From positions 32,001-96,000 of IMG/VR virus record IMGVR_UViG_2894787282_000001: a stretch of 64,000 nucleotides of DNA. The stretch is one strand, 5' to 3'. This document shows, in pieces, positions 1 to 64,000 of the stretch (its first letter is position 1; each line of letters opens with the position of its first letter). Position numbers and translations under genes: made by a program. Source of the DNA: a virus (lineage: Duplodnaviria; Caudoviricetes). Under the pieces are notes generated by a model, which saw only the letters and a program-made list of their open reading frames with translations, ran no database searches and was not told the DNA's origin.

Positions 1-43
1 GGCTGGCGAGACGTCGCACTACGTGCGACGCCGCGATATTACA

Positions 44-487
44 TCAGATTTCGTTAGAGTGCAAACGCTGCCTCAGCTCGCAGCCCATCAGCGGCCAGAT
101 TTGCTCGATGGCGTGTTTCCTTGCCTCGACACGGCCAGTCTCTGCGCTGTGCTGCGCTGGGTCGATGGCGCCGTAGTTGATGCCGACAATCTTGGTGCTG
201 TTGCGCAGGATCAGGACGCAGAAGGTCAGGAGGCTTAGAGCTTCGTAGTCCTTAACTTCACCGATGGTTTGTCCTTCCGCCATCTCTCCACCAATCACGC
301 CTTCCATAGCGGTGAAGTAGTGCTCGCTGGCAATGTTCGCCTCAATGCCCTCAGGCGTCACACGCGGCGCTGTCAGTCCTTTGGCTTGGATTTCTTGCTC
401 GATGGTTTGGTCTGCCTGAGCGATCATCGAGCGCGTGAATTCACGCGCAGCGTCGATATAGGGGTGGAGTGGTTGACTATGATTCAT
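44..487 (-). CDS. Phage Gp49/Sf6 gp66 family protein (possible Acb4-like nucleotide sponge)
   Basis: RVTP..IEA.I..EHYFTA...LTFCVL.LRN...G...AR..A...IWPLMG signature; paralog at 49702-50112. Confidence 0.75.
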   Translation of the reverse strand: MNHSQPLHPYIDAAREFTRSMIAQADQTIEQEIQAKGLTAPRVTPEGIEANIASEHYFTAMEGVIGGEMAEGQTIGEVKDYEALSLLTFCVLILRNSTKIVGINYGAIDPAQHSAETGRVEARKHAIEQIWPLMGCELRQRLHSNEI

Positions 488-496
488 AGGTTCTCC

Positions 497-1438
497 TTAC
501 ACGAGGTCGCCGCGCATGCGCTTGAGCGTAGCGGCGGGGATGGCCTTGAGGTCGTCGACAGTCTCCAGAACGTGCTTGCCGTCCTTCATGCCCAGCTTGT
601 CGCTGTCGAGGCCCACGTCGCGGGTGTCGGGTGGCGTGCGCAGTGCGGCGTCGACGGCCTTGGCCTTGGCGGCTTGGGTACGGTCGGCACCCTTGGCACC
701 TGCCAGCCCGCCAGCAGGCTTGTCGTCGGCCTTAACGGCTGGCTGAAACCGGGCCATGATGTCGGTAGTGGCTTTGACCAGCGCCTGCGACGGGCTCAGG
801 CGGTCGCGCGTGATGAGCTGGTTCTGCGCGGCCAGCACGAGGTCTACCAAGCCCTGGTCGAACGTGTCGCTGCCCTCCTTGAGCACCGGGTAGGTCTTCT
901 CCAGGCTCTCGATGGCCATCTCGACACGGATGCTCTCGCTGGCCTCTTCACGGCTGCGCTCGGAGATGCTGGTGCTCTCCTGGATGACGATCTGGCGGTT
1001 GATGCGGTCGATCTGGCTCTGCAGGTCCAGGCTCTTTTCCTCGTCGCCGTCAAGCCGCGCCTGGCTGTCCTGCTTGCGCAGCGCTACGAGCTGGGCTTCG
1101 AGGTCCGTCGCGGTGGCAGTGCGGCTGACCGTCTGCAGCTGCTTCTGCAGCTCAGCCACGGTGCGCTCTGCGGCCTCGCGCTTGTCGCGCTCTTTGGTCA
1201 CGGCCTCGTCGAAGCGTGCCTTGGGGATGAAGCGGCCCTTGTCGTCGCGCACAGCCTCGTCGCCCTTGGCCTCGTCGGTGACATCGGCGCCAGTGACCGC
1301 GACCTTCTTGTCAGCGACCAGCTGGTCTTCGAGCGTGATAGCTGTGCCGAGCGTGTCGTGGGCCAGCGTGTCGTCGTCCGCGTCGACGGTGGGGGTGAAC
1401 GTGTCGCCACGGTCGATGGTGTCTTCAGTGCCTGCCAT
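497..1438 (-). CDS. Putative capsid scaffolding protein
   Basis: Acidic N-terminus, IPKARFDE motif, coiled coil, directly downstream of portal. Confidence 0.6.
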   Translation of the reverse strand: MAGTEDTIDRGDTFTPTVDADDDTLAHDTLGTAITLEDQLVADKKVAVTGADVTDEAKGDEAVRDDKGRFIPKARFDEAVTKERDKREAAERTVAELQKQLQTVSRTATATDLEAQLVALRKQDSQARLDGDEEKSLDLQSQIDRINRQIVIQESTSISERSREEASESIRVEMAIESLEKTYPVLKEGSDTFDQGLVDLVLAAQNQLITRDRLSPSQALVKATTDIMARFQPAVKADDKPAGGLAGAKGADRTQAAKAKAVDAALRTPPDTRDVGLDSDKLGMKDGKHVLETVDDLKAIPAATLKRMRGDLV

Positions 1439-1440
1439 GC

Positions 1441-3969
1441 TTACTCCTTTGTGGTTGTGGGTGAACTCTCGCTCTTCTCCGCCTGCGCACGCTGTGCATA
1501 GGCGTTCTGCTCAGCCTGCTGCGCCTGCTGGGCGCGCCGGGCTTGGGCATCTTCTTGCTGAATCTGCTGCTTGAGTGCGTGCTCTTCGCGCATCTGCTGC
1601 AGCTTGATAGCCGCCTGCTCACGCTCGAACTGCAGCTTCTCCTGGCGCTCCTGGCGCTCCATCTCGAAGCGCTCGCGCTCGATCTGCAACTCCTGCTGGA
1701 GCTTGGCAGCTTCGCCGTTGTCGCCGCCTTGGGCCAGGTTCTGCGTCTCGACGGTCTCCTTCTCGGTGCGGGCCGTGTCGAGTGCACTCTTGGTGTGCTT
1801 CTCCTGCGCCTCGCCTTCGAGCTTGGAGACGTTGGCCTCCATCGCGCGCATTTCGAGCGCCTTCTTCTGCTGGGCCTCGGGGCTCTGGGCCTCGGCCTGC
1901 ATCTGCTTGACGATCTCGCCCCGGCGCATGAGGCGGCTGTTCTCGATGAGCACGTCGTCTGGGATGGCGATGCCCAGCTCCTTGAGGCTCTTGGCCTGCT
2001 CGAACTGGCTGTCTTCGAGCGTCGCGCGGTCTGGCTGTGCGGTGATGATGATGCCGTACTCGCCCAGCGTCAGGTCATTGATGATGGTGTCGGTGGCTGG
2101 GTCATACTGGTTGACAGTCAACGTCTGCGGCGAGTTGACCAGGTCGTTGCCGGTGATGTGGATGATGCGTTCCTCGGTGTAATACTCCTGCACCAGATCC
2201 AGCACGTTGCGCGCCAAGAAGTAGTCGGTGCGCTCCAAGTTGTCGAGCACGCGCACCAGGTTGGCCTGGCCGCTCTGGCGCTTGGCAGTGATGGCCTTGG
2301 CCGCGACGTCCTCACGGTCAAAACCTTGCATGCTGTCGCTCACGCCGCTGATGGACTTCATGTGTTCCTCAGCCTTGTAGCTGATGCGGTCCATGCCCTG
2401 TGGTATCGAGTTGGGGGTGATCTTCTTGACGTCTTTCTCGGTGTCGCCGTTGACCTCGATCACCAGGCCCGTCTTCGCCCCGCTCTGCTCCAGGTCTTCG
2501 ACCTCCATGTTGACAAGGGTGCCGGTCTTGACGATCCAGCCGCTGTTGGCGCTGGTGTTGATGACGTGCAGCTCCTGGCTGGAGGACTTGTTGAGCAGTT
2601 CCTGGCTACCGAGCAGGTTCTCGACCAGGCCGATGGTGCGCCCGTGGTGGAAGTGCGGGAAGTACGGCACAGGCGTGAAGTGCTTGTATGGCGACCAGTC
2701 GTCGTGCAGCACCACGTTGTCGGCAGTCACGGTCCAGCGGATGCGCTTGACCTTCTTCTTGAGCACCGTCAGTTGGCCCTGCGTGCGCTCCAGCAAGGCA
2801 GCGATGCGGTTGCGGTCCCAGCTCTCGGGTACCGGGCGGGCGTCGCCGGTCTGCACATCGACGAAGTGTTTTTGACTGTCGAGCTTGCGGTACTGACGCT
2901 CGACCGTGCGTATGTTGCGCCGGACGTGGGCGGTGTCGAGCAAGCCGTAGTAGCTGCCGGTGAGCTGGGAGCCTGCAAAGCGGTCGCGCACCCGTTCAAT
3001 GCTGTCATAGGCGTAGGGGAACAGGCTTTCCTCGCGCATCTTGAGGTAGTCAGCATCGTCCTGGTTGTACAGCGTGGCGATGTCCTGGTAGGTCAGCCAC
3101 TTGGTCACAAAGACGTCGTTCCACTCGTCCGGGTCGTACTGCTCGGCGTCGGGGTCGATGACCACGTTCTTGCCATTGAGGTTGGTGATGCGGACCTCGC
3201 CCTTGAGGTTGTCCGTGAAGTCAAGCCTCACGTCGTAGAAGCCACGGCTGCGGATGAAGCCGTCGGCAGCGACGTCTGAGCGCACCCAGTTGAGCTGGTT
3301 GCTCGCTGCGATCTGCGCCCAGACCTTCTGCAATGCGTCGGCCACCTCGCTGTTGGCACCCTCCCCCGCTGGGCGGTAAGACACCTCGTTGCGGTTGTAA
3401 ATCTGCTGCCCCATGATCGTTGAGACCGTAGAAATTATCTTGTTTATGGTCAAACTCGGTCGACGAGCAAGTTGCAGCGCGTTGAGGTCAGCCACATCCC
3501 ACTGGTCCCCCGCGAAGAACTTGTCGCATTTATCGGCTTTGGCCAGGAAGTCGTGGTGGCCGCGCTCCAAGCAGTTGTGACAGATCACCAGCCCGGTGTC
3601 GCCAAGCACGGCGAACCGCGAACGCGGACCACAGTTGACGATGTCGTAGACATCTTGCGTGTGGCCTTCGCGGTACTCAACCCTGCGCCCAAGGGTCGGT
3701 AGTGCGTCCGCACGCACCCAGTTGCCTGCGGAGTCGAGCACCTCGTGCTCAGGCGTCATGAATACGCCGTCAACACCAACTGTGGCTTTACGACCTTTGG
3801 CAACAAGGCCGTCGTGGTTGACATACTCCACACCGTCAAATATGCGGTGGGTGCCCGTGATACGGTCGAGACGCACGTACCCGGCGTCGGTCAGTACAAG
3901 TGCGTCACCGGAGACGCAGTAGCGAAATCTGTACCAAATTTCGCTGGCAAGGGAGTCATTGACTGGCAA
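1441..3969 (-). CDS. Portal protein (N4/P22-like), intein-containing
   Basis: FFAGDQW...RP.LTINKI, WSPYKHFT.VPYF motifs, C-terminal coiled coil; TTG start at 3969 behind GGAGG. Confidence 0.88.
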   Translation of the reverse strand: MPVNDSLASEIWYRFRYCVSGDALVLTDAGYVRLDRITGTHRIFDGVEYVNHDGLVAKGRKATVGVDGVFMTPEHEVLDSAGNWVRADALPTLGRRVEYREGHTQDVYDIVNCGPRSRFAVLGDTGLVICHNCLERGHHDFLAKADKCDKFFAGDQWDVADLNALQLARRPSLTINKIISTVSTIMGQQIYNRNEVSYRPAGEGANSEVADALQKVWAQIAASNQLNWVRSDVAADGFIRSRGFYDVRLDFTDNLKGEVRITNLNGKNVVIDPDAEQYDPDEWNDVFVTKWLTYQDIATLYNQDDADYLKMREESLFPYAYDSIERVRDRFAGSQLTGSYYGLLDTAHVRRNIRTVERQYRKLDSQKHFVDVQTGDARPVPESWDRNRIAALLERTQGQLTVLKKKVKRIRWTVTADNVVLHDDWSPYKHFTPVPYFPHFHHGRTIGLVENLLGSQELLNKSSSQELHVINTSANSGWIVKTGTLVNMEVEDLEQSGAKTGLVIEVNGDTEKDVKKITPNSIPQGMDRISYKAEEHMKSISGVSDSMQGFDREDVAAKAITAKRQSGQANLVRVLDNLERTDYFLARNVLDLVQEYYTEERIIHITGNDLVNSPQTLTVNQYDPATDTIINDLTLGEYGIIITAQPDRATLEDSQFEQAKSLKELGIAIPDDVLIENSRLMRRGEIVKQMQAEAQSPEAQQKKALEMRAMEANVSKLEGEAQEKHTKSALDTARTEKETVETQNLAQGGDNGEAAKLQQELQIERERFEMERQERQEKLQFEREQAAIKLQQMREEHALKQQIQQEDAQARRAQQAQQAEQNAYAQRAQAEKSESSPTTTKE
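3574..3918 (-). mobile_element. 115-aa mini-intein in portal
   Basis: Starts CVSGDALV (block A), TPEH (block B), VYDI (block F), ends CHN followed by Cys+1; no endonuclease domain. Confidence 0.85.
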
Positions 3970-4693
3970 GATACACCTCCGGGTCAAATTTATTGCTCTT
4001 GCGACAGTTCTCGCTGCGCGTCAGTAGCTGCAGATTGGCAGGCACATGAAGCCCGCAAACGAGTTTGTGTTTGAGCGGGATGATGTGATCTACCGTCAAG
4101 TTCTGGCGATCAGCTTCTGTGTAGACGGCGTCAAGCTCTCTGCGATCCGCCCAGGCGGGGGTTGCGTGGCGTACCCGCTGGCGACGACGGGCTTTGGTCA
4201 ACTTGACTTTGAGGGGGTTGGCCTTCACCCAGGCCGCGTCGTTCTGAGCCTTTCGCTCTGGATTTGCGTCGCGCCAGGCTTTGGCCTGCGCAAGTACCGT
4301 TTCGCGGTTGGCTTTGAAGTACGCACGATCACCCGCCTTTTTCTTCTCGGGGTTGGCTGCAGCCCAGGCGCGTGTTTTAGCGCGAACAAGCTCAGCGTTG
4401 CGCCGGTTGTATTCAGCGGACTTCGCACGGCGCTTCTCAGGGTCTGCCAGATGTGCGGCTTTTGCCTCGGCGCTGATCCGCTCACGGTTCTCGGCGTACC
4501 AGGCATCTTTGTAGGCTTTGACCTCGACGGCATGCTCCTTGCGGTACTGAGCGTCGTATGCCTTCTTGGTAGCGCTCTTGTTCCATTCGGCCTTTGCAGC
4601 TTTGATCTTCGCGCGGTTTTTCGCCCGGTACGCACGGTCGTACGCAGCCTTGGCGTCTTTCCGTTCTGCTTCCGATGGCGTGGCGGTTTGCAT
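3956..4693 (-). CDS. Free-standing HNH endonuclease with repeated basic helical N-terminal region
   Basis: VDHIIPL...GLHVPANLQLL..EN..KSN; overlaps portal start by 14 nt. Confidence 0.88.
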   Translation of the reverse strand: MQTATPSEAERKDAKAAYDRAYRAKNRAKIKAAKAEWNKSATKKAYDAQYRKEHAVEVKAYKDAWYAENRERISAEAKAAHLADPEKRRAKSAEYNRRNAELVRAKTRAWAAANPEKKKAGDRAYFKANRETVLAQAKAWRDANPERKAQNDAAWVKANPLKVKLTKARRRQRVRHATPAWADRRELDAVYTEADRQNLTVDHIIPLKHKLVCGLHVPANLQLLTRSENCRKSNKFDPEVYLASQ

Positions 4694-4740
4694 GCGTACG
4701 AAGCCTCCGAGTGTGTGCGATGACGTTAGAGTTTATCAGA

Positions 4741-7404
4741 CTAAGCGGCCATGTGCGAGGCCCCGCCGCCGCGCAGCTGCTTCATCAGCTTGGTTTTCCA
4801 GCTCTCAGGCATCTTCGGTTTCGGTGGCCCCTTGGGTGCGGCGTGCGTCGTGGCCAGCCGCACGACGTGGGCCAGCGCGTCCACCTGGTCGTCGTGCTTG
4901 CCACCAGCCTGAAAGCGCAGCAGCTCCTTTTTGAACTCGGCGTACCACGGTGCCCGGCTGGGGAACTGGATCTTCTTCTGCTGCATGCGCCCGCGTGCGG
5001 GCTGGGCACGGGTGCGCTTGTCGGTCAGCGGTGTGATGACCTCGTACGACGGGTAGTGCTTGGCCATCTCGCACGCCTTGCTGAAGTTGGCCTTGATGGA
5101 CTTCCAAATCTGACCATCCTCCACCGCAATCTGGTCGGCGTTCCAGAGCTTGGCGTAGCTCTGGACGGCGGTGCCCAGCTCGATGCCGTCGTCTGTCTTG
5201 AAGCGCCAGACGTCGAGCACGTACATGTTGTCGTACTCGTCGACCAGAACGGTGATACCGACGGTGTAATCGCTCTTCTGGTTCTCGGTGATGGCAAAGT
5301 CCCACGCCTGGTAGACGATGCGCCCGTGGCGCTGTGGCGCGTGCACGTACTCGATGAACATGTCCTTGGTGAAGAACGAGCCATCCTCGGGTGTCGGGTT
5401 CTGCTGGTAGAGCGCCGCCCACCACCGCTGCTGACCAAGCGCGTAGTAGTTGGCCATGCGCTTCTTGAGCATCTCGAACGTGTAGCGCGCCGGATGCAGC
5501 GCACTGTTCATCAACCGGGTGAGCTTGGAACCCTCGGGCGGTGTGGTGCCGGGCGGGAACTGCTCGATGGTGTCGTCGGGCAGGATGTACTCGTCGCCCT
5601 GGTCGTTGATGGCTGGGTACTTGACGATCTCGAACGTGTCGCCGTCACCGGTGGCCATGACCTGCTGGATACGCCCTGCCCAGTCGTCCTCGTTCCACCA
5701 CGTATTGTGGCTCACCAAGCCGTTGGCAATGAAGTTTTCTGTGTCGTTTACTTGAACGTCGAAGACTTCCTCTACTCCGTCAAGCTCTACGCTTACCACG
5801 CGCTCCAGAGTGAAGTCGGAGATACCGAGCGGCGGCAAGTGCCACTGGCTCAGTAGCAAGGTGTCCGATTCCGGCATTGCAGTCGTTGCACAGGAGTCCT
5901 CGGACTTTTCCTGTGTCGTGACAATGGTCGACGGCGAGCTTGTGCTTCCAGTGAGCAGGCGAATTGCCCGCTTCAGCAGGCTTCCCACAAATCGCGCAGC
6001 AGCCTTTCTGGTGCTCGTACATGGCGTCGTAGTCCGCGTTTGTGATGCCGTATCGGTGTTTGAGACGCGCGTTGCGTCGTGGGATGGCATTGTCAGAGCC
6101 TGAACGGTGTCCATCTGCCCAGCGTTTTTTGGAATAGTGACTTGCGCAAAGTCCGCGGCACACGGCAGGCTGCTCGCACCCCTCGGCAGAGCACGTAACG
6201 CCTCGCCATTTGCCCCACTGCCCTTCACGGTTACGATTTTCAGGGCTGTAGTCAAGTTTTTCAGACGCGTCCACGATACCTCTCCGTTAGGTGCCACGGT
6301 CAGAAACGGGTGCCTCTGATTGGCTCTAACGATTCTACCAGAGTTCGTTAGAATTCTGTAGACTGAATCACGACGACTTGACTTTATAGCTGCGACAGTT
6401 GTGCGTGCAAGCGTTCCGCGAGCGTACGTGGCGATCTCGTCGGCAGGCTTGAGCGTGTCGAGCCTGCGCTGAGAGCCGTCAGCCATCAAAACAGGTGTGT
6501 CACCCGTCATGCACATGATGCCCAGCACGCCGCCACCGGGTGCGAGCCGGGTCAGTGCGGTGGACATGTACCACTCCCACACAGCGTCGCGGATGACCTG
6601 TGAGTCCGCAGCCTCGGCGTCCTTCACCGGGTCGTCGATGACCAGGATGTGTGCGCCGCGCCCAGTGATCATGGTGCCGATACCGGCTGCAAGGTAGCCG
6701 CCACCGTAGGTCGTGTTCCAGTTCTCGACGGACTGGCTGCTGGGGTCCAGGCGCATGTGCTCGAAGACACTCTGGTACGCCGGGTCGCGCACGAGGTCGC
6801 GGATGTACCGGCTGAAGCTCATGGCCAGGCTCTGGGCGCCCGAGGCGGCGATGATTTCCCAGTCGGGGTGCTTGCCCAGCACCCACGGGGCAAAGTGGCG
6901 GCTGGCGATCTCGCTTTTGCCGTGGCGCACAGGCATCATCAGCAGCAGTCGGGGCTCCAGACCGGCTTCGACATCAGCGACGAACTTCTCCAGGCGACGG
7001 CAAATGTCCTGGTGGACCCAGCCAGCGTCGTATTTGGGCCGGAATCGCTTGATAAACGCCAGCAAGCGGCGTCGGGCCAGGGTTCTGGCAGCGATTTCCT
7101 TCTCAACCCCGCTCAGTGGGCCGGGGGAGATGAAAACTTCGCCCGTAGAGGCGTTTTCGAGGCCCGGCGGGGGTGTTTGGGGGGTCTCTTCGGGCGGTAC
7201 AGCGGTGATCTTGAGGCTGGGCGTGCGCTTCTTGGGCGGCGGAGCTACCGGCTCGGGTGATTCGAGCGTGTTTTCGGCGTCTGCTGCGAGTTTTGCCAGG
7301 CAATCGGTGCACTCCGTGTCGTTGTCACGAGGGAATAGCGTCGGTGGCCGCTTTTCTCCGCAGTGCTTGCAGACAAACTTAGTGCTGCGTCTTGGGCTCG
7401 ACAT
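4741..7404 (-). CDS. terL: Terminase large subunit, intein-containing
   Basis: MPVRHGKSE Walker A, LVIDDPVKD Walker B, IM/TWWNEDD motif, YQQNP, AWDFA, HDDQVDA; ATG 7404 behind GGAGG. Confidence 0.93.
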   Translation of the reverse strand: MSSPRRSTKFVCKHCGEKRPPTLFPRDNDTECTDCLAKLAADAENTLESPEPVAPPPKKRTPSLKITAVPPEETPQTPPPGLENASTGEVFISPGPLSGVEKEIAARTLARRRLLAFIKRFRPKYDAGWVHQDICRRLEKFVADVEAGLEPRLLLMMPVRHGKSEIASRHFAPWVLGKHPDWEIIAASGAQSLAMSFSRYIRDLVRDPAYQSVFEHMRLDPSSQSVENWNTTYGGGYLAAGIGTMITGRGAHILVIDDPVKDAEAADSQVIRDAVWEWYMSTALTRLAPGGGVLGIMCMTGDTPVLMADGSQRRLDTLKPADEIATYARGTLARTTVAAIKSSRRDSVYRILTNSGRIVRANQRHPFLTVAPNGEVSWTRLKNLTTALKIVTVKGSGANGEALRALPRGASSLPCAADFAQVTIPKNAGQMDTVQALTMPSHDATRVSNTDTASQTRTTTPCTSTRKAAARFVGSLLKRAIRLLTGSTSSPSTIVTTQEKSEDSCATTAMPESDTLLLSQWHLPPLGISDFTLERVVSVELDGVEEVFDVQVNDTENFIANGLVSHNTWWNEDDWAGRIQQVMATGDGDTFEIVKYPAINDQGDEYILPDDTIEQFPPGTTPPEGSKLTRLMNSALHPARYTFEMLKKRMANYYALGQQRWWAALYQQNPTPEDGSFFTKDMFIEYVHAPQRHGRIVYQAWDFAITENQKSDYTVGITVLVDEYDNMYVLDVWRFKTDDGIELGTAVQSYAKLWNADQIAVEDGQIWKSIKANFSKACEMAKHYPSYEVITPLTDKRTRAQPARGRMQQKKIQFPSRAPWYAEFKKELLRFQAGGKHDDQVDALAHVVRLATTHAAPKGPPKPKMPESWKTKLMKQLRGGGASHMAA
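5704..6513 (-). mobile_element. 270-aa intein in TerL
   Basis: Starts CMTGDTPVLMADG, ANQRHPF (block B), EVFDVQV..TENFIANGLVSHN followed by Thr+1; interrupts the GIM/TWW motif. Confidence 0.92.
5780..6274 (-). CDS. Endonuclease VII-family homing endonuclease nested out of frame inside the TerL intein
   Basis: YGIT..DY..M...Q.GCCAIC...LAVDHCHDTGKVRGLLCNDCN core; N-terminal CxxxGC...GLCxxHY Zn motif; GTG start preceded by GGAGAGG. Confidence 0.85.
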   Translation of the reverse strand: MDASEKLDYSPENRNREGQWGKWRGVTCSAEGCEQPAVCRGLCASHYSKKRWADGHRSGSDNAIPRRNARLKHRYGITNADYDAMYEHQKGCCAICGKPAEAGNSPAHWKHKLAVDHCHDTGKVRGLLCNDCNAGIGHLATEPVALAAARYLRLHSGARGKRRA

Positions 7405-7831
7405 CCACGACCTCCTGTGTGGGGGCCATCTGCAGGGCAAGTAGCTCTTCGTCGGTCATGGCCTCGAACTTGGAACGCAGCCGCTGCTGGTTCATGTTCA
7501 CGTTGATGGTCTTGACCTCTGGCGCGTAGTGGCCCAGTATCTTGGCCACCTCGGTCCAGCCCTTGATCATGTTGCCCGAGTCACCCTGCATGCGGGCGCA
7601 GGCAATGCCGTCCAGAATGCCGTCGATCACGTCCACCCGCTTGATGGTGGTCAGGTCGGTGAGCTTCTCGCGGGCCTGGGCGATCTCAAGGCGGATAGCT
7701 TCGGAGATGTCTGGGGCGCTGGAGTTGGGATACCCCGCAGCGAGGGCCGACGCATGCCGTGACTTGCCCGTGAGCACGCCGTCGACGAAGGCGTTCTGCT
7801 TGGGGGTGAGGGCTGAGGGACGACGGGCCAT
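7379..7831 (-). CDS. terS: Terminase small subunit
   Basis: LTPKQ.AFV...G.S...SA.AAGY HTH-like N-terminus; overlaps TerL start. Confidence 0.75.
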   Translation of the reverse strand: MARRPSALTPKQNAFVDGVLTGKSRHASALAAGYPNSSAPDISEAIRLEIAQAREKLTDLTTIKRVDVIDGILDGIACARMQGDSGNMIKGWTEVAKILGHYAPEVKTINVNMNQQRLRSKFEAMTDEELLALQMAPTQEVVDVEPKTQH

Positions 7832-8060
7832 GGTTCGAGATTATAAGAGTCCGTGAGATTTATGTTAAGTGCTATGGAAATGAGAGCAAGGTCTGTGAAA
7901 ATTTTGAAAATTTTTATGGAGAACTTCGTGCTATGAAAAGGGGAGCGGGGTTCTGGGAAATGACGCGAACAAAGTCAAGCTGCCGACCCTCCCAGGGCTC
8001 GGAATTCCACCGCCCCACTTCGGATTCGGTTTCGTAGCAACCTTGGAGTCCCTTAACACC

Positions 8061-8133
8061 CAGCTTCGCAGAGCGAAGCTGAAAGACTCTTGGTTGTGTG
8101 GACGACGTGTTCATAACCAACTAGGAGTTAATC
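8061..8133 (+). promoter_or_regulatory. Two-hairpin leader element, copy 1
   Basis: CAGCTTCGC-AGA-GCGAAGCTG followed by AAGACTCTTGGTT...AACCAA..GGAG hairpin covering the RBS. Confidence 0.55.
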
Positions 8134-8328
8134 ATGGCTACATCACCCAAGACCCTTGCAAACATGACCGCTGCTGAACGTCTGGCGTTCTACCGCGAAG
8201 CAACCAAGAACCAGGCTGTCAAGCAGTCTGACACCAGCTTCGCTGAAACAGTCGGCAAGTTCGGCGCTGACAGTCGCAACTTCTTCACCAACGCACAAGC
8301 TGCGTACAAGTTCCACCGCATTCAGTGA
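8134..8328 (+). CDS. Small hypothetical phage protein
   Basis: AGGAG RBS; first gene of plus-strand arm. Confidence 0.65.
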   Translation: MATSPKTLANMTAAERLAFYREATKNQAVKQSDTSFAETVGKFGADSRNFFTNAQAAYKFHRIQ

Positions 8329-8512
8329 CACCACAGGGCCGCAAGGCCCTTGTGGCATTGCAACCTACGCATGGTGCGTCGGTGCTAACTAACAAGGAGT
8401 ACGTCATGGACGTCACTGAACTCACTCAGAGCATGGTCAGCTATCGCATCTACAACGAGCTTCGCGCCTTGGGCTACAGCCCGACGGCTGCGTGGAAGAA
8501 GGCGTATCAGCT

Positions 8513-8758
8513 ATGAACGGCTTCTTTGGTCATATAGATGCAGCACCGCTGTTCTACGGCCTGCTGCTGGCCATCGGCATCTTCAGCATGTTGCGCAAGC
8601 TGCTGAAGTTCGACCTCGGCACCCTCGCTGTTGAGGTCATCGTGTTCTATGTGGTGTTCAGCATGCACAAGGGCACGCTCACAGGCGGCATGTCCGCTGC
8701 CATCTGCGCACTGATCGTCGGGCTTGCCTTCAAGCTCGTGGTGCGCTGGTCTAAATAA
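8513..8758 (+). CDS. Small membrane protein (about 3 TM segments)
   Basis: Hydrophobic segments; ATGA overlap with upstream small ORF 8406-8516. Confidence 0.6.
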   Translation: MNGFFGHIDAAPLFYGLLLAIGIFSMLRKLLKFDLGTLAVEVIVFYVVFSMHKGTLTGGMSAAICALIVGLAFKLVVRWSK

Positions 8759-8878
8759 GGAGAACGCTATGCTTTTCGACAAACACTGGCTTGTTGACGT
8801 CGTAACAGAAGCCTGCCTCGTTGTGGTCTTCATCATCGAGCTTGTAGTGCTCATCATCGTCTGTGTTGTTTGACCACC

Positions 8879-8955
8879 AGAGCCACGCAGCGCGTGGCTC
8901 TAAGACTTTTGGTTGTGCAGACGATGTGCTCTGTATATCAACCAAGGAGTCTTTC
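8879..8955 (+). promoter_or_regulatory. Two-hairpin leader element, copy 2
   Basis: AGAGCCACGC-AGC-GCGTGGCTCT followed by AAGACTTTTGGTTG...CAACCAAGGAGTCTT. Confidence 0.55.
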
Positions 8956-9138
8956 ATGATTCTTCAATCCGGTGAGCTTTACACGCTCGCCACCGACCCG
9001 ATGCTGATCCTGATGGCACGCGAGTGTGAGGACGTCGAAGACGAACTCGAACTCGCTGCGCTCAGCGCTCAGCGCGAGTCCACCCTGCTCGCTGCACAGG
9101 CTTACACCGCAGCACGTCAATCCTCTCAATCGTTCTAA
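8956..9138 (+). CDS. Small hypothetical protein
   Basis: AAGGAG RBS before ATG 8956. Confidence 0.55.
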   Translation: MILQSGELYTLATDPMLILMARECEDVEDELELAALSAQRESTLLAAQAYTAARQSSQSF

Positions 9139-9150
9139 GGAGCTTCCATC

Positions 9151-10086
9151 ATGTTCAATCGTTCATTCAATCTCACCAACTTCGTCAAAGACATCCCCTC
9201 GCTGGCGCTGCGCAAAGCTGCTTGGCTCAGCCTTGTGGGCTCAGTCAACGCCTCGCTGTTCGGTGCAGCCGACGCCATCGTGCAAAAGCTGCAAGCTGCT
9301 GGTTACACCGAGCTGAAGGAACTCAGCACGCGCGAGATCAAGGCGCTTTGCTCTGGCCCCGAGACCGGCGCAAGCGTTGATGTCATCGCTGCCAACAAGA
9401 AGCTGTACAAGCTGCACGTTGAATGGCGTGCCGAGTTGCAGCACACCACTGTGGTCAGCTCAGGCCGCAAGGCTGACGACACGCTCGGCAGCATTGCCAG
9501 CACCATCACGATGATGACTGGCCCGCAGAAGGAGCGCGACATCAACCGTGAAGCGGTACCGCTGCTCGCCTCGCTTGGCATCACCGTGACGCCGGACATG
9601 ATCGCTGCTGCAAAGAAACAGCGTCTCATGGACGACAACCACTTCGCCAACATGCGCAAGCAACGCGCGGGCATGATCGAGTACATCATCGACAACTTGT
9701 TTGCCAGCAACGACAGCAAGTATGACGGCGATGACGACGAGAACTATTCGACGCTCGATGTCGAGGTGAAGGAGTACCTGGCCAACAAGCTCATGGCTTC
9801 GATGAACAAGGCGATGACGACCAGTGTCAACAACACACTGTTCGGTCGTGCCGGTGACAACGTGCTCGGCGTGGGTGACTACATGATCGCGCAGCGCATC
9901 GTGCCTCAGCTGGTCGATGCAATGACCGGCGTGGCCAAGCCCAAAGCTGCAAAGGCACCGCGTGCGAAGAAAGTCAAAGCGCCCGTCGTGCAACGCGCAC
10001 CGCGCCCAACACAGAAGAGCGTCGTGACAACGGTCAACGACAACGGCTTCAAGGTGACACGCCCGGTTGAAGCCGCAACAGCGTAA
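9151..10086 (+). CDS. Hypothetical protein with Lys/Ala/Pro-rich C-terminal tail
   Basis: 311-aa ORF, AAGGAG RBS, followed by hairpin. Confidence 0.8.
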   Translation: MFNRSFNLTNFVKDIPSLALRKAAWLSLVGSVNASLFGAADAIVQKLQAAGYTELKELSTREIKALCSGPETGASVDVIAANKKLYKLHVEWRAELQHTTVVSSGRKADDTLGSIASTITMMTGPQKERDINREAVPLLASLGITVTPDMIAAAKKQRLMDDNHFANMRKQRAGMIEYIIDNLFASNDSKYDGDDDENYSTLDVEVKEYLANKLMASMNKAMTTSVNNTLFGRAGDNVLGVGDYMIAQRIVPQLVDAMTGVAKPKAAKAPRAKKVKAPVVQRAPRPTQKSVVTTVNDNGFKVTRPVEAATA

Positions 10087-10093
10087 ACAGTCT

Positions 10094-10124
10094 GGTCATC
10101 ACACTTCGGTGTGGTGGCCATTTT
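10094..10124 (+). terminator. Hairpin with TTCG loop and short T tract
   Basis: GGTCATCACAC-TTCG-GTGTGGTGGCC-ATTTT. Confidence 0.55.
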
Positions 10125-10199
10125 GTGCGTCGGGCTGACGAACATGGTGCTATGAACTTTGTAGCAATGCAAACACGAACATGGTGACGACGTGACAGT

Positions 10200-10620
10200 G
10201 CAACATGGCCGGTTTGAACGGTTTGAACGTGTACCAGTACCAATGTACCAAAACAGTTTTAGCTCATCCTACAATACAAATATATATTCTCTCTATCTCT
10301 ATCTATTTATTTGAATAATAAATAAATTTCAGTACATTGGTACAAAAGAGGTAGTTCTCAGAGGGAAGCCCTACGTACCAAAGTGTGTACCACCACCGTC
10401 CAATAACACCGCCAATGTACCAAGAATTTCACCGTTCAGCGCCACGACGAACCAGGTGCCTCGGCCACACCGAAACATGTAACTAAATTACCGACTTTTT
10501 AGAGTTCAAAAATCAGTACAAACCGTGCTTTGAACTCTAAAAAGCCTGTTCCTGACTGAAATCTTACAGTTTTCACAGTCAAATAGGATAGCAGCTATGA
10601 TCTTAATAGCAAACTATCGT
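10200..10620. other. Putative phage replication origin / control region
   Basis: Non-coding; clustered GTAC(CA) repeats around an AT-rich core (about 10270-10330); 16-bp inverted repeat 10495-10544; upstream of primase-helicase. Confidence 0.5.
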
Positions 10621-10685
10621 TGTTCCTATTCAAATTCTTTGCTATCATTTTTGATGGTAACCAAATTACACAGGAGAAAATCCAA

Positions 10686-11036
10686 ATGGCACTTGATGCA
10701 GAACTGAACTCATTAGCCCGCCTTGCTATACGCAATGCCTTCTGGGCTGACTTCAGCGCCCTAGCTAATCACTACATCAAACTTGGAGCCGGGCTGGACA
10801 CGGAACTCTTAGAGATGGAACTAGGCGAATTAACAAGTATCTACGGACGAAACACTAAAGCAACCGGCGATGAGTTCATAAATCTGTGGGTTCAAACCAC
10901 TCGCGGGACAAATGGTCACGAAACAGTCGTGGAAGCCCTCAAACAAGAAGACGCTCTTGAAGTTCACCTCCAAGGCAAACTAGTTTTCAAACGTGTGAAA
11001 GGTATGTGGTTCTTTCAAGAGAAAGCACTTGGCTGA
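10686..11036 (+). CDS. Hypothetical protein (lower GC)
   Basis: AGGAG RBS before ATG 10686. Confidence 0.6.
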   Translation: MALDAELNSLARLAIRNAFWADFSALANHYIKLGAGLDTELLEMELGELTSIYGRNTKATGDEFINLWVQTTRGTNGHETVVEALKQEDALEVHLQGKLVFKRVKGMWFFQEKALG

Positions 11037-11159
11037 TTATTGAGGGAGCAAACCTCATTGAAAGAATTAATCGACAATCTGAACTCTAAGGTGATCTAAT
11101 CGTCTCCCTCGAAACAACAGGCATCGCCTCTTCGCACAACATCTGAAAGTGCTCCCACC

Positions 11160-13646
11160 ATGAACTCGACTGCTATACATTTTCTAGCGGCGGAAATGAC
11201 TCTCGGTAAGTCATTCTGGCTAGACAGTCAAGGCGAACTCTGCAAATCAAACTACCCAAATGTCCGTGATTTCACATCGACCACAGTGCACTGCAGCTCG
11301 CTCAAAGAGTTTCATGCGGCGCTCATCAAACACGCAGCTGAAGGCATGTGCCTGCTCAAAGGCAAGCTGCACAAAAAGCTCGACCGTGAATCACGCGCAG
11401 GCAGCACCAAGTCCGATGACCCAACCAACTGGTTATGTCTGGACCTCGATGGTGCGCCTTATGACACGCCTCAGCAGTTCATGGCAGCAATCCCTGAGTT
11501 CAAAGATGTCTCGCACATCGTTCAATACTCAGCGTCCTATGGCATCAACGGCAACAAAAAACTGAGTTGCCACATCTTTATGCTCCTGGACCAAGCCCTC
11601 CCCGCCGCCAACATCAAGACCTGGCTGATGGACAAAAACCTCAGCGACGGTCTGCGCAAGGGCATCACACTCAGCCGCATAGGTGCAACGCTACACTGGC
11701 CACTCGACGTGACGGCGTGCCAGAACGACAAGCTGCTGTATATCGCACCGCCAACTCTTGGGAAAGGTGTCACTTCAACTCTAAAGGCATCTGAACGAAT
11801 CCAATACGTTCCAGGCAGACTCCAAGTCCTATCTGTCAAACACCTCCAACCCAAACGCACACTCGAACAAGTCAAAGAAGAATCCAAGAAACTGCGTGAC
11901 GACCTGCGTAAAGCGGCGAACTTGCCAGCTCTGCGCTCAGGAACCAAATGGGTCGGTGAACTGGAGATTCAAAGCAAACCAGGTGTAGCCAGTATTACCG
12001 GCAGAAAGGAAGAACGTGGGTTTGTATATTTCAACCTTAATGGCGGCGACAGCTGGTCTTATTACCACCCTGTTGGTAACCCTGAGTTCATCCGATGCTT
12101 CAAAGATCCTGACCTCAGCTACCTCACCCGTGAGCTTCTGCCTGACTATTACAAAGACCAGCGAATCACGCAGCGCATACAACAGTCCCAACCCACCGAA
12201 GGTGGTGAACTGGTGCTGGCCTTCAGGGACAAGCGAACAGCTCAATACTGGAACGGAACCTGGCAAGAAGAAACCCAGACCCTTGACCTTCATCCAGCCA
12301 AGTCCGAGCTGCAGCTCAACCACTGGATGCAAGGCCACCAGCTCCCACCCTTTGACGTGATCCCTGTATGGGACATGCTGTTCAACCCACAATCCACCGT
12401 CATCATTGACGAAGCTGCACACACTATCAACACGTATGTGCCGACCAAGTATTTCAGGCAAGAGCACAACCCCAAAGCCGCCCTGAACGACTGCCCACTG
12501 ATCAAGCGCATCATGCTGCATGCCATCAGCGGCGGACAAGAAGACGAGACCTTCGAGCACTGGCTCAACTGGCTGGCCGTCATCTTCCAGCAAAAAGTCA
12601 AACCCAAGACAGCCTGGATACTCCATGGCGAAGAAGGAACAGGCAAGGGCGTCATCGTCAGCCGCGTACTCACGCCGCTACTGGGTGCCCAGTACGTCCA
12701 GCAAAAGCGCGCCAGCGAGCTGGAAGAGAAGTTCACTGGGTGGCTGGAGAAAGCCCTCATCGCATTCATCGACGAGATTGAGGTCTCAGCCTCACAGCGC
12801 AAAGACACCATCAGCGGCGACCTGCGCTCCTTCATCACAGAGGACGTGGTCACTATCCGACACATGAACCGCGCAGCGGTGCAAACCACGAACTACACCG
12901 GTTTCATCTTCAGCTCCAACAAGACGACACCCGTCGTCATCAGCTCTGGGGACCGCCGCTACAACGTAGGCTTCTTCCAGAAACAACGTCTCCAAGTTAC
13001 TCAAAACGAACTCGACCACACACTGCCCAAAGAACTGCCCGCCTTCATGAGCTACATCATGACGCGCGAGGCCGACGTACAGACAGCAGGCCAAGCACTC
13101 AAAAACCAAGCGCACAAAGACCTGGTCGAAGGCAACAAGACCAGCGCAGACATCACCGCAGGCCAGCTAGCCAACGGCGACATCATGGCCCTGTGGGAGA
13201 TGCGTATGGACCTGAACCTGGCCCTGCAGATCACTGGTGGCAATGCAGGCTTCGCACACATGTACCACGACATCATCAAGCGTGAGGTAGAGCTGCTGGC
13301 CACAAGCCCCAACGCAGACACCTACAAAGGCCGCGTGTCCAAATCTGCCAAGCAAGACATCGTCGTGACTGCCGAGTCAAGACTCAGCCGCGACGAGCTG
13401 CTGGTTGTATTCGAGCACTGCGTGGGCAACATGCCCAAGACACCAAACAAATTCACCTCGCTGCTCAAGCACAGAGGCATCAAGACCGAACAGCTTCGTG
13501 TCAACGGTGCCAAGACCTTCGGCCTCAAAGTCGAATGGAAAGCACCTCGCTCCTGGCTCGACGAGGTCATGCAGGAAATCGAAGAAGCCAAGCCCCGCAC
13601 CAGCCGGGCCAAGATCATCAAGCTCTCAGAACGGAGGACAGCATGA
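11160..13646 (+). CDS. Primase-helicase (prim-pol-like N-terminus plus SF3/DUF5906-like ATPase)
   Basis: LCLDLDG and SCHIF motifs; GEEGTGKG Walker A, AFIDE Walker B, FSSN, DRRY. Confidence 0.82.
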   Translation: MNSTAIHFLAAEMTLGKSFWLDSQGELCKSNYPNVRDFTSTTVHCSSLKEFHAALIKHAAEGMCLLKGKLHKKLDRESRAGSTKSDDPTNWLCLDLDGAPYDTPQQFMAAIPEFKDVSHIVQYSASYGINGNKKLSCHIFMLLDQALPAANIKTWLMDKNLSDGLRKGITLSRIGATLHWPLDVTACQNDKLLYIAPPTLGKGVTSTLKASERIQYVPGRLQVLSVKHLQPKRTLEQVKEESKKLRDDLRKAANLPALRSGTKWVGELEIQSKPGVASITGRKEERGFVYFNLNGGDSWSYYHPVGNPEFIRCFKDPDLSYLTRELLPDYYKDQRITQRIQQSQPTEGGELVLAFRDKRTAQYWNGTWQEETQTLDLHPAKSELQLNHWMQGHQLPPFDVIPVWDMLFNPQSTVIIDEAAHTINTYVPTKYFRQEHNPKAALNDCPLIKRIMLHAISGGQEDETFEHWLNWLAVIFQQKVKPKTAWILHGEEGTGKGVIVSRVLTPLLGAQYVQQKRASELEEKFTGWLEKALIAFIDEIEVSASQRKDTISGDLRSFITEDVVTIRHMNRAAVQTTNYTGFIFSSNKTTPVVISSGDRRYNVGFFQKQRLQVTQNELDHTLPKELPAFMSYIMTREADVQTAGQALKNQAHKDLVEGNKTSADITAGQLANGDIMALWEMRMDLNLALQITGGNAGFAHMYHDIIKREVELLATSPNADTYKGRVSKSAKQDIVVTAESRLSRDELLVVFEHCVGNMPKTPNKFTSLLKHRGIKTEQLRVNGAKTFGLKVEWKAPRSWLDEVMQEIEEAKPRTSRAKIIKLSERRTA

Positions 13647-13945
13647 AGTGCGTCGCGGGCGATCTCGCCGTCATCCTTAATGACCCCTATCCAGAAAACA
13701 TAGGGGCCTTTGTAAAGGTTACTCAGCGCGTCACAGACACCGATGCGTGGTATGGATACAGCGGAGAAGAATGGGAGTGCAAACCGCTGCAACCAATTCG
13801 CGGCTGGGTAAGTGACGACAAAACACAAAGCACAGTCGGATTAGAAGCCTGCGCTCTTTTCGACGCTGACCTCAAACCCATTCGCGGCAAGAAAGCCGCC
13901 GACAAGCAACTCACCATCAACCCGCCAGAAGAGGCTCTCGCATGA
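13643..13945 (+). CDS. Hypothetical phage protein
   Basis: GGAGG RBS, ATGA coupling to primase stop. Confidence 0.6.
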   Translation: MKCVAGDLAVILNDPYPENIGAFVKVTQRVTDTDAWYGYSGEEWECKPLQPIRGWVSDDKTQSTVGLEACALFDADLKPIRGKKAADKQLTINPPEEALA

Positions 13946-14139
13946 AGCACTCACAAATCCAACTCGCCATCGCAGCTGCCAAGCGCTTCATCAAAGCAGC
14001 TGAACAAGTCGAGCGTGCCACTTTCAGTGGAACCAGCTCACCGGCTGGCGACTACATCAACACAGGCAAAACCAGCGGAGCTGCGCGCCGAGCTTCTCTG
14101 GATCTCACTCGTCAACTCGCAGAAATGAGGAAACCATGA
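13942..14139 (+). CDS. Small hypothetical protein
   Basis: Translationally coupled ORF. Confidence 0.55.
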   Translation: MKHSQIQLAIAAAKRFIKAAEQVERATFSGTSSPAGDYINTGKTSGAARRASLDLTRQLAEMRKP

Positions 14140-14534
14140 GCAACACACCCGTCGAAATCAACCAGCTTCAACTCGCAGTCCTTCGTGCCTTAGGCGCCAC
14201 CTTCGAGGGCAACGTCATCCGTTGCTCAGGACGCAAAGGCATCGTCTACCTGCGTACAAGCAAAGGCACAGCGCCCATCGCTCACAACAAACTGACTGGC
14301 AAGCCCATCGTCTCAGGTTGTGAACACGAAGGTGCTGACAGCGTCGCTAACTTCATCTCAGAAGTAGCACTTGCGAACCTCATGACTGTGCTGTTCGGCG
14401 GCAAAGAATACGTGCTGCCCAAGCCCGAAGACTTCTTCTACGTGTTCGTCGAAGACCTCGACAACGACAACGAACCTGAGATCACAGACACCTCGGACGC
14501 AGCCACTGTGCTCGCAGCTATTCAACAACTCTGA
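14136..14534 (+). CDS. Hypothetical protein
   Basis: Translationally coupled ORF with GAGG RBS. Confidence 0.6.
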   Translation: MSNTPVEINQLQLAVLRALGATFEGNVIRCSGRKGIVYLRTSKGTAPIAHNKLTGKPIVSGCEHEGADSVANFISEVALANLMTVLFGGKEYVLPKPEDFFYVFVEDLDNDNEPEITDTSDAATVLAAIQQL

Positions 14535-15014
14535 AAGAAACCTCACCATGCTCAACACAAACCGCCTCGCCGCCTCGCCGCCATGGCAGCAGCCATGCCG
14601 GCCTCAGCAGGATCGGTCGGTAATACTCAAGTCGTAGTTGTGTCTGGAAACACACCTACTGCCGCTGAACTGCAAAAACAGCTGCCTGTCGAACGGACGC
14701 CACGCCAGAAAAAACTCGCATCCTTGGGCTTCGACATCTCTTACGCCACCCGGCCACGACGTCGCGCGGGCTATGGCTGGACGAACGCACATGCCAATCG
14801 TGTCGCACGGAAGGCACGCAATGTCAAACGGCACCGTGCCGCAGCGAAAGGCTGACCATGATCCATCGTCCTGAACAGCTCGACTATGGCTAGCGGCCCA
14901 TAGCCCAAAACACAAACCAACAGAGTAACCGGACGGTAGCTTGGAGGGACTTGCTACCGTCCACAAATTCGATAGCGTTGCGTGCAACATTATCAAATTC
15001 GTAAAGAAGGATGT

Positions 15015-15296
15015 ATGGAACTCCCAGTTAACTACAACGACACACCGTTCTCTGAGCGACGTGCTGTCCGTGAAGAGTACGCCCGCATTCAAGAAGGCAA
15101 ATGCTCACACTGCGGCGCACAGCTTGATGGCGCGCCCACCGCCGAGATCCTAAGCAAACGGATCAACACACGCTTGTTCCCCGAAAACTTCTTCAAGTGG
15201 CCTGTTCACCTGCACCACGATCACGACACAGGCATGACCATCGGTGCCGTTCACAGCACATGCAACGCCGTCCTTTGGCAATACCACGGAGAGTAA
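15015..15296 (+). CDS. Small Endonuclease VII-like protein
   Basis: Q.GKCSHC...HLHHDHDTGMTIGAVHSTCN. Confidence 0.7.
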   Translation: MELPVNYNDTPFSERRAVREEYARIQEGKCSHCGAQLDGAPTAEILSKRINTRLFPENFFKWPVHLHHDHDTGMTIGAVHSTCNAVLWQYHGE

Positions 15297-15486
15297 GTAT
15301 GCAAGTCAATCAACGCGGCGAACCAGTCGTCGAAGAGCACCTGTTTAGGTACGGTATCCGCTCAGCTACAGACGACGAGCGGGACACAGCCATCGTGCTC
15401 ATCCTTGAGCACCTTGGCCTCGTGATTGTTAAAACGAATGCAACGAAACACGGGACTACCGAGTTGGAGTTGCGAAAGGAAGCACC

Positions 15487-15984
15487 ATGAAGATCAAAGT
15501 AAGCGAAACCACGCCCATCCAGCTCGACTGGCTGGTGGCGAAGTGCTTGGGTGGCGTCGTTAAACCTAGCCGCTGTTTCGACTGCAAGCATTATGAAGAA
15601 AGACAAGGGCGAGACGAGGCTATTCAATACTGTCATCACCCTAAGATGGATTTTGAAGACGGCTCGGGTGCAATCCATAGCTGGCCCTCTGACCATGAAA
15701 CGCACAGTCAATGCCCAATCAGTGACCTAACTCCAGAACCGTTCTCCACCGACCCAGCACAAGGTCAGCCGATCTTGGAGCGGGAGGGCGTCCATACTGG
15801 CCCACTGACTTACGGAAATGCGTGTCGGGTCATAGGAAAGTGGCGGGGAATTATTGGCTATGCACCTGATGGCGGTGAGCATTTGTTTGAGCAGTTTGGC
15901 CCAACCATGCTGATCGCCGGTCTGCGCTGCTTCGTGGCGTCCAAGCTGGGTGACGAAGTCGAAGTACCGGATGACCGCACCTGA
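15487..15984 (+). CDS. NinX/DUF2591-like phage protein with Cys-rich insertion
   Basis: LDWLVAKC...FSTDPAQG.PI.ERE...GPT.LIA..RCFVASKLGDEVEVP. Confidence 0.7.
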   Translation: MKIKVSETTPIQLDWLVAKCLGGVVKPSRCFDCKHYEERQGRDEAIQYCHHPKMDFEDGSGAIHSWPSDHETHSQCPISDLTPEPFSTDPAQGQPILEREGVHTGPLTYGNACRVIGKWRGIIGYAPDGGEHLFEQFGPTMLIAGLRCFVASKLGDEVEVPDDRT

Positions 15985-16035
15985 TCAAACCTTTCACTGA
16001 CCCGCAACTCTAACCACCTCTAACTAAGGACCACC

Positions 16036-18024
16036 ATGTCGACATTCAAACCCTTCGCCAAAGTCATTCACGACCGTCTGGTCGAGCTGTCCAAACACGA
16101 GCTGTACACCACGTCGATCACCGGCGACGAGCTGTGGGCCGCGTACCTCGCCGCCTTCCCTGAAGGCACCAACCCGATTTACAAAACCCGCACTGAGCAC
16201 GACTGCAGCTGCTGCAAGAACTTCGTGCGCAACTTCGGGCCGCTGGTGGCGATCATCAATGGCCAGACGCACTCAATCTGGCGCGCCGAGGGTCTGGAGC
16301 ACCCCTTCAACGTCGTGGCCTCCCAGCTTGACAGCCTTGTGGGCAGCGCCACCATCAAAGGCGTGTTCCGCACCTCGGAGAGCCAGTACGGCGCCGAGAC
16401 GACCCGCAGTCTCGAGGATGGCAACACCAAGACATGGAACCACTTCCACGGGCGGGTGGCAGAACGCCACCAGAACCACATGCCCGACAAGGCTCGTGGT
16501 GACATCAACACCACCGCCCAAGTGTTCCTGCGCGGCCTCGAAGAGCTAACGAGGGATGCGATCGGTCAAGTGGTTCAGCTGATCGAAGGCAACGCGCTGT
16601 ACCGCGGTGAAGAACATCTGGCCGCTGTCAAGGCTTTCCAGAAGCTGCACAACCAATACTGGCTCGTGGACTCGAAGGGGCAAGACCTGTTCATCTGGCA
16701 GCACGCCACCAACCCCGCCGTGCGTTTCCGCAACACCGTGATCGGCACGCTGGTGGACGACCTGTCCAAGGGCGTCGATCTGGAAGCCGCGGTGCGCTCG
16801 TTCGAGGCCAAGGTAGCACCCGCCAACTACAAACGCACATCGGCCCTGATCACGCCGCGCATGGTGGCTGACGCCATGAAGACCATCAATGACCTGGGCC
16901 TGGAATCCGCACTGGAACGCCGCCACGCCACGCTGTCTGATGTCAGCGTCAACAACGTGCTGTGGGTGGACAACGACGCCAAGGCCAAGATGAAAGGCGG
17001 TGTTGAGTCCTTGTTGCTGGCCGCCGCCGTGGCGCCGGAGCCCAAGGGCAAGCCCGAAGACATCAGCATCGACGACTTCATGGCCAAAGTAATTCCAACC
17101 GCTGTGTCCATGTCGGTGATGGTGAAGAACAGCCAGCAGGCCAACTTCATGAGCCTGACTGCTCCGGTGCATGCCGACGTCGCCCCACTGTTCAAGTGGG
17201 ACAACAACTTTGCCTGGAGCTACGACGGCAACGTCACCGACTCCATCAAGGAGCGCGTCAAACGTGCCGGTGGCAACATCACCACCGCCAAGCTGCGCGT
17301 CAGCCTGGCCTGGTTCAACTACGACGACCTGGATATTCACGTCATTGAACCCAGTGGCAACCACATCGACTTCCGCAACAAGTGCGGCAAGCTGGATGTG
17401 GACATGAATGCTGGTGGTGGCCAGACCCGTGAGCCCGTGGAGAACGTGAGCTGGACATCCGCCAATCTGCGTGACGGTGTGTACATGGTGATCATTGATC
17501 AGTGGTCGCGCCGCGAAACCAAGGACGTCGGCTTTGAACTGGAAGTCGAAAGTAACGGACAAATCCACCGCTTCGCCTATAAGAAAGCGCTGATGGACGA
17601 GTGTGATGCCTTGGTGCTCACTGTCAAGAACGGCGCTGTCGTGGACATCAAGCTGCACGCCGACCTCACAGGTGGCGGCTTCTCGCAAGAAAAGTGGGGT
17701 ATCAAAACCGAAGCTTGGACCAAGGTCAACACCCTGATGTACAGCCCCAACTACTGGGATGACAACCACACCGGCAACCGCCATGTGTTCTTCATCCTGG
17801 ATGGCTGTGTCAGCGATGCCGCCACCCGTGGCATCTACAACGAGTTCCTGAAACCCGAGCTGGAAAAGCACCGCAAGGTGTTTGAAGTCCTGGGCAACCG
17901 GACGCAATGCACGCCGTCGACTGAGCAGCTCAGCGGCGTAGGATTTTCCTCAACCAACAAGGACACGGTCGTGGTGCGCGTCACCACTGCCAAGTCCAAC
18001 CGTGTCTACAACGTCAACTTCTGA
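16036..18024 (+). CDS. Large conserved phage protein of unknown function (N-terminal HDCxCC; YfaP-like C-terminal part)
   Basis: 662-aa ORF; LRVSLAW...DLDIHV.EP...LDVDMN...PVEN motif. Confidence 0.75.
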   Translation: MSTFKPFAKVIHDRLVELSKHELYTTSITGDELWAAYLAAFPEGTNPIYKTRTEHDCSCCKNFVRNFGPLVAIINGQTHSIWRAEGLEHPFNVVASQLDSLVGSATIKGVFRTSESQYGAETTRSLEDGNTKTWNHFHGRVAERHQNHMPDKARGDINTTAQVFLRGLEELTRDAIGQVVQLIEGNALYRGEEHLAAVKAFQKLHNQYWLVDSKGQDLFIWQHATNPAVRFRNTVIGTLVDDLSKGVDLEAAVRSFEAKVAPANYKRTSALITPRMVADAMKTINDLGLESALERRHATLSDVSVNNVLWVDNDAKAKMKGGVESLLLAAAVAPEPKGKPEDISIDDFMAKVIPTAVSMSVMVKNSQQANFMSLTAPVHADVAPLFKWDNNFAWSYDGNVTDSIKERVKRAGGNITTAKLRVSLAWFNYDDLDIHVIEPSGNHIDFRNKCGKLDVDMNAGGGQTREPVENVSWTSANLRDGVYMVIIDQWSRRETKDVGFELEVESNGQIHRFAYKKALMDECDALVLTVKNGAVVDIKLHADLTGGGFSQEKWGIKTEAWTKVNTLMYSPNYWDDNHTGNRHVFFILDGCVSDAATRGIYNEFLKPELEKHRKVFEVLGNRTQCTPSTEQLSGVGFSSTNKDTVVVRVTTAKSNRVYNVNF

Positions 18025-18033
18025 AAGCCAACC

Positions 18034-18435
18034 ATGAACATCTTTGAACAAGCCTCCATCAACAAACTGCGCTTCTCCACCAACAAGGGCGACCTGACCA
18101 CCGAACAACTGTGGGACTTGCCGCTGACCTCCAAGACAAGCTTCGACCTGGACACCATCGCCAAGTCAGTCAATGATGAGCTGCGTGGTGCAACGGAAGA
18201 AAGTTTCGTAGCGACCAGCACCAACCCGGCTAAGCCCAGCCTGGAACTGAAACTCGAAATCCTCAAGCACATCATCGCTATCAAACTGGCCCAGAACGAC
18301 GCTCGCCGTCTCGCCGCACAACGTGCCGAAGAACGTCGCAAGCTGCTCGACATCCTGAGTAAGAAGGAAGACGCAGCGCTGGAAAGCCTAAAGCCTGAAG
18401 AACTACGCGCTCGCCTGGCAGCGCTCGACTCGTGA
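18034..18435 (+). CDS. Conserved phage coiled-coil protein, partner of upstream gene
   Basis: FE.AS..KLRF...KG.L..EQLWDLPL motif. Confidence 0.7.
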   Translation: MNIFEQASINKLRFSTNKGDLTTEQLWDLPLTSKTSFDLDTIAKSVNDELRGATEESFVATSTNPAKPSLELKLEILKHIIAIKLAQNDARRLAAQRAEERRKLLDILSKKEDAALESLKPEELRARLAALDS

Positions 18436-18578
18436 ACTCTAACGACCTCGAACAACGTGCGCAGCAACTCTACCCTGCGCAGCCAAGCTACCGCGCAGCC
18501 TGGCTGCGCATGGTTCAGCTGCTTGGCAACAAGTGGCTTCTCGCTGCGAACGCAGTACCTCGTCCTAAAGGAAATTAA
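18432..18578 (+). CDS. Small phage protein (48 aa)
   Basis: GTGA coupling; WLRMV..LGNKWLLA; below the ORF-track cutoff. Confidence 0.5.
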   Translation: MNSNDLEQRAQQLYPAQPSYRAAWLRMVQLLGNKWLLAANAVPRPKGN

Positions 18579-18580
18579 CC

Positions 18581-18932
18581 GTGAACATCAACGACCTTAC
18601 CCTGGGCCAAGCCAAAGAACTCGCAGCTCTGTTCGGCGCAACAACGGCAACAGTTAAACCCACCCACCCGTTCGTCGGCAAATATGTCATCGCACGTTGC
18701 TACACAGCTGGCGTGCATGCTGGCGAAGTTATCAGCGCCGAGGGCGAAAACGTCATCCTGAAAAACTCGCGCCGCCTCTGGAGCTGGAAAGCCAAAGACG
18801 GCATAGCTCTGTCCGGTGTTGCTCAGAACGGCGTGCAAAGCGGTTGCAAGATCGACGTGCTCAATCCTGAGATTTATCTCACAGGTATTTGCGAACTCAT
18901 CCCTTGCAGCGCAACAGCTAAGGAGTCCATCA

Positions 18933-18949
<17 letters not shown>
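18581..18949 (+). CDS. DUF6948-like phage protein
   Basis: VIARCY.AGVHAG...L.NSRRLW.W...LS.VA..G. Confidence 0.65.
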
Positions 18950-19250
<301 letters not shown>

Positions 19251-19387
19251 AGTAGGCGCATTGGCATTGTCACGATGTAACGGGCAGATAGCCCCAACCT
19301 ATCCCACCAGCCCCCACAGTAGCGAAATTCAACGCCACTTCGCTCACTACTCTCATACACTCTAACGCCATCTTACGAAAGCGAACC

Positions 19388-20107
19388 ATGCCCTGGTCAT
19401 ACTCCAAGCTACTCGACTTCGAGCAATGCAAGCTGCGCTACAAATATAAACACATCGACCGTGTGCCCGAAGAAAAGAGTCCCGCAGCAGACCGTGGCAC
19501 AGCCATCCATACCTTGGCTGAGAAGTTCGTCGACGGTCGCTTGAAGAGCTTGCCCACCGAGCTGATGAAGTTCCAGAACGACTTCTGCGCTCTTCGCGAA
19601 CGGTACTCTAACGGACTCGTATCGAACGAGGGCGAATGGGGATTCGATCAGAACTGGCAACCCGCCGCCTACAAAACAGCGTGGCTTCGCATGAAGGCCG
19701 ACTCAGTGGCGTTCAACGAAAACCGCACTGAGGCCATTGTCATCGACTTCAAGACCGGCAAGAAGTGGGGCAACGAACTCAAGCATGGTGAACAAACACA
19801 GCTCTACTCGCTGGCCACAGCCATCCGCAACCCGACTGTCAAGAAGGTCACCGCAGAACTCTGGTATCTGGACAAAGACGAGCTGACCCCAGTCACGTAC
19901 ACCCGTGAGCAGGCCATCAACTTTGTCAAGAGCTTCGACAAACGCGCCAAGCGTATCGACCACGCACACAGCACCGGGATCTTCGAGCCTTCGCCCAACA
20001 TGGTGAGCTGTCAGTGGTGCCCCTACGGCCCGCAGAAGGGCAACCAGTGCCAACACGCCTACACCACCTCCATGACCATTGCTGACTACCGGAGAAAGTA
20101 CGCATGA
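19388..20107 (+). CDS. PD-(D/E)XK RecB/Cas4-like exonuclease
   Basis: WSYS.L..FEQC, RGT.IH, IVIDFKTGK, Q..LY, C.WCP. Confidence 0.82.
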   Translation: MPWSYSKLLDFEQCKLRYKYKHIDRVPEEKSPAADRGTAIHTLAEKFVDGRLKSLPTELMKFQNDFCALRERYSNGLVSNEGEWGFDQNWQPAAYKTAWLRMKADSVAFNENRTEAIVIDFKTGKKWGNELKHGEQTQLYSLATAIRNPTVKKVTAELWYLDKDELTPVTYTREQAINFVKSFDKRAKRIDHAHSTGIFEPSPNMVSCQWCPYGPQKGNQCQHAYTTSMTIADYRRKYA

Positions 20108-20445
20108 ACCTCGAAGACGTCAAACAACAGGCCATCTACGAGCTTCATCAGGAACATGCACGCCAGCAAATTGAAGCCCTCAAAGCACAGCTTCGCACGC
20201 GCAAAACCATTTGGCAGCGCCTCGCCGATCTCCTTCCCTTCACCCTAACCTGGAAAAAACCATGAACATCAAAGCCATCACCGCAACTCCTTCTGTCCGT
20301 GAACAAGCCGAGGCAGAAGTGCGCCAAGAGCAAGCCGCCAAAGCCAAAGAAAAGATGAAAGCCAAACTGCGTGACTTGGCTGCGGCACAAGCCGTGGTCA
20401 AGGGCATCGAAATCCAGATCGCTGACTTGGAACGGCAGATCGAAG

Positions 20446-21018
20446 ATGGCACTCTTTGAGCCACGCATTCTGAGTCGACCCTACAAAGTTCACTTTGCAG
20501 GATTCGAGTCCAGTACCTACAGGCTTCAACAAGCCGGGTGGCAAATTGCCGTTGAACAAGATTTTTACGGTGAGCGGATTAACCTCGCGTTACACCACCC
20601 AGTCTTGAAGCTCTCGATGCTGGCAAAACTACAAGATTTCTACTTCGCAGGGCAACCCAATCAATGGGTCGACCCACAGTCCGTGGGTCGACCACTTGAG
20701 TTCCACATCACACACTGCTCTTCAAACCTGGGCGTTCAAGTGCTAGCAAACTCATTCGACTTTAAGCCAATTGACGCTCGTCCACAGTTCGTCAACACGG
20801 AGTACAAAAACATTGAGGACTACGGCATCTTTGCAACGCCCTTGGTCCGCACAGAAGAAATTCTGATCGAACCCAGCTCGGTGGCTGAGTGCCTTGACCT
20901 GATCCGTAGGCTTCAGGCTCCAGACCTGGCTGACATCCGCCAGCGCAACCGCGCCGCCAACGACGCACCCATCGCCCGACAAACTTTCCACGCTCAGATT
21001 CTGAGCCTCGCAGCATGA
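20446..21018 (+). CDS. Hypothetical phage protein
   Basis: Coupled ORF in operon, preceded by two small coiled-coil ORFs (20104-20265, 20262-20459). Confidence 0.6.
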   Translation: MALFEPRILSRPYKVHFAGFESSTYRLQQAGWQIAVEQDFYGERINLALHHPVLKLSMLAKLQDFYFAGQPNQWVDPQSVGRPLEFHITHCSSNLGVQVLANSFDFKPIDARPQFVNTEYKNIEDYGIFATPLVRTEEILIEPSSVAECLDLIRRLQAPDLADIRQRNRAANDAPIARQTFHAQILSLAA

Positions 21019-21914
21019 CTACCAAACCCATCATTTTTTACCACGCCAACTGCGCCGACGGGTTCGGTGCTGCATACGCCGCCTGGAAACGCTTCGGCGA
21101 CGATGCGGAGTACGTCGCTGTTAAATACGGTGACATCAAAACGACCGACGACATTGACCTGCTCGGCCAGATCGAAGGGCGCAACGTCTACATCCTGGAC
21201 TTCAGCTTTCCGCACGACGTGATGGTTCACATCATGGCCGTTGCCAAGCACACCACCTGGCTGGATCACCACAAGACCTCCTTCGAGATGTGGGTGCCCG
21301 AAGAGCCGTTCACACCAACATCGTGCTATGTCCAGCAGGACGATGTGATGATCATCCTCCTGAACAACACACGCTCCGGCGCCTTGATTGCATGGAGCTA
21401 CTTCGTCGGGACAAACCCGCCGCTGGCAATCAGATTCATCGACGACTATGACCGCTGGCAATTCGCATTGCCCGACACCAAGCCATTCAACAAAGCGCTC
21501 TGGTCTTACGCACCCTGGAACTTCAAACAATGGGATGAGATCGTCAACGCAGACCCGGACAAATGCGACGCTTTCTTGGCTACCGGCGACGCCCTGCTCC
21601 GCGATCACTCGGCCCGAATCTCTAAGCACGTCGAACGCTCTCGCATGTGCTCCATCGCAGGCAAGCCGGGCCTGGCCATCAACGCACCAGGCTACGTCAG
21701 CAGCGACGCAGGTCATGATCTGGCCATCCAGAGCGGCACGTACGGCATGACCTACACCATCGACGAGCACCTCGTGGTTAAGGCCAGCTTGCGCAGCAAC
21801 GGCGACTACGACGTCAGCGCCCTGGCCAAGACCCTAGGTGGCGGCGGACATCGCAACGCCGCAGGCTTCGAGTGCACCGTACACCAACTGATGAACATCC
21901 TCACACCAGCATGA
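21015..21914 (+). CDS. DHH/DHHA1 phosphoesterase (NrnB-like)
   Basis: YH.NC.DG, ILDFS, LDHHKT, SLRS...DVS.LAK.LGGGGH.NAAGF. Confidence 0.87.
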   Translation: MTTKPIIFYHANCADGFGAAYAAWKRFGDDAEYVAVKYGDIKTTDDIDLLGQIEGRNVYILDFSFPHDVMVHIMAVAKHTTWLDHHKTSFEMWVPEEPFTPTSCYVQQDDVMIILLNNTRSGALIAWSYFVGTNPPLAIRFIDDYDRWQFALPDTKPFNKALWSYAPWNFKQWDEIVNADPDKCDAFLATGDALLRDHSARISKHVERSRMCSIAGKPGLAINAPGYVSSDAGHDLAIQSGTYGMTYTIDEHLVVKASLRSNGDYDVSALAKTLGGGGHRNAAGFECTVHQLMNILTPA

Positions 21915-22313
21915 AAGTCAACCCCACCTCGGCCACACACCTGTTTCCGATGAAGCCGGTCAAACGATACGCCAGTACCAAGGCACCGGGCACAGCGCTC
22001 TCTGTCCAGATCGGTATTCCGAAGGACGAGTACGACAGCAAAGACCTGCGTCCATTTGACGGCAGGCCAGGTGCGCTGGATTTTCTGAAATGTCCAAGCA
22101 GAGGGTTTTAGCCATGAGCACCTTCAATTTCAACATCCCTCACTGCCCGCGCTGCAACGGAGACATCGTAAATAACAAATGCCAGAACTGCAGATACGAA
22201 GGCAAAGGCGAAATCGTAAAGCCGTTCACTTCCCAAGCCGCGTACGAACGTGAAGCGTACAAAGACCGCAACAACGGCGACTACGACAGAACGTACTATG
22301 GGGATGAACTCTA

Positions 22314-23693
22314 ATGGCCTCGCATAAACCACCCCCGCTCTTCAAGCATCAAGGCCAAACCAAGAAAGCGCTCAAAAATGCACACCGATTCTTTGACCAA
22401 AGCGAGCCCGGCACGGGGAAAACCCGTGTCGAGGTCGAAGACTTCGCAGAGCGCCGCGCCCGTGGTGGCAAGCCAGCCATCGTCCTGGCCACCCGCTCCA
22501 CGATGGACTCGGCCTGGGGCGACGACTTCAAAAAGTACGCCCCAGACCTCAAAGTCGCTGTGGCCTACGCGAACAATCGAGAGAAAGCCTTCGCCTCGGG
22601 CGCAGATGTTTACATCACGAATCACGATGCGGTGAACTGGCTAGCCAAGCAGAAGGCACCGTTCTGGAAAAAGTTCGAGGGTGGCACACTGGTCGTCGAC
22701 GAGAGCACTGCCTTCAAGCACAACACAAGCATGCGTTCAAAGAACGCAGCCAAGATCATCAAGCGCTTCGAGTGGCGGCGCATGATGAGTGGCCTGGCTG
22801 ACCCCAACGGCATCCTTGACCTCTGGCACCAGTATTTCCTGCTCGACGAAGGCAAGCGCCTGGGCAAGAGCTTCTTCGGGTTTCGCAGCGCCGTCTGCAC
22901 ACCACAGCAGGTCGGCCCGATGCCCAACATGGTCAAGTGGGTCGAAAAAGAAGGCATCGCCAACATCGTCGCCGCCCTGGTCAAAGACATCACCATCAAG
23001 CACCTGTTCGAAGAGTGTGTCGACATTCCACCCAACCACGAATACACCCGCGCCGTCACGCTAGGGACCAAACATGCGAAGCACTACACCGAGATGGCTG
23101 AGGACATGGTCACGATGGCTAAGGGTCAAGTCCTGTCAGCTGTCAACAAAGCGGTGCTTTGTATCAAGCTGCTACAAATTGCATCGGGCGCGGTGTACAA
23201 CAGCGAAGAGACCGGCTATACGCGCTTCGATACTGACCGCTATGAGCTTGTGCTCGATCTGGTTCAGGAGTGCGAGCATAGCGTCGTGTTTTTCCAGTGG
23301 GAGCACCAGCGCGACGAACTCGTCAAAGAAGCCGAACGACGTGGCCTGAACTTCGCTGTCTACGACGGCAAAACAACGGACAAAGAACGCAAGGCGATCA
23401 CCGAGGACTTCCAGAAGGGCGCCTACGACTGCATCTTCGCCCACCCCAAAAGTGCGGCGCACGGGCTCACCTGGGTCAAGGGTACACGCACCATCTGGGC
23501 GTCGCCTTCATCAAATTTGGAGTGGTACAGGCAAGGCTTAAAGCGTATCTATCGCATTGGCCAAACGCAGAAAACCGAAACCATCACCATCATTGCAGCA
23601 GGAACTTACGACGAAGTCGAGTGGGAGCGCCTGACAGGCAAGTGCCTTCGCTCAGATGAGTTCACTCAGAAGCTGAAGGAATTTCTTTCATGA
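22314..23693 (+). CDS. SNF2-family helicase
   Basis: PGTGKT, VVDES, HPKSAAHGLT, Q...RIYRIGQ. Confidence 0.88.
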   Translation: MASHKPPPLFKHQGQTKKALKNAHRFFDQSEPGTGKTRVEVEDFAERRARGGKPAIVLATRSTMDSAWGDDFKKYAPDLKVAVAYANNREKAFASGADVYITNHDAVNWLAKQKAPFWKKFEGGTLVVDESTAFKHNTSMRSKNAAKIIKRFEWRRMMSGLADPNGILDLWHQYFLLDEGKRLGKSFFGFRSAVCTPQQVGPMPNMVKWVEKEGIANIVAALVKDITIKHLFEECVDIPPNHEYTRAVTLGTKHAKHYTEMAEDMVTMAKGQVLSAVNKAVLCIKLLQIASGAVYNSEETGYTRFDTDRYELVLDLVQECEHSVVFFQWEHQRDELVKEAERRGLNFAVYDGKTTDKERKAITEDFQKGAYDCIFAHPKSAAHGLTWVKGTRTIWASPSSNLEWYRQGLKRIYRIGQTQKTETITIIAAGTYDEVEWERLTGKCLRSDEFTQKLKEFLS

Positions 23694-24193
23694 GCGCCCC
23701 GCACACTCCTGAATCCTTCTGGGCGAACGTCAAAAAGCAACCGTCAGGCTGCTGGGAGTGGCAAGGCTGTACAAACGTTCCGAATGGCTACGGACTTGTC
23801 AGGTGGGACAGAAAGCAACGAGTCACACATCGAGTCGCAGCTTTCATAAGCGGCATGATTGTGGACGTCAAAGCGCCACCAAATAAGCAAGACAAAACGC
23901 ACGTCCTACACACATGCGACAACAAACTTTGCTGTAACCCAGATCATTTATATCTGGGTTCCTATTCAGACAACCTGCGCCACGCTTACAAAACAGGACT
24001 GAAGAAGCCAGCCTGCGGAGAGCATGCAAACTCAAAATTAACTGCCTTAAAAGTGCGCCAGATATTCACAAAACGCCGCCAAGGACAGCCCCGTGCATCG
24101 GTTGCAAACCAATTTGGTATCTCAAAAGCAATGGTAGACAAGATTGCTCAAGGAAACGCTTGGAAACACATCACAAAGGAGTTTTTAGCATGA
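23690..24193 (+). CDS. HNH homing endonuclease
   Basis: GCWEWQG, HR, VLHTCDN..CCNPDHL.LG...DN; C-terminal HTH. Confidence 0.85.
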   Translation: MSAPHTPESFWANVKKQPSGCWEWQGCTNVPNGYGLVRWDRKQRVTHRVAAFISGMIVDVKAPPNKQDKTHVLHTCDNKLCCNPDHLYLGSYSDNLRHAYKTGLKKPACGEHANSKLTALKVRQIFTKRRQGQPRASVANQFGISKAMVDKIAQGNAWKHITKEFLA

Positions 24194-24395
24194 CTACAAA
24201 AGTTACTCGTCAAGACCCAGTGAACCTTATCCGAGACCGCCTCGTCACCCGTCTCTCCAAGCGCGGCACAGTGCGCGACGACCTCTGGATGAAGAATGTT
24301 TGGGCTGACTTCAGCCACATGGTCGCAGTGTTCCACATGCAAAGCGCTGTGAACAACATCGCAGAACATCTTCCTGTCGAACTGAAAAGAGCGGC

Positions 24396-24740
24396 ATGAA
24401 CATCACCTTCGACCCTGCCGCCACAGGTGCAGATAAAACCGTCATCACTACATGGCTTCGCAGACCTGCGATCCTCAATCGCCCACACCTCAGCCCAGAC
24501 TCAATCATCGCGGTAGGTTTTGGCTCAGCCTTCTGTACTAAAGACCTTGAACTCATCTGCGACGAGCAAGACGTGCCGGAAGGAGATGAGTACAGAACCT
24601 GCGCTGACATCGAACTGCTGGCAGCTGCTGACCCGGACCATGACTGGCAGATCAATTACCACGCACCGCTGTACGACGCTGTCTATCAACGCCAAGACGG
24701 CTTCTGGGTGCTGATCGAAGAAGGGCGAGGTTTTGCATGA
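24396..24740 (+). CDS. Hypothetical phage protein
   Basis: Coupled ORF; YQRQ...WVLIE.G.GFA end. Confidence 0.6.
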   Translation: MNITFDPAATGADKTVITTWLRRPAILNRPHLSPDSIIAVGFGSAFCTKDLELICDEQDVPEGDEYRTCADIELLAAADPDHDWQINYHAPLYDAVYQRQDGFWVLIEEGRGFA

Positions 24741-25840
24741 ATAACCAGCACATCATCTTCGACTGCGAAATCATCGGCAAAGACAAGCCGGTCTTCCTGG
24801 TCCGCACGCTGAACGTCGAGACGCGCGAGCGCTGCGAGTTTTGGTATCACAAGCGCGGCCACATGAACAAGCTGGCGCGCATGCTGGCCACCCCGGACTA
24901 CACCTGGGTGGGGTTCAACAGCGAGAACTTCGACCGGCCTCTGATCGCCATGGCCATGGACCCGGAGTACGACGTGCACGGTATCAAAGAGCTGGCCACG
25001 ATCATCATCGAAGAACGGCTGCGCTCCTGGCAGACCTACAAGCAGTTCAACCTGGAGTTCATCGACTACGACCACATCGACCTGTTTGAAGTCATGCCTG
25101 GTGTGATGATCAGTCTGAAGACCTACGCCGGGCGCATGGGTTACAAGACCATGGTCGACCTGCCCTTCCACCACGACACCGACCTGACCCCAGCCCAGCA
25201 GAAGGTGCTCAGCACCTACTGCGACAACGATCTGGGTGTCACCGAAGCGGCGTTTCTGAGCCAGAAGACCGAGCTGGAGCTGCGTGCCGAGATGAGTGAA
25301 GAGTACGGCATCGACCTGCGCTCCAAGAGCGACGCCCAGATCGCCGAGGCCATCCTCAAGAAGCGCGTGGGCATCGGTGCTGGCTCCAAGCATGTACCGC
25401 ACAGTGTCGATTACGAGGCCCCTGACTTCATCGTCACAGACAGCCCTGTCATCAACGAGCTGGCCGACCTGCTCAGCCGCTTCCCCTTCGTGCTCAACCG
25501 TGGCAACGGCAGTCCGACGGCACCCAAGTTCCTCGACGAGCCAGTCGTCATCGGCAGTGGCACCTACCAGTGCGGCGTGGGTGGGTTACACAGCACCCAC
25601 GACAAAGCTATGTACCTCGAAGCCTCTGACGACTTGCTGCTCAGTGACTTTGACGTGGCCAGCTACTACCCCAACATCATGCTCAAGGCGGGCCTGGCTC
25701 CAAAGCTCGGTGGCAACAAGGGCAACAAGTTTCTCGAAGAGTACCGACACATCTACGAGACACGCATTGCGGCAAAGCGACGCGCTCAACAACTATCTGC
25801 TGAGATCAAAGTGATTGAGGCCCAGTTGGCAAATGGCTAA
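24737..25840 (+). CDS. DNA polymerase family B, N-terminal fragment (3'-5' exonuclease, motif A, first fingers helix)
   Basis: FDCE ExoI, GFNSENFD ExoII, YCDND ExoIII, GGLHS, DFDVASYYP; stops shortly after RIAAKR. Confidence 0.87.
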   Translation: MNNQHIIFDCEIIGKDKPVFLVRTLNVETRERCEFWYHKRGHMNKLARMLATPDYTWVGFNSENFDRPLIAMAMDPEYDVHGIKELATIIIEERLRSWQTYKQFNLEFIDYDHIDLFEVMPGVMISLKTYAGRMGYKTMVDLPFHHDTDLTPAQQKVLSTYCDNDLGVTEAAFLSQKTELELRAEMSEEYGIDLRSKSDAQIAEAILKKRVGIGAGSKHVPHSVDYEAPDFIVTDSPVINELADLLSRFPFVLNRGNGSPTAPKFLDEPVVIGSGTYQCGVGGLHSTHDKAMYLEASDDLLLSDFDVASYYPNIMLKAGLAPKLGGNKGNKFLEEYRHIYETRIAAKRRAQQLSAEIKVIEAQLANG

Positions 25841-26321
25841 TCGAACGTATCACGAGCGAGGAAAACTAATCCAAGGTTTTCCTTGCAAAAAGCACCCGCT
25901 CTATAACACCTGGGTGCTGATGCGTCAACGCTGCGACAACCCGAATAATCCAGCGTACCGTCATTACGGTGGCCGAGGGATCACAGTTTGCGAACGCTGG
26001 CAATCTTTTGAGAACTTCGCGCTGGACATGGGGATGAAGCCCTCGCAAAAGCATTCTCTTGAGCGCGAAGACAACGACAAGGGTTACTCGCCCGAGAACT
26101 GCAAATGGGAAACCGTTGAAGCACAACGGCTTAACCGACGTTGCTTTGTGACCAGCGAAAGCGGTCACACCGGAGTTCGCCAAATCAAACCCGGTTGCTT
26201 TCAAGCAATGGTTCATATCAACAAAGTGAGATATATCCTTGGAAAATTCAAAACCATCGAAGAAGCTGTCGCAGCAAGAACGAACTTCATTGCAAACAAA
26301 GCTGGAAAAGCTCAAAACTGA
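25833..26321 (+). CDS. HNH endonuclease with AP2-like C-terminal domain, interrupting the polymerase
   Basis: W..MRQRC.NP....Y..YGGRGI.VC.RW..FENF..DMG...SLER.DN..GY.PENC.W; SG.TGV...LGKF.T.EEA..AR. Confidence 0.87.
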   Translation: MANRTYHERGKLIQGFPCKKHPLYNTWVLMRQRCDNPNNPAYRHYGGRGITVCERWQSFENFALDMGMKPSQKHSLEREDNDKGYSPENCKWETVEAQRLNRRCFVTSESGHTGVRQIKPGCFQAMVHINKVRYILGKFKTIEEAVAARTNFIANKAGKAQN

Positions 26322-27228
26322 GCGACGCAAAAACCTTCAAGTTGCAAACGCGCTTAAGATTTGCCTTAACGGCACGTTCGGCAAACTAGGCAGCATTTAC
26401 TGCAGCTTCTATGCGCCTGAACTGATGCTCGCTGTGACGCTGACAGGCCAGCTCAACTTGTTGTGCCTCATCCACGAGCTGGAGAAGATCAAAGGTTGTA
26501 ATGTCAAGTCGGCCAACACCGACGGCCTACTTGTTGCCTACAAACCTAATGTTCGTGAGCGTGTGCTGAAAGTCTTTGCTAAAAACGCAAAGCACACGGG
26601 TTTCGAGTACGAAGAAACTCCGTACGCCAAGTACGCAGCCAAGGACGTAAACAACTTTATCGCTCTCAAGACCGACGGCAAAGTCAAGTCCAAGGGGCTA
26701 TACACCCTGAATGACCCCAAAGATAATCCGCTGTACCTGATGAAGAACCCGACGATGGACGTGTGCACACGCATGGTCATCGACTATCTCAAGTGCGGCA
26801 CACGCCCTGAGTCCAGCATCCTTGGTTACACCGACATGAAGGACTTCGTGGCCATCCGCAACGTCCAGGGCGGCGGCATCCAGTACACCGGGTACAAAAA
26901 GGTGGACGACTGGGTCGAGACCGCGCCGGGCAACTGGCGTCGTCCTGACTGGCCCAGCCTGAAAGCCTCGGTACGTCGCAAGTCGCGCCCCGCTCCGGTG
27001 GATGTCGGTGTCGGTGGTGAGCCCTTTGGGCGTGTCGCACGCTGGTACATGACGACGGCTGACCTGCCCCCGCTCACGTACCTCAGCTCGGGCAACCAGG
27101 TGCCCAAGACTGAAGGCGCTCGCATCTGCATGACGCTGCCCGACAAGCTGCCCAAGGACTTGAACAAACAGTGGTACGTCGACGAGGCGTACGCAATCTT
27201 GGAGTCAATCGGCGTGAAGGCGCGATAG
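26239..27228 (+). CDS. DNA polymerase family B, C-terminal fragment (motifs B, C, thumb)
   Basis: LKICLNGTFGKLG, TLTGQL, SANTDG, DVNNFIA, KSKG; TTG start uncertain. Confidence 0.85.
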   Translation: MENSKPSKKLSQQERTSLQTKLEKLKTERRKNLQVANALKICLNGTFGKLGSIYCSFYAPELMLAVTLTGQLNLLCLIHELEKIKGCNVKSANTDGLLVAYKPNVRERVLKVFAKNAKHTGFEYEETPYAKYAAKDVNNFIALKTDGKVKSKGLYTLNDPKDNPLYLMKNPTMDVCTRMVIDYLKCGTRPESSILGYTDMKDFVAIRNVQGGGIQYTGYKKVDDWVETAPGNWRRPDWPSLKASVRRKSRPAPVDVGVGGEPFGRVARWYMTTADLPPLTYLSSGNQVPKTEGARICMTLPDKLPKDLNKQWYVDEAYAILESIGVKAR

Positions 27229-27291
27229 CTTTTTTCAATCACTGTAATCTAACGCAATCTGATATTCTCTCAAACCCAAAGGACGCAAACC

Positions 27292-27699
27292 ATGGCAACC
27301 GTATCTGCTCTGCGAAAACCCAAAGTCACCGTCGGCAGTCTCATCGACCAGCTCCACACCATACGCTCCCAGAAGCGCGAGCTGGCAGTCCGTGAGAAAG
27401 AACTTACCACCGAATACGAAGCCACTGAGCAGCAGCTCATGGCCCTGATGGACGCCGAGGGCGTGACCAAGTCCACTGGCAAGACAGCCACCGCCTCGCT
27501 CTCCACGGTGCAGACATTCAACTTCATCCCCGAAACTGGCTTCGACGCCTTCTTCGCCTACGCGGCCAAGATCAAGCGTCCCGACCTGCTGCAGCGGCGC
27601 ATCTCGGTGCCCGCCGTGCGCGAGCTGTGGAGCATGAAAGGCGCCGTCCCCGGCCTCGTCCCATTTGAAGAAAAGAAGATTGGCCTGCGCGATCTCTGA
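27292..27699 (+). CDS. Hypothetical coiled-coil replication-module protein
   Basis: AAGGA RBS; VPG motif near C-terminus. Confidence 0.6.
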   Translation: MATVSALRKPKVTVGSLIDQLHTIRSQKRELAVREKELTTEYEATEQQLMALMDAEGVTKSTGKTATASLSTVQTFNFIPETGFDAFFAYAAKIKRPDLLQRRISVPAVRELWSMKGAVPGLVPFEEKKIGLRDL

Positions 27700-27763
27700 T
27701 CCTCAACTCTAAGCGAATCGAAGCGAACCAACGACACTCTTCAACAACCTTGCAAGGAAAACC

Positions 27764-28570
27764 ATGGTAACCAAAGCAACCCCCAAGAAAACCACCTCTG
27801 CCTTCGACGCTACCAAGCCCGTCGGCACTGCGCTGGTCAAAGCGAAAGTCAATCTCCCCGCGAACATCCAGGAGCAGTTCGCTGCTGAAGTGGCCGCACT
27901 GCAAAAGCGCATCGCTGCGCCGAGCGGTGACCGCATCACAGTGACCCAAGGCCGCACCCTCAAGCTGCCCAACGGCCTGGAGGTCGATGAAATCGAGTGC
28001 GTCATCGTCGACTTCGTCGCAGCCAACTTCTACTACTCGTCGGACTTCGACCGCCAGAACATCGTGCCACCAGACTGTTTCGCCATCGGTATGGAGCCTG
28101 CGGGCCTCGTGCCTTCGGACAACAGCCCTGACAAGCAGTGTGCTGCGTGCGCCGGATGCTGGGCGAACCAGTTCAAGTCAGCCAAGAACGGTCGTGGCAA
28201 AGCGTGCTCCAACACGCGGCTGCTGGCGGTGCTCCCGCTGGACGCCGACGCCGAGTCGCAGATCATGATTCTGAAGGTGTCCAGCACCGGACTCAAGAGC
28301 TTCGACGGTCATGTGGCGAACGTGGTCAGCAAGTACGGCGTGCCAATCCGTGGTGTCACCACCCGTGTGACGATGAGCGACGAAGAATACGCCTCGCTGC
28401 GTTTCTCTGTCATCGAGAAGCTGTCCCCCAAAGACCCGCTGCTCGCCATCGCGCAAAGCCTCAAAGAAACCGCGCTCACACGACTGCAGACTGAGCCCGA
28501 CGTGACTGCGGCCACCGCCGAACCTGCACCGGCTCGCCGGGCGCCAGCCAAGAAGGCTGTGCGCCGCTAA
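27764..28570 (+). CDS. Putative ssDNA-binding/annealing protein with Cys cluster
   Basis: PDCFA...C..C..NQF.S...GKACSN.R.LA; location in replication module. Confidence 0.5.
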   Translation: MVTKATPKKTTSAFDATKPVGTALVKAKVNLPANIQEQFAAEVAALQKRIAAPSGDRITVTQGRTLKLPNGLEVDEIECVIVDFVAANFYYSSDFDRQNIVPPDCFAIGMEPAGLVPSDNSPDKQCAACAGCWANQFKSAKNGRGKACSNTRLLAVLPLDADAESQIMILKVSSTGLKSFDGHVANVVSKYGVPIRGVTTRVTMSDEEYASLRFSVIEKLSPKDPLLAIAQSLKETALTRLQTEPDVTAATAEPAPARRAPAKKAVRR

Positions 28571-28648
28571 AAGTTTCGATTCTCGAATGGCAGGCCGGAA
28601 AGACGGCCATCTCGTTTCTTTTTCACAACAACCTGGAGTATTTTTATC

Positions 28649-28891
28649 ATGGCACGTTCCCCATCCGCAGTTCTCTCTCCCGCTGACCGCAAAGCCGCTC
28701 TGGCCAACGCCAAGGTCGCTGCAAAAACTGCTGCAGCCGCAGTGAGCGCCAGCGAAAAAGCCGCAGTCGCAGCCGCCAAGTCGTACGCCAAGGCTCAGGC
28801 CGCAGCCGACAAGGAATTGATCAAGCTCAAGAAAGAAGCTGACAAAGCCAAGGCTGCTCTGGACGCGCTGGCACCCACAGCTGCAGTCTGA
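28649..28891 (+). CDS. Small Ala/Lys-rich (histone-like) protein
   Basis: GGAG RBS; composition. Confidence 0.55.
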   Translation: MARSPSAVLSPADRKAALANAKVAAKTAAAAVSASEKAAVAAAKSYAKAQAAADKELIKLKKEADKAKAALDALAPTAAV

Positions 28892-28990
28892 TCTGATCTA
28901 ATCTGATCAAGGGTCGCCTCTCAACGAGGCGGCTCTGTTGAGAGCACAACGTGCTCTCAACAGAGTTTCGATTAACCCAAAGGAGTGAAG

Positions 28991-29332
28991 ATGAACTGCG
29001 CTGTTACGCAAGCCAAAGAACAACCCGAATGGATCAAAGACAAAACTGCACCGCCTTGCGAACCGACAGCGCCAGCCTTGCTCATCAAAGCCGCCAGCAT
29101 TATGCAAGCACGCGCGGCGACCTACGACAAACCAGAAGGTGAACGCTCGATGGCGGCTACAGTGACGGCGTTCAACGCTGTCACCGGGCACACCCTCACC
29201 GAATCGCATGGGTGGCTGCTCATGATTTTACTCAAAGCCGTGCGCGACAATCAGCGGGCCGAACCACACGTCGACTCTGTTGAAGACCTCGTCGCCTACG
29301 CCAGCCTTTATGGCGAAGCCCGCCTTAAATGA
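28991..29332 (+). CDS. DUF6378-like protein
   Basis: R...YD...ERSM...FN..TG..L....GW..M.LLK..R...DS.ED..AY. Confidence 0.65.
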   Translation: MNCAVTQAKEQPEWIKDKTAPPCEPTAPALLIKAASIMQARAATYDKPEGERSMAATVTAFNAVTGHTLTESHGWLLMILLKAVRDNQRAEPHVDSVEDLVAYASLYGEARLK

Positions 29333-29850
29333 GCCGCAAACCCGAGACAGCGTTCATTGATTCGGTCCACAGGCACTTACCCAAGAGCCTGTACCGAATC
29401 AAAAACAACAATCCCTTCAACGGAGGCCAAGCCGACTGCTGGTATAGCGGAAAATACGCAGACCTTTGGATTGAGTACAAATTCATCGAGCGTATAGCTA
29501 AAGACGGCGTTTGTGCAAACTTATCCGCACTGCAGTCTGAGTGGTTGCGTGATCGGTACTCAGAAGGCCGCAACATAGCGGTTATCGTTGGAAGCAAAGA
29601 CGGCGGCGTCCTCTTGCGTGATCTTGAGTGGGAAACTAAGCTCCCACAACAGACTTTTATAAACAATTTAAAAAGCCGCCAGGAACTTGCGCGGTGGATA
29701 CAAAGCGAAACCGGAGTCCAAAATGATAAAGTCCGAAGCGGAGATTTACCAGATACTCGAAGAACTCCTTCGAGCGGCGGGCAACACACCCCAGACGTGT
29801 GTCGACCTGCACGACGACCCACGCGTGCGGGCGCTCGCACCCAGCCCTAA
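29329..29850 (+). CDS. VRR-NUC/resolvase-like PD-(D/E)XK nuclease
   Basis: G.ADCWY...WIEYK...LS.LQ..WL. Confidence 0.7.
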   Translation: MSRKPETAFIDSVHRHLPKSLYRIKNNNPFNGGQADCWYSGKYADLWIEYKFIERIAKDGVCANLSALQSEWLRDRYSEGRNIAVIVGSKDGGVLLRDLEWETKLPQQTFINNLKSRQELARWIQSETGVQNDKVRSGDLPDTRRTPSSGGQHTPDVCRPARRPTRAGARTQP

Positions 29851-30109
29851 CCGCGTCAGCGACTACCTCGGCCACATGTGGCGTAGAGGTCTAGTACAGC
29901 GCTGGTACGCCAGCAAGGAAACCGCGCAGCGTTCGCGCTATGCCTACACCTGGATTGATCAACCTGAAGAAAAGCCTGAGCCTGTATCCCGCCTGACAGT
30001 GCCTCAGCGCAAAGCCGCGCCAGAGAAGCCCAACGTGACGGTCGTCGAAGACGATGGCAGCATCACGCTTGACTTCAAAGAATTCACCATCACGGTCAAG
30101 CGCAAATAA
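29723..30109 (+). CDS. Putative winged-helix DNA-binding protein
   Basis: GGAG RBS; VSDYLGHMWRRGLV.R helix/wing pattern. Confidence 0.5.
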   Translation: MIKSEAEIYQILEELLRAAGNTPQTCVDLHDDPRVRALAPSPNRVSDYLGHMWRRGLVQRWYASKETAQRSRYAYTWIDQPEEKPEPVSRLTVPQRKAAPEKPNVTVVEDDGSITLDFKEFTITVKRK

Positions 30110-30406
30110 AGCGGGCTGCGGGTGACTGCAGCCTTTATTTAAACCCACAACTCTAACGAGGTCTTATGAACATCAATACAGATGACGAACGAGCACGTCT
30201 GATCGGCGGCGCATCATGAGAGCGGGCTGGAAGAACGACCCCGCCACGCGCGCCTACTTCGAGATCAAGCGCGCCGTCCAGCAGCACAACGCACGCTGCA
30301 ACCAGATGCATGAGATTCAGCTCCAGGCACTGGATGTGGTGGCCGCAGAACTTCTCAAGACCGCTGCGGACGCAGCGAACCGCAGCAAAGAAACGAGGCA
30401 CTGAAG

Positions 30407-31060
30407 ATGACAAAGCTCACTGACTTGTCGGGAAAGGTCATCGGGCGACTGTTCGTTCAACGCCGTGCCAAAGACTTCGTACAGCCAAACGGTCGAAAGC
30501 GCGCTCAATGGCATTGCATCTGTGCCTGCGGAAACGTGATATTGGTTGAAGCCAGCAATCTTGCTTCAGCTCACACACGTTCTTGCGGGTGCCTGGTTGT
30601 GGACACCTGTTCTGACGTTGGATGCAAAAATCGAACGCACAGCAAGACAGACACCCGCGAATGGAACGCGTGGGCCGGAGCCAAGAGTCGGTGCTCTAAT
30701 CCAAACGTAAGCGCGTTTAAAAACTACGGTGGGCGTGGAATAACAATGTGCCGTCGATGGCTAAATTCATTCGCAGCGTTTTTTGCTGACATGGGGCCTT
30801 GCCCTCCAAGATTCACTCTCGAACGCAAAGATGTGAACCGAGGCTATACCCCCAAAAATTGCATCTGGGCTTCAGCCAAAACGCAAGCCCGCAATAGACG
30901 CACCACTGTTTATGTGCGGCGTAAAGGCCGAAAAATCACTTTGGCTCAAGCGGCTGAAGACCACGGTTTACGACTTAGCCTTGTGCGCGACAGATTTTGC
31001 CGCCAAGGTTGGAGTCTTGAAAGATCATTAACAACCCCTGTAAGGAAAATCTGTGTTTAA
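30407..31060 (+). CDS. HNH homing endonuclease
   Basis: W.C.C.CG...SCGC; RC.NPN....NYGGRGI..C.RW...F.ADMG...ER.D.N.GY.P.NC.W. Confidence 0.87.
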   Translation: MTKLTDLSGKVIGRLFVQRRAKDFVQPNGRKRAQWHCICACGNVILVEASNLASAHTRSCGCLVVDTCSDVGCKNRTHSKTDTREWNAWAGAKSRCSNPNVSAFKNYGGRGITMCRRWLNSFAAFFADMGPCPPRFTLERKDVNRGYTPKNCIWASAKTQARNRRTTVYVRRKGRKITLAQAAEDHGLRLSLVRDRFCRQGWSLERSLTTPVRKICV

Positions 31061-31919
31061 ACCATTACTTGCTGCAGCTATTGAAGACGTCACCAAGCTA
31101 GATTTTTCACGAGGCTGGATGGTTTCCGCCAAGCTCGACGGCGTACGCGCCATCGTTAAGGATGGCATCGTACTCTCACGAAGTCTGAAGAAGATTCCAA
31201 ATCTGCACGTTCAGACTCTGTTCGGCCAGTGCGAGCACTTCGACGGCGAACTCATCGTCGGTGAACCGACCAGCAAGACCTGTTACACCGACACGGTGTC
31301 CGGGGTCATGCGTGTCAGCGGGCAACCCGACGTGCGGTTCTACGTGTTCGACAGCGTTCAGTTTCCGCAACGCACCTACTTCGAGCGCCGCCCTCGGCTT
31401 TCAGACGAACAAAAGCACCTCGTCGAAGTTAAGCAGACCGTCATCAACGACCTCGACGAGCTACTGGCAATGGAACAGCGCCACCTGACGCTGGGCTACG
31501 AAGGCTTGATCCTACGTGACCCAAACGGCAAATACAAGTTTGGACGCAGCACGGCCAATGAAGGTATTTTGCTCAAGCTCAAGCGTATGGAAACCGACGA
31601 AGCCGTCGTGCTTGCGGTCGTCGAAGAGCAGCACAACGGCAACGAGGCGACAACCAGTGAGCTGGGCCGCACCAAGCGCAGTTCGCACCAAGCGAACAAG
31701 ACGGGCAAGGGTTCGATGGGCGCGCTGCATGTGCGTGATGTCAAGAGCGGCATCGACTTTCACATTGGAACAGGCTTTACCGCTGAAGACCGCGCAGCCC
31801 TTTGGGCCAAACCACCTATCGGGAAGATCGTCAGCTACAACCACTTCCCTATTGGGCGCGTTGACCGACCCCGACACCCCTCGTTCAAGGGGTTCCGCGA
31901 CGCGCGAGATATGTCATGA
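31053..31919 (+). CDS. ATP-dependent DNA ligase (small, viral type)
   Basis: KLDGVR, FDGEL, VFD, EGLILR, LLKLK, IGTGF. Confidence 0.9.
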   Translation: MFKPLLAAAIEDVTKLDFSRGWMVSAKLDGVRAIVKDGIVLSRSLKKIPNLHVQTLFGQCEHFDGELIVGEPTSKTCYTDTVSGVMRVSGQPDVRFYVFDSVQFPQRTYFERRPRLSDEQKHLVEVKQTVINDLDELLAMEQRHLTLGYEGLILRDPNGKYKFGRSTANEGILLKLKRMETDEAVVLAVVEEQHNGNEATTSELGRTKRSSHQANKTGKGSMGALHVRDVKSGIDFHIGTGFTAEDRAALWAKPPIGKIVSYNHFPIGRVDRPRHPSFKGFRDARDMS

Positions 31920-32359
31920 AGACGCACGGCCACGGCTCAGTTGCAAAGGGTATCTCTACGACTTACCGCAGCTGGCAAGAGATGCGTAAACGGTGCAACA
32001 ACCCGAACGTGATCAGCTACAAAAATTACGGCGGGCGGGGTATACGTATTTGCCCGCGCTGGGATTCATATGAAGCGTTCCTTCAAGACATGGGCGAGCG
32101 CCCACCAGGCACCAGTCTCGACCGCAAAGATGGCGAAGGCGACTACACGCCAGAAAACTGTTGTTGGTCTACACGTTTGGTCCAAAACAACAACCGACGC
32201 AACTGTCTTTTTGTGACACACCTCGGGCGTAAACAAACCGTTGCACAGTGGTGCACCGAGCTGAAATTGAACTACGCACGGACCTACAGCCGATTGTTTC
32301 GTTCGTGTATGCCTCCCGCGCAAGCCTTCGCAGCGCCAGCTCTGCGCAAAAGCCTATGA
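31916..32359 (+). CDS. HNH homing endonuclease
   Basis: W.EMRKRC.NPN...YKNYGGRGI.IC.RW...DMGERP...SLDR.D..G.Y.PENC.W. Confidence 0.85.
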   Translation: MKTHGHGSVAKGISTTYRSWQEMRKRCNNPNVISYKNYGGRGIRICPRWDSYEAFLQDMGERPPGTSLDRKDGEGDYTPENCCWSTRLVQNNNRRNCLFVTHLGRKQTVAQWCTELKLNYARTYSRLFRSCMPPAQAFAAPALRKSL

Positions 32360-32542
32360 CCCGCCCCGAGTACGCAGCCGCTGAGGTCTGCTGTCTGGGT
32401 AAAGACAAGCTCAGCACGATGAACTTGGCGCGTGGCATCGCCAAGCGCATGTCCAAGGTCCGCGAGAAAGCCATTACGGCCTACAAGTGCCCGCACTGTG
32501 ATGCCTATCACGTCGGGGAAGATAACCGCAAAGGGAGACTCC

Positions 32543-33253
32543 ATGGAAAACCGAGAACTTGAATCCATCCGCCAGGAACTGGCCGGTCGCCTGGTGCAGC
32601 GCGAAGTGGTGTGCTGCGTCAGCAGCCTGATGACAGGCGTCATGCGGCTTAGCCAACTCGTGAGCTACGAAGAGATGCAGGACGCGCTGAGCACGGACTC
32701 TGACGAACTCTCAGAACTGTTCGTCAGACAGGACTACGAAGAAGCGGTACGTCAGTTCATCATGAACGATGCCGACCGCGTCGAACTCGAAGAAGTGGCT
32801 GAACAGCATGGCTACTGGAGCGAGGTGCTGGTGGACGCCAAGGTGCCGGAGGTCTTCGAGTCATCGCCCGACGAAGACGGCGACACGCTCTGGGGCTACG
32901 AAGGGGCGGACCCCACGTACGGCGACGAAGACGATGCCCGCGAAGCCGCCATAGAGTCCGTCTTGCCCGCCATCCGAGCCTGCGTCTGGGAGCTGATCAA
33001 CACCGATGACGAGTACCAGTGGGTGTGCCGCGAGTACGACCTCGACTACGACTACGACGAGGTTTACGAGCACTGGGTGGTCAGTGGCTGGTTGCAGCGT
33101 AAGCTGGCCGAGAAAGGCGAGATCACGGGCGACCTGTGCGGCCTGACGATCTGGGGCCGCTGCTGCACCGGACAGAGCATGGTGCTCGACCACGTCATTC
33201 AAGAAATCACCCGTGAGCTGTGGCCCGAGGAATGGCCTGGGGAGAAGGCGTGA
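32543..33253 (+). CDS. Highly acidic hypothetical protein
   Basis: Asp/Glu-rich; EVYEHWVVS...IWGRCCTGQ; GGGAG RBS. Confidence 0.7.
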   Translation: MENRELESIRQELAGRLVQREVVCCVSSLMTGVMRLSQLVSYEEMQDALSTDSDELSELFVRQDYEEAVRQFIMNDADRVELEEVAEQHGYWSEVLVDAKVPEVFESSPDEDGDTLWGYEGADPTYGDEDDAREAAIESVLPAIRACVWELINTDDEYQWVCREYDLDYDYDEVYEHWVVSGWLQRKLAEKGEITGDLCGLTIWGRCCTGQSMVLDHVIQEITRELWPEEWPGEKA

Positions 33254-34014
33254 TGGAAGCGCGCATCCCTTTTTCCGGGTTCTACGAAACCAAGTGGTCC
33301 GAAGGCATCGACGAAGAAGAAAACCGTTACGCCGAAGAGCTGGCTGCCGAGTACGACGTTCCTATGAGCGAAGTTGCTGCGCTGCTTTTCCGTCACACGA
33401 AGTACCACGACGCTTACCGCCAAGTGGCCCGCGACTACGTGCCTTCTTTCTCAGCCCTCATCGACGTGCCCATGACCTACAAGGACATGACGAGCCCGCG
33501 CGAGTACAACTTCGAGACCGACCGTGTCTTCGTCGAGGTGGCCTACAAGGACATGCTGCGCTTGGCCCGGCGCGTCGGGCGCAAGGCGCTGCGCAAAGCT
33601 GCCAAGGACATGTTCACGTCGCGCAGCGGCTTCATCAGTTTCTATGACGCCGATATAGCACGCTGGGGACCGCTGCGGGGCTGGGACCACAACCAGCTGT
33701 ACTGCCTACTGACTGCTGCGGTCGACGCCCTGGACGAAGAAGACTGGGACTGGAGCATCTACGAAGACTTCCTCTCCAACGGCGACTTCTCGAACGCCTT
33801 CCACGGCGCACTCGACAGTGAAGCCTTGATGCTGAACATCGGCAAGCTCGTTGGACGGCGCGAGCTGCGCGAAGAACTCGAAGAGTCCGACGACGACGGT
33901 GGTAAGCGGTTCCCAGTGGCTTGGTCCAACACCGCCGACTATGTCAACCGCTACAACGCAATGAACCCGGATGTGCCGCCAACCTCAGTCGTTTTTGTCA
34001 GGATCACACCATGA
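33253..34014 (+). CDS. Acidic protein, antirestriction-like candidate
   Basis: IPFSGFYET...SPREYNFETDR...FTSRSGFISFY; coupled start. Confidence 0.6.
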   Translation: MEARIPFSGFYETKWSEGIDEEENRYAEELAAEYDVPMSEVAALLFRHTKYHDAYRQVARDYVPSFSALIDVPMTYKDMTSPREYNFETDRVFVEVAYKDMLRLARRVGRKALRKAAKDMFTSRSGFISFYDADIARWGPLRGWDHNQLYCLLTAAVDALDEEDWDWSIYEDFLSNGDFSNAFHGALDSEALMLNIGKLVGRRELREELEESDDDGGKRFPVAWSNTADYVNRYNAMNPDVPPTSVVFVRITP

Positions 34015-34226
34015 CCCACGAACCCTACTTCGCAGCCCGCAGCGGTCAGCGCTACACCTTCCGCTCGATAGCTGAGGCCATCCACGAAGACCACCCGCAC
34101 CTCGACGGCAAGCACATCTTTGTGCAGCTCGACGCGGTGGACCTGCGTGCTGAGTTCGACGCAGGCGACACGCCGTACGGCCTGCCCTATTCGTTCACGG
34201 ATTACCTGGAGACAGCTCATGCGTAA
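34011..34226 (+). CDS. Small hypothetical protein
   Basis: Coupled ATGA start. Confidence 0.5.
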   Translation: MTHEPYFAARSGQRYTFRSIAEAIHEDHPHLDGKHIFVQLDAVDLRAEFDAGDTPYGLPYSFTDYLETAHA

Positions 34227-35157
34227 ACGCACCACCTATCTTGAAGACGTCGAAGGCGTTGACTGCGAACTGACGTTTGAACCTGTCGAATGGATCGACA
34301 TGCACAAGGCCAAGGTCGACGACAAGTACGTCGTCGCCTACTGCGTACAGGACAACGACTACCGCGACATCGACGACCTCCTGGGCGACTGCATGGGCAA
34401 GATGTACAGCTTCCACCGGCACGCTGGGCACGACGACCACTCTAACGGCCTCGAAGCGCTGGGCAACACCTCTGACGGTGAAGCGGACCTCGACGCGGTG
34501 TGGGACAGGGCCTGGCATGAAGCCACAGATCGGCTCGTCAAGCGCGTCATGCTGCGCTACGAACTGGCCGACATCGCAGCAACGTACGACGGCACATCGT
34601 ATGAAGAGCCGTACCAGGATCAGGAAAAGTACGTCGAGTCGTGCCTGCGTCAAGACTGCAATGACAGCGGCTGGGCCAACATCATGTACGACGAAGACCT
34701 CCGGGCTGTCCTCGAAGAAATGTGGTCCGAGCCCGCCTACTTCCCAGGTGACAAAGACGCGCAGCTGCTGGATGTTTACTCTCACAGCGGCGAGCACTGG
34801 AGCCTGAGCGGCGGCGGCATGCGCTGCAGGTGGGACACAGCCAGCGGCGCGGGCGTCTGGGTGCCTGACGAGTATCTGCGCCAGCAGCTCGACGATGACG
34901 AAGCCAAGGGCAAAGACCGCGCAGACCAGGCTCGCACCTACTGCGAGCAATTCCTCGACACGTACAACGACATCATCAGTGGCAACGTGTTCGGCTGCGT
35001 CGTCGAGTGGTTCGACGAAGACGGCACGAGCATCGACCACGACAGCTGCTGGGGCTTCATCGGTGACGACCACGCCCAGGAAGCGCTCAAGAGCGAGTTC
35101 TTCGACCCGGTGTGCAAGCGTCTGGCCGACGAAGTGCCTGCGGAGGCAGGGGTATGA
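34219..35157 (+). CDS. Highly acidic hypothetical protein
   Basis: Asp/Glu-rich; Y.HSG, G.VFG...DSCWGFIG. Confidence 0.7.
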   Translation: MRKRTTYLEDVEGVDCELTFEPVEWIDMHKAKVDDKYVVAYCVQDNDYRDIDDLLGDCMGKMYSFHRHAGHDDHSNGLEALGNTSDGEADLDAVWDRAWHEATDRLVKRVMLRYELADIAATYDGTSYEEPYQDQEKYVESCLRQDCNDSGWANIMYDEDLRAVLEEMWSEPAYFPGDKDAQLLDVYSHSGEHWSLSGGGMRCRWDTASGAGVWVPDEYLRQQLDDDEAKGKDRADQARTYCEQFLDTYNDIISGNVFGCVVEWFDEDGTSIDHDSCWGFIGDDHAQEALKSEFFDPVCKRLADEVPAEAGV

Positions 35158-35350
35158 AATTCAAATTCACCACCACACCGCTCAAAGACTTGCCGCTGGG
35201 CAGCGTCGTCGACGGCTACAAGCTCACCGCGCGCTCGGCCACTGGCAACGGCTGCTTCGCACATCGTGTCGACGCCGACGGCTTCCCGACCACGCCGCGC
35301 GAGAAAGTCCTGCTGCTTTACACGAACGAACAACCTGTCGAGGAACAGAC

Positions 35351-35758
35351 ATGAAAACACCACTCTTTGAACTCGGCCAGATCGTGGCCACCCGAGGCGC
35401 GCCTGTGGACGCCGACCTCGACAAGCTGGTCAAAGAGCTGGCTGACGTGGGCTACTACGCCATCCGCCTCGACCACAAGGAGTGGGAACGCTGGGCCTGG
35501 CCCGGTGGCTACCCGCTCTACTACCTCTGCGCTGACGGCGGCGTGCTGTGCAGCAAGTGCGCGAACAAAGAGATTGAGTTGACCAGCACTCCAGACGCTG
35601 AGGCGGACTGGCACATCGTCGCGGCTGACATCAACTACGAAGACCCGCATCTGGAGTGCAGCGCCTGTGGCGAATTCTGCGAGTCTGCGTACGGTGAACC
35701 GATTGACAAGGACATGGGGTCCTCGCACAGCAGCGTCTGCCCAGGAGCCACATCATGA
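35351..35758 (+). CDS. Zn-binding hypothetical phage protein
   Basis: AWPGGYPLYY...LC..CA...INYED..L.C..CG...ESAY. Confidence 0.65.
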   Translation: MKTPLFELGQIVATRGAPVDADLDKLVKELADVGYYAIRLDHKEWERWAWPGGYPLYYLCADGGVLCSKCANKEIELTSTPDAEADWHIVAADINYEDPHLECSACGEFCESAYGEPIDKDMGSSHSSVCPGATS

Positions 35759-35970
35759 CCGCCACAGCCACAGCCACTCTGCAAGACGTGCACGGCAAGA
35801 AGGGCCGTGGCAGCCGGATCGAGGTCAAGTTGTCTGCCACCCAGATCGACTTCCCGTACACCGACGAGGCGCAGCGCCTGGCCCAGTTGGGCAACGCCCG
35901 CGCCTACCTCAAGCACGCGCAGCAGGCCGGTGCCAAACTGAAGATCAAGGAACTGGAGGACAAGGTATGA
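35755..35970 (+). CDS. Small hypothetical protein
   Basis: AGGAG RBS, coupled. Confidence 0.5.
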   Translation: MTATATATLQDVHGKKGRGSRIEVKLSATQIDFPYTDEAQRLAQLGNARAYLKHAQQAGAKLKIKELEDKV

Positions 35971-36596
35971 GCACATTAAGTGGTTCAATTATCGGGAGGT
36001 GGCGTGTTTTTGAGCGTGTCGCAGAACCACGCAAAGAAACAAAATACAGATGCATATGCGTGTGCGGCACTGAGCGCTTGATTCGCGCGTCCAGACTTTC
36101 TTCGTTTGACTCGCTGTCATGTGGGTGCATGGCAAAAGACCTTCTCTCTGAAGCCACTAAAACGCATGGAATGTCTAAATCCGCCGAGTTCCGCGCTTGG
36201 GCAAACATGTGGGACCGTTGTACGCGGCCCACGCACAAACAATACCCGCAATACAAAGCGCGAACGCCGCCATTGCGCTGGCGCTCATTTGAAATGTTTC
36301 TTTCGGATGTAGGGCTCCGCCCAAGCAAATTGCATTCTTTGGACAGGATAGACAACAGCAAGCCTTATGGACCCGATAACACACGTTGGGCGACATCCAC
36401 ACAGCAGCAAAACAACACGAGCCGCACAGTTCGCTTAACCCACGCTGGGCGCACGCAAGGCATCGCGCAATGGGCGAGAGAACTAGGTGTATCAAAAAGC
36501 ACTTTGTGTACGCGCCTTTATCGCGGCTGGACCGTAAACGAAATACTCGCGCGGCCCATCCGTGCTAAGCATAAGGAGCAGCAACTATGTCCATGA
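35967..36596 (+). CDS. HNH homing endonuclease
   Basis: C.C.CG...SCGC; W..M..RC; SLDRIDN...Y.P.N.RWAT...Q.NN. Confidence 0.85.
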   Translation: MSTLSGSIIGRWRVFERVAEPRKETKYRCICVCGTERLIRASRLSSFDSLSCGCMAKDLLSEATKTHGMSKSAEFRAWANMWDRCTRPTHKQYPQYKARTPPLRWRSFEMFLSDVGLRPSKLHSLDRIDNSKPYGPDNTRWATSTQQQNNTSRTVRLTHAGRTQGIAQWARELGVSKSTLCTRLYRGWTVNEILARPIRAKHKEQQLCP

Positions 36597-36783
36597 TTTT
36601 GATCGAAGTCCGTGGCGGCATCGTCAACACCGTCTGGTGCTCTGAGCCCGACGGTGTGGAGGTCTTTATCCGTGATCTCGACGACATCTACGACGCCGAC
36701 GATCAGGTCTTCGACCCGCTGGTCGCCATACCCGGCCTGAAGGAACTGCGTGTTCCGCACTTTGTAATTTACTAGGAGGATTT

Positions 36784-37116
36784 ATGAACCCCATCGAAGC
36801 ACTACGGGCCTCGGGCCTGAACCCCATCGTCATCGACGAAGACACCGACCTGGACAGCGCCTTGGGCGAGCTGCTGGGTGAAACCGCCACGCCGCCGCGA
36901 CCCGAGACGAACGAAGAATTCATCGCCCGCGTCATGAACTTTGGTTGCCCAACGGGCGCACTGATTCAGTCCTTCATCATCGAAGCTCTGATGCAGTACA
37001 GCCAGAAGGTGTCCGAGAGCGACGCTGTCTGGGACAACGGCCTGCTCAACTCCGCGACGTGCAAGCGCACGGCAGTGTGGCTGCTGGCCGAAATCAACGC
37101 TAAGTACAAAGGCTGA
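36784..37116 (+). CDS. Hypothetical protein
   Basis: GGAGG RBS. Confidence 0.6.
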   Translation: MNPIEALRASGLNPIVIDEDTDLDSALGELLGETATPPRPETNEEFIARVMNFGCPTGALIQSFIIEALMQYSQKVSESDAVWDNGLLNSATCKRTAVWLLAEINAKYKG

Positions 37117-37446
37117 GCATGTTCTGGAAAGTTTTAGCTGGCATGGCCAAGGGTTCGTTCTATCTCAGTCGCACAGCCACAGCCCTTGGTGCGGCGGTCG
37201 TCATCACGGTGGGCGTGTACGACTTTCTCAAAGCTCGGAAACGCCACGACGAGCAACCGGTACGGAGGATCAGATGAAAGCGTTTTACGTCGAAGTCACG
37301 AAGATTATCGTGATCACTATCGAGGCTGAGGACTATGACTCCGCCATTAAAGAGATCGAAAAACAGGAAACTGACGGTGAGCATGGGTATAGCTGGGTTC
37401 GGGCTGAGCCCCAGTTCAAACTGCTCGACGAATTCAATCTATAGCT

Positions 37447-37752
37447 ATGACCCTCGTCCTCAGCCCCGAGGAACTGGTCAGCCTGACCGGATACAAGCAG
37501 CCTGCCCGGCAGGCCAAGTGGCTCAAGACCAACGGCTTCAAGTTCATCATGAACCGCTTCAAACAGCCCAAGGTCGACCGAGCCCACTACCACGCCAAGA
37601 TGGGGCTTGGCAAGATCAAAGAGCCCGAACCGAACTGGACCGCGAAACAAGGAGCAATCAATGAGCAACAACCTGCCCGTGCCAGGCGTGCCGGGCCTGT
37701 ACCAGCGTCCCGGCAAGCGCCGGGTCTTGTACTTCTGCAAGCCTCAAAATAA
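37447..37752 (+). CDS. Excisionase-like protein (DUF4224-like)
   Basis: LS.EEL..LTGYKQ...Q.KWL..NG..F; overlaps integrase start. Confidence 0.72.
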   Translation: MTLVLSPEELVSLTGYKQPARQAKWLKTNGFKFIMNRFKQPKVDRAHYHAKMGLGKIKEPEPNWTAKQGAINEQQPARARRAGPVPASRQAPGLVLLQASK

Positions 37753-38707
37753 ATACACGCCGCTGGGCTACGACCTCGAAGTGGCCAAGGCCGAGCTGGC
37801 CAAGCTCATGGAAACGCCGCCCGCGCCAGGCCAGCACACCGTGGCGTACATGTGCCACGAGTTCATCAAGGAGCAGCGCGCGTACATCGCCGCGCATGAC
37901 CCAGAGGCACGCGCGGTCAGCACCATCGACGACTACGAGGCCAGCCTGACGCGCTTCATCATCCCGGTCTTCGGCCACATGCACCCGGACAGCGTGACCA
38001 AGAACCACATCGCCAAGTACCTCAAGGATGGCCGTGCCACACGGCGTGTTCGGGCCAACCGCGACCGCGCTGCACTCTCCGGCGCCTACAAGTTCGGCCT
38101 CGGTGAAGGGCTGGCGCAAGCCAACCCCTGTATCGGCGTGCCGCGCAACATGGAGCGTGCCCGTACGCGCAAGGTCTCCATCGCAGAGTTCAACGACTTT
38201 CTGGAGCACGCCCGCAGCAAGGGCGGCTCGGCCTACCTCGTGGCCCTGATCGGCTGCACCGTGGCTCTCACCGGCAGGCGCCGGGCCGAGATACTGCACC
38301 TGACCAAGAGCGCTCTGCAGCCCGAGGGCTTCAAGGTCAAGGACTCCAAGACCAAGTTCAACGAGCCTGAGCGCCACTACCTCATCGCCTGGAGCGACCT
38401 GCTGCACCAGGTGATAGCTGAGGTGGCAGCGATCAAACGCCGGGTGTCGAGCATCTACCTGTTCGCCACGCTCGACGGCACGCCGTACGTCGACGCAGGC
38501 TTCAAGTGCCTGTGGAACCGGCTGATGCACAGCTACGCACCGGGCGGCACCAAGGACGCCAAGTGGTTCACGGCGCACGACCTGCGCGCACTTTATGTCT
38601 CAGAAATGAAACACCAGGAGCGTGATCCCAACACCCACCGCCAGGAAAAGACCATGAACCGGGTCTATGACCGGCGCGAATTGATCAAGGTAACGCCGCT
38701 GGCGTGA
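37661..38707 (+). CDS. int: Tyrosine integrase
   Basis: TG.RRAEIL.L, KT, HDLRA, C-terminal VY; AAGGAG RBS. Confidence 0.88.
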   Translation: MSNNLPVPGVPGLYQRPGKRRVLYFCKPQNKYTPLGYDLEVAKAELAKLMETPPAPGQHTVAYMCHEFIKEQRAYIAAHDPEARAVSTIDDYEASLTRFIIPVFGHMHPDSVTKNHIAKYLKDGRATRRVRANRDRAALSGAYKFGLGEGLAQANPCIGVPRNMERARTRKVSIAEFNDFLEHARSKGGSAYLVALIGCTVALTGRRRAEILHLTKSALQPEGFKVKDSKTKFNEPERHYLIAWSDLLHQVIAEVAAIKRRVSSIYLFATLDGTPYVDAGFKCLWNRLMHSYAPGGTKDAKWFTAHDLRALYVSEMKHQERDPNTHRQEKTMNRVYDRRELIKVTPLA

Positions 38708-38717
38708 AGGAAGAACT

Positions 38718-38894
38718 ATGGTTTACATACAACGTCGCGGCAACGGATACCTCGAAACAGTAGACGAGTTTGAAACAATGGACGAGGCAAAAAAGATGTT
38801 GGGCGAGTATCGGCTGAGCGATCCGTCCGCTGAATACTACACATCGTCTCGCCCGTGCAAGGGTTGGAATAGCGACGCCAACCCGGCACAGTGA
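38718..38894 (+). CDS. Small hypothetical protein
   Basis: AAGGA RBS; ETVDEFET..EA..ML.EY. Confidence 0.5.
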   Translation: MVYIQRRGNGYLETVDEFETMDEAKKMLGEYRLSDPSAEYYTSSRPCKGWNSDANPAQ

Positions 38895-38910
38895 AACGCA
38901 GGAGGACCAA

Positions 38911-39129
38911 ATGTCAACAAGTGCTGAACACGTCAAACAATTCTTTGACCTTCTGAACTCAGGCAAGAAAGCCGCGCTCGACGTACGCCTTGACACAGGC
39001 GAAGTGTTTTGTCAGGCGACGCACAACACGGCGACCGGGGCAGTCGGTAACGGTACACCCGGCCAGACGTTCACAGAACGCTGGACCCGCGTCGCAAGTT
39101 GTGCCGATGGGAAGCTAACGCAGTCATGA
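38911..39129 (+). CDS. Small hypothetical protein
   Basis: AGGAGG RBS. Confidence 0.55.
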   Translation: MSTSAEHVKQFFDLLNSGKKAALDVRLDTGEVFCQATHNTATGAVGNGTPGQTFTERWTRVASCADGKLTQS

Positions 39130-39278
39130 CGCCTGCTGAGTCAGCCACCGCGAACTCAGGGCTCTGCCCGAAGTGCCTGATACCTTTCGACGTCAAACAC
39201 AGAGCGCCGGTTGAAGGCGGCGGAGAACTCTGGGCCGCGTACTGTCGAAAGTGTGGCTCGACGTACATCCTCGGCTAA
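39126..39278 (+). CDS. Small Zn-ribbon protein
   Basis: CPKC...CRKCG; coupled start. Confidence 0.45.
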   Translation: MTPAESATANSGLCPKCLIPFDVKHRAPVEGGGELWAAYCRKCGSTYILG

Positions 39279-39309
39279 AAATAAACCCGCTCTAGGCGGG
39301 TTTATTTTT
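39277..39309. terminator. Bidirectional rho-independent terminator
   Basis: AAAAATAAACCCGC-TCTAG-GCGGGTTTATTTTT between convergent phage arm and tRNA. Confidence 0.8.
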
Positions 39310-39334
39310 GGTGTCGAGCTGTGGTCTTTGCGAC

Positions 39335-39374
39335 TTGCTACGTTTCACCGTTTTTGCTACGATTTACGCTACTA
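39335..39374. repeat. Putative integrase arm-type sites
   Basis: TTGCTACG at 39335 and 39354, CGCTACTA at 39367, adjacent to the tRNA 3' end. Confidence 0.45.
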
Positions 39375-39401
39375 TTTTTGTAGTGCGAAACCCTTTATTA
39401 C

Positions 39402-39478
39402 TGGGGTGGCTGATGGGGCTCGAACCCACGACAACAGGAATCACAATCCTGGACTCTACCAACTGAGCTACAGCCACC
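39402..39478 (-). tRNA. tRNA-His (GTG); prophage attachment site
   Basis: GGTGGCTGTAGCTCAGTTGGTAGAG...GATTGTGATTC...GGTTCGAG...CAGCCACCCCA with G-1 and CCA. Confidence 0.97.
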
Positions 39479-39672
39479 GTGCCCAAAATTATAACATCAC
39501 ACCACAACCAAAATGCCGCGCACTTGAATCCAAAAGCGAGATAAGGCCATTAACTTTCGATGGCCTCGCTGTGAGGGGGAGCACAGTGCGGATTCAGACT
39601 CGCATGTTTTTTGGCATGCCTGCGTAGAACACAGATAAATTTTTGCAAGATAACCAGGCTTTTAGTGCCGGA

Positions 39673-40053
39673 TCAACGCGGTGTGATTCGTTTGGGCTCT
39701 ACATCGGTGACCTCTGTCACGTCCGTCACCTCTGCATCCACCACGTTGTCAGGGCTCGGCGTTGCCCTGCCAGGCTGGCCAAAACCGCCTTGGTTAAAAC
39801 GCTGCCACATGGCCTGGCGATTCATCTGAAACGTCCATGGGCTCACCGGCTGGCCGGTTAACTTGGCCCACAACGCACGCAACAGCCAAAGGATCAGAAC
39901 CAGCAAACCTGCGGCCATCAAGCTGGCAAAAAACACCAGCCCCGCCAGCAGCAGTCCGACCCGCACAACAAAACCCAATAATTTCAACAACACGTCACTC
40001 AAAACATTGCTCCTTGTGAACCGTTCAAATGGGGCATCCATCCCCTTTTGCAA
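39673..40053 (-). CDS. Hypothetical membrane protein (host)
   Basis: Hydrophobic N-terminal half, VVDAEV tail; start uncertain. Confidence 0.6.
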   Translation of the reverse strand: MQKGMDAPFERFTRSNVLSDVLLKLLGFVVRVGLLLAGLVFFASLMAAGLLVLILWLLRALWAKLTGQPVSPWTFQMNRQAMWQRFNQGGFGQPGRATPSPDNVVDAEVTDVTEVTDVEPKRITPR

Positions 40054-40110
40054 GCCACTTTACCTCGCCGATGCAAGCCACCACACTCTGTGGCACAAGC
40101 GCTTTCTTCT

Positions 40111-42318
40111 TCAAAGCGACCCGGCAACGGCTTGTATCTGCCCGCCCACCCGGCGCAGCACCGCATACGGCGGCAAGCCTTTCAGCATACGTCTGCCATA
40201 CGGGGTGGACAGCAGGCGTTTGTCGTAACACACCACCCGCGCCAAATCGTCTTCGGTGCGGATGGCGCGCCCGGTCCACTGCAGCAGGCGAATGCCAGTG
40301 GCAGGCACCACCAGTTCAGAAAACGGATCGCGCCCTTCGCGCTTGAGCCACTCAGAACGGGCTTCCTCCACCGGGTCGGATGGGGAGGCAAAAGGCAGTT
40401 TGGTGATGAACACCGTCTCGCACAACTGGCCAGGCAAATCCAGCCCCTCGCCAAACGACTGCATGCCAAAAATCACGGAGGGCTGGCCCGCCTCCACCCG
40501 CGCCATGTGGGTGCCCAGCAGACGCGCACGCGACAACTGGCCTTGCACCAACACCATGCCCAACAGTGCAGCGTCCAGCGCATCCACCGCTGCCTTCATC
40601 TGCGCACGCGAGGTGAACAGCACCAATGCGCCGTGCGCGACCAAGCGCAAATCGGCCTGCAAGGTGGCGACCATCTCACGGGTGAAATTCTCCACCTGAC
40701 GTGGGTCGGCCACGGTGTCGACCACCAGTAACTGGCCCTGCTTGCGGTAATCAAACGGGCTGTCCACCGCCAGCGTGCTGACATGGTCGAGCCGATGCAG
40801 CCCGGTTTCTGCCAAAAAATAGTCAAAACTGCCACAACTGGTGAGAGAAGCCGAGGTGATCACCGCACCACGCACCTGACGCCACAGGTGGTGGCGCAGC
40901 AAGCTGCCAGGCACGATCGGGCAGGCATGGGCACTCAATGACACCAAGCCGCTGCTGGTGTCGGACTTGAGCCACTTGGCCATCGGCTGCGCGTCATGGG
41001 CCAGCAGCATCGCGCTGGTGCCCAACACGCTGTTGAGTTTGGGCGCCATCTGGCCCAGCTTGGCGTACTGCACCGAGTTTTGGGCAGCTTGTGTCGGGTC
41101 TTCTTTGGCGCGGGCTTTGAGTTCCGCCCCCAGGGCTTCAAGCACCTCCGACAAACCTTTGGCATGGCCCTGAATCAGAGACATCGGGTCCATAAAAGCT
41201 TCGGGTAGCACACCATCCGGAAAACGGTGCACGATGTCGTAGCTGTCGGTCACACCACGCAGCAAGTCCATGGCAATGCGGCCAGCGTCCAGCAGTGCGG
41301 TTTTGAGCTGCTGGGCCAAGGTGATCACATCTTGCTCGACCGCAACTCCCATTTTTTCAGCCACTTCGTGCAGGATTTTGGGCAGCTTGTCGAGCCAGCG
41401 CAGGCCGGTCAGGTCCATGGCGCCCGAGAACTGGTCCAGCGCCACCGCAGGCAGGTGGTGGCCTTCGTCAAACACCACCAGGCAGTTGTCGAGTTCGGGC
41501 AGCGCCTTCATACCCAGCGAGGCCAGCACCAGGTCGTGGTTGGCCACAATCACCTGGGCCTGTGCCAACAGCGTACGTGCGTTGTAGTAACTGCAATTGC
41601 GAAACAGCGGGCAGTGGCGTGCGGTGCAGGTGTGGCGCTCGGCGGCTACCGTGGACCAGTCGCGCGGGTCGGGCTGCTCGGCCAGGCTGTCGCGGTCACC
41701 ATCCCAACGGCCAGCGGCCAGCGCATTGGCCAGGGTGTCGTACAAGGCCATACGACGCTCTTCGGGATCTTGCCAGTCCTGGCCCTTGAGCTGTTTGGCA
41801 TACGCGGTTGGGGGCGGCGGCGCATCTTCATCCACGCCAAACAACTCGCTGCTGTCGTCCTCACCGGCTCCGGCCAGACGCTCCAGTTTGAGTTTGCAGA
41901 CATACCGACCCCGGCCCTTGGCCAATGCGTACACAAACGGGGTGTCCAACGCTGCGGCCAGCGCGGGCAGGTCTTTGGTCATGAGCTGCTCTTGCAGCGC
42001 CACCGTGGCGGTAGAGACCACCACCCGTGTCTTGCGTGCCAGCGCCAGCGCCACTGTGGTCGACAAATAAGCTGCCGATTTGCCAACACCGGTACCGGCC
42101 TGGATCACCGCAATGGCTTTTTCGGGGTCAGCGTGCTCACCGAGGGTGACGTTGTGCAAGGCGGTGGCAATGCGTTCTGCCATCTCGCGCTGGCCGGGAC
42201 GCGACCGGAACGCCGAAGTGCTGGCGACCATCCGGTCAAACGCGGCCAGCGACAGCGCTGCCAAGGGGTGGTCAGTCAAAGCGACGCCCACCCGCGCCCA
42301 CCGTGGTGGCTTCAACAA
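40111..42318 (-). CDS. dinG: ATP-dependent helicase DinG
   Basis: QAGTGVGKS, AKGRGRYVC (Fe-S cysteines), DEGHH, SF.EGLDLPG, Q..GR.IR. Confidence 0.92.
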   Translation of the reverse strand: MLKPPRWARVGVALTDHPLAALSLAAFDRMVASTSAFRSRPGQREMAERIATALHNVTLGEHADPEKAIAVIQAGTGVGKSAAYLSTTVALALARKTRVVVSTATVALQEQLMTKDLPALAAALDTPFVYALAKGRGRYVCKLKLERLAGAGEDDSSELFGVDEDAPPPPTAYAKQLKGQDWQDPEERRMALYDTLANALAAGRWDGDRDSLAEQPDPRDWSTVAAERHTCTARHCPLFRNCSYYNARTLLAQAQVIVANHDLVLASLGMKALPELDNCLVVFDEGHHLPAVALDQFSGAMDLTGLRWLDKLPKILHEVAEKMGVAVEQDVITLAQQLKTALLDAGRIAMDLLRGVTDSYDIVHRFPDGVLPEAFMDPMSLIQGHAKGLSEVLEALGAELKARAKEDPTQAAQNSVQYAKLGQMAPKLNSVLGTSAMLLAHDAQPMAKWLKSDTSSGLVSLSAHACPIVPGSLLRHHLWRQVRGAVITSASLTSCGSFDYFLAETGLHRLDHVSTLAVDSPFDYRKQGQLLVVDTVADPRQVENFTREMVATLQADLRLVAHGALVLFTSRAQMKAAVDALDAALLGMVLVQGQLSRARLLGTHMARVEAGQPSVIFGMQSFGEGLDLPGQLCETVFITKLPFASPSDPVEEARSEWLKREGRDPFSELVVPATGIRLLQWTGRAIRTEDDLARVVCYDKRLLSTPYGRRMLKGLPPYAVLRRVGGQIQAVAGSL

Positions 42319-42620
42319 ACAGCCACAGACAACGCGACATGGATATTTTTTTAATATAAATCATAGGCTTATGCCCAAACCAAGCATCTGGTTCAGGCGC
42401 CGATGATTGTATCTGGCAAGGCTTAACCCCCGTGATGCACGCCAAGACAGCTTTCACAGGTATGCCATCCAAGTCCCAAAACCAATGACCGGATCAATGC
42501 AAGGCGTGCAAACTCGCTACGCCACATAGGCAAACGGGGACCCGTGGCCCCCGTGTTGTCATGCTTTAGACAGACTTACCAAAAGTGTCCAACACCCTGG
42601 TGTTGACACTCGCACAACAT

Positions 42621-43823
42621 CTAAGCAGCCGCAAGCAGGTTCATCGCGTGTTTGGCAATCATCATTTCTTCGTTGGTCGGCACCACAAAGGTGGGAACGC
42701 GTGCATCTGTCGCCGAAATGTTGAATTGACGTGAAGAGTTGGCATCAGCATCCAACTTGACACCGAGCCACGCCAGACGTTGAGCAATCATGTTGCGAAT
42801 GTAGGGCGAGTTTTCTCCGATACCAGCCGTAAACACCAGAGCATCAAGCCCGCCCATGGAGGCAGCCATCGCAGCAACTTCCTTGGCTACGCGAAAACAG
42901 AACAGGTCAACAGCTTCTTTGGCGTGGGGATCGTCCGACTCCTCGAGCACCTTCATGTCATTGGACAGGCCGGATACACCGAGCAAACCCGAACGCCGAT
43001 ACAGCAGATCCTCGATGGCTTCCAGGTCCATCTTCTTCTCACGCATTAGGTAGAGCAGCACACCCGGATCAATGCTGCCCGAGCGGGTGCCCATCGGCAC
43101 ACCGTCCAGCGCCGTGAAGCCCATGGTGGTGTCCATGCTGCGGCCATCCTTGACTGCACACAGGCTGGATCCATTGCCCAAATGACAGATCACGATGTGG
43201 CCTGAGGCCAACTCCGGGCGCGTGGCCAGCAGTTGTTTGCTGACGTATTCGTAAGACAGGCCGTGAAAACCGTATTTGCATACACCCTCGTCGCTAAGTG
43301 CCCGTGGCAGTGCGTAGGTCTTAGCCTGCTTGGGTTGGGTGCTATGAAAAGCGGTGTCAAAACAAGCCACCTGATCCAGTTCAGGGTGATTGCGTGCCAG
43401 GATATGGATGGGTGCCAAATTGTGTGGCTGATGCAGCGGTGCCAGCGGAACCAGTTGCTCCAGATCGTTCAACAACGCAGGTGTGACCTTCATTGGCAGG
43501 CCCAGGAAGCGCCCGCCATGAACCACGCGATGGCCGGCGGCAACAATCTGATCGTCCACCAGGGTGCTACTGATCCAGTCCAGCAGATACTGGAGCATGA
43601 TGTCGCGGCTGTTCGAGTCGCTTTCGTTCCAGCTGTGTTTGGCCAAAACGCGGCGACTGGCGTCTTTGGCTTCAAAGGTGGCAAGGCTGCCAATTCCCGC
43701 AATCTGTCCAGACAGGATGGTTTGCAACTCTGTGGAGCCCGTCGCTTGGCGAAATACTGAAAACTTCAGGCTCGAAGAACCGGCGTTGAGAACCAGATAG
43801 GCTTTGTGCTTGGTCATGTTCAT
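42621..43823 (-). CDS. ackA: Acetate/propionate kinase
   Basis: LNAGSSSLKF, GHRVVHGG, FDTAFH, YGFHG.SY, HLGNG.S, FTAGIGEN. Confidence 0.93.
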   Translation of the reverse strand: MNMTKHKAYLVLNAGSSSLKFSVFRQATGSTELQTILSGQIAGIGSLATFEAKDASRRVLAKHSWNESDSNSRDIMLQYLLDWISSTLVDDQIVAAGHRVVHGGRFLGLPMKVTPALLNDLEQLVPLAPLHQPHNLAPIHILARNHPELDQVACFDTAFHSTQPKQAKTYALPRALSDEGVCKYGFHGLSYEYVSKQLLATRPELASGHIVICHLGNGSSLCAVKDGRSMDTTMGFTALDGVPMGTRSGSIDPGVLLYLMREKKMDLEAIEDLLYRRSGLLGVSGLSNDMKVLEESDDPHAKEAVDLFCFRVAKEVAAMAASMGGLDALVFTAGIGENSPYIRNMIAQRLAWLGVKLDADANSSRQFNISATDARVPTFVVPTNEEMMIAKHAMNLLAAA

Positions 43824-43910
43824 GTTTCACTGTGTAGGTTGAACAGCGCCCAATGGACATCAAGTCACTTCAGGCTGATGCAGAGAATATACGACAAAGT
43901 CTGCAATTTA

Positions 43911-43968
43911 TGAAACATCGTTTCAATAATTTGTGAAAATAGTCATCGTAAACAAAACAGTGTTTCAT
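43911..43968. promoter_or_regulatory. Two KdgR-like operators in the divergent ackA/uxaB region
   Basis: TGAAAC-ATC-GTTTCA (43911-43925) and AAAAC-AGT-GTTTCAT (43954-43968) match the GAAACNNNGTTTC KdgR box. Confidence 0.6.
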
Positions 43969-44165
43969 GTTTCTTGGATTTTGACCCGATTTGGTGTAGA
44001 GTCCGCGCCTGTCAAGCACACACAAGTGTGAATCGAGCGATCAAGCGCCTGCCCAGGGCAAGCCTAACCACCATTGGCCGCTTTGACGGCACATTCTGAC
44101 AAACACCTGAAGTGCGCTGCGCTCTTGGAGGCACGGCGGAATAAATGACCAGAAAGGATCAAGAC

Positions 44166-45662
44166 ATGTATGAACTGAACCGCCAGAGGCTTGCCGAAGG
44201 CAAACTGGGTGTTGAATCAACAGCCCCCTCGTCCCTGAAGCCCGTGCGCATCCTGCAAATTGGTGACGGCAACTTCCTGCGCGGCTTTGTCGACTGGATG
44301 GTCGATGTGACCAATGGTGCGGGCCTGATGAACGCCGAAGTGATCATGGCGCAACCCATCGACCGCGGTATCGCCGACCTGATGAAAGCCCAGGACCAGC
44401 TGTTCACGGTATTGTTGCGCGGTGTGCAAAATGGCCAACCGGTCCAGTCCAAACGCTTGGTGAGCTGTGTCAAAGACACCCTCAACCCCTACACCCAATG
44501 GGACGCCATGCTGGCCACTATGCAGGACCCGACTTTGCGTTTTGTCGTCTCCAACACCACCGAGGCCGGTATCGCTTATGTCCCTGAAGCCTTGTTCGAA
44601 GGCCAATGCCCGGCCAACTTCCCGGCCAAGGTGACGGCGCTGCTGCTGGCGCGTTTTAAAGCCTTTGGCGGCTCCGCTGAATCGGGCCTGGTGTTCCTGC
44701 CCGCTGAACTGATCGAAGCCAACGGCACCAAGCTCAAAAACTATGTGTTGCAATTTGCCGATGTCTGGAAGTTGCCCTCAGAGTTCGTCGCTTGGGTCAA
44801 AGAACACAACGTGTTCTGCAACACCCTGGTGGACCGCATCGTCCCGGGTTATCCTGCTGCCGAAGCCGAGGCGCTGTTCGCCGAGTTTGGCTACAAGGAT
44901 CCGCTGACGGTGGCGGCCGAGCCGTTCCTGCTGTGGGTCATCGAAGGGCCGGCCAAGATTGCCGACGAACTGCCTCTGCACAAGGCGGGCCTGGATGTGG
45001 TGTGGACAAAAGACTTGCAGCCCTACCGCACACGCAAGGTGCGCATTCTCAACGGCGCCCATACCGCCAGTTCTCTTGCGGCCTACTGCGCCGGGCTGGA
45101 CACGGTGCGCGAGATGACCGAAGACGCTGTGGTGTCCAAGTTCCTGAACAAGGTGATGTTCGAAGAAATTGTCCCCTTTGTGCCACTGCCAGAGGCCGAG
45201 CGCAAGGCTTATGCAGAAACCATTGTGGAGCGTTTTGCCAACCCACACATCCGCCATGAACTGATCTCGATTGCGCTGAATTCGGTCTCCAAGTGGCAGG
45301 TGCGGGTGTTGCCAACCATCAAGGATTACGCTGCCAAACACGGCAAAGCACCTGCCGGGCTCTCGTTTTCATTGGCTGCGCTGCTCACTTTTTACAAGGG
45401 ACAGTTCGCTGCGAACGGAGACTACGAGGGTCTGCGCCAGGGACAAAGTTATCCGATCAAAGACAACGCCGACATTCTGGTCATCATGCACGCTGCGTGG
45501 CATGGCGCCACGGACTTGAACCAAGTCGCATCAACGCTGCTGGCAGACGTCCGGCTGTGGGGCGAGGACCTGACCCAGGTTCCTGGCTTGGCCCAGCAGA
45601 CGGCCAGCGCTTTGATCCGGATCAAGGAGATCGGTATCAAGTCGGCCATGGGCGCGCTGTGA
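44166..45662 (+). CDS. uxaB: Tagaturonate reductase (altronate oxidoreductase)
   Basis: QIGDGNFLRGF, VSNTTEAGI, FPAK.T, NTLVDRIVPGYP, RKVRILNGAHT, ISIALNS.SK. Confidence 0.9.
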   Translation: MYELNRQRLAEGKLGVESTAPSSLKPVRILQIGDGNFLRGFVDWMVDVTNGAGLMNAEVIMAQPIDRGIADLMKAQDQLFTVLLRGVQNGQPVQSKRLVSCVKDTLNPYTQWDAMLATMQDPTLRFVVSNTTEAGIAYVPEALFEGQCPANFPAKVTALLLARFKAFGGSAESGLVFLPAELIEANGTKLKNYVLQFADVWKLPSEFVAWVKEHNVFCNTLVDRIVPGYPAAEAEALFAEFGYKDPLTVAAEPFLLWVIEGPAKIADELPLHKAGLDVVWTKDLQPYRTRKVRILNGAHTASSLAAYCAGLDTVREMTEDAVVSKFLNKVMFEEIVPFVPLPEAERKAYAETIVERFANPHIRHELISIALNSVSKWQVRVLPTIKDYAAKHGKAPAGLSFSLAALLTFYKGQFAANGDYEGLRQGQSYPIKDNADILVIMHAAWHGATDLNQVASTLLADVRLWGEDLTQVPGLAQQTASALIRIKEIGIKSAMGAL

Positions 45663-45885
45663 ACCCGTGAAGAAGGCAAAATACAGGGTCTTGTGCTTTA
45701 CATCAATAAGCTAACAGAAAACTGACTATCCACCATGACCACAGGCACGATCTGGCGCAAGTCGACCACCGATGGCACCAAGCGTGAACAGACTCCACCT
45801 GACTCGATGCTCCCTAGCGGAACATCGAGTGAACGTTAATGACTCACAGAGCGAGATTTTTAAAATGACTAAGGAATTGAAAAAA

Positions 45886-47304
45886 ATGCACCGTAACCGT
45901 AACGCCAAAATCGTCGCTACCCTCGGACCAGCCAGCGCTGACCGCGAAACCATTCAAGCCCTGTTTGAAGCTGGCGCCGACGTTTTCCGATTGAACTTCA
46001 GCCACGGCACACAAGAAGATCACAAACAACGCCTGGACACCATCCGCGCGATTGAACGCCATGCAGGCCGCCCGATTGGTGTGTTGCTTGATCTGCAAGG
46101 CCCCAAGTTGCGCCTGGGCACATTTGCCAAGGGCCCGATCATGCTGGCGGAAGGTGCGTCTTTCCGCCTGGACCTGAACACCGACAAACCCGGTGACCAA
46201 ACCCGGGCGCCGATGCCCCACCCTGAAATTTTTAATGCCTTGGAAGTTGGCACTGACTTGTTGGTCGACGACGGCCGGGTGCGTCTGCGTGTGGAGAGTT
46301 TTGGCCCCGACTTTGCAGAAACCCGCGTGATCGCCGGTGGTGCTGTGTCTGACCGCAAGGGTGTCAATGTGCCTGGCGTCGTTTTGCCGCTGTCGGCCCT
46401 GACCGAAAAAGACCGCTCAGACTTGGACTACGGACTGACACTGGGCATCGACTGGATCGCCTTGTCGTTTGTGCAACGGCCAGAAGACATTGTGGAGATC
46501 AAATCCATCGTCAAGGGGCGCGCACGTATTGTGGCCAAGCTTGAAAAACCGGCGGCCATCCTGAGCCTGGATGCCATCGTGGCGGAAACGGATGCTGTGA
46601 TGGTGGCGCGTGGTGATCTGGGTGTGGAAATGCCACCAGAACAAGTGCCAGCCATTCAAAAACGCATCGTCCGTGCCTGCCGCGAAGCCGGCAAACCAGT
46701 GATTGTGGCCACACAGATGCTCGAGTCGATGGTCACCGCACCGGTGCCCACCCGTGCCGAAGCCTCCGACGTGGCCACCGCGATTTACGACGGTGCTGAT
46801 GCCGTGATGTTGTCCGCCGAATCCGCCTCCGGTAAATACCCGGTCGAAGCTGTGTGCATGATGAACTCCATCATTGCGCAAACCGAAGCTGACCCCTACT
46901 ACCGTGAGGCGATCAAAGCCTCTCAGACCACCCACATCCCGGTGCCGTCTGATGCCATCGGTGTGGCGGTGCGCAGTGTGGCTGAGCTTTTGAATGTGGC
47001 GGCTGTTGTGGCCTACACCAGTTCAGGTTATTCCGCGCTGCGTATGGCTCGTGAACGCCCCCAAGCCCCCATCATCGGCATGACCCCACGCCGTGCCGTT
47101 GCACGTCAGCTGGCGCTGACCTGGGGCGTCTACCCCGTGCTGTGCCATGACGTTCAAGACGTGCTGGAGATGAGCGACTGGGCCTGCGAAACCGCCAAAA
47201 AAGAAGGTCTAGGCAAAACGGGCGACACCATCGTGGTGTCGGCTGGTGTTCCCTTCAACACCTCAGGCACCACCAATTTGATGCGTATCGCACAAATCGG
47301 CTGA
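45886..47304 (+). CDS. pyk: Pyruvate kinase
   Basis: KIVATLGPAS, RLNFSHG, MVARGDLGVE, ATQMLESM, DAVMLSAESA.G. Confidence 0.95.
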   Translation: MHRNRNAKIVATLGPASADRETIQALFEAGADVFRLNFSHGTQEDHKQRLDTIRAIERHAGRPIGVLLDLQGPKLRLGTFAKGPIMLAEGASFRLDLNTDKPGDQTRAPMPHPEIFNALEVGTDLLVDDGRVRLRVESFGPDFAETRVIAGGAVSDRKGVNVPGVVLPLSALTEKDRSDLDYGLTLGIDWIALSFVQRPEDIVEIKSIVKGRARIVAKLEKPAAILSLDAIVAETDAVMVARGDLGVEMPPEQVPAIQKRIVRACREAGKPVIVATQMLESMVTAPVPTRAEASDVATAIYDGADAVMLSAESASGKYPVEAVCMMNSIIAQTEADPYYREAIKASQTTHIPVPSDAIGVAVRSVAELLNVAAVVAYTSSGYSALRMARERPQAPIIGMTPRRAVARQLALTWGVYPVLCHDVQDVLEMSDWACETAKKEGLGKTGDTIVVSAGVPFNTSGTTNLMRIAQIG

Positions 47305-47318
47305 TAAAAGCTTGCGTC

Positions 47319-47360
47319 AACGCGCTTGTCCCGGCTTCGGGGCAAGCGCGTTTTTCTTTT
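47319..47360 (+). terminator. Rho-independent terminator after pyk
   Basis: AACGCGCTTGTCCC...GGGGCAAGCGCGTT followed by T tract. Confidence 0.75.
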
Positions 47361-47502
47361 TGTGCGTTACCCGGGCACCTTTGCAAAACGCACCACCAGA
47401 TCGGCAAGCAAGGCACGCCGCCCTTGCCTATTCTCTCAATCACAGCGTTGAAGTTCAGCAGGCAATCAGGCCACAGCAAATGCCTGCGCACTCAGATCCA
47501 GA

Positions 47503-47654
47503 TCAGCGGTTCACGGGAAGATAAGACGTGATATTGGCCAGCGCACGGTCAACATACAGCTCTTTTTCACCGACTGGGGCCACGTAAAACATCGCTTCCT
47601 TGGCTGCCTCCAGCCCCGCCAGGCGGGCAATGACCCAGGTTGCCAGGGGGGGGA
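47503..47654 (-). pseudogene. 3' remnant of a DJ-1/PfpI-like host gene cut by prophage 2
   Basis: Start-less frame LATWVIARLAGLEAAKEAMFYVAPVGEKELYVDRALANITSYLPVNR* abutting the phage junction. Confidence 0.55.
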
Positions 47655-47890
47655 TGTTTGAATTGATCCAGGGGAAAGGCGCCAGAAATACCGAAAAAGG
47701 CCTATTGAATCAATGATTTACGGGAAAGAGAGCAAAAACGCCAGGAACGTTTATTTTGATCCAGTCAGTGACCAAAATTCGACTGAAAGTGTTCATTAAA
47801 TGCCGATTAAATGCCTGGTGAAGTGCTAGAAAAATGCCCGAATATTGCTAAGAACAGACGATGGGCTTAAACTTCGACCAAGTCAGTGGA
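47655..47890. repeat. Putative transposable-phage end with transposase and IHF sites
   Basis: 5'-TG at 47655; TTGATCCAG at 47663 and 47756, related TTCGACCAAGTCAGTG at 47873; IHF-like AATCAATGATTTA at 47708; ATTAAATGCC twice. Confidence 0.5.
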
Positions 47891-47981
47891 CTGGAAATGC
47901 ACCAGCCAAAATCCGCGAAGGCGGCTTTATTATGAAGACGTAGCGCCCTTTCTGACCCAAGCCCACCCTGTGTGGGCTTTT

Positions 47982-49199
47982 TCATGGGTCTAGGGTTCCC
48001 AGCAGCAGATCGTAGGCATTCCGGTCTTGCAAGTTTGCGGCAGATGCACTTCCCAGAGAGATGACAGATGCAGACGTGCCAAATTTGGTGGGCTCGTTTA
48101 ACCGCAGTATGATTTTCGGTAGGGTCTTGTTAAAGCTACCTTGCGGTACAACGATCAGTGTATTTTTCTTCTTGTCCCAAAGCACCGCCCGGTAATTCCT
48201 GAAATGCTCTGGCAGGCTGTTGACCCACTCATCCGGCCAAGCCTGCAGGGATGATGCCTTGTGACCGCCAGCCAGATGGTTGGTCAAGCCGTCAAGCACT
48301 GAAACAGCCGTGGACTGAAGCTCAATAGCGGGCAGCTTTTCAGCCAACGCGTTGATCATGCCGCTGTCCATAAATCCAACGATTTGGGCCTGACCACTGC
48401 GCTGTTTAATCCCCGTTTTAAAGCCCTTGAAATTGTCGCTGAGCACCTTTTGAAAGGCGGGTGAAATCGTTTTGTCGACCAATGGTCCCTGCAATTGGCG
48501 CGGCAAAGCGGCCAGTTTTTTGCCCAAGGCCAGTTCCGGACTGATCCAGGCCTGTCCGACGTTGTGATCCCAGCCTGGGTCGATGCCGACAGGCACCCTG
48601 TCCTTGATTTCACCATCGCCTGTGATCACCTCACGGGTCTTGATCTCAAACGGGGCGGACTCGGACAGGTCTTTGTCTTTCATCTCGGCCTCTCCGTAGG
48701 CCCGCACCGTGCAGCGGCAGCCCCAGCCGTTGGGTGGAAAGTGGGTTTGCCAGAATGAATCCGACAGTGGATAAATCAAGCCGTTCCACATCTTGTGCAG
48801 CGGGCGCACGCGTGAGTCACCCGCTGTGCGGTATTGCAGATAGGGGCGCTGTGCCTGATTGGCAATCAGTTGCTTCCAGCGGCCCGCCATGTGCGCTGAT
48901 CGCATGTTGGTGTTGAAGATCACCGCTGACCTCCAGCCGCGCTTGCCCTTGTAGGTCCAGCCATGTTGCTGCACGATGCGGTCAAAGTCTTTTCGGAACT
49001 GGCTGAGGGTGCTGCCGTTGCTAAGTGCATCTGTCACGGCCACATGCATGTCGAGAACCAGGTCAGCGGATGTGGCACCAGCTATGGTGAACACCTTGCC
49101 ATGCACCGGCCCTGCCAGATCGTCCCACTTCAGGCTGACCTCGGGCAGCTTGCCCTTGAGATAGTCGATGGCTTCGGTGAACTTGACGCCATCAGCCAT
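47982..49199 (-). CDS. Mu gpF-like head morphogenesis protein with C-terminal extension
   Basis: IFNTNMRSA..AGRW, YRTAGD.RVRP.H, FW.THFPPNGWGCRC, GIDPGW.HN.G. Confidence 0.88.
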   Translation of the reverse strand: MADGVKFTEAIDYLKGKLPEVSLKWDDLAGPVHGKVFTIAGATSADLVLDMHVAVTDALSNGSTLSQFRKDFDRIVQQHGWTYKGKRGWRSAVIFNTNMRSAHMAGRWKQLIANQAQRPYLQYRTAGDSRVRPLHKMWNGLIYPLSDSFWQTHFPPNGWGCRCTVRAYGEAEMKDKDLSESAPFEIKTREVITGDGEIKDRVPVGIDPGWDHNVGQAWISPELALGKKLAALPRQLQGPLVDKTISPAFQKVLSDNFKGFKTGIKQRSGQAQIVGFMDSGMINALAEKLPAIELQSTAVSVLDGLTNHLAGGHKASSLQAWPDEWVNSLPEHFRNYRAVLWDKKKNTLIVVPQGSFNKTLPKIILRLNEPTKFGTSASVISLGSASAANLQDRNAYDLLLGTLDP

Positions 49200-49518
49200 T
49201 GAATACCTCCGGTCCATGCTGGATGGCGCTTTCCAGAACGACAGTAAAGCCCAGCATGCCAGCCAGCCAGCGCTCAATACGGGCACCGCGTGAACCGCGC
49301 CAGCCCGGCAGCAGAGCGACAACATCACATGTCACCAGCTGACGGATGGCCAAGCGCATGTAGCCGAGCCAGGTGCCGCATTTGGGGTCCGGGTTCTCAG
49401 CAGGGTTTTCAACCTCAAAGCCGAGCGCCCGCAAGCGCTGGGCGGCCGCGTTGAAGGCGGGATAGTTGAACTGGGGCAAACCGGTCATTGGGCCTGCGAT
49501 GTAAACGCGCTTTTTCAT
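49192..49518 (-). CDS. DUF4406 / nucleoside deoxyribosyltransferase-like protein
   Basis: VYIAGPMTG....NYPAF...NPA...YMR.A...L..CD...LLPGW..S.GA.IE. Confidence 0.8.
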   Translation of the reverse strand: MKKRVYIAGPMTGLPQFNYPAFNAAAQRLRALGFEVENPAENPDPKCGTWLGYMRLAIRQLVTCDVVALLPGWRGSRGARIERWLAGMLGFTVVLESAIQHGPEVFNG

Positions 49519-49523
49519 GCAGC

Positions 49524-49709
49524 CTATGCCTTTGCTGCCGCTTCAGCACCGACCAAGGCCAGCGCGAGTTGGCCGGTCACACCCGCACTTTCGACGGTTG
49601 CCCTGATCTGTTCAGCGATCTGTTTCACCTTCTCTTGGTCTGACGCGGGAAGATCAAAGATGACACCCTTGACCGCCAGCAGAACAGCGTCGTCGCTCGA
49701 ATTAGCCAT
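49524..49709 (-). CDS. Small hypothetical protein
   Basis: GAGG RBS; fills the gap in the operon. Confidence 0.5.
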   Translation of the reverse strand: MANSSDDAVLLAVKGVIFDLPASDQEKVKQIAEQIRATVESAGVTGQLALALVGAEAAAKA

Positions 49710-50112
49710 GGTGTTCCTCCCGGTCGTCCTGGGCGGCCAGCTTTGAGCGCAGCTCGTAGCCCATGAGTGGCCAGATTTTGTTGACAGCGTTTTGCCGGGC
49801 GATCTTGCGACCAATCTCGGCATCAAAGTTTTCAGGCGATGCGCAGGCCGACTCGCCGGTCACGGTGAAGCCGTTGCGCAGGACAAGAACGCAGAATGTC
49901 AGGAGACTGAGTTGCTGATTCCTTTTTGGAAGGTCTCCTGGGTATGTTCCAAGGCCCTCAGCGGCGAGCCTATTTGCAAACTTCCCGACGACGCCTTCAT
50001 CAGCCGTGAAATAGTGCTCGGCGGCAATCGCAGCTTCGATGTCCGCAGGCGTCACACGCGCGGCTGTCTTGCCCTTGGCTTGGATTTCTTGCTCGATAGA
50101 TTGGTCAGTCAT
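49702..50112 (-). CDS. Phage Gp49/Sf6 gp66 family protein (possible Acb4-like sponge)
   Basis: LTFCVLVLRNGFTVTGESACASPENFDAEIGRKIAR.NA..KIWPLMGY. Confidence 0.85.
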   Translation of the reverse strand: MTDQSIEQEIQAKGKTAARVTPADIEAAIAAEHYFTADEGVVGKFANRLAAEGLGTYPGDLPKRNQQLSLLTFCVLVLRNGFTVTGESACASPENFDAEIGRKIARQNAVNKIWPLMGYELRSKLAAQDDREEHHG

Positions 50113-50131
50113 GGTGCTCTCCGTTAAAAAA

Positions 50132-51700
50132 TCAGTTGGCCTGCGTGGCAGCGCCGCGCAGGATGGAATAGGTCAAGGCGCGGTCGATGACTTCGCGCAG
50201 GGATTCGTTGTCCATCTGGCCGACCAGGCCCTCCAGGGCGGTCTGGAACTCGGCCAGGGTTTTGCCTTCGGACTCGAACTGCACCAGCATCTGGTAGACG
50301 GGCGCGATCATGTTGTCTTCGATGGCCTGGTCAGCGGCATCGGCAGCGAGCGCCATGGCTTCGTCTTCTGTCATGCCTGCAGCCTTGGCAAAGGTGAAAC
50401 CGGCCACGGCGTTGAAGTCCACCGCTGGCTGACTTGCGTCGCCTGCAGCTGCTGGCTTGTTGCTTGTTACGCCGGAAAGGCGTGCAGTCAGGGGCAACAA
50501 GGCGTCGGCATCATCCACCGCAGGTGGAATATCGAGTTCATTCAGCATGGCCTTGCGTGAGGGTTTAGCACCCATGTTGGCGGCGATCTGATAGGTCTCG
50601 GCCCGCGCCTTGCCAGCAGCTTCCTGCTTGAAAAACTCCAGTGTTGGCGGCGAGACGCCATCACCGAAGTTGAACAAGGTGATCCACTTGAAAATCTGCG
50701 CCATGCTGGCCGCCGAGATATCGCGGTCAGAGTCATGCACCGAGTTCTGCCGATCCATCGCTGTCTCTGCAGCAGCGCGGGCACCTACGTCGAGCTGCTC
50801 GCCGATCATGGCCTGGCTGGTGAGCGCCTTGCTCATTTCACGGTTGCACAAAGTGATCAAATTTTGCTGTGGCAGATTGCTGCCACCACCTGTGGGCGTC
50901 AACAGCTCCAGACCAGTGCCTACCTCTGTCACCACATAACCGGCTTCAATCATCCCGGCCAGTGCATCGGCCAGTTTGTCCTGATCTTCTTCACTGGTGC
51001 CAGCCGGATAGCGCTCCACGGGCCAAGGCAGGCCGTGGCGCTCGCAGTACTTGACGAAATACCGCCAGCCACCGGTCTTGAAGGTCCAGGGCCAAAAGCA
51101 GCTCGAAAGCAAGGCCATGCCATAGGGGTTGTCAGTGGTGGGCATGTGCCGGGACACCACAAACTGATACGGCTCGACCGGCGCGCCCTGCCACTGGTCG
51201 CGTGAGATCAGCAGCGGCGCGCCATAGGCATCGAAGCGAAAGCGCCGACCTGGGCGGTCCAGCACCATGCTGGGCAGGTAATGACCGTCCACCAGGTCCC
51301 AGACTATTTCATGCACCCGGTAACCAGTGAAGATGGAGGCGGTCATTTGCCACATCACCTCCAGCCAGTCAGACACGTCATTGGGTGCCAGGGACTGCAT
51401 CCACTTAACACACAGCTCCATGGCCGCTGCGGCCTTGCTGTCGTTGTCACTGCCGGGAGTCAGTCGGTAGTGGTAAGAACGAAAGGAGCCCCGGATAGAG
51501 CGGATTTCGCCCATGACATGGGCGTCGGCCATGATGGAGTAGTAGACCTTTTCCGCCTGGCCCATCTCGCGCAGGATGGGGTCGGGGTTGGGCAGCGAGA
51601 ACATCGTGCCAAAGTACTTTTGCGGGTCGGTATCAGGCCCTGCGATGGGCTTGCCGAGCCAGCCTTTCATTGTTTGAACTAGGCCGCGTGTAGAAATCAT
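50132..51700 (-). CDS. Mu gp29-like portal (DUF935)
   Basis: G..VHEIVW, NPYG.ALL..C.WP..FK...ER.G.P, CNREMSKAL. Confidence 0.85.
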   Translation of the reverse strand: MISTRGLVQTMKGWLGKPIAGPDTDPQKYFGTMFSLPNPDPILREMGQAEKVYYSIMADAHVMGEIRSIRGSFRSYHYRLTPGSDNDSKAAAAMELCVKWMQSLAPNDVSDWLEVMWQMTASIFTGYRVHEIVWDLVDGHYLPSMVLDRPGRRFRFDAYGAPLLISRDQWQGAPVEPYQFVVSRHMPTTDNPYGMALLSSCFWPWTFKTGGWRYFVKYCERHGLPWPVERYPAGTSEEDQDKLADALAGMIEAGYVVTEVGTGLELLTPTGGGSNLPQQNLITLCNREMSKALTSQAMIGEQLDVGARAAAETAMDRQNSVHDSDRDISAASMAQIFKWITLFNFGDGVSPPTLEFFKQEAAGKARAETYQIAANMGAKPSRKAMLNELDIPPAVDDADALLPLTARLSGVTSNKPAAAGDASQPAVDFNAVAGFTFAKAAGMTEDEAMALAADAADQAIEDNMIAPVYQMLVQFESEGKTLAEFQTALEGLVGQMDNESLREVIDRALTYSILRGAATQAN

Positions 51701-53289
51701 TTTCTTTTTCCAGTTCTGATTTTGGGAATGCCCCCGGCGCTCTTTTGAAAGAGCTTCCAGAGCATTTGCAGACCATCGGGACCGTCGTCATGTGCGGCCT
51801 CTGGGTAGTGCTTCACGTTGTCGTTGAAGACGGTGTGGCGCTGGTTGAAAAGGATCAGGCCGTTATTGACGTGCGGCGCGACACCTTCGATCAGGATGTC
51901 TTTGTCCCGGTCGTTGTGGATGCCTACGGCGGGCACCGGAACAAATAGCTTCGCCGACTCTTTGACGATTTGCTGCCTGAAATACTCCTGGAAGGCAGTG
52001 TCTTCAATGCCCCAAGTGATGCATCGGTATTCGCGCTGAAAGTCGATGATCTTTTCGATCTGCTTATCAGGTTTGATGCGGGCGAGAATGGCTTCAACGA
52101 TATGCAGCTTCAACTCGTTACGAGGAGAGGCACCAACCAAGATGCAGCAGGGGTCGCCCTTTCGAGCGCTGCGTCCCATGCTGGGGTCATCAACACCGCG
52201 ATAAATCCACTCACGTTTGATTTCAAACCAGAACTGCATTCCCGTGAAGATCGCGTTCTCTTCATTTGATGGGTCGTTCTGATACTCGCAGTCAAAGGCG
52301 TGGTGATCGCTGGCCCGAATCTTCATCAGGCGCAATAGTGGGCGAACGGTGGGCCAGCTGACCACGGCGCCCTGGTCCATATCTTTCTTGCGAGTTGCGT
52401 AGTAGGCGTCCGCAGCTTCCTCGCCTTCGCTTTTGAAGACGTCTTCCCATTCTTGCCATAAATCCATGCGGTCAGGCCAGCGCACGATAGCCTTGAACTT
52501 GAACCGCTTCCACATAGGGTTTTGGTGGAAGCGGTTCGCCACTGAGTCGTGGTGCAAGATGGTGTTGAGGTACAGGATGTGCATGGAACCATCGGGCGGC
52601 CCCAGCGGCATCACCACTTTCTTGACCCATGCCTCGGTCTTGTCGCGTTGCTCTTTTGAGCGGACGTTTTCATCGTTTTCGATATCGTCCAAAGTGACAA
52701 AGCCAGGGCGGTGTGGGCCGTGGCGCAGGCCACGCATTTTCTTGCCGGAGCCGAATGCTTGAACCTTGCGGCCATTGGCTGTAACGATCACGCCTGCATT
52801 CCACACTCGACCACGACCACAGGCATTGGGGAAGTCCATAGCCAAACGTGGGTTGCTCTCCAGCTCTGCCTTGATGGCTTCCAACATGGTGGCGGCCTGG
52901 TCAAAACTGTCCATGACGATGGGCAGGAACCACTGACGCTCGGTCACCACAAGCCACAAGTTGATCAGCTGCGTACCCAATGTTGACTTCGCCTCACCAC
53001 GCGGGGCAGACACTTCGATGAGCTGGCCGACCTTCATATCCAACATGGGTGGCACGTTGTCATAGAACCAGCGATGAAAGACAGACGGATCGCCCTTGAT
53101 GTAGTGCGGGAAGTAGGTCTTGCCGAAGAACTCGAAGTCGTTCTGTGCGCGGCTGGCCCGTTGATCACGTGCCGCATGGTCCGTAGAGAAACCGTCGCAC
53201 TCGGCTGCAATCAGGCGGCGCTGTTCGTCTGCAAAGGCGCGCAGCTCTTCCAGGAACTCTTTGTCCTTGAGGCGTTTTTGCTTTGCCAT
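51697..53289 (-). CDS. terL: Terminase large subunit
   Basis: APRGEAKST, RGLRHGP.RP...LDDIEND, EYQNDP, HDDGPD. Confidence 0.9.
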   Translation of the reverse strand: MAKQKRLKDKEFLEELRAFADEQRRLIAAECDGFSTDHAARDQRASRAQNDFEFFGKTYFPHYIKGDPSVFHRWFYDNVPPMLDMKVGQLIEVSAPRGEAKSTLGTQLINLWLVVTERQWFLPIVMDSFDQAATMLEAIKAELESNPRLAMDFPNACGRGRVWNAGVIVTANGRKVQAFGSGKKMRGLRHGPHRPGFVTLDDIENDENVRSKEQRDKTEAWVKKVVMPLGPPDGSMHILYLNTILHHDSVANRFHQNPMWKRFKFKAIVRWPDRMDLWQEWEDVFKSEGEEAADAYYATRKKDMDQGAVVSWPTVRPLLRLMKIRASDHHAFDCEYQNDPSNEENAIFTGMQFWFEIKREWIYRGVDDPSMGRSARKGDPCCILVGASPRNELKLHIVEAILARIKPDKQIEKIIDFQREYRCITWGIEDTAFQEYFRQQIVKESAKLFVPVPAVGIHNDRDKDILIEGVAPHVNNGLILFNQRHTVFNDNVKHYPEAAHDDGPDGLQMLWKLFQKSAGGIPKIRTGKRK

Positions 53290-53798
53290 CAGGCACCGCC
53301 TCCACTGAACTCGCGCACAAAGTCGTCTGCTGCGGCTTCGGTGATTTCAATGAACTGTTCGCGCAGCTTGGGGTAGCGGCCCGCAATGAACACGCTCAGG
53401 AACTTGACCACGTCCATGGCCACGGCCAGGCGGTTGGCGTTGGGCATGGCCCGGCTGGCGGCGCCGATGGCCTTGTTGTAACCGTCCATCAGGCGCACCA
53501 TGATGTCGGCGCGCTTGTCGGCAGGCATCTTGGGGTCTTTCTTAACGGCTTCCAGTGTGGCCAGGAACTGCTCGGCGAGTTCGCCCAACACCTCGTTGGC
53601 CATGTCTTCCACACCGCTCTTGGTCATGCGCCTGGCGTTGCGCGTCAAGTCCCAGTCGTTGCCGTCGTCAGCGTCCTGGCGCTTCCAGTTGCGGGCGGTG
53701 TTGTAGGGCACCTTGCACGCTTCGGCAGCGGTGGCCAGGGGCAGGCCCTGCACGTACTTGGCGCGCACCTTGTTGCGGGTGGAACGTTCGTAAGCCAT
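53289..53798 (-). CDS. DUF1804-like putative terminase small subunit
   Basis: HTH (VPYNTARNWK...G.DWD); directly upstream of TerL. Confidence 0.75.
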   Translation of the reverse strand: MAYERSTRNKVRAKYVQGLPLATAAEACKVPYNTARNWKRQDADDGNDWDLTRNARRMTKSGVEDMANEVLGELAEQFLATLEAVKKDPKMPADKRADIMVRLMDGYNKAIGAASRAMPNANRLAVAMDVVKFLSVFIAGRYPKLREQFIEITEAAADDFVREFSGGGA

Positions 53799-53801
53799 TG
53801 A

Positions 53802-54089
53802 TCAGTGCCCCAGGCCCCGCATTGCTGCGATACCTGCTGCCACGATGGCCCCCGCCAGAGCGCCGGTGCCAGCGGCGCGGATCGCGGTGCCGCGTTCATT
53901 CGCCTCCAGCGTAGTCAAACGGCTTTTGACATCATCAAATTGGACGCCTACCGACTTGCTCAAATCTTCAATACGCGTTTGCGTGGCAAGATGATTTTGC
54001 TGTAGCAGTGCCGTCATAGCGGTGAGTTGCCCCTTGACCTGGCCCATTTCAACCAGCAAGGCATTGGCTACAGCGGTGGGGTCACTCAT
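53802..54089 (-). CDS. Small coiled-coil protein with C-terminal TM segment
   Basis: Position between lysis and packaging genes. Confidence 0.6.
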   Translation of the reverse strand: MSDPTAVANALLVEMGQVKGQLTAMTALLQQNHLATQTRIEDLSKSVGVQFDDVKSRLTTLEANERGTAIRAAGTGALAGAIVAAGIAAMRGLGH

Positions 54090-54309
54090 GATTTCTTCCT
54101 TTTAGCTTTTCAAAAATGGTTTGGCAGGTGACACACCTGATGGCGTTGGGTGCCGCTTTGCGGCGCTCGCGCGGGATCGGTTCGCGGCAGTCTTCACAGC
54201 GGGCTTTGCCTTTTCCCTGCAGTGCACGGCGCGCGGCGGATAGACCATCGTCACGGCGGCTTTGCTCCAGGGCGGCGGCTTGTTCATGAAACTTTTCATC
54301 CACAGACAC
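54082..54309 (-). CDS. TraR/DksA C4 zinc-finger protein
   Basis: CEDC.EPIP.ERR.A.P...RCVTCQ. Confidence 0.85.
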   Translation of the reverse strand: MSVDEKFHEQAAALEQSRRDDGLSAARRALQGKGKARCEDCREPIPRERRKAAPNAIRCVTCQTIFEKLKGRNHE

Positions 54310-54314
54310 GGCTC

Positions 54315-54599
54315 CTAGCGATCTGCTTCAAACTTGATGCAGATGTCATGGTTGATCTCCAGGAAGGACAGCAGGTTGCACATCTGCTGAGCCAGCAGGT
54401 GATAGGCCCGCGCTGTGGCCAGGTGGTTTGATTCCAAGTCCCGCATCTGGCCGGAGTCCGGGGGTGGCAACGGCTGGGGCGGTGCTGTCAGGCTGGCCGG
54501 GGGCGGCACCTTCGGTGGTGTGCCCGGCGTTGGCGTCGGCCCAACGGCGCAAGCGCTCAGCAGGCAGCACGCAACTATCGACAGGGTCAGCAGGCGCAT
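54315..54599 (-). CDS. o-spanin (Rz1-like lipoprotein), overlapping the i-spanin
   Basis: MRLLTLSIVACCLLSAC lipobox, Pro-rich, alternate frame of Rz-like gene. Confidence 0.72.
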   Translation of the reverse strand: MRLLTLSIVACCLLSACAVGPTPTPGTPPKVPPPASLTAPPQPLPPPDSGQMRDLESNHLATARAYHLLAQQMCNLLSFLEINHDICIKFEADR

Positions 54600-54858
54600 G
54601 ATCTTGGTCCTTGGCAAGTTGATTGAAAAAAGTGTTGACGGCGACACGCCCGCGTTCCTGGCGGGTGCCCACAACATCGGCGCGCTTGATCACGGCCTGG
54701 GTGTCGGCCTTTTGGGTGGCTTCGGCCTTTTCATTGACCTTCAGCTGGGCGGCTTCGCAGGTGGTTTGACCACTGGAGGCACCGAGGTCATAGACATATA
54801 GGAGCGCTGCCATGAATGCGATGGTCGCCAGGGCGAGATAGATGGCTGAGCGGATCAT
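54346..54858 (-). CDS. i-spanin (Rz-like)
   Basis: N-terminal TM then coiled coil, after endolysin. Confidence 0.72.
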   Translation of the reverse strand: MIRSAIYLALATIAFMAALLYVYDLGASSGQTTCEAAQLKVNEKAEATQKADTQAVIKRADVVGTRQERGRVAVNTFFNQLAKDQDHAPADPVDSCVLPAERLRRWADANAGHTTEGAAPGQPDSTAPAVATPGLRPDAGLGIKPPGHSAGLSPAGSADVQPAVLPGDQP

Positions 54859-55475
54859 GCGCAGCTCCTGGTGCCCCAGCTGGCGTACAGCGGCTCAAAC
54901 TTGCGCAGGATCACCACGGGGTAATGCTGGTTTTCTGCCTGGCTGGCTTGCGCCACGCCGGGGTTGAGGTTGCAGGTGCGGTCCAGGCACACGCCCGGTG
55001 TCGGGCTGATCTTCTGGCGCTTGTAAACCCACCCCAAGCCGCCGTTGTAGGCGCTGAGGGTGAAGGCCATTCGCTCACAGTCGTTCGCCGCCTTGATGCG
55101 GTCAGACAGCCACTTGTCATAGGTAACCAGGGCGCGCAAGGCCCATGTGGGGTTGGTGGGGGCGCGCTCGCCCAGGCTGGCGTAGAGGCCACTGATCCAG
55201 GTGCTGGTGGCGGGCATGAACTGCGCGAGGCCGACAGCGCCAACCGGGCTGCGCGCAGACTCACGCCAACGGCTCTCCTGGTGCACCTGGGCCGCAAAGG
55301 TGGCAATCGGCGCATTCAGGCCCCAGACGTGCTGGGCCTCGCGCTTGAGGGTGAGCTGATGGCGGTGAGCGTCACGCGGGATAGCTTGAGCCATGGCCAC
55401 AGACAGACAAGCGCCCGCCACGAAGAGCAGCATGCCGACATGCACCCAGATGGCCAGGCGAGTGATCGGCCGCAT
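54855..55475 (-). CDS. Lytic transglycosylase (SLT) endolysin
   Basis: QES.W...A.S.VGA.GLAQFMP.T, AYNGG.GW, EN..Y. Confidence 0.88.
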   Translation of the reverse strand: MRPITRLAIWVHVGMLLFVAGACLSVAMAQAIPRDAHRHQLTLKREAQHVWGLNAPIATFAAQVHQESRWRESARSPVGAVGLAQFMPATSTWISGLYASLGERAPTNPTWALRALVTYDKWLSDRIKAANDCERMAFTLSAYNGGLGWVYKRQKISPTPGVCLDRTCNLNPGVAQASQAENQHYPVVILRKFEPLYASWGTRSCA

Positions 55476-55476
55476 G

Positions 55477-55821
55477 TCAGGCCCCCAGGCCAACGCAGAT
55501 CAGACAGGCCGCGACGATGATGGCGCGGCGCAGCATGGACTGACTGAACGTGCCGCCATGACAAACAGCCGTAGCAAATTCACCCGGCAGATCATCCGGT
55601 TCCGGCGTGTCGTCTATCTCCAGGTACTGATGCGGGCGGTCATAAGGGAACAGGCAGCGGTCAAGCCAGTAGCCACCCCAGCCGCCCAAGGCCATGAGGT
55701 GTGATTTGTAGACGGTGACGGCCAATAGGCTGCCGGGCTGAGATTGCTGCAGAAAGAGGCTCAAAACCATCAACAGCAGCATGAGCACCAGAAAGACCAA
55801 CATGCGCGGGATCGCAAACAT
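55477..55821 (-). CDS. Putative holin
   Basis: TM segments; GYWLDR.LFPY.RP...RRAIIVAA. Confidence 0.75.
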   Translation of the reverse strand: MFAIPRMLVFLVLMLLLMVLSLFLQQSQPGSLLAVTVYKSHLMALGGWGGYWLDRCLFPYDRPHQYLEIDDTPEPDDLPGEFATAVCHGGTFSQSMLRRAIIVAACLICVGLGA

Positions 55822-55843
55822 AGAGAACTCCAGACGTAAAAAA

Positions 55844-55910
55844 GGACTACTAAAAAAGTAGTCCCAGTGTCTGGATTCAGGGCATTCAGGTCATGGTGAA
55901 CTGGTTCACC
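55844..55910 (-). promoter_or_regulatory. Putative late promoter region with dyad sites
   Basis: GGTGAAC-TG-GTTCACC (55895-55910) and GGACTACT-AAAAA-AGTAGTCC (55844-55864) upstream of holin. Confidence 0.45.
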
Positions 55911-56064
55911 GTGCGGGAAATCGCGCACGCGCGAAGAATGCGGGGCATGATCAAACCTCTACCTCGATTGCGCCATGATTGATGCTATCCGAGAGTATTT
56001 TGCAGGTCACCCTGTCGCCTATGGGATTTTGATTGGGGTGCTGGTGCGCCACACGCTGGGCAGT

Positions 56065-56271
56065 TTATTTCAGAGCAAGGTAGGCAAGGAAAAGGCCTGC
56101 AATGGCAAGAGTCGCGTTAAATACATTCCATGACCAAACCAGACGCACTTCTCGCACCACCCTGTGTGCCAGGGTTGCTGTCCAGTGCCAACGCACCGCC
56201 ATTACCACGCCACCATCAGAGCGTTGATGCCTCTCGGGTCTACCGCGCCACCAGCGCTTGATTGGGTTCAT
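56065..56271 (-). CDS. Small membrane protein, probably co-expressed with the repressor
   Basis: Coupled to upstream ORF; C-terminal TM. Confidence 0.5.
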   Translation of the reverse strand: MNPIKRWWRGRPERHQRSDGGVVMAVRWHWTATLAHRVVREVRLVWSWNVFNATLAIAGLFLAYLALK

Positions 56272-56816
56272 TCAGCCTTTTTGCGCCTCGGTTTTGGTGG
56301 CGGCAAATTGGCAATCGCCTCGCGCACGATTTGATCAATGCTCTCTTTTTGCTTAGCTCGCGCAGTTTCGTCAATTGGAAACGGAAGCGCATCGAACATT
56401 GCAGTCTGGTTGGTGCGAACAACTTCTGCCCGACTTTCCAGAGTCTTTAAGTTCTTGGTTTTTTCGATGATCTGGAGACTCTCGTTAATGATTTGCAGGT
56501 GTCGTGCGGATTCAGCAAATGCCGGGTAGCGATCAAGTACTTCCTGCATGGCCAGCTTGGAAGCCGGATAGCCTTCTGCTGTGGTGATGAGCATTGCCAC
56601 TTCGGAAAACTGCTCGCGGTACTGATCCTCACGAACTAGCTTGATGCCGCCTTGTAGCGAAAAAGTGCCTTCGGTAAGTTGCTGTTTTATTGCACCCGCC
56701 ACGCGGGTTTCTGCGGTGTCCGCAGGGTTGAAAACACGCACCTCCAGGCGACTGCGCCTGTAGCCCCACATGAGCCAGGCCAAAACGAGCAAACCCAGGG
56801 TTATTGCCCACCCCAT
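56268..56816 (-). CDS. Membrane-anchored hypothetical protein (lysogenic cargo)
   Basis: N-terminal TM; immediately downstream of repressor. Confidence 0.65.
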   Translation of the reverse strand: MGWAITLGLLVLAWLMWGYRRSRLEVRVFNPADTAETRVAGAIKQQLTEGTFSLQGGIKLVREDQYREQFSEVAMLITTAEGYPASKLAMQEVLDRYPAFAESARHLQIINESLQIIEKTKNLKTLESRAEVVRTNQTAMFDALPFPIDETARAKQKESIDQIVREAIANLPPPKPRRKKAE

Positions 56817-56819
56817 GGC

Positions 56820-57383
56820 TCACGCTCTCTTTTTGCTGTCTGTCTTGATTTTCGGTTGCGGAACCACCCAATCATTCTTTGATTCATTGTCTTCTGCAGG
56901 TGTGTTCTTCTTCACGCGAGGTTTAACCGGGGCGGCTTCGGGCGATGGCGCCACCGCAGCTCTGGCGGCCTCACGGTTGGGCCTGTAATCAGCGACCAAG
57001 TCAATCGTCACATCATCTGAAGGCGCTGGCGCAACCGGGTTGTAGGCCGTGACATTGGCAGCCATGCCCGATGCTTGGCGGATGAATTCTTTGCCCACCG
57101 CAGGGGCCTTGCGGTAGGCCTCAATCAGAGCGCGTTCGTCTTGCGAAAGCTCACTGGATTCAGATGTCTCGCCAGTGACCAAGTAAACCAAGTCAATAGG
57201 CGACTGGAGCTGCTTGAAGTGCCCATAAAGATTCTGCAAATACGAAATGTCCGGAAGGCGCTCGCCGGCCTCGTAGTTCTGTTGGCCGCGTTTGCTAACG
57301 CCCCCCAGCGTTCCCATCGCTTCTTGGCTTTGCATTTTTTCTACACGAAGTGTCCGCAGACGCTCAGAAAAAGAAACACTCAT
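56820..57383 (-). CDS. XRE-family phage repressor
   Basis: ERLR..R....SQ...G.LGGVS...Q.NYE.GER.PD..YL; divergent from Ner-like gene. Confidence 0.85.
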   Translation of the reverse strand: MSVSFSERLRTLRVEKMQSQEAMGTLGGVSKRGQQNYEAGERLPDISYLQNLYGHFKQLQSPIDLVYLVTGETSESSELSQDERALIEAYRKAPAVGKEFIRQASGMAANVTAYNPVAPAPSDDVTIDLVADYRPNREAARAAVAPSPEAAPVKPRVKKNTPAEDNESKNDWVVPQPKIKTDSKKRA

Positions 57384-57465
57384 TTTTGCATCTTTCTATT
57401 GAAAAGCACTCAAACGTGCGCTATAGTTTCACCATGTTCACAGCGTTTTAGGAAAGGGCAAGAAC

Positions 57466-57696
57466 ATGGAGCCAGCAGATATTAAAGCAGCAATTGAACG
57501 GGCCGGAACGAATCAATCGGCCATCGCCCGTTATCTGGGGGTGACCACGGGGCACATCGCCCAAGTGGTGAACAAGAAGGTGCGCAGCGCCCGCGTGGAG
57601 GCGGAGCTACAGAAGATCACGGGTCGCCCGATTCATGCGCAGAAGGCCAAGCGCGGTCGCCGTATGGCTGTGTGGAATGGGCAGGTGGCCGTATGA
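57466..57696 (+). CDS. Ner/Cro-like HTH regulator
   Basis: DIKAAI...G.NQS.IAR.LGV. Confidence 0.78.
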   Translation: MEPADIKAAIERAGTNQSAIARYLGVTTGHIAQVVNKKVRSARVEAELQKITGRPIHAQKAKRGRRMAVWNGQVAV

Positions 57697-57980
57697 CTGC
57701 CGCTGCTCTCCAAGACACCATCAAAGCCCGCCGCGTAACCGGTGGCGCAGTGGTGACCGTGGTCCGTGCTGACGGACGTACCCACCGCCACCAGGTGAGC
57801 CTGCGCCGCTACAGAGCGCTGCGCGGTGCACTGACCGTTCATGACGGTTTGGCAGGCGGCAATTTCACCCATAACGGCTTCGAGTGCCGACTGCGCGACG
57901 TGGCTGGTATGGCCGCGTCACTGCGCTGGGTGAAGCGCAATGCCCCCCGCCTTTTGCGTGGCAATGGGAGGGCAGCATGA
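57693..57980 (+). CDS. Hypothetical early protein
   Basis: Coupled ATGA. Confidence 0.5.
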   Translation: MTAAALQDTIKARRVTGGAVVTVVRADGRTHRHQVSLRRYRALRGALTVHDGLAGGNFTHNGFECRLRDVAGMAASLRWVKRNAPRLLRGNGRAA

Positions 57981-58348
57981 GCGCCGCCACGACTGAAGGG
58001 TTTATGGAAACCTGGCGCGGTATGACCGCTGCAAGCCTGGCTGCGGACCCCGACGATGCCGAGTTGTCCAGGCACATCGCGTGGGCCAGCCATAGGCGCT
58101 TTATGCAAAAAGAAGCCCACCAGTACCTGCACGACTTGCTGGAGGTGTGCCGTGCCGTGCGTGCTGCCGCACAGGCTAAACCTTTGACCCCCGGCGAACT
58201 GACAGATCTTGAAAGCTGCCTGGCAGATTTTGCTGAAGCGGTGATAGCCGTCACACCGGTGGGTGAGTTGTGGCGGGTTGTGATGCTGCTGGCCTCTGAG
58301 GCGGCTGGCAACAAGGTGGTAACGGGTTTGGAGGTGCAGCATGGCTAA
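57977..58348 (+). CDS. Hypothetical early protein
   Basis: Coupled ATGA, GGAGG RBS. Confidence 0.55.
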   Translation: MSAATTEGFMETWRGMTAASLAADPDDAELSRHIAWASHRRFMQKEAHQYLHDLLEVCRAVRAAAQAKPLTPGELTDLESCLADFAEAVIAVTPVGELWRVVMLLASEAAGNKVVTGLEVQHG

Positions 58349-59375
58349 GAAAAATGAAGTGGCGGTGGTGGGCAAGAAGGCTGGTGATTTGGTAGAGATT
58401 ACGGATTCCGGAAAACCAGAGTCTGTAGATCCATTTGCCATGGTGCTGGACTTGCCAGCAGATGCGCTGGTGGGGCGTGCAGTAGAGGCGCTGAATGTGG
58501 CCGAGCGCTTGAATATTGGTGCTGGTCTTTGTCTGCTGAAGGCGCGAGAGTTGTGCAGTACGGAATCCGTACTTTTTGACGACTTCCTAAAAAATCACAA
58601 CTTCCCTCGGCCTCGTGCCTACGAGTTGATGGCCATTGCAGACGTTCTGCAACGCGCCACACCTGAAGATCGCAAGCGGCTGATGCAGCAGCCAAAGACC
58701 ACGCTGATCGGCCTGGCCCGTATGGATGACGAAGTTCGCCAGCAGCTGCTGGACACCGGCAAGCTTGATGAGCGGCTCACGCTCAACGAGTACAAGGCAC
58801 TCCTAGAGCGCAAAGATGCGGAGCTGGCAACCCGCGGCTCTGCCATTGAAAAACTGACCGCCCAGGTGCGCACCGCCGAGCTGACCGGGCGCAAGGCGCT
58901 GGACGTGCAAACGCCGCTGACGGTGGCGCAGGTGCGCCGTGAGGCTGCCAGCTACGCACAAGATGCCTTGGCTTGTGTGCATGGGTTCACGGGGATGGCT
59001 AACCGGCTGGTGCCGCTGGACAACGAACCCTCAACGCGGGCCTGGGTGAAGCCTGCGGCGCTGTCTATGGTGTCGCTACTCGTAGCAGTGCAAGACGCGG
59101 TGGCATACCAGTTAAGCGAGCTTGTAAGCCAGTTTGAACTGGATGTGGAGCTGCCCAGCAAGGCTGAATTGCACTTGGCAACACCCGGGCCTGAAGAGGC
59201 AGAGCTGATTCGCCGGGCGATGACGGGGGTGCTGGTGGGGTTTGAAACCCGCCAGAGCCAGGTGGCGTATGCGCAGTACCAGGAGCAACGCGAAGCCAAC
59301 CCCAGCAAAGGCGCACCGCGCAAAGCCCCCAAGGTGACCCAGGGCACAACGCGGGCGGGAGGGCTTAAAGCATGA
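58341..59375 (+). CDS. DUF3102-like early protein
   Basis: G.CLLKARE...F..FL.....PR.RAYELM.IA; precedes transposase as in B3/BcepMu-type phages. Confidence 0.6.
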   Translation: MAKKNEVAVVGKKAGDLVEITDSGKPESVDPFAMVLDLPADALVGRAVEALNVAERLNIGAGLCLLKARELCSTESVLFDDFLKNHNFPRPRAYELMAIADVLQRATPEDRKRLMQQPKTTLIGLARMDDEVRQQLLDTGKLDERLTLNEYKALLERKDAELATRGSAIEKLTAQVRTAELTGRKALDVQTPLTVAQVRREAASYAQDALACVHGFTGMANRLVPLDNEPSTRAWVKPAALSMVSLLVAVQDAVAYQLSELVSQFELDVELPSKAELHLATPGPEEAELIRRAMTGVLVGFETRQSQVAYAQYQEQREANPSKGAPRKAPKVTQGTTRAGGLKA

Positions 59376-61033
59376 GCGCCGTAATGCGACTGCCCACAGG
59401 CCCTGGCCTTCTTGCGGTGCAAGCGGTGCCAGTTAGCCCCTTGATGATGGCAAACACAAAAGCGCGAGAACAGGCCCAGGCTTTGGCAACCTTGTTGGCA
59501 AGTGCTACGGGCGGTGCCGGTGCGGATGCAGAGGCGCAGGCACTGCGCAGCCGGGTGGCAGCAGCCCTGGCCGGTGCACCCGAGTACGTGGCACTGCTGG
59601 TGGTGGCGCGCCAGGCGGGCGTGGTGCGGCCCAATGGGGCAATACAAAGCGTGCCGACGCTCAAAAGGGCCATTTTGAAGCACCGCAACGGGGGCACAGC
59701 GGCACTGCTCAAGCGGCACCAGGGCAGACCGATGCAAGTGCAGGAATGGCATGTGCGCGCCGCCCGCCTGTGGGCCAATCCGACCAAGCGCGGCTATGCA
59801 GATGTGGCCTGGAAGCTGCGCGGCGAAGGGTATGAGGTCACGGATGCGCAAGTGATGCGCTACATCAAAAGCCTGGGTGCCACGGTGGCCAGCCCGCGCA
59901 GTGCGGACCGGGTGGGCAAACACTTTTTCAAGCTCAACTACAAGCATCACAAGCGCCGCAACATGGACGAGGTGTTGGTGGGCGAGATATACGCAGCCGA
60001 TGGGCACACGGTGGACGCGTACATGGCACACCCCAGTACGGGCGGGCTGTATCGCCCCGAGCTGACCCTGTTCATGGACGTGAAGAGCCGCTACTTTGCT
60101 GGCTGGTGGCTGAGCGAGGCAGAAACAAAGGAGAGCACGCTGTTTGCGCTGAGCAGCGCCATGACAAGCCACGACCATGTGCCAGCGTGGGTTTACACAG
60201 ACCACGGCTCTGGCTACCGCGCCAAGATGATGAGCGACGAGAACGTGGGCTTCTATGCCAAATTCTCCATCGCCACGATTGCCGCGCTACCCGGTAATGC
60301 CAACGGCAAGGGCTGGATTGAGCGCGCCTTTCGCACGGTGCGCGACAAGCATGACAAGTTCTTTGCCGATGGCCTGATGTATTGCGGCGACGACATGGCG
60401 CCAGAAATAAACCGCCGCCTGAGTGTTGACGTAGAGAAGGGCAAACGCAAGTTGCCCAGCTTTAACCAGTATGTGGACAGCCTGACCGCATTTATTGAGC
60501 AGTACCACAACACGCCCATGGATGCGCTGGGCGGAAAAACACCTGCGCAGGTGTGGGCGGGGTTGGAGCGCGTGCCGGTGGGCATTGAGTTTGACGCGGT
60601 GGCACGCCCCAGCGTAGAGCGCACTGTGAGTCACCAAGAGGTGCGCCTGGACAACCGGCACTACTACAGCGAAATGCTGGCCGAGTGGGACGGCAAGAAG
60701 GTGGCCGTGGAATACGACCTGCACAACGATACCAAGGTGTGGGTGCGAACACCCAAAGGCGTGCTCATCTGCGAGGCACCCCTGGTGCACACGATTGGTA
60801 TTTTGCCGACCGACCGTATGGAGGAGCGGCGGCTTGTGCGTGCCGCAGATGCCGTCAAGCGCAAGCAAAAACACATTGCAGAAGACCTGGCGCGCAGCAG
60901 AGCACCCGTGGACGCCGCCAGCCAGGCCGCTGCCATTGAGGCGTTGACCTATGCCCCCAGCCCGGCGCTGCCCGCCCCGCGTGTGGATGACGATTTCAAA
61001 GTTGATCTCTTAAATTGGAGGAAAGACCAGTGA
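59372..61033 (+). CDS. MuA-like DDE transposase
   Basis: YAADGH (D), YTDHGSGY (D), KGWIERAF (E), Mu-type C-terminal domain. Confidence 0.9.
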   Translation: MSAVMRLPTGPGLLAVQAVPVSPLMMANTKAREQAQALATLLASATGGAGADAEAQALRSRVAAALAGAPEYVALLVVARQAGVVRPNGAIQSVPTLKRAILKHRNGGTAALLKRHQGRPMQVQEWHVRAARLWANPTKRGYADVAWKLRGEGYEVTDAQVMRYIKSLGATVASPRSADRVGKHFFKLNYKHHKRRNMDEVLVGEIYAADGHTVDAYMAHPSTGGLYRPELTLFMDVKSRYFAGWWLSEAETKESTLFALSSAMTSHDHVPAWVYTDHGSGYRAKMMSDENVGFYAKFSIATIAALPGNANGKGWIERAFRTVRDKHDKFFADGLMYCGDDMAPEINRRLSVDVEKGKRKLPSFNQYVDSLTAFIEQYHNTPMDALGGKTPAQVWAGLERVPVGIEFDAVARPSVERTVSHQEVRLDNRHYYSEMLAEWDGKKVAVEYDLHNDTKVWVRTPKGVLICEAPLVHTIGILPTDRMEERRLVRAADAVKRKQKHIAEDLARSRAPVDAASQAAAIEALTYAPSPALPAPRVDDDFKVDLLNWRKDQ

Positions 61034-62031
61034 GCACTCCCGCAACTGAAACACAGAACGCCTTGCCAGGCATGGCTAGCGCCCCGACTGCCTACACACC
61101 ACAAGATGTGTCCAAGGTGGATGCGGTCAAGAAGTGGCTGGAGGACCGCAAGAAGAGCCGTGCCTGGCTGAGCAAGAAGGCCGACATCCCCAGCGGCACG
61201 CTGAGCCAGATTCTGAGCGGCAAATACGTCAGCAGCCCGACCCGCCAGCTCAATCAGATGCTGTCGGTGCTGGACGTGGAAGCTGATCGCCTGAAGGATG
61301 GCACGCCTGGCTATGTGAGGGGCAGCGTGCACAAGCTGATGGTCGTGGTGTGTGACCGCACCCGCAAGCACCAGAACTTTGGCGTGATCACCGGCTATGT
61401 GGGCGTGGGCAAAAGCCGCTTCTGTGCTGAGTACCACGAAACCAACCCGATGACGCTGCTGGTCGAAGTCAGCCCCAACATGACGCCTGGTGTGCTGATG
61501 ACCGAGCTGCTGGAGCAGTTGAACAACGCGGTGCCTGCCGGGCTGGACCGCAAGTTCCGCGAGCTGGTGCGGGTGCTCAAGGGCACCAACTATCTGATCG
61601 TGGCTGATGAGGCCGAGAAGATGAGCAGCAGCGCGCTGGAACACCTGCGCCGCCTGCGCGACATGGCCATGGTAGGCGTGGTTCTGGTGGGCACCGAGAA
61701 GCTGACCAGCCTGATCAAGCCGCAGCACGGCCAGTTTGACCAGGTGCGCAGCCGGGTGGGCATGTGGCCTGAGACGATCCAGTGCATCAGTCGCGACGAC
61801 GCTGACGACATGGTGCGCGCCGCCCTGGCGGATGCCGGTGAGCTGAGTGATGACGTGCTGGACACCTTGTGGGCTTATTGCGATGGCAGTGCCCGTGTCC
61901 TCAATGAGAACCTGATCCCGGCTGTACGGGACTACGGCATGGGTAGCCTGCCCCTGTCAAGCCGGATGATTGAGACGATTGCCGCCAGCGTGCTGTTCAT
62001 GTCCAAGCCACGTGTCGAGGTGACGAAATGA
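61030..62031 (+). CDS. MuB-like AAA ATPase with N-terminal HTH
   Basis: GYVGVGKS, LIVADEAE, LRRLRD, VLVGT, SRVG. Confidence 0.88.
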   Translation: MSTPATETQNALPGMASAPTAYTPQDVSKVDAVKKWLEDRKKSRAWLSKKADIPSGTLSQILSGKYVSSPTRQLNQMLSVLDVEADRLKDGTPGYVRGSVHKLMVVVCDRTRKHQNFGVITGYVGVGKSRFCAEYHETNPMTLLVEVSPNMTPGVLMTELLEQLNNAVPAGLDRKFRELVRVLKGTNYLIVADEAEKMSSSALEHLRRLRDMAMVGVVLVGTEKLTSLIKPQHGQFDQVRSRVGMWPETIQCISRDDADDMVRAALADAGELSDDVLDTLWAYCDGSARVLNENLIPAVRDYGMGSLPLSSRMIETIAASVLFMSKPRVEVTK

Positions 62032-62255
62032 TGGCCGCGCCGATGGCCGTAGCTGCCCCGCAGGCCGCAGCCAACGCACCAGGCCAATTGCTGGCGTGCC
62101 GAGTGGTGATCAAGATGGAAGACGGCTCACGCGGTGAGCACAACGGTTTGTACTATCACCGCATGGATGCGCTGAATCGGGCGCTGGACCTGTTCCCCGA
62201 TGCCAAGGTGATCGTCAGCTTGTCGGGTGGCAAAGCCCACCGGAGCGCATCATGA
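62028..62255 (+). CDS. Small hypothetical protein
   Basis: Coupled ORF. Confidence 0.5.
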   Translation: MMAAPMAVAAPQAAANAPGQLLACRVVIKMEDGSRGEHNGLYYHRMDALNRALDLFPDAKVIVSLSGGKAHRSAS

Positions 62256-62635
62256 GCAAGAACCACACCTGTCATGAGCTGGGCGTGTGTAACAGCCGCC
62301 ATTGCAGCGACGTGAGCGCCTGCCCCGACTATGACCTGCTGGCGTGTAACGACACGGCTTGCCAGGGTCATGCCGAGATTGCGGCCAAGGGCCTTTGCCC
62401 CAGCCTTCTCCCGAAGCGCCGGTTTACCGACCGGCCCGGCGTGGCCCGAGAGGCTTACCCGCAGCCCACTTTCCCGTTTGCGCCAGGCGTGATTCAAGGG
62501 CCGAAATGGCGGACTGATGTCTACCCCCTGGAGGATGAGCACGCCGCCCTGAAAGCGCTGCATCGGGCGCAGATTGTGGTGGTTTTGATCGTATTGGCGC
62601 TGGTCGGCGCAAGGTGGTTCTATGTCACACACTGA
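62252..62635 (+). CDS. Hypothetical protein, Cys-rich N-terminus, C-terminal TM
   Basis: Coupled ORF. Confidence 0.55.
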   Translation: MSKNHTCHELGVCNSRHCSDVSACPDYDLLACNDTACQGHAEIAAKGLCPSLLPKRRFTDRPGVAREAYPQPTFPFAPGVIQGPKWRTDVYPLEDEHAALKALHRAQIVVVLIVLALVGARWFYVTH

Positions 62636-63233
62636 TCTGAGCTGCCCCGTGTGTGGCACCGGTCTGAGCATCGCCCACCTGCTGGTCGATGCGGATGACC
62701 GCGCCGCTGTGGTGCGCCTGCTGGCCCTGAGTACGCCTGTGGGCGCTGCTGTGGGCCGCTACATCAGCCTGTTCACCCCACCCAAAACAAGCCTGACCCT
62801 GCGCAAGCAAGTGCGCATCGTGCTGCAGTTGCTGCCCGACCTTGAGCGCCGAGCCATCACCCACCGTGGGCGCGATTGGCAGGTTCCCCTGAAGGTGTGG
62901 GAGGCAGGCATTGACCAGATGCTGGCCGCTCGCGATGCCGGTAAGTTGGATTTGCCAATGAAGGGGCACGCCTATCTGTATTCGATCTTGATGAGCATGG
63001 CTGACAAGACCGAAGCCGTTGCAGAGGCGCAATCCGAAGCGCAGCGCCGCACGCCTGCGGCCACCTACCAGGTGCGCGGGCAAACCATGCCGATGGGCCA
63101 GGCGCTGGATCAGGTGTTTGGTGGCGTTGACCCAGAGCTGGCAAGGAGGAAGGCCGAGGCGAGCCAAGCCGCACCTGTACCTGCAGAGGCGCGTGCCCTG
63201 CTGCAGAACCTGAAGCAAAGCATGAAACCCTGA
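62622..63233 (+). CDS. Conserved Mu-like early protein
   Basis: CP.CG...Y..LF.P.K..L...L.LP.K.H.YL. Confidence 0.7.
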   Translation: MSHTDLSCPVCGTGLSIAHLLVDADDRAAVVRLLALSTPVGAAVGRYISLFTPPKTSLTLRKQVRIVLQLLPDLERRAITHRGRDWQVPLKVWEAGIDQMLAARDAGKLDLPMKGHAYLYSILMSMADKTEAVAEAQSEAQRRTPAATYQVRGQTMPMGQALDQVFGGVDPELARRKAEASQAAPVPAEARALLQNLKQSMKP

Positions 63234-63259
63234 TTTTTACAACTGAGAAGGAACTGACC

Positions 63260-63883
63260 GTGAGTGAACAAAAAGAAACTGTGCCTGCTGGCTACTGGAA
63301 GGATGCCAATGGCTCCCTGGTGCCGGTGGGAAAGATCAAGGAAATCGACAAGCTGCGCCACCAGTGTGTGACCGGCCTGGCCGAAGCCGCCAAGAAGGCC
63401 AGCGCCGACCTGTTGTCTTTCAAGTTGTGCGCCATGCAGGAAGTCCAGGCGTTCATTGATACGAGCCTGGCCACCTATGACGTGCGCCAGGGCGGCAAGA
63501 AGGGCAATGTCTCTCTGGTGTCGTTTGACGGGCGCTACAAGATCACACGCACCATGCAGGACACCATCGTGTTTGACGAACGCCTGCAGGCGGCCAAGGC
63601 ACTGGTGGACGAATGTGTGAAGGCCTGGAGCAAAGGCAGCAACGACAACATCAAGGTGTTGGTCAACAACGCCTTCCAGGTGGACAAAGCCGGTGCGGTC
63701 AATGTGGGCCGCATTCTGAACCTTCGCACGCTTGAGATCGCAGATGAGAAATGGCAACGGGCCATGAAGGCCATCGGCGACAGCATGAAAGTTCATTCCA
63801 CCAAGCCGTATATTCGTTTTTACGAATTGGATGAGCAGGCTGGTGATTACGTGCCGATCTCACTGGATGTGGCGGCGCTATGA
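63260..63883 (+). CDS. DUF3164-like protein
   Basis: GYWKDA.G.LVP...GGKKGNV.L.SFDG...FDERLQAAK.L.DEC...Y.RFYE. Confidence 0.8.
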   Translation: MSEQKETVPAGYWKDANGSLVPVGKIKEIDKLRHQCVTGLAEAAKKASADLLSFKLCAMQEVQAFIDTSLATYDVRQGGKKGNVSLVSFDGRYKITRTMQDTIVFDERLQAAKALVDECVKAWSKGSNDNIKVLVNNAFQVDKAGAVNVGRILNLRTLEIADEKWQRAMKAIGDSMKVHSTKPYIRFYELDEQAGDYVPISLDVAAL

Positions 63884-64000
63884 GCCAGGATACAGCTGCC
63901 CATCGCCCGGTCAGGTTGCAGATGAACACCAAGGGTGCCTGGCGTGACGTGCTGGACTTTGATTGCGCGGATGAAGATCGGGTCAAGACTGCGGCCGAGC

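What the first reader, a model, noticed from the sequence alone, without database searches (positions are those of the whole stretch)
24737..27228. DNA polymerase B split by an HNH-AP2 gene, with new coiled-coil-like ends on both halves
Seen: Pol-N stops just after the first fingers helix (RIAAKR) with an extra heptad tail, RAQQLSAEIKVIEAQLANG. Pol-C lies in another frame and reaches motif B (LKICLNGTFGKLG) via an extra helix, QQERTSLQTKLEKLKTERRK. The HNH gene (25833-26321) overlaps both halves, by 8 nt and 83 nt, leaving no room for an intron core. There are no intein motifs. The Pol-C leader is overprinted on the nuclease C-terminus. Established: split gp43 in some T4-like phages and the mobE-split nrdA of Aeh1 work as two-chain enzymes. 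Inference: this is a splicing-free heterodimeric polymerase held together by an extended fingers coiled coil.
Basis: partly seen in the sequence, partly recalled or inferred. Interest (0 to 1): 0.8.

Follow-up and report, generated by a model that had tools for sequence, protein, structure and literature searches.

The report
Nuclease-split phage polymerase with zipper ends
A prophage's DNA-copying enzyme gene has been cut in two by a selfish nuclease gene that brings matching helical ends for both halves, so the enzyme can probably work as two chains without any splicing.

Summary
A prophage family-B DNA polymerase is encoded as two ORFs in different frames, Pol-N 24737-25840 and Pol-C 26239-27228. 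A PHROG-class "HNH" nuclease gene (25833-26321) lies between them and overlaps them by 8 nt and 83 nt.

Relatives that are 80-91% identical are uninterrupted. They read AAKR-AGNKK-VANALK at this point, so a 560-nt, low-GC cassette (25781-26340) has replaced 15 nt at the fingers tip.

The case is not unique. The searches found 23 N-half tails and 77 C-half leaders. In gapless register both show conserved 4-3-4 hydrophobic seams, at matching distances from the native fingertip. All 6 split loci with DNA carry the same nuclease family.

Split forms are scattered over the polymerase tree, and nuclease divergence is uncoupled from polymerase divergence. This fits a mobile cassette. Four single-chain relatives have the tail fused in frame to the leader, at different junctions. 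These look like nuclease-loss scars and imply a helical hairpin.

No intron family matched, and an intein is excluded. No RNA data and no complex prediction could be obtained.

Close precedents exist: mobE-split NrdA of Aeh1 with essential tails, fingertip-split gp43 of T4-like phages, and an engineered split Pfu polymerase. I rate it a new variant of a known kind.

The scan had already noted this same stretch in overlapping windows of this genome, not on other DNA.

The parts
24737..25840 (+). Pol-N: N-terminal half of a family-B DNA polymerase (exonuclease domain, motif A, first fingers helix), 367 aa
   Evidence: ORF. phrog_1252 E 5.5e-76. Motifs FDCE at 8, NSENFD at 61, YCDND at 161, DFDVASYYP at 304 and RIAAKR at 343. 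Foldseek matches archaeal family-B polymerases.
25781..26340 (+). Inserted cassette of 560 nt. It replaces 15 nt (codons AGNKK) of the uninterrupted allele and holds the tail codons, the nuclease gene and the leader codons.
   Evidence: DNA homology to the complete phage G001 stops at window 25779/25780 and resumes at 26339/26341. G001 has only 14-15 nt in between. GC is 0.487, against 0.591 and 0.568 in the flanks.
25781..25837 (+). Pol-N tail RAQQLSAEIKVIEAQLANG, an amphipathic helix extending the first fingers helix
   Evidence: Absent from relatives L004/L005 and P0240/P0241. In 23 of 23 tails, positions 5, 9, 12 and 16 are L/I/V/M/F. AlphaFold predicts one helix over 328-365.
25833..26321 (+). 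Free-standing nuclease gene (162 aa from the ATG), PHROG class 'HNH endonuclease', with a possible AP2-like C-terminal domain. Presumed homing endonuclease.
   Evidence: phrog_374 E 2.5e-47. No Pfam or NCBIfam hit. The same family sits between the halves in 6 of 6 split loci. Atlas neighbour clusters carry AP2 in 11-16% of members.
26239..27228 (+). Pol-C: C-terminal half (leader, second fingers helix with motif B, palm with motif C, thumb), 329 aa from TTG 26239
   Evidence: ORF. phrog_1252 E 1e-69. KICLNGTFG at 40. SANTDG at 91-96 is invariant in alignment A3. PDB and NCBIfam family-B hits. Foldseek.
26239..26340 (+). Pol-C leader (34 aa). Residues 12-34 are helical and continuous with the second fingers helix.
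   Evidence: AlphaFold helix 12-47, with pLDDT 93-95 over residues 11-30. The heptad seam is conserved in 77 leaders.
26239..26321 (+). 83-nt dual-coding stretch: the nuclease C-terminus (..KTIEEAVAARTNFIANKAGKAQN*) is read in another frame as Pol-C residues 1-28.
   Evidence: The TIEEA motif of the nuclease frame reads PSKKLS in the Pol-C frame.
26226..26241 (+). Weak Shine-Dalgarno-like GTGAG, then TTG 26239, the probable Pol-C start
   Evidence: Sequence context. L129 has TTG at the same place. P0138, P0139, P0150 and P0198 start with ATG (MET..) at the equivalent residue. Gene callers chose TTG 26290 instead (P0121, 312 aa).

Best explanation
A mobile cassette has inserted into the loop between the two fingers helices of a temperate phage's family-B DNA polymerase gene. 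The cassette is a free-standing nuclease gene flanked by two short helix-coding arms.

The gene is now three overlapping cistrons, most likely on one transcript: Pol-N with a 19-residue amphipathic tail, the nuclease, and Pol-C with a 34-residue leader. The nuclease start overlaps the Pol-N stop. The Pol-C start (TTG 26239) lies inside the 3' end of the nuclease gene.

Nothing is spliced. The two polypeptides reassemble into one polymerase. The tail and the leader continue the two native fingers helices as an antiparallel two-helix extension.

The arms travel with the nuclease gene when it homes into uninterrupted alleles, which makes the insertion tolerable. Later loss of the nuclease gene leaves a single-chain polymerase with an elongated finger.

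Shown: the anatomy, the insertion boundaries, conservation and register of the arms, their absence from the closest uninterrupted relatives, the scattered distribution on the polymerase tree, and the fused derivatives.

Inferred: two-chain assembly, pairing of the arms, homing, and the TTG start.
For: **Boundaries.** Relatives at 80-83% identity (L004, L005) and 90-91% identity (P0240, P0241) read AAK[RH]-AGNKK-VAN uninterrupted. DNA collinearity with the complete 66.2-kb phage G001 breaks only over window 25780-26338.

**Recurrence.**
- 17 of the 120 listed near-length Pol-N relatives are N-halves with a tail.
- 71 of the 118 other listed Pol-C relatives start with a leader.
- Of 184 DNA sources examined (183 loci plus the window, some loci being duplicates of one contig), 163 are unsplit, 6 are split, and 15 hold only the N part. 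Two of those 15 show the tail.
- 6 of 6 split loci carry the same nuclease family between the halves.

**Zipper-like pattern.**
- Tail positions 5, 9, 12 and 16 are hydrophobic in 23 of 23 tails. Position 9 is I in 23 of 23, and position 13 is E in 21 of 23.
- Leader positions -26, -22 and -19 are 100%, 96% and 95% hydrophobic, and position -16 is E in 70 of 77.
- Counted from the native fingertip, the seams lie at 5, 9, 12, 16 in the tail and at 3, 6, 10, 13, 17 in the leader. This is my arithmetic.

**Structure.** AlphaFold models show single continuous helices, Pol-N 328-365 and Pol-C 12-47.

**Fused relatives.** 4 of 120 longer relatives (P0242, P0252, P0264, P0337) and locus L052 join the tail to the leader in one chain, at different junctions. 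Three of the four keep the KLS.QER / SKSSQER footprint, which in split genes is overprinted on the nuclease 3' end.

**Mobility.**
- The 18 split rows among 111 need at least 14 changes on the polymerase tree, 11 of them forced by well-supported branches. The shuffled mean is 17.
- Nuclease identity (48-64%) is uncorrelated with polymerase identity (38-70%); r = 0.23 over 15 pairs.
- Insert GC is 0.487 against 0.57-0.59 in the flanks.

**Translation signals.** Other split loci have ATG starts for the C-half with GAGGAGG or TGAGG upstream. The nuclease SD lies in the tail codons.

**Integrity.** All the catalytic motifs searched for are present. The prophage is collinear with a complete phage over window 1-39 kb.

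**Precedent.** Pfu polymerase split two residues after the equivalent lysine is fully active (PMC3061061, passages). The tails of mobE-split NrdA are essential for activity (PMC3045599, abstract).
Against: - There is no RNA or protein evidence for this locus. No RNA holder was listed, and the runs that were laid are probably DNA of relatives.
- The Pol-N model has only moderate confidence over the tail (pLDDT 64-74).
- The Pol-C start is a TTG with a weak SD, and gene callers picked a different TTG (P0121).
- Part of the arm conservation could be a by-product. The tail codons hold the nuclease's SD, and leader residues 1-28 are overprinted on the nuclease C-terminus.
- The engineered Pfu split shows that a zipper is not needed for assembly.
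- The tree is a quick search, not the finished careful one.
- The nuclease is not recognised by Pfam or NCBIfam, and its first 'H' position is not conserved in the 8-sequence alignment. Its activity is therefore assumed.
Confidence: 0.7

Rival explanations
1. The polymerase is a two-chain enzyme, but the arms are not a functional zipper. The tail and leader would be conserved mainly because they carry the nuclease's own signals: its ribosome-binding site in the tail codons and its C-terminal coding sequence under the leader. The halves would assemble through the large native interface alone.
For: In 3 of 6 split loci, GAGGAG-, AAGGAG- or GGGAG-type SD sequences for the nuclease lie inside the tail codons. 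Leader residues 1-28 here, and 11-31 residues elsewhere, are overprinted on the nuclease 3' end. Pfu split at the same place needs no added helices (PMC3061061). [quoted passage not shown]
Against: The conserved positions follow a 4-3-4 hydrophobic spacing, with variable polar residues between them, rather than a nucleotide motif. In the commonest leader class only about 12 codons overlap the nuclease, yet positions -19, -16, -15 and -12 downstream of the overlap are still conserved. The arms are kept in 4 single-chain relatives that have lost the nuclease gene. The two seams match in length.
Confidence: 0.13
2. The polymerase is a dead gene in a decaying prophage. The nuclease insertion inactivated it, and Pol-C is not made.
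For: The element is integrated: integrase at 37607-38707 and tRNA-His at 39402-39477. It is riddled with nuclease genes, with 4 copies of this family plus one other. The Pol-C start is a TTG with a weak SD. No expression data exist.
Against: Both halves are full-length and open, with all motifs intact. The same split architecture recurs in dozens of 90%-identity clusters at 37-88% identity, with conserved arms. That requires purifying selection on both halves. The prophage is collinear with a complete phage genome at 66-81% nucleotide identity.
Confidence: 0.07
3. The interruption is a nuclease-encoding intron (group I or other). RNA splicing would restore a single-chain polymerase with a long fingertip like P0242.
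For: Single-chain relatives with the tail joined to the leader exist and are what such splicing would produce. Nuclease-encoding group I introns in phage polymerase genes are known (recalled: SPO1). No RNA data are available to exclude it.
Against: No Rfam family matched over 25500-26700, even at E<=10 with permissive filters. The nuclease ORF fills 489 of the 560 inserted nt, leaving no room for a ribozyme core. The nuclease gene varies from 158 to 297 codons and shows only 48-64% identity between loci, which is incompatible with a conserved core overlapping it. The fused relatives are joined at different positions, after tail residues about 13, 14, 17 and 18, not at one splice site. Tail position 16, which would be intronic, is L or I in 23 of 23 tails. 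C-halves carry their own conserved ATG and SD.
Confidence: 0.06
4. A single chain is made by translational recoding, either a long ribosomal bypass or a frameshift that fuses the nuclease to Pol-C.
For: Pol-C is in the +1 frame relative to the nuclease, so a +1 shift within 26230-26321 would fuse them. This follows from the frames.
Against: A hop of about 450 nt has no precedent (recalled: the T4 gene 60 bypass is 50 nt). No slippery or take-off/landing pair was looked for or seen. Homologues have independent ATG and SD starts for the C-half.
Confidence: 0.02

Closest known systems
mobE-split NrdA of Aeromonas phage Aeh1 ('genes in pieces' with tails from the mobile element; Friedrich 2007, Crona 2011, PMC3045599)
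   Same: A free-standing homing-endonuclease gene sits inside an essential coding region and splits it into two ORFs. The upstream half has a unique C-terminal tail and the downstream half a unique N-terminal tail. The tails are absent from uninterrupted homologues and lie in DNA of lower GC. There is no RNA or protein splicing. The authors proposed this as a general mechanism (abstract and passages).
   Different: The host gene differs (family-B polymerase, not RNR), and so does the nuclease class (PHROG 'HNH', not the mobE type). In Aeh1 the tails had no database matches. Here they form a conserved family (23 tails, 77 leaders) that accompanies the nuclease across polymerases of 37-88% identity, with heptad seams and natural re-fused derivatives. 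Function of the tails is untested here.
Fingertip-split gp43 (43A/43B) of T4-related phages 133, 44RR, 31, 25 and 65 (Petrov 2006, 2010). These papers were not in the library and are known here only through PMC3061061 and PMC2988022.
   Same: A family-B replicative polymerase of a phage is split between the two fingers helices into two cistrons. In phage 25 a seg-type endonuclease gene is associated with the split (passages).
   Different: The polymerase clade differs: phrog_1252, temperate siphophage-like prophage, at most 37% identical to any cultured phage polymerase found. In the T4-like cases the intercistronic sequences are diverse (2 bp to 3 kb) within an already long and divergent fingertip. 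The passages I read do not mention a conserved heptad tail/leader pair.
Engineered split Pfu DNA polymerase (Hansen 2011, PMC3061061)
   Same: The split lies just C-terminal to the conserved fingers lysine: Pfu K465 with the split at 467/468, versus K347 here with the native sequence ending at R348. The Pfu enzyme has wild-type activity whether co-translated or reconstituted from separate fragments (abstract and passages).
   Different: The Pfu split is artificial, adds no helices, has no intervening gene, and the protein is thermophilic and archaeal.
Split inteins / fractured genes with endonuclease genes between the halves (Dassa 2009, PMC2677866; search listing and abstract only)
   Same: A gene is broken into two ORFs with an endonuclease gene between them, and the halves carry added association modules.
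   Different: In fractured genes the modules are split-intein halves that ligate the protein. Here no intein blocks are possible in the 19- and 34-residue arms, and the product stays as two chains.

Membership tests
Family B (PolB) DNA polymerase | 3'-5' exonuclease motifs Exo I, II and III in the N-terminal part (motif definitions recalled) | tested here: met
   FDCE at 8, NSENFD at 61 and YCDND at 161. D9, E11, N61, D66, Y161 and D165 are invariant in 17 N-halves.
Family B (PolB) DNA polymerase | Polymerase motifs A (DxxSLYPS-like), B (KxxxNSxYG-like) and C (DTD-like), in that order (definitions recalled) | tested here: met
   DFDVASYYP at 304 of Pol-N and KICLNGTFG at 40 of Pol-C. SANTDG at 91-96 of Pol-C is invariant in 49 C-halves.
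Family B (PolB) DNA polymerase | Sequence or fold similarity to solved family-B polymerases | tested here: met
   Pol-C by phmmer: 1s5j E 5.6e-5 and E. coli Pol II E 6.5e-4. Foldseek: Pol-C to 4fm2_A E 2.3e-5 and Pol-N to 5mdn_A E 7.5e-4, both at probability 1.0. Pol-N alone has no PDB sequence hit. Pfam gave no hit for either half.
Free-standing homing endonuclease of the HNH class | Recognisable HNH (beta-beta-alpha-metal) catalytic motif | tested here: inconclusive
   PHROG families labelled 'HNH endonuclease' match strongly (phrog_374, E 2.5e-47). Pfam and NCBIfam give nothing, even at E<=10 or E<=1. The profile search against the PDB shows no HNH structure. The H of 'HSLER' is not conserved in the 8-sequence alignment.
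Free-standing homing endonuclease of the HNH class | Presence/absence polymorphism at one precise site among close alleles, uncoupled from host-gene phylogeny | tested here: met
   The same site is occupied in all split cases. Relatives 90-91% identical lack the cassette. At least 14 state changes are needed on the tree. Nuclease versus polymerase identity gives r = 0.23.
Free-standing homing endonuclease of the HNH class | Cleaves the uninterrupted allele near the insertion site | not testable with these tools
   Needs a cleavage assay on the AAKR-AGNKK-VAN allele.
AP2-type DNA-binding domain on the nuclease | Match to the AP2 family | tested here: inconclusive
   There is no Pfam AP2 hit. 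The profile hit to AP2/ERF chain 7et4 has E 0.43. Atlas neighbour clusters carry PF00847 in only 11-16% of members.
Group I / group II intron | Conserved ribozyme core detectable by covariance model, and room for it | tested here: not met
   No intron family appears among the Rfam hits at E<=10 over 25500-26700. Only 52 nt upstream and 19 nt downstream of the nuclease ORF lie within the 560-nt insert.
Intein | In-frame insertion translated together with both exteins | tested here: not met
   Pol-N, the nuclease and Pol-C are in three different frames, with stops at 25838-25840 and 26227-26229.
Genes-in-pieces with tails from the mobile element (Aeh1 NrdA type) | A free-standing endonuclease gene splits a coding region, and the halves carry tails absent from uninterrupted homologues | tested here: met
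.
Genes-in-pieces with tails from the mobile element (Aeh1 NrdA type) | Tails are required for enzyme activity or assembly | not testable with these tools
This needs biochemistry.

The most novel reading that the evidence does not exclude
The insert belongs to a widespread family of 'split-and-zip' mobile elements. Each is a homing nuclease gene that carries its own pair of complementary helix-coding arms. This lets it invade the fingertip of an essential family-B polymerase without any splicing. It spreads horizontally among temperate-phage polymerases. When the nuclease gene is later deleted, it leaves single-chain polymerases with a lengthened fingers hairpin. A selfish element would thus both neutralise its own damage and remodel the nucleotide-binding fingers of replicases.
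Probability: 0.5. Interest if true: 0.75.

Novelty: new variant of a known kind. Interest (0 to 1): 0.62.

Why it matters
How free-standing homing endonuclease genes can sit inside essential coding regions without introns or inteins has had essentially one worked example: Aeh1 NrdA, whose tails had no relatives.

This locus points to a whole family, with dozens of split polymerases sharing homologous, heptad-patterned arms. It also includes naive alleles and nuclease-loss 'scars'. The complete life cycle of such an element (invade, compensate, decay) can therefore be read from sequence. It can also be tested with ordinary biochemistry in a cultivable host's prophage.

The family further offers natural, matched sets of one-chain short-finger, two-chain and one-chain long-finger family-B polymerases. 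These are useful for asking what the fingertip does for fidelity and nucleotide selection, given that an engineered split at this position in Pfu changed substrate tolerance.

Tried and rejected
I could not fetch DNA for the protein-only hits (P0001/P0122 and the fused P0242, etc.). The junction microhomology I suspected for P0242 is therefore untested and is not claimed.

**Searches that found nothing useful**
- The genome-contig scan with Pol-N found no relative.
- Cultured phages hold nothing closer than 37% identity to Pol-N. The 'DNA polymerase subunit' labels in Lokivirus turned out to be a processivity factor plus a whole polymerase.
- The 12 viral loci found with the nuclease protein are not in polymerase genes.
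- Pfam, NCBIfam and the PDB gave no significant family for the nuclease. The consensus promoter/terminator scan found no + strand site inside the cassette, which is weak evidence only.

**RNA evidence**
- No RNA holder was listed.
- I laid 4 of the 8 listed runs. They are contigs, 'probably DNA', of wastewater relatives. Some pieces cover cassette parts at 96-98% likeness. Some joints skip the cassette, and one loose end reads like an unsplit AKH-SGNKK-VA allele. None of this bears on splicing or expression.

**Literature**
- Seven searches found no description of this arrangement in this polymerase clade.
- PMC5418858, PMC6486253 and PMC4246154 (passages) concern other genes and were dropped.
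- Petrov 2006 and 2010 are not in the library and were not read.
- No supplements were asked for. The supplement of PMC3045599 might hold tail details that I did not see.

**Rows dropped**
- One search left out 10 of 120 proteins: 8 without my anchor motif and 2 fragments.
- In one search, C-half rows without motif B within 24-52 residues, or that looked like fragments of unsplit genes, were left out.
- In one search, the length-24 row (L174) is a regex artefact of a split gene.
- In one search, P0313 and P0349 (length 84) are regex artefacts with short fingertips, and 2 of the 120 did not match.

**Readings rejected**
- Intein, on frames.
- Long ribosomal bypass, for lack of precedent.
- A second split gene at the ligase: the 288-aa ligase ORF matches only positions 221-502 of the profile, but I saw no upstream ligase piece. 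This was not followed further.

I added it and sent the same report again.

Full report
**What is there.**

Window 24737-27228 holds three + strand ORFs in three different frames:
- Pol-N, 24737-25840, 367 aa.
- A nuclease ORF, 25833(ATG)-26321, 162 aa. A TTG at 25815 is also open.
- Pol-C, 26239(TTG)-27228, 329 aa.

Reading the DNA gives the overlaps. The nuclease ATG overlaps the Pol-N stop (ATGGCTAA) by 8 nt. The nuclease stop lies 83 nt inside Pol-C. The Pol-C frame is closed by TGA at 26227-26229. The only start codons ahead of motif B are TTG 26239 and TTG 26290.

**What the halves are.**

Pfam finds nothing in either half. Both halves match one phage DNA-polymerase profile, phrog_1252, end to end: Pol-N covers positions 52-405 and Pol-C covers 389-654 of 663.

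Family B is supported by several lines:
- Pol-C alone hits solved family-B polymerases by sequence: 1s5j at E 5.6e-5 and E. coli Pol II at E 6.5e-4.
- Pol-C hits NCBIfam Pol II models well below their cut-offs.
- AlphaFold models of both halves match archaeal family-B polymerases by Foldseek at probability 1.0. Pol-C has mean pLDDT 86.5 and Pol-N 74.8.
- The expected motifs are present: FDCE, NSENFD and YCDND, then DFDVASYYP in Pol-N, and KICLNGTFG and SANTDG in Pol-C. The motif names are recalled knowledge.

**Where the break is.**

Aligned to uninterrupted homologues, the break falls between the two fingers helices. It lies one residue after the conserved R343-x3-K347 pair.

Uninterrupted relatives read AAK[RH]-AGNKK-VANALK here. 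These are L004 and L005 at 80-83% identity, and P0240 and P0241 at 90-91% identity.

At the DNA level the window is collinear with a complete 66.2-kb phage genome with terminal repeats, G001. Homology to G001 51512-52536 ends at window 25779. Homology to G001 52551-54159 resumes at window 26339 (junction read).

So about 560 nt (25781-26340) replace 15 nt. The insert has GC 0.487, against 0.591 and 0.568 in the flanking polymerase sequence.

**The case is not unique.**

- Among the 120 best near-length relatives of Pol-N, 17 are N-halves that stop 18-33 residues after the AK[RHK] anchor.
- Among the 118 other listed relatives of Pol-C, 71 begin with a leader ahead of motif B.
- I examined 184 DNA sources from IMG/VR and metagenomes, counting the window. 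Several loci are duplicates of one contig. Of these, 163 are unsplit, 6 are split, and 15 hold only the N part; two of those 15 show the tail.
- All 6 split loci carry a homologous nuclease gene of 158-297 codons between the halves.
- In 4 of the 6, the nuclease ATG overlaps the Pol-N stop by 8-11 nt. In all 6, the C-half start lies 34-95 nt inside the nuclease 3' end.

**The arms look like a zipper.**

The 23 tails align without gaps after the anchor. Positions 5, 9, 12 and 16 are L/I/V/M/F in 23 of 23. Position 9 is I in all 23. Position 8 is E in 19 and position 13 is E in 21.

The 77 leaders were anchored on NGxFGK. Positions -26, -22 and -19 are 100%, 96% and 95% hydrophobic. Positions -15 and -12 are 61% and 51% hydrophobic. 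Position -16 is E in 70 of 77.

Counted outward from the native fingertip, the seams lie at 5, 9, 12, 16 in the tail and at 3, 6, 10, 13, 17 in the leader. This is my arithmetic. It is what two antiparallel helices that extend the fingers hairpin should show.

AlphaFold predicts each arm as one continuous helix with its native fingers helix: Pol-N 328-365 and Pol-C 12-47. I could not model the complex.

**Natural fusions.**

Four of the 120 best longer relatives are single chains in which the tail runs straight into the leader: P0242 (88% identical to Pol-N), P0252, P0264 and P0337. Locus L052 has a shorter version.

The junctions differ, falling after tail residues of about 14, 13, 18 and 17. 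This argues for independent DNA deletions rather than one splice site.

Three of the four (P0242, P0252, P0337) keep KLS.QER or SKSSQER. In split genes this peptide is the Pol-C reading of the DNA that encodes the nuclease's C-terminal ..TIEEA.. helix. The same helix region is aligned in nuclease copies that are not in polymerase genes: the matches reach residue 149, and one search shows no polymerase nearby.

I therefore read the fused forms as nuclease-loss scars, not ancestors. Either way, a chain that joins tail to leader through a few residues needs the two helices to lie side by side.

**Mobility.**

On a quick maximum-likelihood tree of 111 N-core sequences, the 18 split rows need at least 14 changes. 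Eleven of these are forced by well-supported branches, and the shuffled mean is 17.0. Ten of the 120 candidate sequences were dropped.

Across the 6 split loci, nuclease identity (48-64%) does not track polymerase identity (38-70%); r = 0.23 over 15 pairs.

Taken with the homologous arms and the low GC, this fits a cassette that moves by homing and takes its arms along by co-conversion. Cleavage itself is untested.

The nuclease's family is less certain than its label. PHROG 'HNH endonuclease' profiles match strongly. Pfam, NCBIfam and the PDB do not. The AP2 label is only a lead.

**Start of Pol-C.**

The window's own called protein (P0121, 312 aa) starts at TTG 26290. I favour TTG 26239 for two reasons:
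- L129 has TTG at the same place.
- Four protein clusters (P0138, P0139, P0150, P0198) begin MET..(P)SKKLS with ATG at the equivalent residue.

The SD (GTGAG) is weak. Other loci have strong ones: GAGGAGG in L132, made of the nuclease's TIEEA codons.

**Is the prophage alive?**

The window lies in a 4.47-Mb genome. Window 1-39 kb is collinear with G001 at 66-81% nucleotide identity. An integrase (37607-38707) and tRNA-His (39402-39477) mark the right end. Window 40-60 kb is unrelated to the three phage records tested.

Both polymerase halves are intact. This argues against simple decay, but there are no expression data. The runs laid are probably DNA of relatives.

**Rivals.**

- An intron is unlikely. 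No Rfam hit appeared at E<=10. The ORF fills 489 of the 560 nt. The nuclease varies in length and sequence. The fusion junctions are heterogeneous. Tail position 16 is conserved, and the C-halves have their own start signals.
- An intein is excluded by the frames.
- The most serious rival is that the arms are conserved partly for the nuclease's own signals, and that assembly needs no zipper. An engineered Pfu split at the same place is fully active (PMC3061061). The heptad pattern, the conservation outside the overlaps, and retention of the arms after nuclease loss argue against this, but only biochemistry can settle it.

**Comparison with what is known.**

The logic matches mobE-split NrdA of phage Aeh1. 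There, tails that arose with the insertion are essential for activity, and the authors suggested a general mechanism (PMC3045599, abstract and passages).

The site matches the fingertip splits of gp43 in T4-related phages. These are known to me only through passages of PMC3061061 and PMC2988022; the primary papers were not available.

New here:
- A different polymerase clade.
- A conserved and widespread arm family that travels with the nuclease.
- Dual-coded expression signals.
- Natural re-fused derivatives.

Seven literature searches found no description of it.

**Verdict.**

I rate it a new variant of a known kind, with interest 0.62.

The scan's earlier notes show that the same stretch was flagged in overlapping windows of this genome. 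They added nothing that I did not test myself.

Noticed in passing
window 23690-24193 (+): A second, unrelated nuclease gene (Pfam zf-His_Me_endon E 1.2e-6, HNH_3 E 8.5e-5; phrog_59) with GC 0.488. It lies between the SNF2-type helicase (22314-23693) and the polymerase operon. The collinear complete phage G001 has only about 260 nt where the window has about 1070 nt, so this too looks like an insertion.
   Followed up: partly
window 30407-31060, about 31958-32227, and 35667-36596 (+): Three more copies of the nuclease family that splits the polymerase (40-49% identical, phrog_374) lie in the same prophage. One sits directly upstream of an ATP-dependent DNA ligase ORF (31053-31919). There are none elsewhere in the 4.47-Mb genome.
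   Followed up: partly
proteins P0242, P0252, P0264, P0337; locus L052 (unsplit polymerase ORF): These are single-chain polymerases whose fingertip is 34-53 residues instead of 11, made of a tail-like helix joined to a leader-like helix. They are probable scars of nuclease loss and give natural long-finger family-B polymerases.
   Followed up: partly
proteins P0047, P0350, P0359, P0306, P0307, P0317 and P0344-P0346; loci L011, L014 and L027 (ORFs of about 1000 aa): Some relatives, both split and unsplit, carry a 5'-3' exonuclease domain (PF02739/PF01367) fused to the N-terminus of the polymerase.
   Followed up: no
window 37607-38707 (+) and 39402-39477 (-): A tyrosine-integrase-like gene (phrog_1) sits next to tRNA-His, marking the right end of the prophage. 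Window 40000-59999 has no match in three related complete phage records. It holds a separate head-protein-like gene (47985-49328, phrog_220), possibly from another element.
   Followed up: no
window 25781-25832: The codons of the Pol-N tail double as the ribosome-binding region of the nuclease gene. In L129, L132 and L141 the E-E-L, R-E-L and K-E-L codons spell GAGGAG, GGGAG and AAGGAG 6-11 nt before the nuclease ATG. The window has only TGAGG, further upstream.
   Followed up: partly
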